DNA of 52,001 bases from Nemertoderma westbladi (Eukaryota; Animalia; Xenacoelomorpha): NCBI GenBank assembly GCA_032718475.1, contig JAUCBJ010007100.1:1-52001 (forward strand), written 5' to 3'. Each line of letters begins with the position of its first letter. Positions within the stretch are counted from its first letter, which is position 1. A model generated the notes under the pieces. That model was given only the letters and a program-made list of their open reading frames with translations. It was not told the DNA's origin and ran no database searches. Below, in pieces: positions 1-52,001 of this stretch. A program made the position numbers and the translations under genes.

Positions 1-535
1 CGATTCCCATATCGCTGGCATCTCCAAATACATGGAGTTGATAGGAATACGTAGGGAGAACATGACCAAAATATGAACGAGAAATTATAAAGTTCTCGAT
101 GGCAGGTAGCGAGTCCTCCCATTTCATCCATTTCTTTAATAGTTCTCCCTTGAGTGGATCGTCCCACGAGTGGTTTTCCAGCCACATTTGTTGTACTAAA
201 CTCCGAGCAATCAATATAACTGGGCTAATAAATCCCAAGGGATCGAAATAAGTGCTCAGAATACTTAAACAAATCCGTTTGGTCCGAACTGGATTATCTC
301 GCTGTTTTAACTGAAAAAACAGGATGTCTCTTTCTGTGTCCCACTTCAAGCCAAGCGTCTTGGTTTCCGGAAGATCATCATGTATTAAGTCGAGATCTTT
401 TGATCCCCGGTCTTCTACAAATATTGCTTCCAGAAACTCACGGGAGTTGCTGGTGAACTTCGTCAATCGAAATCCACCTCTTTTCAAACTTTTAATAATT
501 AATTTCTGACAGATATTATTAGCTTTCGGGAAATA
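1..535 (-). mobile_element. BEL/Pao LTR retrotransposon pol fragment (RT C-terminus to RNase H), degraded
   Basis: Minus-strand translation gives GGFRLTKFTSNSRE, KTLGLKWDTERDIL, RTKRICLSILSTYFDPLGFISPV..QQMWLENHSWDDPL and QLHVFGDASDMGI, all typical BEL/Pao pol motifs. Frameshifted; runs off the window edge. Confidence 0.85.
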
Positions 536-1837
536 TTAACAGTTCCTTTAGGACGTGGCGCTCTATCTATTTAAACAGAACTAGGACTTATACTAAACGC
601 AACGATACTGCTTATGATTAAAGTATAAGGCGCATTCTTTAGGAAATGCTTTGTTACCAATCACAATCATGCACACTATTCTGCCGACCGTCAGTAAATT
701 CGATCACACATAAAGAGAGCAGCAATTGACTCATGTAGGGTCTGCTAAATAACATTAGATTCAATACACACCACATTGATATAAAATCGCAATTGTTATA
801 TATAGCCGGTCTCTCTAACCTGTAGTGTATCAAGAAAATTGGGAAATTTGGGTGATTTATCCGTATTCTCCAAAGGGCAATAATTCATCAACAAATAGAT
901 ACAATTAATAACTGACGGCAAATAACAGTACAAACAATATAATTAATAAGTAAAGTTCGGAAGAATAATATGATTACCAGTGAGTTAGTTAGATAGATGA
1001 TTGAGTTAGCAGGTCGGATAACAGTTATACTTTCGATAATTTAAGCAGTTTTACTAGAGTTCTTCCCAAAAAGCCGGTGTTATGGCGAAAAATGGGAACA
1101 CAACAACAGAATCATATAAAATCATATGACTACCTCCTCTACGAGGATACCAACTACCCTTATTCCCCGAAGCTCCCGTCCAACACAGAGGATGAGCAGT
1201 GAGATAGGAAAATTCAGTTCAGTAGCTCTGGGATAGGTCAAAATCAACGCCCACTCAAATTCTATTGGCCGATACGGACAGCAAGGCTGAGGCAACCTCC
1301 CTAAGCTGGTTGGCCGATTAAACGGAGCCCAGATACCTTCCTACAGCACATCAGCCAATAAGCTGGTAGCTTGCACTATTTTAGCTATAGATCCCTTTTA
1401 GAGTATTCTAGCGACCGGGGGGGAACTGGCCAGCAAGGCAAACGAATCAGTTATCCCACAAAAGCTTTTACAATCGTTAACGTCTGAACGTGTCCGTGTC
1501 CGACCGTAATGTTTATTGGTTTAGTGCAGTATCGGACGCGGACCAGTAGGGGAAAGTGTGGGAATTAGAAACACTTTTTGGTTTTAAAAAAATTAAAAGT
1601 GCCCTCATTTCTACACAAACATTCATAGAGGAAATATAACAATAACTATAGATTTGAAATCATGCATCTCTCTGCTAACAATAGAACATACTTTCTCGTC
1701 TGCCTATCACTATCTAGTAGTGACAGGCAGACGAGACAGACGAGTACAGCAGTATATCTCCATAAATCTGAGTGTGGGTACTATTTGGGTCAGTTCCAAT
1801 ACTTTGATGATAAAATCGCCACAACGGACTGACGGAG

Positions 1838-2396
1838 GTTATAGTTGCCACAACGGGGGAAGCAATCGCCACAACAGATGCTATAGTTGCCACAACGGGG
1901 GACACAATCGCCACAACAGATGTAGTTGCAACAACGGAGGAAACAATCGCCACTACGGAGGTCATAGTTGCCACAACGGGGGATACTATCGACACAACAG
2001 ATGCTATAGTTGCCACAACGGAGGAAATAATCGCCCCAACAGATGCTATAGTTGTCATAACGGGTGATACAATCGCCACAAGAGATGCTATAGTTGCCAC
2101 AACGGGGAAACAATCGACACAACAGATGCTATAGTATAGTTGCCACAACAGATGCTATAGTTGCCACAACGGAGGATACAATCGCCACAACAGATGCTAT
2201 AGTTGCCACAACGGAGGAAATAATCACCCCAGCAGATGCTATAGTTGCCACAATGGGGGATACAATCAACACAACAGATGCTTATAGTTGCCACAACGGG
2301 GGAAACAATCGCCACAACAGATGATATAGTTGCCACAACGGAGGAAATAATCGCCCCAACAGATGCTATAGTTGCCACAATGGGGGAAACAATCGC
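1838..2396. repeat. Degenerate 42-bp tandem repeat (ATAGTTGCCACAACGGRGGAWACAATCGCCACAACAGATGCT), ~13 copies
   Basis: Directly visible periodic sequence. It produces the repetitive ORFs at 1654-2520 (14-aa units), which are broken by indels. Confidence 0.9.
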
Positions 2397-2519
2397 GGCG
2401 GCAGGTGCAGGGTGTGTGACTATGGTGCGGATTTCGGGGGACGGGAGTGACTGGGTAGTGGAGTTGATGGGTGCGAGTGTGGTAGGAAGGAGGAACAGAC
2501 GTGCGAGTTGCTTTGGATG

Positions 2520-3450
2520 AACACAGGACTGGGGGTGATAGGTTCGGGATAGTGATAGTGCCTGCGAGGGGTTGGAGATGCATTGGTGGGAACCAAGACT
2601 GAGTGGTGAAGCGGGCGGGGCTGTTGGCTACGTGTGGGGATACGAGGAGGTCAGAGGACTCGTGTAGGTGGGCTGGGGGGGGGGGGGGGGATTCACCCAG
2701 TAGGATGATGGATGACTGTACCAGGGCTCGGAGCACAGATGTACGACGGATCATGGGACCAGGCCGCTTCGGGGGAGGGTACCGGATAGATCTGCCATTG
2801 TGGAATGATATCAATGACTGGCTGGGACGGATAGTGACGTCATTGGTTGTGAGGAATGGCATGCCCGCAAGAAGCAGAATGCTGAGGCTCGCGACGACGA
2901 GGCCGTGGAAGGGGAGGCTGAAGTCGTCATACGTGAGGTTGAATGAGGTTTCGCCGATGACATCGAGCATCGGGGAACCATCGGCTTTCATGTGTACTTG
3001 TTGGGAGCCCTGGTGATGGGGACGCCTAGGCGGATGGCGGTGTCGTGTGCGATCAGATCGGACTCGGCACCGCAGTCAAGGAGGATGTTGACAGGTTTGT
3101 GCTCATAGTGGGCGACAACTGCCGGACTAGGTTGTACGACCACTACATTAACCGAGGGATCGGAGGTCGGTGTTGGGACTGGATCGGGGTCGTCCTCGGG
3201 TTGATCACCGAACTCTTCATCTCCGTCGATGTGGACGAGGCGTGCTCGAGATTTGAAACGCTTGTCGGCGGGAGGGAGGAAGGGGCAACTGCTGAGGAAG
3301 TGGTCGGTACTTAAACGTTTTGTCTGTGTGCACAGGGGGCACCGGCGCGTAGATCGGCTGGAACCACGGGTTACGGGTGGTGGTGACGGTGGTCGCCAGG
3401 TCTGAGCACGGAAAGTGCGGACTTCGGCCGTGGTATGGAGTTCATTCAAC
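2520..3450 (-). mobile_element. Ty3/gypsy-like LTR retrotransposon gag-protease fragment
   Basis: ORF 2988..3449 has a Zn-knuckle-like CPLC..HFLSSC and an aspartic protease motif ILLDCGAESDLI. It continues after a frameshift in ORF 2266..2991 (ADGSPMLDVIGE..LLAGMPFL). No RT or integrase seen. Confidence 0.75.
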
Positions 3451-3592
3451 AGCGAGGAAAGCGCTTGAGAAACCTCAGCTTTATGCTTGCCAGGGTTCGG
3501 GAACGAAGTTCGGTCCCGTACCGTTGCTGGACGAGTCGTGCTGTCGTGGGAGATCCGGATCGATCAGACGAAGCCAAACTAAGACGATAAAG

Positions 3593-4552
3593 TGCCATAT
3601 CCGTATGCACGCACATACGCGTATGTGCGTATGTAATGGATTCATATGGAGAATAATCCGTATGTGATTTTAAAGATTAGGCATTGCAGACCAGTAAGAA
3701 GTGCACAGCACACATGCAGACTGAAGACAGGTAGGCCTACTTAAATGCGATATGATTTTTTAAAGAGTGCGGCTGCCGCTACCTAATGGCAAATAAACAT
3801 TGTAGGTCCAGGATGAGTGACAGATGATGTTCTTCAGCCCCGGGATGCGCCACAGCGCTTGTTTTATTGTACTAACTGACACCTGGCCGCCCGGTTGGAC
3901 TTAGATTAATTACTGGCACCCGGTTGCAATCGCTGACACGTGGTTTGACTAACTGGCACTACGTTGGACTTGTTGGCACTTGGCTGCATATGGTTAACTA
4001 AATACTGGCCCCGAAACAGCGAAAGTAAAGGTACATATATTATATGTTTATAAATTCACAAAGAAGAACAGACTGACACGACGGTTTTCAATATCTGTGC
4101 GAATATTTATTCCCTTAGCATTCTCATTGCTGCTTCTATCAGTCTATACTATGTTAGTGCCATATACTGCAGTACTGTAGCAACCAACAACATTCTATAG
4201 CCAGGTTGGTGGAAAAACAGTTCAAAAATAAATCACGGTTGGTTAGATTTCCAAGCGGCGTCAAGAAGAGTTATGGTTAATAGGTACTGCACTGCTGGGC
4301 ATCCCGGGGCTGGCGGACACCGGCTGTCACTCATCCTGGACCTGTCCTGCATTGTTTATTTGACAAAAGGTAGCGGCAGCCATACTCTTTAAATCACTTA
4401 GCTTTAAGTAGGCCTACCTGTCAGCCTGTCTTCAGTCTGCATGTGTGATGTGCACTTCTTACTGGTCCGCAATGCCTAATCTCTAAAATCACATACGGAT
4501 TAATTCTCCACAGGAATCCATTACATACGGCACATACGCGTATGGATACGGC
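3593..4552. mobile_element. Non-autonomous foldback/MITE-like element with ~260-bp diverged terminal inverted repeats
   Basis: 3593-3855 is a diverged reverse complement of 4292-4552 (e.g. GACCAGTAAGAAGTGCACA / TGTGCACTTCTTACTGGTC; GGTCCAGGATGAGTGACAG / CTGTCACTCATCCTGGACC). No clear TSD. Confidence 0.8.
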
Positions 4553-5615
4553 GAAAAGTTATACCCTTTTAAAATGTGTTTTATTTTCCATTGTAAAGAC
4601 CTATATAATATATGTACAGTAGGCCTATATACTGTAATATAATATATGTACAGTAGGCAGTCAGGCAGTGGCTTCACTTTCTTTATAATTTCTATATATT
4701 ATACTTATTTTTTTTTATTTATTCAGTATAGCCTTTATCCCAATAAGGGTCATGGCAATACATACATACATACATACGTAATGAACAGTAATTATACCTA
4801 CAGTATAAATGTTTATGAGTTTACGGCCAACCAACAGACCAATAAAGCATAGGTACTAAATAAGCAAAACTAGATACACAAAACAATGAGAGCCAGATCT
4901 AAACAGACTTACCTACTGTAATGCAAAGCAAATTGAATAAGATAAATAAGTGACATGAGAAGGAAGTTGGGCCGCACTCGTTACGAGTAGTTTGATTACG
5001 AATTTGGCTTACAGGGAGATCTAAATGCTTTTAATTTAGAAGTTCGTATTTATTTATTACTTTCTATACACTGACTAGCGAACTTGACTTGTCTGTACTT
5101 TGCCATATGTGCTTCTGTTTGGTTTATGTGCAATTGATTTTATTATTGTTCTGGCGACATTACATTAATATAATAACATAACATAATTAACTTAGGCTAC
5201 TGTCAACTGTTAATTCTTTACATTACAACCGTCACTTTATAACACAGAAAAGTACGTCTACGTGGACAGGTGGACCTGATACATCAGCCTGTGCACCTCG
5301 ACCTCAGCACCTACAGTCAGTGATAACTGCTGAACTGTATACAGGTATTAGGCCTATAACAGTATAATAGTACGGGTGCTTAGATCGTGGCTTTTCCAGT
5401 TAACATTATTCCATTTTGTATAAAACAAGTGATGTGGTTGGAGAAACCTGCAAGGGGTTGCTTACCAGGCCCGTATGGTGATCATAATATCTGGGGGGGC
5501 AGAGGCCAAATCTGGGGGGGGGGGGGGGGCAAACCCATAACTGGGATTTGGGGAGTATACAAAAAAGTGAGAGTAAATTTAGTACATAAAGTATAATCAA
5601 TATTGATTAAAGGTG

Positions 5616-6611
5616 TGTGGGGCGACCCACGAAGTTGGCGGAGCCTTGGCAAATTGACACTGTTAAGGATAATGTCAATAATGGCAAATAGTTGTTGACG
5701 TAGCTATTTTGACATTCATATAAGGCAGAATTTATTTAAAGCTGTCGAATTGAAAATTTGTAGGCATATGTCAAAAACTTGACATTATTTAAGCGACTTT
5801 TGACCCCAACAGTCTCCCGCTAGATGGCTACATGTCTAAACATTAAATGTCCTCCCATTTATTTGCTTTTAATCCGTTTAAGCTGACACTTGGCAGAATT
5901 GTACTCGACCATTAGCTGTGTCATTTAAACGTTTTCTGTGGTCTTAACCCTTGTGTACCCCTTCGTTCTCAAACAGATGATTCCTTTGAGTTCAATTTTG
6001 ATCTCAGGTAAATGAGAGGGTTGGTTGGGGTGGTCCAAAAAAACTTTTTGTCGAATTTAAACTGAGTTTGCACATCAGATGTCATCAAATGAGCCCAAAC
6101 TTCGATAGATACCAAAATTTTGATTTGGGGATGACAGGAAATATTCCCACAGGCACATGGCCAGTTCCCGCCCTTGGTGCAAGTGAGTCATATTCCCCAT
6201 TTTTGTGATGATCAACTTCTATTATTCCTACTGCATTGATGTTTATGCTCAATAGAACCGCAATGACCGATTTAGTTGGTGTAGACACCTTCAAAACAAC
6301 CATACAGCGAATAGTTTTTGAGATATTGCAGATAATGTGAAGTCCGGCACAAGTCAAAATTAGCGCCTTGCGCCTTGATTCGATATTGACAAATACCTGA
6401 CAAATGTCTCAAAAACTATTCGCTTTATGGTTGTTTTGAAGGTGTCTACAACAACTAAATCGGTCATTGCGGTTCTAAATGAGCATAATATCAATGCAGT
6501 AGGAATATTAGAAGTGGATCATCACAAAATTGGGAATATGACTCACTTGACTCACTTTCAAGATTCCACTTGCATAAATTTATATCACGTGCTGCGCGAA
6601 GGACCCACTTC
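5616..6611 (+). mobile_element. Truncated/interrupted copy of the Helentron-like (HINE-like) family at 47827-49168
   Basis: Shares the 5' end (GTGGGGCGA.CCACGAAGTTGGCGGAGCCTT), one internal unit (GTCTCCCGCTAGA..CATGTCTAAACATTAAATG) and the 3' end (CACGTGCTGCGCGAAGG.CCCACTTC) with the 47.8-49.2 kb copy. Confidence 0.7.
6180..6549. repeat. ~150-bp inverted repeat pair separated by ~75 bp (foldback hairpin)
   Basis: 6180-6328 and 6403-6549 are near reverse complements; the same peptide MVVLKVST.TKSVIAVL appears in ORFs on opposite strands. Confidence 0.85.
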
Positions 6612-7177
6612 AGGTTTAATATGGTTAAGGTTAAGTTACAACAAATTATAGCTATGGATAGCAGCGCAAGCAACCCTCAGCGCCAAGCCTTTTAGCTGCA
6701 AGCTGGCTCCCAAACTACAAGCAAATAAACAATGGGTCAACAACAAACAACCCCTCCACCCAGCCACCCTGGTAAGCCAATGAGAGAACCTAGAGCTTTC
6801 GAGTATTTTTAGTAATTATTACAGGTGCTGCTACCTGCTAGTGTTAGTCAGTTAGTAATCGAGTAAGCCATAATATTATATGGTCTGATGGTACAATACC
6901 AGGCACAATATATGCACAGATGCAAGAAAAAAAACGTATGTAGTTTAAGTGGATTAGTTTAATTACAATGATGTAAACTGTAAATGAAATATTTATAGTT
7001 AAGTCCGGATTAGTAATAAACATACTTGTACTTATACAATATCTCATTGAAGTACTTGCCACGTAGTAATATTCAATGTGGGCAAAAATGCAGGTCTCAC
7101 ATATCAGTTCATCACCCCGAATCTCGTGTTGCGTTTTATTCACACAACTTTTATGATACCAACCACTTCGTGCAAAC

Positions 7178-7390
7178 GGGGTGTAAATGCTACGCCGTAA
7201 CGCCGACAGCCAACGCCGACAACCATTATTAAAGCTAATTAATGTTATTTATTAATTGAAGGAAAGGAACAGGTTACAGTGGAAGGTTAGTCTAACCAAA
7301 ACAATAAACGAGAGTTACGAACTCAGGTTACATTTTCATATTTGCTGTTGTCGGCAGTGGTTGCCGGTTGTCGGCGTAGTGTTTACACCC
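7178..7390. mobile_element. Small MITE with 8-bp TSD
   Basis: Ends GGGGTGTAAATGCTACGCC / GGCGTAGTGTTTACACCC; flanked on both sides by GTGCAAAC (7170-7177, 7391-7398). Confidence 0.7.
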
Positions 7391-8231
7391 GTGCAAACCT
7401 TACATCCTATCCATTCAATTGGTCCAAGGTCTGTCTGTAGCATTCCCGAAACGCGAGTAGCAAAAAGAACAATGCTGGCAGGCTGGACAACGTTGAAATT
7501 GTTTAGTTTCGCTGTTGGTTCTCCTTTTATCAATTTTTTGTTTGTGTCTCGATAACACAGAGGTTGTTGTGTACTTATTATCGTATAAATTACATTCCAC
7601 TACTTTTTTAATCGTCTCATTACTGCTGCCATGTAACTACTGTACCACGAGAAAGAATAAGGCCCCTTTAAGGCTTAATGTATTGAATTAACAAAACCTG
7701 CTATCTATTAGGTATTGGCTACTAGATTACAGTAATTACTGTTGATTCAATTCTTAATAATTTGCTTTGCTGTACCTACTGTACTGTTCTTCTGCCTGAC
7801 GCCTGAATGCTTTCGGTATAACTTGTACTGTATAATGAAACAGACAAGGCCAGTCTCAAGGGTAGGTGTACGGCCTAATAGAATAGTGAATACAGATACT
7901 GAGATATGGAATAATGTTAACCTGAACTTTTTCATGGTAGCAATATTCCATTCTCATTGACTCAGTGTTAAGCAGGATTAACGCGATTGGTTGCTGCTTA
8001 GTACAGTTAGTAGTAGCAGCTTTCTCCAACCACATCACATGTTTTATACAAAATGGAATAATGTTAACTGGAAAAGCCACGATCTAAGCACCAGTTATAA
8101 TAGTTCGGTAATATTTTAATTTTATATCATCTGAATAATATCATCTGAATCTAATATATGATACTGTATCATCATCTGATCATCTAATATCATCTGAATA
8201 CCTGAATACAGGCTGACAGCAATACAGCAAT

Positions 8232-11200
8232 ATGTCGTCATCTGCCAGTGATATTATTCTCAGAAAAAAACTTTCCCCCTCCGCTTCAAACAGAGGGAAA
8301 CATTTTCCACGTAAGTCGAGGTCCAATATCAATTATTATAGTCCCGAAATTGCGAGTGATTCGGATTTTGAAGCCGATATTCGGTCTTCATCAATTAATG
8401 TTGCAAATTCGCACCACAAAACTAAAATCAGTCGACGGACTGAAAACAAACCATCCTCTGATGAGAGTGATTCAGATTTCGAATATATAAAACGAACTGA
8501 TTCATCGAAAAAAGTTACCGCCACTCGAGATTGTCCAAAACGACAATCTAAATCGAGAAATATTAACCACAATTTGGATAACTATGGCTCTATTCGTTCA
8601 TTAAGTGACACCGTCGAACCGATGAATCGCTCTTTGCGGAAATCTAGGGAAGTCAGTTATCGCGAACTGAGTGACGAGGAGGATATCATCTCATCCAACT
8701 TGGGGAGTCTTTCTTTAGTAAAACGATCTCCATTAATAACTGCATTACCTCTCAATGATAGAAAGCAGATTACTGGGGCGAGCGGAGGTCGCACCTTGAA
8801 GGCTCACGAGAACGTCTACGATTTTGAATCTTCCGATGATTTTAGCGATGGGGGTGGTCAGTTTGGGGTTAATAGTTCGGCTAATAAAACGCGAAGATCT
8901 GCAGCGAACTCAGCTCCCAGGGGTTTCAGGAACTTCCGTTTAACCAACAACATTGGCGATCCTACGGATAATACGAACGAGTTGGTGGAGGCGACATTGT
9001 CTGTTGGTATCGGGATTTATCAGAACGTTGTAGAGAACAGGGATGATAATGGGGTTGGTAACAGGGTGAATACCGGTAATGGGGTTGGTAAAAGGGTGTA
9101 TAATGTGGTTGGTAACAGGGTGGATAATGGGGTTGGTAACAGATGGGCTAATGGGGTTGGTAAAAGGGTGGATAATGGGGTTGGTAAAAGGGTGGACAAT
9201 GGGCTTGGTAACAGGGTGGATAATGGGGTTGGTAACAGGGTGGATAATGGGGTTGGTAAAAGGGTGGATCCCCGGGTTGGTAACAGGGTGGATAATGGGG
9301 TTGGTAACAGGGTAGATATCCCTTCCGATAAGGAATACCGGACTCCACAAAGGACTCTACGCGGGCGTTCAGTAGCTAAATCCAGCATCACCCTGCGTAA
9401 CAGCGTCACGATCGCGACTCCGTTGGAGGATACTGTTGCTATGGATTCGGACCGGGATCTCAGGACACTTCGGGACTCCGCCCGGGGAAAGTCCCCGCTA
9501 CCGGGAAGGAAAACTCCCCGTAAAGCCGCCAAGGTTCCTGAATTTATTAGTCCGCCTCGGGTCGATTTGGTTTTGGATCGGGAGGATATAAGTCCGAGAC
9601 GGAAAGCGTACCCGAGGCGGACCGGAAGTGGAGGGAGACTGACCGGAAGTGGAACTGTCGGGACTCCCAGTCGAGTTCGCTTCACGAACCCATTAATAGT
9701 CCCGGACAGACGACTGGAAGTCCCGGACACCCCCTCTCGTCAGGGTGGCGAGGACACCCCCTCACGTCCGGGTGTCCGGGACACTCCTTCACGTCTGGAT
9801 GTCCGGGACACCCCCTCACGTCCGGGTGTCCGGAACACTCCTTCCCGTCTGGATGTCCGGGACACTCCCTCCCGTCCGGTTGTCCGGGACACTCCATCCC
9901 GTCCGGAATCTCCGGACACCCCCTCCCGTCCGCTGCTTTCCCAAAGACCCCCGCGCTCTACCAAGAAGCCGGTGGACTACACCGCCAAGGACTACTGGAA
10001 CACCTCGGGGATATTCGCCCTAGAACGGAAGATCCAGTCCCAAAGAGAACGGAAGCGACTGCGACTCCCGTCCGCCGTCCACGGTGACGCCGATGAGTTC
10101 AGCGACGAATCTGATGACGTCACCACGGACGGTTCGATGACGTCATCATCAGACGATACGGACGATCGGTTGGATAAATCGTGTTCTATATCGCCGCCGA
10201 AAATACCGAAACTATGTGGCGCCTTGGATTCTGTGTTAACGACCGAGCGCGCTAGGAAGGGTACACGGGGGCGCGGTGGGGTCGCCAAAGGGCGAGGTAG
10301 TAAGTCCGCCGTCACCCCGAGACCAACCGACCGTAGAGGAACCGACTTACCCCGTAGATCGACGACCTTCACCGACCCCGCAACCCCAATAGGGCGGCTT
10401 CGCCAGAGCCTCCATGTAGCGGCGGTGCCAGACGCGCTGCCGTGTCGGGAACGCGAGACGCAGCAGATCCGACGGTTCGTTGAGTCACACCTCTTGGGCG
10501 GCGGCGGCGGCTGTATGTACATCTCGGGGGTCCCGGGTACCGGGAAGACCTCCACGGTGCTGGCCGTGGTCTCTGCGTGTCGCGACGCCCCGCATCTACC
10601 CGCCTTCCGATTGGTCCACGTGAACGGGATGTCGCTGACGGCCCCCGCCCAGTCCATGGTGGCGATCCACGAGCAGCTGACCGGCGAGCGGCTCGCCGCC
10701 GACGCGGCCACCGAGCGGCTACAGACGCGGTTCTCCGCGGCTCGTAAACGGCGGGACCGTCCCGTTCTCCTCGTCGTCGACGAGTTGGATCTCCTCCACA
10801 CGCCGCGGCAGCACGTCATCTACAACATCTTTGAGTGGCCGATTCTCCCCCACAGCGGCCTCGTTGTTCTGGCGATCGCCAACACGATGGATCTCCCGGA
10901 GCGCGCGCTCAACCGGATCTCGAGTCGCGTCGGTTTCTCTCGCGTCGTCTTCCAGCCCTACACGTTCCGACAGCTCAAGGAGATTGTGGCGTCCCGCGTA
11001 GCCTCTGGTGGCGGCGCTGTGGCGTCCAGTGGCGCGGTGTTCAATGATGACGCGATGGAATTGGCGGCGCGCAAAGTGGCCGCGCAAACCGGAGACGCGC
11101 GACGCGCACTCGATATATGTCGACTGGCGGCGGAGATTGCGGAACGAGAGTCGGTCGCTATAGGGACCGGGGGGGTTGCTAGGGAACCTGGAGCGGAACG

Positions 11201-11621
11201 GAGGAAAACGCGAGTTGCCAAGGCAACCGTGGTTGCCAAGGAGACCTCCGAGATTCGCGTTGCTATGCGGCATGTTAACGCGGCCTTAGACGAGATGTAC
11301 AGCTGCCCGATGGTGCTGGCTGTACAGCAATCCTCTATTCTAGAACAATACTTCCTGAAGGCTATGGTTGCGGAGTTCCGACGCACCGGATTGGAGGAAG
11401 CCGAGTTGGCGGTGGTGCGTCGCCAGATGGCGTCGCTCTGTAGACTGGAGGGCTTCCCAGCACCGCTGGAGGGAGTTGTGTTCTCGGTGTTGGATGGGTT
11501 GTTCAGTCGACGAGTTGTGTTAGTGGAACCTGGACCCGCCCACCAACACCAGCGAATCAGATTCAATCTTAGTATCGATGACGTCACTTACGCCCTTAAT
11601 CATAATAAAGTTTGTTTATAA
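8232..11621 (+). CDS. ORC1: Origin recognition complex subunit 1 (AAA+ ATPase plus winged helix), single exon, 1129 aa
   Basis: [29 protein letters not shown] (Walker A), [11 protein letters not shown] (Walker B), [53 protein letters not shown] and a C-terminal [13 protein letters not shown]. These are ORC1-type rather than CDC6-type motifs. Long low-complexity N-terminus. Confidence 0.95.
9044..9316 (+). repeat. Coding 24-bp minisatellite in ORC1 (DNGVG[NK]RV x11)
   Basis: GGATAATGGGGTTGGTAA(C/A)AGGGT units, in frame. Confidence 0.9.
9720..9931 (+). repeat. Coding 27-bp minisatellite in ORC1 ([DN]TPSRxxxx x8)
   Basis: GTCCGGGACACYCCYTCMCGTCYGGRT units, in frame, with frequent third-position variation. 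Confidence 0.9.
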
Positions 11622-11712
11622 ACAACCAATCATATTAGATTCCATTAGTCATACACATTTATCATAGATTTCTCATTATATTTTATTGTTTATTTTTGCA
11701 TTTAGTGAGCTG

Positions 11713-11830
11713 AGCAGTGCGTAACCATGGATACCAGTTAGCAGTACGTAACCATGGATACCAGACAAGTTAGCAGTACGTAACCATGGATACCAGTTAG
11801 CAGTACGTAACCATGGATACCAGTTCGCAG
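11713..11830. repeat. 27-bp tandem repeat x4 just downstream of the ORC1 stop (CAGTTAGCAGTACGTAACCATGGATAC)
   Basis: Directly visible. Confidence 0.85.
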
Positions 11831-13187
11831 TGTCGCAAAGAAGGAAAATTATCTTGAAAATAAACGTAAATAGCCTGTTTGGGCTGAATAGTTGCTTCTT
11901 GTAAAATTTCATGAGTTATTTAAAGATTTCCTTCCAAACAGTTTCAAATTCGGTTCGACCCTACCGCTCGGGCCTTCTTATAAAGCAGCATTAAGGGGAT
12001 GTGTGGTGTGGTAGTGGTGTCTGTCGACACGACACTCACTGCATGAATTGTGGGTTTAATGATTCACTGGATTACAATACCTAAATCAATGGATGCGGTT
12101 AGATGCAAATACTGTTCAGCCCATTCAGGCGTTTACCCCCCCCCCCCCCCCCCCCCCCCCCCTCCTATTTGACACCTCCAATAGCAATGGATTCCACGAT
12201 CTATTCTGGTTTTGGTTAAGTTTCCATCCAAACGTTACTCTGTGTGGTAAAGTAAACTGGTATCTGCTATCTCACTTGTTCTGTGCAGTAATACGCAAAT
12301 ATGTTGATATTTCCTTTTAGTGCAGACTTGCCTTATTAACAGTTATATTTTAATAATTACTGTTTTCAAATATTTTATTTTGTGAATTTTCATATATTTA
12401 ATTTCGTTTAAAGTAATAATTATCGATATTTTCGTCTTATCTTCATGTTTTGTGTGTGTTTATTTACTCATTGTCTTAAATAATGTTACTGAGTTAATAT
12501 TGTTAAGGTTTATCTGCTATTATCTATATCTTAGATTGAATTAGTGCCTTAAAATCGTTCATTACAAGTATCACCCTGTTATTTCGGTTATAGTGTTCGT
12601 TATTTCCTTTATAGTGTTCTGTTTGTTATTTCGACCTGCAATTATCACACGTCCGACTACCGGTAACTTCTATAATTTGTTTTTATAGTTATTGATTTAA
12701 ATTACATATCGAAGCAATAATTCTATTAATGTGTTCATTGTATTTTTCACATTCTGAAAGCCAAAATCAGTACAATCAGTAGAAACAGCAGCAGTAGAAT
12801 CAGTAGTATCATATTTTATGAACAGAAACATCTTGTATCATTTGCTACGTCGTAGAGGGAGGGCTGTTGTACAAGTCGGGTTTGGTTCTTAATATTTCTC
12901 ATTACTATAAAAATATTATGTTTTGAACTAATTTCCGGATTACATCAAGTGATTATGTTCTATGCAATTTGTTTTAGGTAACTAAAAGATTATAATTGAT
13001 GTCAATAATAATAATAATAATGGCACGGTTTGTGCAGTTAATGTTGGCAAATGAACGAGCAATATAATAAAATTGAATAAATCAATAATAATGATAGTGA
13101 TTTTTATAAATAGAGTTAACAGTTCGCTATGCGGGAAGGGCGTTCCTTTACTATTTGTTATAAATTGGTGTAAACTGTAAAGTAAAT

Positions 13188-14399
13188 CTTTACAGCATCG
13201 TTCCGGAGTCGGAATTCCCCGGAGTTTACACTTTACAGCATGGTTCCGGAGTCGGAATTCCCCGGAGTTTACACTTTACAGCATGGTTCCGGAGTCGGAA
13301 TTCCCCGGAGTTTATCACTTTACAGCATCGTTCCGGAGTCGGAATTCCCCGGAGTTTACACTTTACAGCATCGTTCCGGAGTCGGAATTCCCCGGAGTTT
13401 ACACTTTACAGCATGGTTCCGGAGTCGGAATTCCCCGGAGTTTACACTTTACAGCATGGTTCCGGAGTCGGAATTCCCCGGAGTTTACACTTTACAGCAT
13501 GGTTCCGGAGTCGGAATTCCCCGGAGTTTACACTTTACAGCATGGTTCCGGAGTCGGAATTCCCCGGAGTTTACACTTTACAGCATGGTTCCGGAGTCGG
13601 AATTCCCCGGAGTTTACACTTTTCAGCATGGTTCCGGAGTCGGAATTCCCCGGAGTTTACACTTTTCAGCATGGTTCCGGAGTCGGAATTCCCCGGAGTT
13701 TACACTTTACAGCATCGTTCCGGAGTCGGAATTCCCCGGAGTTTACACTTTTCAGCATGGTTCCGGAGTCGGAATTCCCCGGAGTTTACACTTTTCAGCA
13801 TGGTTCCGGAGTCGGAATTCCCCGGAGTTTACACTTTACAGCATGGTTCCGGAGTCGGAATTCCCCGGAGTTTACACTTTTCAGCATGGTTCCGGAGTCG
13901 GAATTCCCCGGAGTTTACACTTTTCAGCATGGTTCCGGAGTCGGAATTCCCCGGAGTTTACACTTTACAGCATGGTTCCGGAGTCGGAATTCCCCGGAGT
14001 TTACACTTTACAGCATGGTTCCGGAGTCGGAATTCCCCGGAGTTTACACTTTTCAGCATGGTTCCGGAGTCGGAATTCCCCGGAGTTTACACTTTACAGC
14101 ATGGTTCCGGAGTCGGAATTCCCCGGAGTTTACACTTTACAGCATGGTTCCGGAGTCGGAATTCCCCGGAGTTTACACTTTTCAGCATGGTTCCGGAGTC
14201 GGAATTCCCCGGAGTTTACACTTTTCAGCATGGTTCCGGAGTCGGAATTCCCCGGAGTTTACACTTTTCAGCATGGTTCCGGAGTCGGAATTCCCCGGAG
14301 TTTACACTTTACAGCATGGTTCCGGAGTCGGAATTCCCCGGAGTTTACACTTTTCAGCATGGTTCCGGAGTCGGAATTCCCAGGAGTTTACACTTTACA
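13188..14399. repeat. Homogeneous 43-bp minisatellite, ~28 copies
   Basis: Unit TTT(A/T)CAGCAT(G/C)GTTCCGGAGTCGGAATTCCCCGGAGTTTACAC, head-to-tail with no spacers. Confidence 0.97.
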
Positions 14400-14489
14400 A
14401 CTTATACTGCCCCTGAATTATTCAATTAATAAAGCCAGAGTCCGAGACAAATTACTCGGTCAGCTATATTGTACAACAATGTCCCGAAA

Positions 14490-15090
14490 CCAATAACTTA
14501 TATAACTCGTTGATCTCGATTGCTGGAAGTTATACAATATAATTTTATTAAATCGCATCAGGGATCCCGTTGAGAGACTGCTACGTGAGAACCAAAACGG
14601 GTTCCATAAAGGTCGTATCGTGGGACCATGGAGTCTAATATGGCGCGTGGAGTAGGCCTAGACCCCTATGGCGCTTGGTCCGCCTATTATGGCGCTTGGT
14701 CCGCAAATTATGGCTCGTAGAGTAGGCCTAGACCCCTATGGCGCTTGGTCCGCCTGGCCTATTATGGCGCATAGACCCCTATGGCGCTTGGTCCGCCTAT
14801 TATGGCGCGTAGACCCCTATGGAGCTTGGTCCACATATTATGGCGCCTAGACCCCTATGGCGTTAGGTCCGCCTATTATCGCGCGTAGAGTAAGCCTAGA
14901 CCCCTATGGCGCTTGGTCTGCCTATTATGGCGCATAGACCCCTATGGCGCTTGGTATGTATTTTTATTACTCCAAGAAGACAACATTTTGACATAACTGA
15001 AAGTACTCTCTCTCATGAAATATCTGATCGTACGAGCATAAGCTTTTTGGGTGGTGTGCTTGAGCATGTGGAAGACTTCTGCTACTTGTT
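14490..15090 (+). mobile_element. RTE-like LINE reverse transcriptase remnants, interrupted by a tandem repeat
   Basis: 14505-14617 reads SLISIAG/KLYNIILLNRIRDPVERLLRENQNGFHKGR. 14970-15090 reads ISDRTSISFLGGVLEHVEDFCYL, homologous to 24780-24850. Confidence 0.75.
14636..14955. repeat. 38-48-bp tandem repeat (AGACCCCTATGGCGCTTGGTCCGCCTATTATGGCGCGT), ~7-8 copies
   Basis: Directly visible. Confidence 0.85.
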
Positions 15091-15799
15091 ATAATCGGGA
15101 TAGCGATCATAAAGTAGAAGTAACTGAAGTATAGAAAAAGTAAGCTACATACTGACATATGCGAAATATTGATATCCATCCAATCCAAACAAAGTATATC
15201 AAAATCAACACAGTCTAACCGTACTACCGGTACATAAACATACTGATGACATCTTGGGCATGGAATGGGCTGTCCTAGATTTCGAAGTCACAGGATACGA
15301 CGGAAACGTAAGGTTTGACAAGTTAGAGCAGCAGTAGAACCAGTACTCGTATATGGAGACAGGGGGAAACTGGACGCAAATCCCATATCGGCGAATTAAT
15401 ATCTCGTCTAATGTTAAATTCTCAATTTTGGGAAAGGGGCAGGTTACAGTGTTGGCACGTTATTCTAACAAAAACAGTAAACGAAACTCAATTTTCATTT
15501 TTTGGGAGTAATCAGCTGTTATTTGCGTCAGAATTCTCATGGAGAGGGATGAATTTTTATTGCGTCCCCTTAATTTTTTAACTATTTTATCCCCTTAATC
15601 AGCCTATACTATGGGAGCCCATGCTGGGCTCTAACTGCTGAGGACACAAAATCTCTGGATGGCACTTATACAGTAATGTTACTTCAGGTTCATTGTATCA
15701 AGTAGGCCTACAATGAACACATCTCCAATTAGACACTAAACAACATTGGAATTATCTCATTAATCTTCTCAACCTTGTTAACGGTGCTGCCTTCCGCTT

Positions 15800-15978
15800 T
15801 TCAGGACATTGCTTTCGCCATGAGGACTAGCCAGTGCATAATCTCGTGCTTTAGAGGACTCACTGGTAGAATAAGCATGGTGGAAACTGGACAGTCCATG
15901 ACTTCCTTGAGACACCTCTTAAAGGACACTGGCATTGAAGATGCGGATAATTTCACGAAAGTTTGTCGACAAGCCGGC
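15800..15978 (+). mobile_element. RTE-like LINE 3' fragment
   Basis: GHCFRHED..VHNLVL..LLKDTGIEDAD; homologous to 29292-29500. Confidence 0.7.
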
Positions 15979-17788
15979 TAAAGTTCATTGTTTATTGCCT
16001 AGATAACTACAATTCAATTCCAACTAAAATAGTGTAGCGCCGACTGCCGACAATATACTGAATGATATCTATTACTATTCGGCCATTATAGGATTGAATA
16101 ATAACAATTTCTGATATTTAATTTATTCTTTATTTATAATAAAATGGTAAACAATAGCGCAGAAATTGACAGCAATACAACAAAATTATGTTTTTTCTTC
16201 TGGAGAATAACAACGCAATCAATATGAATAACATTGTTGTAAAGTAGATTACAGCTAATAAATACGTTATTAAATAAAACTTGAAAAACAGCTGTCTTAA
16301 CTATAAAAAGTACGTAACAAAAACATATAAATAACAACTCTAGTATATAGCACAAAGCCTATATCACACTGCCTTTCCAATATACACTTCAAAAAATATT
16401 TAACCTTTCTACATTTCACCATCTGGAATATAGTGTTTTAATTCAGATACATGGACATTAAAAATCTAAATAAAAAATAAAAATTCTGACACCATCCAGT
16501 AAGGAATGGGGTGATCAAACAATGTCTGTTCAATTTCATTTAGAAGCTTTCTATAAAGGTTATGGGGAGGGGGCGGAGTGGGGTACAGAATTAATGCACT
16601 ATACTCCAGGAGAAATAAACCAAACACACACATGGGCCCTTCGCGCTGCACATGAAGAGAAACCAGCTAGCTTAATTTATTTACAAATCCATGCAAGTGT
16701 TATCACTCACAAATTATTATTACTTCTATAATGTTTTATAGTGTTTCGTACTTTTATAATGTTTCGAAGTTGGATTTGTGTGAATAACAATTTAAACATT
16801 ATTTTACGACCAAGGGGAAGGGGGTATAATATAAACAGAAGGGCACAGTATCTCGAACATGGTCGTAAACGTACCCAATCTTGTAGGCCTAGCCTAGCTA
16901 TACGGTAGTGGGTCTAGCTTACTGCTATAGTAGGTCTAGCCTACTGCTATAATATGTCTAGCCTACTGCTATACAGTAGTAGGCCTACAGTGATTTAGTT
17001 AGTACAGTGCCTTTAGTGACTTAGTGCTGATTTAGGTATTCCATACCCGTTTCATGCAGCGAGTTTGAATTGAATACCGGCACTCAATTATATTTGATTG
17101 ATAATATAGTATTACGATTATGGCAGGCGAGTCACTTTGCATTAAACTTCCAGACATTGACTTTGTATTTACCGTTTATTATATTAAACAATTAAGCAAA
17201 TGGGCAGTTAACCGCACCCACCTGTCTCGGAATAGAGTTAAATATCTTATACACACTTTGATGTTTGAAGAGATTCAAAATAGAACATTTTTATGTTCAT
17301 TTTTCTTTAAATCCTTCTAATGTTATTTAATTGGTAGCTAAGGTGATAGATAGAATGCGTCATCTTAGCTACTAATGATGTGCAAAATGTCACATTAGTT
17401 ACACCGAGTGTCCCAAACCCATATCTTCTACCCAGGAATTAATTTTATCCATAAAATTAATTGCTTAGGTTTACTGTCACTGTCAGTCCAGTCTGTCTGT
17501 CCGTTCTTGTCAGATTATCCATGTTCGAATATATAATATTTACATTAAATATAGTTCGCAAACAGTAAATAAAATAAATCGAGTCGATTTACAAAACCGA
17601 GTTGTTAATTAATAGTTCCGTTTGAATTCCAACTGTCGTAGAAACAGGCTATACTGGCCCCCTCGCAATTAATAATTCCAAGTTTAGCGATTTGAAATAA
17701 TTAATGTTCGGAGGTTGATAGTTAGGTTGGCGGACGTTGAAAGGAATTGATTAATGGAAATGTTGTAATGATCCACTTTATTTTCTTC

Positions 17789-20700
17789 TTATGCTTTATT
17801 TATCACCCATTCCCCGGGGTGGAACATCTCAGGAAGTTCCTTTTTGTATGCTTTCCTAAAAATTAAATTTTAAATTTATTATTAAAAAAAAAAACGTTGG
17901 CCTATTAGAGGGTGGATTGGTATGCCTTGCCAATATTTGTTAAGGTTTTGATCATTTCACATCTATGGAATGCACACGATATACAAATATAACATATAAT
18001 ATTGTGGAGATATATATTAAAATAGCGAAAATATAGATGTGTGCTTGAAACTACATGAAAATAGAAAGTTCACAATAAAATTACTACGAATGTTATCCTA
18101 CTGGCCTCCGATAACTTCCGAGTAACTCCTAAAAAGACAAGTGAAACCTGTTCTATTGATTTTCGTTTATTGTTTTTGTCAGAATGAGAATAGAGTGACA
18201 ATGAAGCCTACTTCTTCCGTTTTAAAATTAATATACGGGATTTGAATCAAGTTACAACCCCCCCCCCCCCCCCCCCCCCCCCCTCCTTACCCCCAGACTC
18301 AATGGATAAGATCTCGCTATGCGATGCCTAAATCCTACTAGAAGATCCTTAACGTGTCTACTGGGATTGTGTATTAATTAATATTCCAACGAAGAGGGTG
18401 GGTAGCAGCACAACGTCTGTGTAGTGTGTAACAACCACTTAGTATGCCTGTAATTCCTTAAGATCAGCATAACATCGCAGTAAGGGGGTTGCCGCCGATC
18501 TACTGCCATCAATGTACCGATATTTAACGATTTACCATATAATTATTTAACCAACAGCTGCTGCTCTTCTCCAATCCTAAACGCCCATACATCAATAATT
18601 ATAATAATAATTCCACCGCGCTAGGGTTCACTAGGTTACATGGTTGAGACATCCGTAGTACTTGTGGTGCATTATAGTACCCACTCAACCCCCCCCCCCC
18701 CCCCCCCCCCCGGAGGATTCTACGGGGGGGGGGGGGGGGGGTGGCTTTTACCATATATTATAGTTCCCGGCAGACACATAGTAGATAACGAACGCAAGTC
18801 TATCCAAGGTGGTGTGGGAGAGGGGGGGGGGGTACTTAATTCCTACTTAATTACTTTTTAATTATAATGCGTGTTTATTATCCATACATAATGGAATAAT
18901 TAATAAATAAAAATAGGCCACCGATAAGATTAAAATTTACAATCAAAAGTTTAAAGTCAATAAAATTCCATATTCAGATTGGTCGGTCTAGGTAAACTAA
19001 CTGTAGAGCAAGATGTAAGTCCATCCAGTGATGGAAATCACACCCGCTTGAAACTTTGACACATTTCTCAAAATCTTTACCTAATAATGCATCATCGATT
19101 CTGACGTACCATCTCACCAACAGTAGAACCCTAACCGAAGATATTCTGGAAACTCATCCAAACATTTTTGATAGCTCAATCTCTATGGTAAACCCTTATC
19201 GCGAGAAACGAACAGAGAGGGAAGATAACTTTTCCAATAAGTATTACCTATCTGGTTCCGCCTTTACCTCATATAAATGGAGGTCATCCAACCAACACAA
19301 TAGGCATATTGTTTGTTACACAGTCGACGTGCAAGCCATCGTCAGAGACGACGGCTCATGATTATGTCCACTAGGTTTGAAAAACAACGATACCTACCTT
19401 TTCCTACGATACTTATAACTATTGGGACTGAAAAATGGAGTTCATATTCGTGTTGGGCAAGAAAAACTGGTCAAGAAAAGTTAATTTAATATTGCATGCT
19501 TGAAGGGATTATTCCTATTGGTTTGAGTGTACTTTAAATTACATAATTTATGGAATCACATTTTGGTTGGTTATTTTAGGTTTTACTGGGTTCTTTGTTT
19601 TTTTTTCGGTTATTTTGGGAGTTTAATAGGGCCAGTGACCCTCAAAGAAAGTGCAGTATATTCTCACATTAGTTTAATGACATGTTGAAATGAACCAAAC
19701 CTTAATCATAGAATCAATAAATGTGCAGTTATAACTATAACCCGATGTTTACTTACTTTTTATTACTTACTTTGTTATCGTATCGCCTTTGGATTCTTCT
19801 AACATTTTGTTTAGGATGTCCTCTTCATCTTCACTCATCTCGAGATGTTCCACAGAATCGCGATGGACTTCACTTTTGACTTCTATCGGGCCATTTTCAG
19901 GTCTGCGGCGTTTCTCGTCTGGATTTGAATCTGTTAAATAAATAAAACAATATAGATAGTTAATGTCATGGGGAATTAATTAAGTTCTATACCGTTTAGG
20001 CCTTATTTAAAACTAGTGACGTCAGAGCTGCAACAGCCAATCAGAGCCGATTTCCATTCACTGCGTGTTGGTGTGCAGGTTCTACGCACTCGTAGGTTCT
20101 ACTCACTGCGTGGTGGCCCGTAGGTTCTACTCACTGCGTGGTGGCCCGTAGGTTCTACTCACTGCGTGGTGGCCCGTAGGTTCTACTTACTGCGTGGTGG
20201 CCCGTAGGTTATACTCACTGCGTGGTGGCCCGTAGGTTCTACTCACTGCGTGGTGGCCCGTAGGTTCTACTCACTGCGTGGTGGCCCGTAGGTTATACTC
20301 ACTGCGTGGTGGCCAGTAGGTTCTACTCACTGCCTGGTGGCCCGTAGGTTCTACTCACTGCCTGGTGGCCCGTAGGTTCTACTTACTGCGTGGTGGCCCG
20401 TAGGTTCTACTCACTGCGTGGTGGCCAGTAGGTTCTACTCACTGCCTGGTGGCCCGTAGGTTCTACTCACTGCGTGGTGGCCCGTAGGTTATACTCACTG
20501 CGTGGTGGCCAGTAGGTTCTACTCACTGCCTGGTGGCCCGTAGGTTCTACTCACTGCCTGGTGGCCCGTAGGTTCTACTTACTGCGTGGTGGCCCGTAGG
20601 TTCTACTCACTGCGTGGTGGCCAGTAGGTTCTACTCACTGCCTGGTGGCCCGTAGGTTCTACTCACTGCCTGGTGGCCCGTAGGTTCTACTTACTGCGTG

Positions 20701-23700
20701 GTGGCCCGTAGGTTCTACTCACTGCGTGGTGGCCCGTAGGTTCTACTCACTGCGTGGTGGCCCGTAGGTTCTACTCACTGCGTGGTGGCCCGTAGGTTCT
20801 ACTCACAGCGTGGTGGCCCGTAGGTTCTGCTCACTGCGTGGTGGCCCGTAGTTATACTCACTGCGTGGTGGCCCGTAGGTTCTATTTACTGCGTGGTGGC
20901 CCGTAGGTTCTACTCACTGCATGGTGGCCCGTAGGTTCTACTCACTGTCTGGTGGCCCGTAGGTTCTACTCACTGCGTGGTGGCCCGTAGGTTCTACTCA
21001 CTGCGTGGTGGCCCGTAGGTTCTACTCACTGCGTGGTGGCCCGTAGGTTCTACTCACTGCGTGGTGGCCCGTAGGTTCTACTCACTGCGTGGTGGCGCAT
21101 AGGTTCTACTCACTGCGTGGTGGCCCGTAGGTTCTACTCACTGCGTGGTGGCCCGTAGGTTCTACTCACTGCGTGGTGGCCCGTAGGTTTTACTCACTGC
21201 GTGGTGGCCCGTAGGTTCTACTCACTGCCTGCTGGCCCGTAGGTTCTACTCACTGCGTGGTGGCCCGTAGGTTCTACTCACTGCGTTGTGGCCCGTAGGT
21301 TATACTCACTGCGTGGTGGCCCGTAGGTTTTACTCATTGCGTTGTGGCCCGTAGGTTTTACTCACTGAGTGGTGGCCCGTAGGTTCTACTCACTGCGTGG
21401 TGGCCCGTAGGTTCTACTTACTGCGTTGTGGCCCGTAGGTTTTACTCACTGCGTGGTGGCCCGTAGGTTTTACTCATTGCGTGGTGGCCCGTAGGTTCTA
21501 CTTACTGCGTGGTGGCCCGTAGGTTCTACTCACTGCGTGGTGGCCCGTAGGTTCTACTCACTGCGTGGTGGCCCGTATGTTCTACTCACTGCGTGGTGGC
21601 GCATAGGTTCTACTCACTGCGTTGTGGCCCGTAGGTTTTACTCACTGCGTGGTGGCCCGTAGGTTTTACTTACTGCGTGGTGGCCCGTAGGTTCTACTCA
21701 CTGCGTGGTGGCCCGTAGGTTCTACTCACTGCGTTGTGGCCCGTAGGTTATACTCACTGCGTGGTGGCCCGTAGGTTTTACTCATTGCGTGGTGGCCCGT
21801 AGGTTCTACTTACTGCGTGGTGGCCCGTAGGTTCTTCTTACTGCGTTGTGGCCCGTAGGTTCTACTCACTGTCTGGTGGCCCGTAGGTTCTACTCACTGT
21901 CTGGTGGCCCGTAGGTTCTACTCACTGTCTGGTGGCCCGTAGGTTCTACTCACTGCGTGGTGGCCCGTAGGTTCTTCTTACTGCGTTGTGGCCCGTAGGT
22001 TTTACTCACTGCGAGGTGGCCCTAAGGTTCTACTTACTGCGTGGTGGCCCGTAGGTTCTACTCACTGCATGGTGGCCCGTAGGTTCTACTCACTGCGTGG
22101 TGGCCCGTAGGTTATACTCACTGCGTGGTGGCCCGTAGGTTCTACTCACTGCGTGGTGGCCAGTAGGTTCTACTTACTGCGTGGTGGCCCGTAGGTTCTA
22201 ATCACTGCATGGTGGCCCGTAGGTTCTACTCACTGTCTGGTGGCCCGTAGGTTCTACTCACTGCGTGGTGGCCCGTAGGTTATACTCACTGCGTGGTGGC
22301 CCGTAGGTTCTACTCACTGCGTGGTGGCCAGTAGGTTCTACTTACTGCGTGGTGGCCCGTAGGTTCTAATCACTGCGTGGTGGCCCGTAGGTTCTACTCA
22401 CTGCGTGGTGGCCCGTAGGTTCTACTCACTGCGTGGTGGCCCGTAGGTTCTACTCACTGCGTGATGGCCCGTAGGTTCTACTCACTGCGTGGTGGCCCAT
22501 AGGTTCTAATCACTGCGTGGTGGCCCGTAGGTTCTACTCACTGCGTGGTGGCCCGTAGGTTCTACTCACTGCGTGGTGGCCCGTAGGCTCTACTCACTCT
22601 CTGGTGGCCCGTAGGTTCTACTCACTGCATGGTGGCCCGTAGGTTCTACTCTCTGCGTGGTGGCCCGTAGGTTCTACTCACTGCGTGGTGGCCCGTAGGT
22701 TCTACTCACTGCGTGGTGGCCCGTAGGTTCTACTCACTGCGTGGTGGCCCGTAGGTTCTACTCACTGCGTGGCGGCCCGTAGGTTCTACTCACTGCGTGG
22801 TGGCCCGTAGGTTTTACTCACTGAGTGGTGGCCCGTAGGTTCTACTCACTGCGTGGTGGCCCGTAGGTTCTACTCACTGCGTGGTGTCCCGTAGGTTCTA
22901 CTCACTGCGTGGTGGCCCGTAGGTTCTACTCACTGCGCGGTGGCCCGTAGGTTTTACTCACTGAGTGGTGGCCCGTAGGTTCTACTCACTGCGTGGTGGC
23001 CCGTAGGTTCTACTCACTGCGTGGTGTCCCGTAGGTTCTACTCACTGCGTGGTGGCCCGTAGGTTCTACTCACTGCGTGGTGGCCCGTAGGTTTTACTCA
23101 CTGAGTGGTGGCCCGTAGGTTCTACTCACTGCGTGGTGGCCCGTAGGTTCTACTCACTGCGTGGTGTCCCGTAGGTTCTACTCACTGCGTGGTGGCCCGT
23201 AGGTTCTACTCACTGCGTGGTGGCCCGTAGGTTCTACTCATTGCGTTGTGGCCCGTAGGTTTTACTCACTGAGTGGTGGCCCGTAGGTTCTACTCACTGC
23301 GTGGTGGCCCGTAGGTTCTACTCACTGCGTGGTGTCCCGTAGGTTCTACTCACTGCGTGGTGGCCCGTAGGTTCTACTCACTGCGCGGTGGCCCGTATGT
23401 TCTACTCACTGCGTGGTGGCCCGTAGGTTCTACTCACTGCGTGGTGGCACGTGGGTTCTACTCACTGCGTGGCGGCCCGTAGGTTCTACCCACTGCGTGG
23501 TGGCCCGTAGGTTCTACTCACTGCGTGTTGGCCCGTAGGTTCTACTCACTGCGTGGTGGCCCGTAGGTTCTACTCACTGCGTGGTGGCCCGCAGGTTCTA
23601 CTCACTGCGTGGTGGCCCGTAGGTTCTACTCACTGCGTGGCGGCCCGTAGGTTCTACTCACTGCGTGGTGGCCCGTAGGTTCTACTCACTGCGTGGTGGC

Positions 23701-26700
23701 CCGTAGGTTCTACTCACTGCGTGGCGGCCCGTAGGTTCTACTCACTGCGTGGTGGCCCGTAGGTTCTACTCACTGCCTGGTGGCCCGTAGGTTCTACTCA
23801 CTGCGTGGTGGCCCGTAGGTTCTACTCACTGCGTGGCGGCCCGTAGGTTCTACTCACTGCGTGGTGGCCCGTAGGTTCTACTCACTGCGCGGTGGCCCGT
23901 AGGTTCTACTTACTGCGTGGTGGCGCGTAGGTTCTACACACTGCCTGGTGGCCCGTAGGTTCTACTCACTGCGTGGTGGCGCGTAGGTTCTGGTTGGTGG
24001 TTCCGGTGAATCTTCCTCGTACATCTGCCGTTGTAATCTCTCCCTTTCACCGTACGAATCATCTTCGTACCTAAACCTTTGTCTCTCTCGCTCCCCGGAC
24101 ACCGGATTACCTCGGCCTCGAGAAACTTTACGAACAGTTGTTGAATCGGGATTATTCCTTCTGAAAGATAATAATATATTTAATTAATACGAATTATATT
24201 AAAACGAACTTAACTACCTAATAGGTAGTTAAAAAGGGGTTTAAAAAGTTAGTTGAAAAGTTGTTCTCTTTAGCGATTTGAGTTTTGTCTGAGGTCCGAG
24301 ATTTATGTTTTCTAACTGCTGAATATTCATCATGAAGTGCTTTTAGTTTAGCTACAGCGTTTGGCTTTTGTGTTGTTGGCACATTTGCCTTATATAACAG
24401 AATCACTTCATTTATTGTATTAGAGTATCCTACAGGTTTAGTCAGTTTGTTTACTCGAAGATCATAAAATAGTCGACGAAGGACTTGTCCTATAGTAGGA
24501 AGCTGCCAAGGGCTTTCTTCAGACAGAGAAACAGTAGGCTGACCAATGATCCATATTGCAGTAGATGAACGAGTTTTGTGCAATTCTGTGGTAATAGTAG
24601 CCATGTTTGTTAATATATAATTTGATGCAATGTAGGTAGGACCTATCGGATATAATAATCGGACCTTAAGTTTCCGATTCATTCTCGGTGACTTCCAAAT
24701 CCTGGAAAGCCTATTCAAGGCTGCCCATGCCTTTCCCTTACGTATTCGAAGGTCCTCACCTGACTTCCGGATCCATGATCCCAGGTAACAGAAGTCGTCC
24801 ACATGCTCAAGCATACCATCCTTTGAGCTTATGCTCATCCGATCAGAGACTTGCTGAGGACTTTCAAAGTTAACTGTCAAAATTTTGGTCTTTCTGGAGT
24901 TAATAAAAAGACCAACACTAGAAGCAGCATGTTCTAATGAGCTGAGGAGCCGTTGGTCTCCCTCTAATGATTCTGAGAGTACTTATTTGTTTTCATTTCT
25001 TGTGGGAGCTTTAAATACTCAGGTATTTTAAAGACCGCAGGGGGAACACCATCTACTCCACTGGCACGATTGGTCTTAATGCTCTTTGCAGCAGCCTTCA
25101 CTTCTGCAAAGGAGATATCGCCAATGGGAATATCTGGGAGTACAGACTCAGACACTTTTACTTCTATAAAGTTATCAGGCAATACCCTGTCATTATTGAG
25201 GAGCTTTTCAAAGTGGGCTTTCCAACCATTGAGGCGATCGGCTGGTGATTCAGCCTTAACCTTGGTGGTTGGTTGGCTTTTCTGCCCAGTAAGCAAATTG
25301 ATCGATTTCCATGCCTGGGATGATTGCCTGCTGTCGTCAGCATCATTGATGGCATCAACCTGTTGGTTTATTAGCTCCTGTAGATTATCAGAGTACTGCC
25401 TGTTCAGGGACCTAGATGCAGCCTTAACTGCATTCTTGGCCGCTGTAGTCTGTTTGAGTCGGGACTCTTTCTGCGCCTTATGAAGGTCATTTCGGCATTT
25501 CTGAATTTTGTTGTCAGTCCAGGGGGCCCTTTTCCTGTTTCGAGGGTATACAGTAACTGTTTCTGCAGCTGCTAACTTAACTGCTTCTGTAAAGGCAGTA
25601 TAGCCCTCACAGTGACCTGCCGCCTCAGAGGCAAGAGCTTCATACCTGTTGCTCAGATGTAGTGTGAAGCTGGATCTCACACTTGGCTGTTGCAACAGAG
25701 AGGACCAGTCATGCCGCGGCAAGGCAGATTTCGTTGTTCTGCTAGCACGCAGACTAAGTCTTACCTTGAAAACATTCAGTCCGCGGCAAGCCGATTTTAG
25801 GGCATTCATTGTAATATAGGAAATATAGGTTTTCTTTTTGGAGTTATTACAGCCCTGGTGACTAACTGAGAAAACAAAACAGGTTCTTTTTTATCCTAGA
25901 CCAGTACTACATGACCGCTGTGGTGTAGTTGGTTGCGGTTTTTTGTAGTTACTTCAGTACTTACCTAGGCCTATTTTTGTATTTTTTTATTGTAACATGT
26001 AAGTAAATATAAGCAACTGTATGTAGTCGGTGTGGTTTCTGTCCGTTTTGTTTGATTTATATCCTGAAGATGGCCCTAGTGGCAGAAATTAATTGATAAT
26101 AAAGAACCTGTTTTGTTTTCTCAGTTAGTCACCAGGGCTGTAATAACTCCAAAAAGAAAACCTATATTTCCTATACTGTATAAGTCTTACCTTGGCCACA
26201 ATAAGGCGGTGATCACTGGAGAAGGGTCGAAGTGTAAATGCATTACAGTCTTGTATAGAGCTCCTGTATTTCCTACGAAACAGAATATGGTCTATCTGGG
26301 ACTTGTGACCACAGGGTCCACTATGAGTCCATAGCTTTCCAGTTCGCTTCTTGAACTGGGTTCCAGCCGAAAACAATCCATTTCCAGAGATAAAATCCTG
26401 AAGATGGACAGAATTTCGGTTAACACTATTGCTATAGACCCAGGGCGATGTAGGTGATTGATGCAGACTTGCATTAAAGTCTCCCAGGAATGTTAAGAAT
26501 GCATGCTGATCCACTCCATCAGTAGCTGCTTGTAGATTGTGGTAGAAATTTTCCACCTCCTCTACAGGGGCAACACTAGTTGGAGAGTAGCACACAATCA
26601 GAACCACCTTAGGAAACTTCTTAGCCAGTCTTCCAGAACATGAGAAGTGGCAACGGATGATGCAGTTAGAGATTTGGTCTATTTTGTCCAATGCTGCATG

Positions 26701-29700
26701 TGCAGTTGGATTCATCAATAGACCATTTCCACCATTGCCACTATCATCTGCTGACGCGAGGGCGAGTCGCCAACCGCCCCCCATGTCCTTAATCAGAACC
26801 TCATCAGTCTGTCCAGTCTGCATTCGGTGCTCTTGAACACCCACTGCCCTAAGAGAAAGCTTATCTGCCAAGGCAGTCAGCTCACCTTGTCGCATTGGGG
26901 ACCCGAGTGTTAGGGTGTTTACTGAGGCTAGTCTAGTGACTTGCCTCAGATTCACCAATGGCTTTGTTGGTCGGGGTGGAACATGAGAGTAGCCTCCAAC
27001 TCCAGAATCCCTCTCCCCATCACAATCTGGCCTCCCTGGTGACCCAGGGTTTGGGCCAGAAAGGTCATCAGGAAAGGGACTCAAAGAATTGTTGGCTGCT
27101 CTCTCTCCAGTAGGGGATGAGACAGGCAGCGGGTCAGGAGTTAACTGACGCCTGTGAGGCCGATTGTGTCCGGTAATTCCACTGGCCTCTAGTGGCCGGA
27201 CCTCGCATTGCTAATGTAATCCATTGTGGGGGTTGGGTGTGCTTTTTTGCCGAGTCAGCTCTCGGGGCAAGTACCACACCCTGGTTTGCCATTCCACAGG
27301 GTGGTTGTCGCAATGGAGTCAGATATGAGGCGCATCACCCATATCTACTCTGGGGTAAATTGCAGTGTACTATAACATACACCGGTACAACAGACATTGT
27401 GGCCCCGTTGTGACAACAAAGTCACAATTGCAACACAGTCACTGTATCTAGCTAAGATATTTTGAAATTACCAATTAACTAAAAATGGCCGATTCAATGA
27501 AGAAGACCTCAATGTCAATTTTGACTCTTCTTTCCGTAATACAAAGTATTTTTTTACATTTTTTTTTATTTTTTTTACAAAGTATTTTTGGTCTCATTCA
27601 AACCGCAATGGCCGATTTAGTGGGGGTAGATGTGGTTATCAAAGTCTTACAACCATTTTTACCAATTCACCAAGTCTTTCTAAGTCTACAAGTGTTCAGC
27701 GGTTCGCGGTAAAAATTGCAAATCGAAAATGCCTTTGGGGGGTGGTTCAACGTCAAAATTTTGGTATGGTATAATGATAAAATATTGTTATTTTTGCATT
27801 TGACACAAAATGGGAGGGTATGCCAAAACAAATTCCAACTTTTTTTTTCCTCTATGGAAAGTGACCCACTCTACTACCTATGCCAAACTATAGTAAAATA
27901 ATACTGATAATTATTGCTTGGAATAATTATTAGTTTTTTCTCGATATATTCTGCAAGATATGTTGGTTGGTCCAACTGCGCACCAGAAAAAGGTTATACA
28001 TTCAATGATTGTATGAAATGTGCAGTACAGGTCTGGAGCCCCCATCCAGCAGAACTGTAGTCCTAAACCTACATAAAAGGTATCATTATACTAGGGCTAG
28101 TATACTATTATTATTATAAGAGTTCGCTTATGGCTCACAATTGTGACTCGCCCCACCACAGTAACCCCCCCCCCCCCCCCCTCGTCAAAGAATTCCAGGA
28201 ATTTGATCAAAGACATTAAGGCACTCATTGAGTACAATACTGTTAGTTCTGCTGCCTCACTGTTCCCGAACTAATAACAAATTTCCTGTTCCATAGTTAT
28301 TTCCTTATATTAACTCATTGCTGGAATAATGGCAAGAATAAACGTAGCTGGGGTTCAATATGTGTTGAGTAAGAAATCGTTGGGCGCGCATCAACGACAG
28401 ATCAATCGATATCGCAACAGGCCTCCGTTTGTCTCATCCGGAGGCATCTGTTCGCAACCAATAGCTGGAACTGCGGGAGCACGGAATATGCCGCCGGTGA
28501 TTGTCGGAGTAGTAAACTTGGGTATCCCACGGTGCGCGTTGCTTTAATCTACGTACCTACCGTTAGGAAGCTCAAAGCGGTGGGATAATCGACACTAATC
28601 GACTTATACTAAATGAGAGAATCACAGAAATGGATACGTTTATACGGCGATATTCTTACAAAGTGGTTTTTAATTAAAACTGCGCTTTATTTTAATGGAG
28701 GATCTATCTCAGCAGGAATTTGAATTTAAGAGTTTGAAATGACAATAAATTGCTAACGTGATCGAAATATCGTTCATAGTTAAGTACTGTAGTCTGGCAG
28801 TATTATCGAATATTATACACAATTATGGTGCAAGTGTGACATGTGAGTTGGAGTATACACATTACGTATGAATAACAGTTGTCTACAAATGAGGACTGCG
28901 CCCGCCGTTACTAAACACATTCAAGATTCACTAGCTATCTATGATGATAATAAACCAGGTCAAACACGCTTTGATTTGTCTCTCTATACAGTATATGTAA
29001 GCTTCAAAATTAGTAGGCATTAACAAATTGGTATGATTTATTTGAAGACCGTTAGGGCTTGTTGCTGTCAAAAAACGTATGTTTGTTTGTCTGGATGTTT
29101 GTGCACTTTGATAATTGGTTTGAAATGTTTTTGGTAAGGGCTGATTTCACCGGTGCCTGTCTTCCGAAATATGGATTATGATATATTGGTATGATATACA
29201 GTTCACCAAACTGTACAATCACATACTTTCAAAAAAAAATGTTCGATGATTGGTTCTCGAGATATCATAAAATTACATTTAATTGCTTTAATCGCAGGAC
29301 ATTGCTTTAGCCGTGAGGACCTGCCAGTGCATAATCTTGTGCTTTGGCAGCCTCATGGAGTGAATAAGCATGGTGGACAGCCCCCCATGACTTTCTTTCG
29401 TGAGACGCATCTTAAAGGACACTGGCCTTGAAGATGCGGACGATCTAGCAAATTTCATGGGTGATAGGGAGTTGTGGCGGCGCAATTTTGTCGACAAGCC
29501 CGCACAGCATTCTTAAAAATGCAGCTGCAATGCAGCATGCCGATCCTAGTAGTAGTAGTAACATTTAATTAGAAGACCGGTAGTGTTTCCTTGTTGAGAG
29601 GTCGTGTATTATCTGTCGAATATCTATGTCTTAAGGGCTGACGGTCTTCTTATAGCCAGCTTGCTGGCTTTCTAGTATTATAAAAACCGCCACTAATTGA

Positions 29701-32700
29701 TTAATTAGTATTATTATACTTTGGTATTATTGCTTTAACCCTATTAGTACCGGGCTATAAAATGTTGTACAAATACCGGGGGGGGGGGGGGGGGGGGGTC
29801 ATATTGACCCCCCCCCCCCCCTTCTAAAATCTACAAATATTTACGAAAACGTCTTATTTTTTGTTTGTACGTAGGTATCACTAGTCTGGATCCGACCGAA
29901 AAAAAATTTTTCGAAAAAATGTACTGGGGTGGTTATATTGCAGCACCAAAATTACAAGTAGTGCACAATTTTCACAAAATTTGAAAGTTACATTTTCGGC
30001 TAATTATTTTTCAATACAGGTTTTCTGGGGTGCAAAATACATTGGAAAATATTAAAAAATGATATGATTACTATAAATGGCTGTTTAGTTCTCTCTGCGT
30101 AGGAAAAAAATGAAAAAAACAAGTAACCAGCACTTTTCAGTTAGAACACAAAATTTTTAATTCATTTATACGATGCTATAAATTCAAATTTTCAGGTTTT
30201 CGAGGGCGCTGATTCTAATGGAATACATTTCCAATATGCCAGATCATTGGTACGTGTATTTTTCGGCGTAATTTGGCAAATTTTGGTGCTAGCACCAAAT
30301 TTCGTACCCATCACCAAAAAGTACAAGTTTGCTATGTCCAGTGCTGTTTTTATTGACTCCATCGGATTCAGGACCCTCATAAACCCGTATAACGCAAGAA
30401 ACAAGGTGATACTATCTACTTATCAATTTGCATATTTACTAAAATTTGGTGCTGGCACAACAATTTTCACCCACCGGCGAAAAATACAAGTTTGAGAACT
30501 CTTATGAAATTTTTACTGATTCCATTGAATTCAGAACCATCACAAACCCGTATAACGCAAGAAACAAGCTGACACAATCAATTGATATATTTGATGGTTT
30601 TCAAAATTTGGTGCTAGCACCACATTTTGCACCCACATCCGAAAAATACAAGTTTGAGATGTCTAGTTCGATAATTATATTTTCCATTGAATTCAGAACA
30701 GCCATAAACCTCTAAAACGCAAGAAATAAATTGTCACAAGCAATTTTATCTATTGAATGGATTTTCAAAATTTCGTGCTAGCACCAAAATTTGCACACAG
30801 CACCGAAAAATACAAGTTTGATACGCTTGGTGCAACTCGTATATATTTCATCGAATCCAGAAACCCAAAAAACCCCATTTGCTTAAAAAACAAGTTTCAA
30901 ACGTTCAATTTACAAAATTGACTTATTTCAAAATTTGGTGCTGGCACCACCGAAAAAAACAAGTTTGAAATTTCTAAATCAATTTATATGAATTCCATCA
31001 AATTTCTAAAACCAAAAAAGCGGTGTAAATAAAAAATAGAGATGTTACAATTCATATTTAATGAAATGTAATTTTCAAAAAACGTCTCAAAAAAAGTGCC
31101 AAAAGTAGGGTATGGTGCTATAACTCGAAAAGTACCCAATATTTTTGAAAACGGTCTTCACTACTAGGAAGACAAAAGATTTTTAGGAAAAGTCATAAAA
31201 TTTCAGATTCCCAACTGCGTTTGTTTCAGAATTATAATAAAAAAAACCACGGGGGGGGGGTCATATTGACCCCCTCCCCCGGGTTTAATAGGGTTAAGTG
31301 TACATATTTTGGTGTATGGTTACATTTTATGGTGTATATTTATTGAATATATTATATATACCCATACTGTAATGACTATTTCATGTATTGATTGGGGAAA
31401 TTCCAGGGTCATGATTGCAAAATTTGATGGGAATCCAAAGACAGCATTAATATGTTGCTACAGTCCAACTGATGCATCAGAGCCAGTCGATTCAATATAA
31501 CGGTATACAATAAAAGCCCACAAGGAACCAGCCAAGATGCTTATTCTCCAGATACCCTAACGAAAACAGTATATGCCATGGCAAGACTGGTCACTTGATT
31601 GGGAGGTTACTTGTAAGAGAGAAGATCTCAAGATAGCCTACAAAGCAAAAACTAAACAACCAACAACCAAAAACATCAACAAGGTTGAGAAAACGAAGGA
31701 AGATTTTAAATTGACTGCTCACATACAGCAACAATCAACACTTATCTGGCAAACTGTTAATGTGGTACCTGGTCGGAAAAGTTGTGCTAAGGAGCGCCTA
31801 AAAGTGATAGTCCTGAAGAAGGTGTTGGGAAATGGAAACATCACTTCAGCAACTTGCTTGGACAGTGTCCTTTAAGATGCGTCTCAAGAAAGTCATGGGC
31901 TGTCCACCATGCTTGTAGCAATAACCTGCAACCCAGTCTAGTACTTGGTCGCGCAACTTAGAAGTCGTAGCGCTGTATTTACAGTAGTATTCGCATATGG
32001 TCAATGTTATTTTATGGGCTAGGCAGGTCTGAAAACAACATTATTTTTACAACTATTTAACATGCATCTCATCAGTCCCCATTAACAATTAATTTATCTT
32101 TTTATAAACCGTTTGTACGCTTTACTAAGGACAGAAGATGTAATTCCTTGTTTGTGTGGCGTTGGATAAATCGTACTTGTTTTATTTGAATGGCAAAAAG
32201 GGCGTGGTTTACTCAGTTAATTTTATAACAGTTTAGGCGATGTTGCCAATTTAACGCCAATCCCTGAATACAAGTGGCTATCGGTATATGGTAAATAGAT
32301 ATATTGTCGTCACCAAGGTTGCGTTTGGAGTTAAAAGCGATAATAAGGCTGCTATATGCAATGCATGTAGCATAAATATTTTCTACGAGACTTTGAATGC
32401 ACTCGGTATTGCAGAGGGAATGCAATCAGCATGGTAGTGGTAATGCACTCGGTATTGCAGATGGAATGCACTCACTATTGCAGAGGGAAAGCAATCAGTA
32501 TGGTAGCAGGAATGCACTCAATATTGCAGAGGGAATGCACTCAGTAATGTAGCGGGAAAGCACTCAGTATTGTAGCGGGAATGCACTCAGTATTGTTGCG
32601 GGAGGCACTCAGTATTGTTGCGGGAGGCACTCAGTATTGTTGCGGGATGGACTCAGTATTGTTGCGGGATGCACTCAGTATTGTTGCGGGATGGACTCAG

Positions 32701-35700
32701 TATTGTTGCGGGATGCACTCAGTATTGTAGCGGGATGCACTCAGTATTGTAGCGGGATGCACTCAGTATTGTTGCGGGATGGACTCAGTATTGTAGCGGG
32801 AATGCACTCAGTATTGTTGCGGGAATGCATTCAGTATTGTTGCGGGATGCACTCAGTATTGTTGCGGGATGCTCTCAGTATTGTTGCGGGATGCACTCAG
32901 TATTGTTGCGGGATGCGCTAATTATTGTTGCGGGATGCACTCAGTATTGCAGAGGGAATGCAATCAGTATTGTTGCGGGAAGCACTCAGTATTGTAGCGG
33001 GATGCACTCAGTAATGTAGCGGGATATGCACTCAGTATTGTAGCGGGATGCACTCAGTATTGTTGCGGGATGCACTCAGTATTGCAGAGGGAATGCACAC
33101 AGTATTGCAGAGGGAATGCACTCAGTATTGTAGCGGGAAAGCACTCAGTATTGTAGCGGGAATGCACTCAGTATTGTTGCGGGATGCACTCAGTATTGTA
33201 GCGGGATGCACTCAGTATTGTAGCGGGATGCACTCAGTATTGTTGCGGGATTGACTCAGTATTGTAGCGGGAATGCAATCAGTATTGCAGAGGGAAAGCA
33301 ATCAGTATGGTAGCGGGATGCACTCAGTATTGTAGCGAGATGCACTCAATATTGTAGCGGGATGGACTCAGTATTGTAGCGGGAATGCACTCAGTATTGT
33401 TGCGGGATGCACTCAGTATTGTAGCGGGATGCACTCAGTATTGTAGCGGGATGCACTCAGTATTGTTGCGGGATGGACTCAGTATTGTAGCGGGAATGCA
33501 CTCAGTATTGTTGCGGGAATGCACTCAGTATTGTAGCGAGAATGCACTCAGTATTGTTGCGGGATGCACTCAGTATTGTAGCGAGATGCACTCAATATTG
33601 TAGCGGGATGGACTCAGTATTGTAGCGGGAATGCACTCAGTTTTGTTGCGGGATGCACTCAGTATTGTTGCGGGATGCACTCAGTATTGTTGCGGGATGC
33701 ACTCAGTATTGTTGCGGGATGCACTCAGTATTGTTGCGGGATGCACTCAGTATTGTTGCGGGATGCACTAAGTATTGTTCCGGGATGCACTCAGTATTGT
33801 TGCGGGATGCACTCAGTATTGCAGAGGGAATGCAATCAGTATTGTAGCGGGAAAGCACTCAGTATTGTTGCGGGATGCACTCAGTATTGTTGCGGGATGC
33901 ACTCAGTATTGTTGCGGGATGGACTAAGTATTGTTCCGGGATGCACTCAGTATTGTTGCGGGATGCACTAAGTATTGCAGAGGGAATGCAATCAGTATTG
34001 TAGCGGGAAAGCACTCAGTATTGTAGCGAGAATGCACTCAGTATTGTTGCGGGATGCACTCAGTATTGTAGCGAGATGCACTCAGTATTGTTGCGGGATG
34101 CACTCAGTATTGTAGCGGGTGCACTCAGTATTGTTGCGGGATGCACTCAGTATTGTTGCGGGATGCACTCAGTATTGTAGCGGGATGCACTCAGTATTGT
34201 TGCGGGATGCACTCAGTATTGTTGCGGGATGCACTCAGTATTGTAGCGGGATGCACACAGTATTGTAGCGGGAATGCACTCAGTATTGTTGCGGGATGCA
34301 CTCAGTATTGTTGCGGGATGCACTCAGTATTGTAGCGGGATGCACTCAGTATTGTAGCGGGATGCACTCAGTATTGTTGCGGGATGGACTCAGTATTGTA
34401 GCGGGAATGCACTCAGTATTGTTGCGGGAATGCACTCAGTATTGTAGCGAGAATGCACTCAGTATTGTTGCGGGATGCACTCAGTATTTTAGCGAGATGC
34501 ACTCAGTATTGTTGCGGGATGCACTCAGTATTGTAGCGGGATGCACTCAGTATTGTAGCGGGATGCACTCAGTATTGTTGCGGGATGCACTCAGTATTGT
34601 TGCGGGAAGCACTCAGTATTGTAGCAGGATGCACTCAGTATTGTAGCAGGATGCACTCAGTATTGTAGCGGGATGCACTCAGTATTGTTGCGGGATGCAC
34701 TCAGTATTGTTGCGGGATGCACTCAGTATTGTAGCGGGATGCACACAGTATTGTAGCGGGAATGCACTCAGTATTGTTGCGGGATGCACTCAGTATTGTT
34801 GCGGGATGCACTCAGTATTGTAGCGGGATGCACTCAGTATTGTAGCGGGATGCACTCAGTATTGTTGCGGGATGGACTCAGTATTGTAGCGGGAATGCAC
34901 TCAGTATTGTTGCGGGAATGCACTCAGTATTGTAGCGAGAATGCACTCAGTATTGTTGCGGGATGCACTCAGTATTTTAGCGAGATGCACTCAGTATTGT
35001 TGCGGGATGCACTCAGTATTGTAGCGGGATGCACTCAGTATTGTTGCGGGATGCACTCAGTATTGTTGCGGGAAGCACTCAGTATTGTAGCAGGATGCAC
35101 TCAGTATTGTTGCGGGATGCACTCAGTATTGTTGCGGGAAGCACTCAGTATTGTAGCAGGATGCAGTCAGTATTGTAGCGGGATGCACTCAGTATTGTAG
35201 CGGGATGCACTCAGTATTGTAGCGGGAATGCACTCAGTATCGTAGCGGGATGCACTCAGTATTGTTGCGGGAAGCACTCAGTATTGTAGCGGGATGCACT
35301 CAGTATTGTTGCGGGATGCACTCAGTATTGTAGCGGGATGCACTCAGTATTGTAGCGGGATGCACTCAGTATTGTTGCGGGATGGACTCAGTATTGTAGC
35401 GGGAATGCACTCAGTATCGTAGCGGGATGCACTCAGTATTGTTGCGGGAAGCACTCAGTATTGTAGCGGGATGCACTCAGTATTGTTGCGGGATGCACTC
35501 AGTATTGTAGCGGGATGCACTCAGTATTGTAGCGGGATGCACTCAGTATTGTTGCGGGATGGACTCAGTATTGTAGCGGGAATGCACTCAGTATCGTAGC
35601 GGGATGCACTCAGTATTGTTGCGGGAAGCACTCAGTATTGTAGCGGGATGCACTCAGTATTGTTGCGGGATGCACTCAGTATTGTTGCGGGAAGCACTCA

Positions 35701-36193
35701 GTATTGTAGCGGGATGCACTCAGTATTGTTGCGGGATGCACTCAGTATTGTAGCGGGATGCACTCAGTATTGTAGCGGGATGCACTCAGTATTGTTGTGG
35801 GATGCACTCAGTATTGTTGCGGGATGCACTCAGTATTGTAGCTGGATGCACTCAGTATTGCAGAGGGATGCACTCAGTATTTGGGAGGGAATGTACAACC
35901 ATGATTTATGAGTTCAGGATGTTAAAATATAAAATCTATGTTAGAGATTTTATAGAATTATGATTAGTTTTTCTTGTGTGTTTATTGTGGGTTTATTATT
36001 GCAAAAATAAAACTTCTTGGAAAAATATACTAAAAACTGGCAACAATAATATTGGGCGATATTTTGATCTGATGGGTCGAGGGAATCATTATTACCTTTT
36101 GGGACCAAATAATCCTCTAAATTTGAAAGGGGTTCGGGAACGGGACGTATAACAACAGCAATATGAGTCATTTGTTGCGGTATCGGGATCTAA
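17789..36193 (-). CDS. Spliced gene of unknown function (>=181 aa, hydrophilic, R/E-rich); first exon unresolved
   Basis: Exons 36193-36096, 24160-23970, 19930-19771, 19427-19398 and 17855-17789. Each has a pyrimidine-rich YAG acceptor and a GT donor (GTAATA, GTGAGT, GTAAGT, GTAGGT), and the phases match (2,1,2,2). The joined frame is open: LDPDTATNDSYCCCYTSRSRTPFKFRGLFGPKRRNNPD...PEPPTRTYAPPRNSNPDEKRRR...EESKGDTITNPNSYKYRRKRKAYKKELPEMFHPGEWVINKA*, with AATAAA just after the stop. The link to the 36.1-kb exon is the least certain. Confidence 0.7.
20057..23991 (-). repeat. 28-bp minisatellite, ~140 copies; unit = exon end plus 5' splice site
   Basis: Plus-strand unit GTAGGTTCTACTCACTGCGTGGTGGCCC reads AGAACCTACGGGCCACCACGCA|GTGAGT on the minus strand. 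The first unit is the end of exon 24160-23970. Confidence 0.97.
24218..24610 (-). mobile_element. DNA transposase N-terminal fragment (hATm/Cc8K15.2-like)
   Basis: TRSSTAIWIIGQP..QLPTIGQVLRRLFY..EVILLYKANVPT..KLKALHDEY..KENNF resembles, from memory, the N-terminus of this invertebrate transposase group. It is fused by chance to the LINE ORF. Confidence 0.5.
25769..26180 (+). mobile_element. 412-bp non-coding insertion (Penelope pLTR/retrozyme-like) with 14-bp TSD and 75-bp inverted arms
   Basis: TSD TAAGTCTTACCTTG at 25755-25768 and 26181-26194. Arms 25815-25889 and 26101-26175 are reverse complements. Removing the insert rejoins the LINE frame at KVRL. Confidence 0.85.
26056..26103 (+). ncRNA. 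Putative minimal type I hammerhead ribozyme
   Basis: TTTATATC-CTGAAGA-TGGCCCTAGTGGCA-GAAA-TTAAT-T-GATAATAAA: CUGANGA/GAAA core, pairable stems I and II, palindromic mini-stem III, AUU cleavage triplet. Confidence 0.65.
29285..29560 (+). mobile_element. RTE-like LINE 3' end with short (TAG)n tail
   Basis: IAGHCFSREDLPVHNLVLWQPHG..LKDTGLEDADDLANFMGDRELWRR across frameshifts, followed by TAGTAGTAGTAGTA. Confidence 0.8.
29739..31293. mobile_element. piggyBac-type non-autonomous element with TTAA TSD and internal ~163-bp repeats
   Basis: TTAA|CCCTATTA...TAATAGGG|TTAA; subterminal Gn-TCATATTGA-Cn hairpins at both ends; five periodic copies of AAATTTGGTGCT(A/G)GCACC at ~30280-30950. Second copy at 50963. 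Confidence 0.9.
31395..31914 (+). mobile_element. Degenerate RTE-like LINE fragment (endonuclease/linker), ending in a short inverted piece of the LINE 3' region
   Basis: SRVMIAKFDGNPKTALICCYSPTD, QSTLIWQTVNVVPGRKS, WKHHFSNLLGQ. 31863-31914 is the reverse complement of 29368-29422. Confidence 0.7.
32395..35892. repeat. 22/23-bp minisatellite, ~155 copies (GGGATGCACTCAGTATTGT(A/T)GC)
   Basis: Directly visible; edges more diverged; blocks of variant units recur. Confidence 0.97.
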
Positions 36194-37595
36194 CTGTAAC
36201 AGTAAGTAATAATTTATCTCAACAACAGATGTTTCGGTTAATGAAAAAGAGTTGAAACATTTATGTTGGATATGTGGAGTAGGCGACAGCCCCAATCGGT
36301 ATGGGGAATGGATTGTACGAGTTTTACGGCTACTCTACTCTTGTGAAGTGGTTATTTAATATTGTATCAAATATATGAGTTGGGTTGACGAGTTAGTTCT
36401 GTCTTCTGTCGTCAGTTATACAGGTTATCATAATTGGCGTTGTTAAGTTTTTTTGATTTGAATAAAACATAATTTATAATAGAGACCAAGCTTGAACATT
36501 TATTTATCTTAACCTTTTAAAATTGTGATGTTTAATATGATTTTTCAGCAGTTCGTCGTAATTATGTTGTAACTTTCTTTCGTTAATCTTGGTATGTTTG
36601 AAAATTGTTTAATTTGTAATTAATACTTTATTCGGCAAAAGTTTGTCGCTTCATAATTCAAATGCATTATAGAAAGTATCCTATTTATTTTCGTGTGGAA
36701 TGTCTGGCGAGAGATACGGAGATGTTGCTTTTAAACAAGGAAGGAATTATTGTATCAAAATTTTAATATTAAAAAATTTTAATTTTTAATTTTAAAAGTA
36801 AAAGTAATTTTAGGATTTGGTTTTTCAAAAAGTGGGATTGTTTGAAATTAAATAATCCTTGCGAGTAGATATTTTGAAACACTACAGATTCCATCACCAT
36901 GACTACAGATTCCATCACCTTGACGAAGAAATTAACGGTCGAAATTGGGCGATGTGATATAGGAGTGAGTGGATTCCGAACTTGGCCCAGTCCTCACTAG
37001 CCACAACTAGTCAGTCTAGATACATTAACATAAACTGACAAACTTCGTACTAAATTTAGGGTTATTTTACGCCTATCTAGTATTTACACGAAAAAAATCA
37101 GTTATTTACAGTATTTTGGGGTAACAGTACTGGGGATAACAGGAATTGGCACCGCCTGTTATTGGTTCACTTTATATTGTCTTTAGGTACGCGCATTAGA
37201 TAACATTATTATTTAACGAATTATTATGGTTCAACCAATTTCGCCAGTCGACTTTGGCGTTTTCCCTTTTTATATTATCAGTGTACGTAGTAATATCGAA
37301 AGTCTCCCTTTGTAGTATGTAGTAGATAAGATACATTTGTACTACTTATTATATAGGCATGCATCACAACATCATTATATAAAACTTAAACAATAGTGAT
37401 AGTATGAATTCACCATGCAAATGGAGGCCAGACGGGTTGAACCTATTATTTCGGACACCATATTAAAAGTTACTTTACTTCACTTCTATGACAGTACCAC
37501 AATATGCAATCGTAATTGTGTATGAAATTACGTAGATAAACAAAAAATTATTATAACTTTCGTTGGGCACAGGCACAACTTTGCAAAGTCGGAAT

Positions 37596-37668
37596 GTCGT
37601 CCAGGTGGGATCGTACTGGTGACCTCCAGGTTGAAAGTCTGACGCTCTAACCATTCAGCTAGCGGCTC
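37596..37668 (-). pseudogene. tRNA-derived sequence (SINE head or tRNA pseudogene, TTC anticodon-like)
   Basis: Minus strand GCCGCTAGCTGAATGGTTAGAGCGTCAGACTTTCAACCTGGAGGTCACCAGTACGATCCC: A-box and D-arm intact, B-box degenerate (GTACGATC), T and acceptor stems imperfect. Confidence 0.6.
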
Positions 37669-39944
37669 AGCTAAAAGATAGACCTGGAAATACTATCTGA
37701 TACCTTGTATGTCCGAAATTTACCTCCTCATGACCTCCCATCAGTCAATACCATCATATGCTGCCACCGTGCTCAAACATACAGTACTTGGCCGTCTTTA
37801 ACCACTCGCTATAATGAAAGGGTAGTGTATATTAACCATGAACCATCATGCCTACTATGATTAATTATAATATACAATAGGCAGTAACCCAGTTACCCAT
37901 AGAGAAATGCGACCGGCATATTATACAATTTATTATTGGTGTTTTGGTGAATGAGTGGTTTCATACATATTATTATAACTTTCGTGTGCCCAACAAAAGT
38001 TATAATATGAAACCAATCATTCACTCAAATGACATTTTGCAAAATGCTCCTCATAAAAACATTCACACATCCCACTTCTTAAGTTCCTGTATAATTCAAA
38101 ACTAACACCGGGCGTAAGCATTACAACATTAGGATATTGAAAGTGGAGCTTACTCAGAGCGTTTTACAACTTTCTTGGAATTCTATTCTCTGAAATTTGG
38201 CACGTTTGTAATTTTCGTTATTCTAAGAATTTAGCACTATTTTGTTTTTTTCAATTTAGTTGCTCAACTTTTCCAAATTGGCGACCAAATGTTGATTTTT
38301 GCACCAATTTGGAAACTTCTAGCACGAAATGGTAAAATTCGGAATGAAGGCCACTGAAATCTTCAAATGTTCTACATGGAGACTTTGTGCGCAGATAAAT
38401 TTGCAAAATTTGCCAAATTTCATTAAAACAAATTCGTTTGGCCCAATTTGGTCATTTTAGGGACATTTTCAATTTACCCAAAAATTACCTCAATGGTGAA
38501 GTTTTCTTATTTTGTCGCTATCTCCAAACCAGTTTGGCCATTTGGATTGAAACTCATACCGAATACAAATGCAATACAGATTGCATCGTGTTAAGATATT
38601 GGCCACAAATATTCAAGAGTCTGCCAATAATTCAACTTTTGGCCAATTTTGGGCCAAATTTGGACATTTTTGACACTTTTTAAATTATTGTAACTTCGAT
38701 TCTTTTAATTTGATCGAAACCGTTCCACTTGTGTAATACTGTATAGAGGGAAGGTGGGAGTTCCATTACTGTTATTGATATTGTGTGTTGCCTGAATATT
38801 AAGGGCCGGAAACTGGGGCCGAACAATGGTAATTTGGGAAGTTGACATAATAGGTTTTGGTTTTGGGAGAAAGTGGTTTTCTCCAAATTCTATAATTATA
38901 TTTTTCTGAAACTTTAATATCATAGGAAACTAATCTGTAACAATAATCAGGAATATCTGGAATTTTTGACCATAATCGTGCACTACTAACGCCATATTTC
39001 GGCTGAAGATGCATTTTTCAGTAAATCCTTTTAAAAGGTTTCTTAGAATTCCATTGGGCACATCTGTACTCGATTCCGTTAAAATCTGAGCAAGTTAAGT
39101 ATTTTTGGATGTTTGGTGCATTTTGGCCGAAATATTTTTTCAGATTTTATTTTTTTTATATTTTAACCAAATTAACCATTTTTTCAGCAAAAAATGACAT
39201 ATATATATAAATAAAACAACTTCATAGGAATTATATTTTTTGTATCTTTGGACAGTCTTTGTCTATAGAACATGTTAGAAAATTGACACATTCCGAAATT
39301 TTCAAGAGTTGGCCGAACCTGGTCAATTTTGAGGACAAATCTGGATTACATAGCCAAAATTATCACTTTTCGGCACCTACAGTTCAATAACTAAACTGGT
39401 TAAAAATATATTGAGTGCAGCAATTGTAAATACAATAATTTCCCTACGTAACAATGAAAAATTAATCGAATATGGTCGTGTTGCACCAGAGTTAAAACGA
39501 TTTTTATACTGCAAATTGCAATATTGTTGTAATATTTGACAAATTTTACTTCCGGGTTGGACTTTGCTGTGTAGTAACGGCTGTTCCGGGGAGGGTGATA
39601 CTTGAACGTTGATAACTCCCGTCTAACTGCGCCATTTTAACTGCAATAAACACCGATGGAAAGGCAATAAAATTATCTGTGAAATGTATGCTCCAACCTG
39701 TGAAACTATTATTATATTATAGGTGTGAGTTAATTTGATACAAATAGTTGCGAATATTTGAACATAGTGATTGCCATTTTAAATATTGTAGATTTTAAAT
39801 TGTATGCGCTCAAGTTTTATGCGAAGTGTTCAAGTGTAGAAAGACTTATTGTTTATTAATACATAGCCGGGACCGTCTTCAGTTACTGTGCTTACATTTA
39901 TGTTTCAGGTTTTATTCATCAGGTTTTATTATTTATAATTCTTA

Positions 39945-40308
39945 GGCCCGTGCTCCACTGGTAAGTCGTATGTCATAGTCGAAATAAATTATGGAACAAA
40001 TTGGTTTCAATGGTAGCGTCTCCACTGGTATGTCATAAGTCGTTTGTTACGACCCATGAGTCGAAAGTGATTATGACCCATGTTCCATATTTTTAAATAC
40101 GACACATGTCCCTGTGATTGGTTTGTTTGGGTAGCAGGAGCAGCAAGCCATTAAATGTTGTGTTCCATTAAATGTGAGACGCATCTCATATTTTTTATGA
40201 AAAGACTTGATGACTTACCAGTGGAGCACGGGAGCAATACTTTTGGCATCGAACTCGACAGAATCTGAAAACGACACGACTCCATGTGTTGCCGGTGGAG
40301 CACGGGCC
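39945..40308. mobile_element. PIF/Harbinger (Tourist-like) MITE
   Basis: TTA|GGCCCGTGCTCCAC...GTGGAGCACGGGCC|TTA: 14-bp perfect TIR, 3-bp TWA TSD. Confidence 0.85.
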
Positions 40309-40339
40309 TTAGTGTGTTGATTCTGTGATCTATTAATAA

Positions 40340-42515
40340 TTGCCTGGAGTACTCTTTACTATTAACAGATTATGAAAAATTAGTCAGCAAACACCTCAGT
40401 GATACCAATACTTATGAAACTGTATTGACTAATAATTTCACCGACACCACCAATGCCATTACTTCACTTTGTAGAAAATATAGAGACAATTTAACAGCAC
40501 AGGAATTTCTCTACCTTACAAAACACAAACCCAGGAGTAGCACCATTCATGTTTTACCCAAGCTCCACAAGTCCAAAATTATATCGGAAAATTCTAAAAA
40601 CGCACTTAATGGAGTCCTGGATATTACATTTCCCAATGATTTACCGTCAAGACCTATTATTTCCAACATAGACTCACCCACCAGCCGCTTATCACAACTA
40701 ATCGATGAGATAATCAAGCCCATTGTCGTTGTCACACCCAGCTATATAAGCTGACTTAGAAGCGAAGCACTTTATCAACTGTATTCCCAGTTTCCTTGAT
40801 CCAAACTTCACACTGACCACTTTCGACGTCACCTCTCTATTCACATCAATTCCACAGGAAAAGGGACTTGAATCTATACAATTTTGGTTAAATGAAGTAC
40901 CTGATTTAATCCCATCACGTTTCAGTAAAGCATTCATCATTGATGGCCTACGCATTGTGCTTCAACATAACAATTTCAATCACTCCAACACATTAAATGG
41001 CAATAACAAATTCTACCGTCAAAAGGAAGGTGGCGCTATGGGATCAAAATGTATACCTAACTACTCCAGCCTTTTTCTAGCCCCCCAGGAACTGCGCGCT
41101 GCCAAGATAATAAAGGATAGGTTTGGTGAAACATGTCATCAGTTCTTCATTAATAACTGGAGACGTTTCCTTCACGATTGCTTCTTGGCTAAATAGTCTG
41201 GATCTTAGTGTAAATGAACTTTTATCCATTCTTAACAACCTATGCCCTGGCATTTCCTTCACTATGGAATTAAGCCCCCACCACATAACTTTTCTCGATG
41301 TTGTGGTTATTAACCCACAATATGACGCTGGTGCCCCAACACTAGATATTTTCCACAAACCCAGAGATGCTTGAAGATATTTAAATTATCATTCTTGTCA
41401 CCCACGGCACACCATAATCAACATACCCTGGAATTTGGCCAGGCGAATAATGACGATAGTGTCTAACCCTGAAACGCAAAAAATAAGACTCTCTGAACTA
41501 AAAAACAAACCCATAAAGTGCGATTATCCGAGGGCCTTAATTGACAGAGCCATAACAGAAGCCCTGAAGGTAGAACGCAGTGAAATGCTAAAAGACAAAC
41601 CGAAACTAAAGAAAAACATTTTACCATTTATCACTCACTACCTTTAATCCCAACATAAACAACAAATTCCATGACGTCATCAAGCCAGCGTATGAAATTC
41701 TGAAAATAGACTCTAATATTTCTAAGATAATATCCAACCAACGATTAACACTCTGTTACAGGCAACCACCGAACATTTCGAAAACCCTACGTCAACAACC
41801 ACGCAACGGGACCAAAATCACCGGCGTAACAAAGTGTAACAAGTTACGTTGCGAAGTATGTAAAATTATAATTGAAGGAAAACGTCTAACATTAAAGAAC
41901 AACAAGTCGAAGTCATTCATAATAAAGTCGCACATGACATGTGACAGTAAGGACGTGGTATATGTTTTGACTTGCATGACGTGCCGTGATTTTTACATAG
42001 GCCAAACCTGCAATTTTAGAGCGCGCACGGCTTTACACCGACAGCAAATCAACTCCCAGCATTTGCGCGTTTTAAAAGTCAGCAAACATATTGCTTCGTG
42101 TGGGTCGGGCAAATTCAATATAACCCCAATATTTCAGTGCTACGGTAGTAACCCGGATATAAGGGAGCCATACGAGACACACCATCAGAGGTTATTGCGC
42201 CCAACATTAAACTCGCCTCTCTCCACTGCCGATATAATACAACTACAACAACAAAAGAAGGGAATACCCCCCACCGCCCCGCCACTGCTCCATTGTTATC
42301 AACCGCATCGACAAATCACATGGGACAATTAGTTACAACAACGGCCCCTACGACCAATATGGCAAGGGCCCAACCTTTAAATATCTCTACAAACTCAAAC
42401 CTTAAATATCTCTACAAACTCAAATATTTAATAATAGTCCTGAAGAGGTAATCAGAAATGCATTGACTCATTATTATTTAATTTGATTATTTTTACCTTA
42501 TTTATTAATAAAACC
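40340..42515 (+). mobile_element. Penelope-like retroelement (RT plus GIY-YIG endonuclease), frameshifted and 5'-truncated
   Basis: LPKLHKS..PSRPIISNIDSPT, TFDVTSLFTSIP, YRQKEGGAMGSKCIPNYS, WRRFLHDCF (degenerate RYxDD), ITFLDV, YLNYHSCHPRH, and CDSKDVVYVLTCMTCRDFYIGQT..RTALHR (GIY-YIG). Confidence 0.92.
42430..42478 (+). ncRNA. Putative minimal type I hammerhead ribozyme in the Penelope 3' pLTR
   Basis: AATAATAGTC-CTGAAGA-GGTAATCA-GAAA-TGCAT-T-GACTCATTATT: core intact, stem I pairs, palindromic ATGCAT stem III, stem II weak. Position is as expected for Penelope-like elements. Confidence 0.65.
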
Positions 42516-42771
42516 GTTTTTTACTGTCATAATGTTAACTAAATAATTTAATATAATTTGACTGATAATATCAATAATTTTTTACTTTTTCATCGAACTC
42601 GAATTTTGATTATAATATGCAAAATTGAAATGAAAAGTCGGAATGATAAACTTAGTATGTAAGGTTTTTAGTTTTTAATAGGAAATGTTGTTGTGCCTCT
42701 GACAAATTGACATCGCTTCTGCATTACATTGGACACCAAGTAATGTATCTTTGATTAACAAGAAGTAATAA

Positions 42772-43073
42772 TCTATACCTATAAAAATCAAATTATCTCT
42801 CTCTGTGTTCGAACTCCTCCAAAACGGGCGGAGGGATTGCGCTGAAACTTGGCATGTGTGTATAACTTTAACCAGCGGTCGTTATAGGCCACTTTTCGAA
42901 AAGTTTAATTCACGTTCGGTACCGGTACTAGGTACCGGTACGTCAGTAGGCCTATACCGGTGCCGGTACTAGGTACCGGTACGTCAGTAGGCCTATACCG
43001 GTACCAGTACGCCAGTAGGCCTATGCCGGTAGCGGGAAATACCGGGTAACATGCCTCGGGTATTGCCTGCTAG
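42772..43073 (+). mobile_element. Non-autonomous Helitron (~300 bp)
   Basis: A|TCTATACCTATAAAA 5' end, subterminal hairpin AATACCGGG..CTCGGGTATT, CTAG|T 3' end, no TSD; internal ~42-bp duplication rich in GGTACC/ACCGGT palindromes. Confidence 0.8.
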
Positions 43074-43167
43074 TATAATATAATATAATAATATATAATA
43101 TAATATTTCCCAATTGGGTGGGAAATAAGCTGGACATCGTATAAAGTTATTATTATTTCGCAGTAAC

Positions 43168-45817
43168 ATGGAACGATTAACGAAACGGACTTCTATAACT
43201 GTTTTCATTATATTGATACTGTTTGTTGTGTCACAATTAATATTATATACAGGCTACTATGGTGGGAAGGCACCCATACCACTTCCAATTGGATTCTTAA
43301 CTGCACACAACTTGTCTCAACTGAATACTGGTAAAGTCAACTGTCTAGATTATTTACCAGCATCATTCTTATCAGTATACGAATACGACCTGGACAATGA
43401 AATTACAAATCCATTTCCATTCGCGAAGAATTTTTTACAACTTCAAAAATGCCTTAACCAAAAGTTAATAAATCAGACCTCTTACAGTCCTCTCTTCTGG
43501 GCGAAATCTGGAGTCAACTTAGATAAACTCGAATCCGTATATGGAGCAAAAGTTTGGAATAATCGCCCATTTCTATGGATCTATTGGGACAATCCAAAGA
43601 CTTACCCTGCCTTTGTAGACTTGTGCCTTACAACTCTCTGGTGCCACGAAACGCCAGACTTTACTGTCGTACTTCTAGACGACGTTGCTTTGAAGAATCA
43701 TTTGACGTACATCCACCCTGCGTTCGATTATCTGAAATCAGCGTGGAAGTCAGATTATTTCAGAGCGGTTATGTTGCATTATTATGGGGGAATGTACACA
43801 GATGCAGACATCATTGGAATGGGCTCCTCTAAATACAAATGGGATCTTCTTAAGGATTATGATATTGTCGCCTGTACTGAACCTCGAGAACATTCTAGAA
43901 CAACCTACGGAGTTATTGGTAAGTTTCTATTATCGTCAATTCATGCATTTCCCCACTCAATAACAAATAATGTAATAAGTAGATTCCTTATTGACCATAC
44001 TATTCTATAATAGAAACATGTTCACACTCGATGTGACATTCTATAGCCCTAACCAAAAGGGCTCTGGCGCACTATTGAGTGCAAATAGGATACACGTAAA
44101 CAACAGAGAAAACACTATTATCAGTACCGGTGAGCACCGTTATGAGATACAAAATAAATGGAGCTATTCTAAATTTAACCAAACCGCCAATAAGTCAAAG
44201 AAGAGGGGAAAGTTCTTCCCTCCAACCTCTCTCTTACGCTGCACCACCCCAACGCAACCCAAAGGTGCACAGAGGATTGATGACAGGCAGGTACAGTATT
44301 AACATAAAATTTGTGTTTTAAAAGTAATGGGTTCGCTGGGTATTTTTCCCCTAGGGGAAAAAAGTTGTTCTCCTGAATTTGGGTTCGAGTTCGAGAGAAA
44401 AATTAACAATTTAAGAATAAAATCGATTTTATTACATATTACATTTCTGTTAACTTGACGGAGCTATGCATTGTCATCCAAAACTTATAAATATAAAAGT
44501 ATTCACCCAAGGGTAGTAAACTCCATCTAAATTAACTGTGAATATCCCTATGTTCAGGTCCCATTCGCGCGAATAGCAGCTTTACAATTCGGTGGGTTAC
44601 AAATATTTACTCTATTCTGGATGAGAACCTGGAGAAATTAAAAAGACACAATGCTGACCCCGACACATTTAACTACCCATTCGATTGGGGAGCGCTAGGT
44701 GGCGTTGGAGTTGGTTTACCTGCGTTGAATTGGGCCGTAGAAAACAAAATGGTCAGGTTGGTTGGTATTGACGCAATATACGAACATTTAAAGGTTTTTG
44801 ATCCATCAACAAAGTGTTGCTGTTGCGATTAAGTAAATAAAACATCTTACCGTAGGAAAGGACTGTCGCGCTTAATCCATTCCTTTTCTTTATTGTGGAA
44901 AATTAAACTAAATAAGGTTACGAATGTCTCTTGACCAACATTATTTTAGATGGGGTGGTAATACAACCTGCTGGCGGTGGTTGGAATAGAGGAACACTCT
45001 CAAATACACGGAGCTCGACTTTACCGATGATCTTGGTTTAATGTCAAAAGCAGTGGATACTGCTCAAAGATACTCAGCTGTTTGTAGGTGTAGGTGTAGG
45101 ATCTTGGATTCGGAGATCAGTTGAAGACATCCGAATATGAAAGGGCAATGCATTGCATAGTCTGCATTAAATAAACTATCAAGGGCATGGGGAGCACCTG
45201 TCCTGTAATCAAAACTTATCTAATAAGTTTATTCCGGACAGCTGTAGAGGCTGTGCTGAGAGCTGCAGCTGCTATACGGTAGGCAAACCTTATAGCAACT
45301 AAGACATAGAAGTTGCATGAAGTGAGTAATAAGCCGACTGTACTGTAGACAGCTGATCAGTAGCTTTCTCAGTAAGTAGTATTCTATAGAAAAGAAACAA
45401 AGACTATTTGGTTTGACGAATTGATGTACATATACGGTAAAGTATTTATTTAAATTGATGATTAAAATTTAATTTAAAATGAAGCCTTTATTCAAAAGTA
45501 ACTGTAGTTAGTAGTTCCATGGCCTACTGAAGATATAAATCGCAGGTCATGGTAGATACTAATCAATAATAATGTCAAGTGTTTTCATTTTTAGGTATAC
45601 ATATGTAAATGGAATGGGAGAATGTCTACAATACAGTATGGATCAGTTAACAGGAAAAAATAAACTTCCTAAGCCACAACAAACCGACGTTCTGGTCTTT
45701 TCAGGTTCCAGTGGTATATTTGGCCAAAAAACTCATGAACAAATTCTCGAAATGAATAATAATTTAGTGCGAATCCTCAAATACAGTTTAATTAAATGTG
45801 CAAAGAAATTAGTTTAA
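43168..45817 (+). CDS. Type II membrane DxD glycosyltransferase (GT32 / capsular polysaccharide synthesis-like), 3 exons, 390 aa
   Basis: Exons 43168-43918, 44558-44756 and 45595-45817 with GT-AG sites and matching phases (1,2). N-terminal TM anchor (ITVFIILILFVVSQLILY); LWIYWDN, FVDLCL, KSDYFRAVMLHYYGGMYTDAD. Confidence 0.88.
44950..45078 (+). mobile_element. Short RTE-like LINE RT fragment in intron 2 of the glycosyltransferase
   Basis: TELDFTDDLGLMSKAVDTAQ resembles the DLDFADDIALLS..AQ catalytic region. Confidence 0.55.
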
Positions 45818-47826
45818 ATTCAAAAATTTAAATTGAAAAAATTCAGAAATTTGTTTTTTATTGCACCTAGAGCAGAATTTAATGGGGATTTCAAATCTGA
45901 AAACGGCTTATAGAGATCTCTTTTAGTTCTCGAGTTATCGTGGAATAGCTGTCTGCAAACCTGTGTGTCATAATGTAAGACAGACAGACAGACAACCGAC
46001 AGGCGGACAGACTACATTCCACCAAATATTAAAACTGACGTCAGAAATGAAATCAGCGACCCCGAAAACCCCCATAAATATAATTTTAGCTCGGTGCTGT
46101 GCTTCCTTCATGTCAGACACTCTTAACCAACCAGACGCCATACAGGTAGTTTTACGCGGGAAGGTTTGAAATTTGAAGGCGATTATCTCAGAATGACATT
46201 CTTTCGCACGAAAAATACTACTCCTCCGCCATTTCTTAACCGTTTTTTTGAAATTTTTGATTTATATTAAAGATACGTTCATAGGCTTCAATGAATTTCA
46301 CGCACTTATCTTAATTTGATAATATTTCCCCATTTTTGTAATGAAAATTTACAAAAAAACATGGGTTATTTCAAGTTTTCAAAAATTTTGATTTTTTTTT
46401 ACAAAATTGACCAATTATCAGAAATAGAAAACGTAAATACAAAAAGTGCGTGAAAAATATCATGAAGAAAAACATGCTGGTTACAAAAAATGTGGTATTG
46501 GAAAATAAAAATGGAAAATGACGGAGGAGTAGTCTTTTTAGTGAAATTCTTTAAATCGCTAGGGGGCGCAAAAAAGTTTTTTTTTTCAAATTTTTTATGT
46601 ACTTTTGATGATTCTCATTCCGATGATACTATATCGTTTTCTATACATTTTTCAACCACATTGAAGACATGTCCAAAATAAAAAAAAAACCGTATTGTGG
46701 TTGGGGGGGGGGGGGGGGGGGGGTGGGGGGTACCCCACCCCCCTTAAAGAAACATTATTGTAACGTATGTATTGTATCAATGAGCCACTACTGTGAGACT
46801 TAGAGGGAGAACCAAGCATCACTCTGCAAAAACGACTTCTCAAATAAAATGACTGCAGTAAATTTTTTGTATTTATGTTTACATTTGCATGTATATGAAA
46901 TGATACAGTAAAGGCGAATTTGATCTTGGTTGGGTTGCTAACCTTATTCCAAATGCAGTATTGACTTTGAAACATTATGTTTCAACTACGACAACATCGT
47001 CACATAACTTATTACTGTTATGCTCGTTATGTAGCTTTTCATTGATGTCAATCAATCTGTCTTGTTGTGTCCTGCTTTTATTGTATTAATATATAAATAT
47101 ATTATATAGATATATCGACACACCTGTTAATTTCATTCGCTATTGGGTAATATTAACATTGATATTATGTCTCAGTCCCTATTTTTTTACTATTCCTGTC
47201 AAAAGTGCCCCTCGATGGTTCAACTTGCTAAACTCCACTGTAATAACCACACAATGCTACTTATTTATATTTTCTCAGGAATTTTCTTTTTTTAATTTTA
47301 TTTAAATTTTTAGCCAACTTTTAAGAAATACAATTCGATTACCACGCACGGGGTGTATTTTTATTTACAAAAAGTCCCTATTTTTTTTTATAAGACATGC
47401 CTGCCGTCGATGCGTCGGTACATTCTTTATTGCCAATAATTGTAAATGTATTATTCCCCCGAAATATTCAAGTTTAATTGTAAACTATTGTAACTGATGT
47501 GGTTAATGTCGCTGATAGCATTCAACCAACTAATGAAGTTCCGACCACTTCAACGTGACTGTTTTGCGGCGCCCATTGTTGGACTGTCCCGCTAACGCAT
47601 CCAAAGATTTCTCGTTGAGATTCACGGGTCCTCCGATAAGGAGGGAACTGTGCACCGGAGGGTCGGAGGTGTCGGCACGTACAACCTCTTGAGATGGACA
47701 GCTAATGGACGTTGTACGGCACGGAGATGCAATCAATGCATCGCTGCCCACAATCCTATCAGTTCGATGGAGTTGGTAAAAAGATTCCTTTGTTGTGGAA
47801 CAAATCACAATCGCGTTACGCAAACT

Positions 47827-49168
47827 TGTGGGGCGAGCCACGAAGTTGGCGGAGCCTTAGCGAATTGACACTGTTAGGGGGTGGGTCAATTTATGCAAAT
47901 ATGGGGCGAGCCACGAAGTTGGCGGAGCCTTAGCGAATTGACACTGTTAGGGGGTGGGTCAATTTATGCAAATAGTTGTCGTCGTCGTCGTCGTCGTCGT
48001 TGTCGTCGTCGTCGTTGTCGTCGTCGTCGTTGTCGTCGTCGTTACGATTTTGACATGCTAATAACTTTGTCGGATTTAAAGCTGCCAAGTTGAAAATTTG
48101 TAGGTATCAATATGAGCAAAAGTTGAGATTTTTGAGAGACTTTCAGACACCATCAGTGCAATGGTCTCCCGCTAGAGGGCCACATGTCTAAACATTAAAT
48201 GGCCACCCATTTCTTTGCTTTTAATCCGTTTAAGCTGAAACTTGGGAAGTATGTACTAGACCATTAGCTGTAAATTTCAAAGGAGGCTAATCTGTCTGCA
48301 GTTCTCCAGTCTGCCGCTAGAGGGCGAAATGTCCCGAATGTGAAATTATTCTTCCATTTAGTTGTTTATGATCTGATTACGCTGAAACTTGTCATATATG
48401 TACTAGATGACATCCTGAGTCTTTGTGTGGATTGTAATCGGTCCGAAGTTTTCCAGTCTCCCGCTAGAGGGCCACATGTCTAAACATTAAATGGCCACCC
48501 ATTTCTTTGCTTTTAATCCGTTTAAGCTGAAACTTGGGAAGTATGTACTAGACCATTAGCTGTAAATTTCAAAGGAGGCTAATCTGTCTGCAGTTCTCCA
48601 GTCTGCCGCTAGAGGGCGAAATGTCCCGAATGTGAAATTATTCTTCCATTTAGTTGTTTATGATCTGATTACGCTGAAACTTGTCATATATGTACTAGAA
48701 GACATCCTAAGTCTTTGTGTGGACAGTAATCGGTCCGGAGTTTTCGAGTCTGCCGCTAGAGGGCGAAATGTAGGAAAGTGATAACCTTTGCGAATTCCTT
48801 GATCTTAATCTATTTAAGCTGAATTTTGGAATATACAGTACCGGTATGTACTAGACCACATGCCTCGTCTTTGTGAGGAAGGTGATCGATCCGTAGTTCT
48901 TTAATATGCCGCTAGAGGGCTAAATGTATGAAAGTGAAAACCTTCCAACATTTCGTTATTTATGATCCGTCAATCGGAAACTTGGTAGATATGTAATAGA
49001 CCATAGGATGTGGCTTTGTAGGGAAACTAATCCTTCCTTCTTCAGTTACCCAGTCTCCCGCTAGAGGGTTAACGTTTTCCGGGAAAATCTTCTCCTATGT
49101 TTTTATAATCCTTTCGAGTTGATACTTAGCATTAACTCATTTCACGTGCTGCGCGAAGGCCCCACTTC
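47827..49168 (+). mobile_element. Helentron-like non-autonomous element (HINE/pearl-type) carrying a ~146-bp satellite array
   Basis: Duplicated ~75-bp 5' module, (GTC)n microsatellite at 47975-48041, seven CCGCTAGAGGG-anchored units (48164-49070) with an AB-AB dimer structure; both ends shared with 5616-6611. Confidence 0.75.
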
Positions 49169-49557
49169 GTGTATCTCTCTATGCAGGTAATGGTTAGGGT
49201 TGGCTGAGTCAACAGCTGCACAAAGTGGCATTACATCAAACAAAACAGTTCAGTGTTTGCAGTCAAGGAATTGAAATGTTGATGTACTGCCATGGGAGAA
49301 AATCGATTACACATATAATTTCTTTACAATATCCTTTTTTTATATTCAAAAATATGTCAAATATCTGAGAAATAATAGCATTTCCTAACGATATATAATT
49401 TCGAATGATGCAAAGAATTATGAGAAGAATGGGGTGAGATATTTCTTATTTTTTATATAACAAATAAAATTAAAAAAAATTTTAATTTTAATTTTAATTT
49501 TTATTACCTTAATTTTTCTATTTTTTACGTCTGGAATCGTATGGGGTTTTGTGGTAC

Positions 49558-50215
49558 GGTATACGGACATTTCGTCCCTGGACTTTTCAACCCGGACTTT
49601 TCGTCCCATTAGGCTTTATTCCTTCTGACAGTAAGATGGTAGCTAGTAATTGTGATTCTGTGTTAGTAAGATGGTAGCTAGTAATTGTGATTCTGTGTTA
49701 GTAAGATGGTAGCTAGTAATTGTGATTCTGTCTTAGTAAGATGGTAGCTAGTAATTTTGATTTCGCTTTAGCTAGTAGGCCTACTTTTTATTAGTTACAA
49801 ATTATAATTGAACAATTGAAACAAATTTGACCAACTTTTTTCTTGTGAAAATGCCTTTTATTATGAGGTTTTTTGTTCTAGAACAAATAGTTGACCTTCA
49901 CACAGTAGTAAGATGGCAGCCAGTAATTCTGATGTGAAATTGTGTTAGCTAGTACATTTTATTAGCTAGTAAAAAATTAAAAATATTATTTAATCTTCAA
50001 TTACAATATTTATCTGGAATAATTTATGAGTCATGGCAGTTAGTAATTATTTACCTATAGGACGAAAAGTCCGGGATGGTGGACTTTTCATCCCCAGACA
50101 TTTTCTGGGTCTTTTCATCCCCAGACATTATCTGGGACTTTTCATCCCCAGACTTTTCGTCCCGGTGACGATTAGTCTGGGGACGAATAGTCCGGGGACG
50201 AAACGTCCTAGATCC
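49558..50215. mobile_element. Mutator-like MITE with repetitive subterminal motifs and an internal 35-bp repeat
   Basis: 9-bp TSD TTGTGGTAC/TTGTGGTTC; GG..CC ends; inverted GGAC(A/G)TTTCGTCCC arrays; AGTAAGATGGTAGCTAGTAATTGTGATTCTGTGTT x~4 at 49630-49765. Confidence 0.7.
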
Positions 50216-50962
50216 TTGTGGTTCATGTAGATCATGAAAATAATTATTGAAATTATTTGAGTTAGAATCCGGAAGCTCTATCAATACCAACACAATGGGA
50301 CTAACTGACTTACAGCCGCACCGTGCCACGCACTAGGCGAGAACCGTATTTCCTCTGTCTATTAAAGCCATAAATTTATATACCCACGGGAGAGTTTATT
50401 AAAGTTCAGCGGAATCTTCTCCACAATAACTTATTAGGCGTTATGATTGCTGATGTGCACCGCATGCGCCATAAATGATGTTATAAACCTGGTACAATAA
50501 TATTTCCAATTATTGAAACGTCACTCGTTGCGAGATAGCGAAATTTATTGCTTTCATTCTCCACAGAAGCTTTTAAACTAATTGGAAACAATAAAATACT
50601 GCGATAAATCGCAAGGGTTGATTATCATCGGGGTTTTCCTTACCAGTAAGAGAATCCGGAAAACTCAAGATTTATTTCTTTTATTGTATTTGATCCTTAC
50701 GGGAAAATGTAAAAGCGCAGGGTAGTGTCATACAAAAAATTTATTAAGCAAGGGTTACTTACAGTGACATAAAAAATATATAATTGTTAAAAGTAAAGCA
50801 GAAGTAAAGTTTTTCGGCCGTTAGGACAGGGATTACGCACGAAATCTGACGACATATTTCCAGGCGGTCCCCCCAGTAGTATACTACCCAGAGGTATTGG
50901 TATCCATTTAGCTACCATTTAAGGATGTAATGCAGAGATGCGCCCTGGCTAGTCCCTTTTAA

Positions 50963-52001
50963 CCCTATTAAACCCGGGGGGGGGGGGGGGGGGGTCAATA
51001 TGACCCCCCAGTGGTTTTTTTATTCTAATTCTGAAACAAACGCAGTTGGGAATCTGAAATTTTATGACTTTTCCTAAAAATCTATTGCCTTCCTAGTAGT
51101 GAAAACCGTTTTCAAAAATATTGGGTACATTTCGAGTTATAGCACCATTTTTTAACCCTACTTTTGGCACTTTTTTTGAGACGTTTATTTGAAAATTACA
51201 TTTCATTAAATATGAATTGTAACATCTCTATTTTTGATTTACACCGGTTTTTTGGTGTTAAAAATTTGATGGAATTCATATAAATTGATTTAGAAATTTC
51301 AAACTTGTTTTTTTCGGTGGGTGTCAAATTTTGGTGCCAGCACCAAATTTTGAAATAAGTCAATTTTGTAAATTGATCGTTTGAAACTTGTTTTTTACGC
51401 TATTGGGGTTTTTTGGGTTTCTGGATTCGATGAAATATATACGAGTTGCACCAAGCGTATCAAACTTGTATTTTTCGGTGCTGTGTGCAAATTTTGGTGC
51501 TAGCACGAAATTTTGAAAATCCATTCAATAGATAAAATTGCTTGTGACAATTTATTTCTTGCGTTTTAGAGGTTTATGGCTGTTCTGAATTCAATGGAAA
51601 ATATAATTATCGAACTAGACATCTCAAACTTGTATTTTTCGGATATGGGTGCAAAATGTGGTGCTAGCACCAAATTTTGAAAACCATCAAATATATCAAT
51701 TGATTGTGTCACCTTGTTTCTTGCGTTATACGGGTTTGTGATGGTTCTGAATTCGATGGAATCAGTAAAAATTTCGTAAGAGTTCTCAAACTTGTATTTT
51801 TCGCCGGTGGGTGAAAATTGTTGTGCCAGCACCAAATTTTGGAAAATATGCAAATTGATCAGTAGATAGTATCACCTTGTTTCTTGCGTTATACGGGTTT
51901 ATGGGGGTCCTGAATCCGATGGAATCAATAAAAACAGCACTGGACATCGCAAACTTGTACTTTTTGGTGATGGGTACGAAATTTGGTGCTAGCACCAAAA
52001 T
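50963..52001. mobile_element. Second, inverted copy of the piggyBac-type element (cut by the window end)
   Basis: TTAA|CCCTATTAAACCCGGG; high-identity reverse complement of ~30280-31293. Confidence 0.9.

What the first reader, a model, noticed from the sequence alone, without database searches (positions are those of the whole stretch)
19771..24160. A ~140-copy minisatellite built from an exon/intron junction: a tandem array of 5' splice sites
Seen: on the minus strand the 28-bp unit is AGAACCTACGGGCCACCACGCA|GTGAGT. It is continuous with the coding exon 24160-23970 (..PPTRTYAPPR|gtgagt), so the exon's last 22 nt plus its donor were amplified to fill ~3.9 kb of a ~4.0-kb intron. A recurrent variant is GTAAGT, also a consensus U1 site, while the unit adjacent to the true donor is weakened (GTGTGT). 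Only the first donor is productive: it joins in phase to exon 19930-19771, whereas reading past it hits an in-frame TAG (CGC AGT GAG TAG). Inference: the array could be a copy-number-tunable poison-splicing/NMD rheostat, a U1 snRNP sink, or a natural test of how the spliceosome picks one donor among ~140 near-identical ones. It may also be a neutral expansion.
Basis: partly seen in the sequence, partly recalled or inferred. Interest (0 to 1): 0.85.

Follow-up and report, generated by a model that had tools for sequence, protein, structure and literature searches.

The report
Splice-donor minisatellite fills an intron
In an animal genome, the end of a predicted exon and its splice signal are repeated about 140 times in the next intron; the extra signals mutate as freely as the rest of the repeat, so this is likely a harmless example of a repeat type already known from human and lancelet genes.

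Summary
A 28-bp unit (22 nt of predicted exon end plus GTGAGT) is repeated 139 times, then one partial and one decayed copy, filling 3,914 of 4,039 intron bases. The two flanking exons join in frame, and every later donor would keep an in-frame TAG. The gene has no identified homologue, and donor use was not checked against RNA.

The functional readings are not supported. The donor hexamer is no more conserved than the rest of the unit (9 of 36 variant types in 6 of 28 positions, p=0.55), five copies lost GT, and a weak unit 2 has about a 1-in-10 chance (14 of 139 are weak).

The class is published: human F7, IFI6, CBS, LMNB2, PDGF, ABCA7 (12-427 units; use of its second donor did not track length) and lancelet "mirages". 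This scan has noted such arrays before, in other genes of this genome (up to about 2,100 copies) and in other genomes. Verdict: new member of a known kind, likely neutral, likely spliced at the first donor. Still open: why this genome duplicates splice donors so often; the next donor here also has a two-copy duplication.

The parts
23970..24160 (-). Predicted upstream exon E1 (191 nt, phase 2 in, phase 1 out), acidic/basic low-complexity peptide, no known family
   Evidence: T-rich acceptor ending CAG, open frame, GC 51% against 22% in the upstream intron; no Pfam or homologue hit
23964..23991 (-). Repeat unit 1: last 22 nt of E1 plus the predicted authentic donor GCA|GTGAGT; 1 nt from the array consensus
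23962..23964 (-). In-frame TAG formed by the unit 1/unit 2 junction; kept in any transcript spliced at a later donor
23936..23963 (-). Unit 2 with weakened donor GTGTGT (6 U1 pairs against 7; predicted to be the more paired)
23908..23935 (-). Unit 3 with GTAAGT, the nearest strong pseudo-donor
20056..23991 (-). Whole 28-bp minisatellite, 141 units (139 full, 1 partial, 1 decayed), 125 of 139 with intact GTRAGT, with 4-7-unit sub-repeats
20056..20100 (-). Decayed distal end: 17-nt partial unit and unit 141 (6 mismatches to consensus, 5 to unit 1; shares unit 1's C at position 11)
19931..20055 (-). Non-repeat intron tail (125 nt) with T-rich tract and CAG acceptor
19771..19930 (-). Predicted downstream exon E2 (160 nt, phase 1 in, phase 2 out, or ending at TAA if the donor is not used)
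   Evidence: no homologue
19749..19778 (-). Two-copy, 14-bp duplication of E2's end and its GTAAGT donor: a possible seed-stage array
   Evidence: TRF period 14, 2.1 copies, 93%; chance of a second GTAAGT within 20 nt about 0.007, post hoc
17789..17855 (-). Weak candidate last exon in matching phase (21 codons, then stop)
   Evidence: acceptor score only 1.2, one of 12 candidates listed, unverified

Best explanation
This is a 28-bp minisatellite whose first unit spans a predicted exon's 3' end and splice donor, likely born by a local duplication of that junction and expanded to about 141 copies by ordinary repeat turnover, and likely tolerated because the spliceosome would take the first donor and cut the other copies out with the intron. 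Shown: array anatomy, frame logic, sub-repeat blocks, a decayed distal end, and no extra conservation of the donor hexamer. Inferred: that E1 and E2 are real exons; that the ancestral intron was about 131 nt; that exon definition from E1's acceptor picks donor 1 (the most-upstream-site rule shown for human F7); that rare slips to donor 3 or later give a PTC transcript that NMD removes; that the array has no selected role.
For: Unit 1 runs seamlessly out of an open exon, and both terminal units share the exon's C at position 11 while the interior carries G. Variant patterns recur at lags 4-7 and 11 (8-11 matches of about 90 each, against 1 at lags 2 and 9), and the distal unit is decayed, the concerted-evolution pattern with excluded boundaries described for lancelet mirages (PMC3087553, passages). 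Donor positions mutate at the background rate, and GT is lost in 5 of 139 units. The window is repeat-rich: three arrays over 1 kb cover 16.5% of it, and the other two hold 0 and 1 GTRAG. Predicted folding does not single out donor 1 (rank 81, 47 and 45 of 139 in three settings), so position rather than structure is the likely selector. F7: only the most upstream of identical donors is used (PMC1557585). Lancelet mirages do not disturb splicing.
Against: The gene model rests on sequence signals alone: no homologue and no upstream exon were found in the window. The constraint test has little power (36 variant types, copies not independent) and cannot see selection on copy number. In IFI6 and CBS one or two downstream pseudo-donors are also used (PMC1557585 introduction). 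Thirteen units pair better with U1 than donor 1 by a simple count. At ABCA7, array length raises skipping of the next exon and lowers expression, so 'neutral' is not guaranteed.
Confidence: 0.72

Rival explanations
1. Array length changes the gene's output, as at ABCA7: longer alleles would raise skipping of E2 (160 nt, a frameshift) or leakage to donor 3 onwards (PTC), sending more transcript to NMD. This could be a selected rheostat or an unselected side effect.
For: Every later donor keeps the TAG at 23964-23962. 125 of 139 units keep GTRAGT. ABCA7: exon 19 skipping rose with VNTR size and expression fell (PMC5954066 section 21 and passages).
Against: No extra conservation of donors. At ABCA7 the second-donor isoform was 2 +/- 1% and was not affected by VNTR size. 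In F7 even strengthened pseudo-sites did not compete. 125 of 139 intact is typical of any 6-nt window in the unit (104-134 for the top two alleles).
Confidence: 0.13
2. The array did not come from the exon. A minisatellite that held GTGAGT by chance arose or landed here and the exon captured its first unit as a new 3' end; or E1 and E2 are not exons of an active gene.
For: No homologue for either peptide. No convincing upstream exon in the window, and transposon remnants abut E1's acceptor. Donor 1 has no exon-side U1 pairing (GCA).
Against: The exon pair is very unlikely by chance. No unit-like copy (9 or fewer mismatches of 28) elsewhere in the window and no exact copy in the metagenome collection. 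The blank searches say little: even this window's ORC1 core is at most 50% identical to any of the 120 listed hits, so the lineage is poorly covered.
Confidence: 0.1
3. The array works as a U1 snRNP sink or telescripting platform: about 125 U1 sites would load U1 on the nascent RNA and protect it from early cleavage or titrate U1.
For: 125 intact GTRAGT on the sense strand. U1 protection of nascent RNA is established (recalled, not from a call).
Against: Donors are not conserved. Most are predicted to be paired (median chance of +1..+6 being open 0.005-0.022). The intron would be about 131 nt without the array, so it needs no such protection. One gene's pre-mRNA cannot titrate the U1 pool (inference).
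Confidence: 0.03

Closest known systems
Human exon/intron-junction minisatellites: F7 IVS7 (37 bp x 5-9), IFI6/6-16 (25 pseudo-donors), CBS intron 13 (15-20 units), LMNB2 (100 bp x 10-15), PDGF intron 4 (81 bp x 16-18). PMC1557585: abstract, matching passages and Discussion read; the other genes are known to me only through its introduction and reference titles.
   Same: First unit spans the exon-intron boundary, so the donor is reiterated down the intron. LMNB2's array covers most of its intron, and in CBS a substitution in the second repeat limits alternative splicing (both from reference titles), as with unit 2 here.
   Different: About 141 copies against 5-26; 22 of 28 nt are exon-derived (F7: 4 of 37); invertebrate host gene unidentified; splicing not measured here.
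Human ABCA7 intron-18 VNTR (25 bp x 12-427). PMC5954066: passages and section 21 read.
   Same: Kilobase-scale array beginning at a donor; use of the next unit's donor gives a frameshift/PTC isoform subject to NMD; size range includes this array.
   Different: The ABCA7 unit starts at the GT and holds no exon sequence. Length effects (skipping of the next exon, lower expression) are shown there and untested here.
Lancelet 'mirage' minisatellites (Adh3, globins BflGb6/BflGb9, troponin C, PGBD5). PMC3087553 and PMC3902484: matching passages read; the original Adh paper (PMC117041) was not held.
   Same: Tandem copies of an exon/intron boundary in an invertebrate; concerted evolution with boundary units left out; reported not to disturb splicing.
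   Different: The globin arrays have 3-6 units of 150-160 bp; this one has about 141 units of 28 bp. Length instability is shown in lancelets and untested here.

Membership tests
Exon/intron-junction ('mirage', F7-type) minisatellite | Head-to-tail array with a minisatellite-size unit | tested here: met
   28 bp x 139.4, 94% matches
Exon/intron-junction ('mirage', F7-type) minisatellite | First unit spans an exon-intron boundary, so the splice site is reiterated | tested here: met
   Unit 1 = 22 nt of predicted E1 + GTGAGT; 125 of 139 units keep GTRAGT; exon pair beyond chance. Met at the level of sequence prediction.
Exon/intron-junction ('mirage', F7-type) minisatellite | Host exons belong to a transcribed, spliced gene | tested here: inconclusive
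   Strong signals and phase match; no homologue, in a poorly covered lineage
Exon/intron-junction ('mirage', F7-type) minisatellite | Splicing uses the first, or the first few, donors | not testable with these tools
Exon/intron-junction ('mirage', F7-type) minisatellite | Concerted evolution inside the array, with boundary units left out | tested here: met
   4-7-unit sub-repeats; distal unit 6 mismatches from consensus against block means of 0.75-1.45. Unit 1 is only 1 mismatch away.
Exon/intron-junction ('mirage', F7-type) minisatellite | Copy number varies between alleles | not testable with these tools
   One haplotype only; no genome held; no second copy found
Regulated poison-splicing (AS-NMD) element | The alternative splice choice introduces a premature stop | tested here: met
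   TAG at 23964-23962 is kept by every later donor
Regulated poison-splicing (AS-NMD) element | The alternative site is under sequence constraint | tested here: not met
   9 of 36 variant types fall in 6 of 28 positions, p=0.55; GT lost in 5 of 139; low power
Regulated poison-splicing (AS-NMD) element | Use of the alternative site is regulated and NMD-sensitive | not testable with these tools
   Needs RNA-seq with and without NMD inhibition
Recursive splice sites (ratchet points) | Acceptor AG directly followed by donor GT, after a pyrimidine tract (definition recalled) | tested here: not met
   In the unit the G of CAG is the G of GT, so there is no AG|GT, and the array is 12% T

The most novel reading that the evidence does not exclude
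This animal has a mutational process aimed at splice junctions, for example repair or slippage coupled to transcription or splicing, that seeds short duplications at donors and expands them into kilobase arrays across the genome. Two consecutive donors of this one gene would show two stages of it: 2 copies at E2 and 141 at E1. The exon's last seven codons and its donor would then evolve in concert with the array, and a collapse onto a defective unit (14 of 139 weak, 5 without GT) would damage the gene.
Probability: 0.2. Interest if true: 0.65.

Novelty: new member of a known kind. Interest (0 to 1): 0.2.

Why it matters
As a single locus it matters little. Donor-reiterating minisatellites are published for at least six human genes and several lancelet genes, and ABCA7 alleles are longer. 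It would add an invertebrate case showing that the first-donor rule copes with about 125 intact competitors. The larger question is at genome level: if arrays in this animal really are enriched at splice junctions beyond what tolerance and reader bias explain, that would point to an undescribed mutational mechanism and bear on intron expansion and intron gain by duplication. One window cannot show that.

Tried and rejected
Whole genome: none held, so no genome-wide enrichment test.

RNA: the one run search, on 17000-20060, listed no run. That is no evidence either way; only about 5% of the stretch I gave was predicted exon, at the tool's threshold, so the query was poorly chosen. No reads could be laid.

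Gene identity: E1 against longer proteins gave 0 of 18 candidates at E<=1; E1 in the Atlas gave no usable hit; E2 against 1.84 billion representatives gave 0; E2 against near-length proteins gave no candidate; Pfam gave 0 families for both. The ORC1 control shows why these blanks say little. An exon scan found no convincing upstream exon: 8 of the 10 candidates lay in retroelement ORFs and 2 were weak.

Structural masking as the selector of donor 1: rejected, donor 1 is not the most open. Selection on donors: not detected. Recursive splicing: motif absent. Coding role for the array: 89-96 stops per frame on the sense strand, 47-51 on the other. Dispersed element: no unit-like copy elsewhere in the window, 0 exact matches in metagenome contigs, no look-alike in the scan's notes by place or sequence.

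Literature: seven searches listed no genome-wide survey of junction-spanning arrays; judged from listings and, for PMC10078293, 12 passages. PMC117041 was not held. No supplements were read.
Full report
What is there. On the minus strand a 28-bp unit runs from 23991 to 20056. TRF reports 139.4 copies at 94% matches. Parsing gives 139 full units, a 17-nt partial unit and a decayed last unit, 141 in all. Unit 1 is the last 22 nt of a predicted 191-nt exon (E1, 24160-23970) plus GTGAGT. After the array come 125 nt of AT-rich intron and a predicted 160-nt exon (E2, 19930-19771). The intron is 4,039 nt and would be about 131 nt with one unit. E1 and E2 join without a stop in 1 of 3 frames; reading past donor 1 meets TAG at 23964-23962, which every later donor would keep.

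Are the exons real? Both have T-rich CAG acceptors and GTRAGT donors, are purine-rich (61% and 64%) and stand above the flanking intron in GC (51% and 42% against 22-34%). In window DNA outside repeats and long ORFs, an equally good upstream exon was found at 34 of 4,020 and 5 of 4,020 sampled positions, and a full downstream exon at 0 of 3,682 and 0 of 3,685. The matrices were approximate and recalled, the thresholds were set after seeing the real scores, and the positions overlap, so these are rough. No homologue was found for either peptide. As a control, the conserved core of the ORC1 gene in this window is at most 50% identical to any of 120 listed animal hits, so short disordered peptides from this lineage would not be expected to hit. 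No convincing upstream exon was found in the window, and the best candidate for a next exon (17855) has a weak acceptor. E2 could also be the last coding exon, since reading past its donor meets TAA at once. The gene is unnamed and its splicing unobserved.

Is the donor protected? Over 139 units there are 36 variant types; 9 fall in the 6 donor positions (7.7 expected, p=0.55). Per-unit mismatch is 3.5% inside and 3.3% outside. Donor-weakening types are 8 of 17 possible against 26 of 66 outside (p=0.59), and their copy numbers are not significantly lower (p=0.22). GTGAGT occurs in 113 units, GTAAGT in 12, and 14 are weakened, 5 of them without GT. The test is weak, because copies share ancestry, but it gives no sign of selection. 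A weak unit 2 has about a 1-in-10 chance on these counts, and unit 3 carries GTAAGT. By a simple count against the recalled U1 consensus, donor 1 makes 7 of 11 pairs, as do 113 of 139 units; 13 make 8. Local folding ranks donor 1 at 81, 47 and 45 of 139 for openness under three settings; unit 2 is predicted to be more closed. Neither strength nor structure singles out donor 1. Its position does.

How it grew. Variant units recur at lags of 4-7 and 11 units (8-11 matches of about 90 each, against 1 at lags 2 and 9), which marks block duplications. The distal unit is 6 mismatches from consensus, while block means are 0.75-1.45. The exon's C at position 11 survives in units 1, 3, 86, 104 and 141, with G in nearly all others. 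This fits a junction duplication followed by turnover in the interior (inference). The window is rich in such arrays: three over 1 kb cover 16.5% of it, and the other two hold 0 and 1 GTRAG. E2's own end and donor are duplicated once, 14 bp apart (about 0.007 by chance, post hoc).

What is known. Borensztajn et al. 2006 (PMC1557585; abstract, passages, Discussion) describe this class: minisatellites whose first unit spans an exon-intron boundary, in F7, 6-16 (IFI6), CBS, LMNB2 and PDGF. In F7 the pseudo-donors can work, but only the most upstream one is used; in 6-16 and CBS two more are used. [quoted passage not shown] De Roeck et al. 2018 (PMC5954066; passages and section 21) describe the ABCA7 VNTR, 12-427 units starting at the exon 18 donor: use of the next unit's donor gives a PTC isoform at 2 +/- 1% that does not track length, while skipping of the next exon does. 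Lancelet 'mirages' are the invertebrate precedent, reported not to disturb splicing (PMC3087553, PMC3902484; passages). I took the term and the first of these papers from the scan's notes and then read the passages. Those notes, unchecked by me, list 41 findings with these words in at least 22 genomes; in this genome all 8 notes shown, of 19 that fit, describe such arrays, up to about 2,100 copies, most reporting use of the first donor in assembled RNA. They are not independent support.

Verdict. A real, well-formed member of a known class. Most likely (0.72) it is a tolerated expansion spliced at donor 1. A length effect on E2 skipping or NMD, as at ABCA7, is possible (0.13); capture of a chance repeat or non-functional exons (0.10) and a U1 sink (0.03) are less likely. 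The open point lies beyond this locus: whether this genome duplicates splice junctions more often than tolerance alone explains. Seven literature searches listed no genome-wide survey of that. Interest 0.2.

Noticed in passing
window 8217-11621 (+): Uninterrupted 1,134-codon frame encoding an ORC1-like protein, apparently intronless, with 24-bp and 27-bp coding repeats in a long low-complexity N-terminal part. Its core is at most 50% identical to the 120 listed animal ORC1 hits. Could be a retrocopy or a fast-evolving ORC1.
   Followed up: partly
window 19749-19778 (-): The next exon's end and GTAAGT donor are duplicated once (14-bp period), a possible seed of the same kind of array.
   Followed up: partly
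window 13188-14399: 43-bp x 28 minisatellite, 98% matches. On the plus strand each unit holds an acceptor-like TTTACAG, but no exon was evident after it.
   Followed up: partly
window 32397-35881: 22-bp x 157 minisatellite, 90% matches, with only 1 GTRAG; no exon link seen.
   Followed up: partly
window 24700-27210 (-): Broken LINE-like element with an endonuclease domain (PF03372). By eye it is interrupted near 26180-25810 by a small insert with inverted ends of about 70 bp.
   Followed up: no
window 24218-24604 (-): 128-codon frame ending 58 nt before E1's acceptor; resembles the start of a DNA-transposon protein (recalled); only a weak, below-cut-off Pfam match.
   Followed up: partly
window 40329-42332 (+): Broken Penelope-like retroelement with a GIY-YIG match just under the cut-off; the element class is recalled.
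   Followed up: no
window 43129-44010 (+): 293-codon frame for a DXD glycosyltransferase (PF05704, PF04488), in one piece.
   Followed up: partly
window 30277-30821 and 51263-51999: Two copies of a dispersed element with internal 162/163-bp tandem units.
   Followed up: no
window 1832-3560: 21/42-bp minisatellite next to LTR-retrotransposon-like gag/protease fragments (the label is recalled).
   Followed up: no
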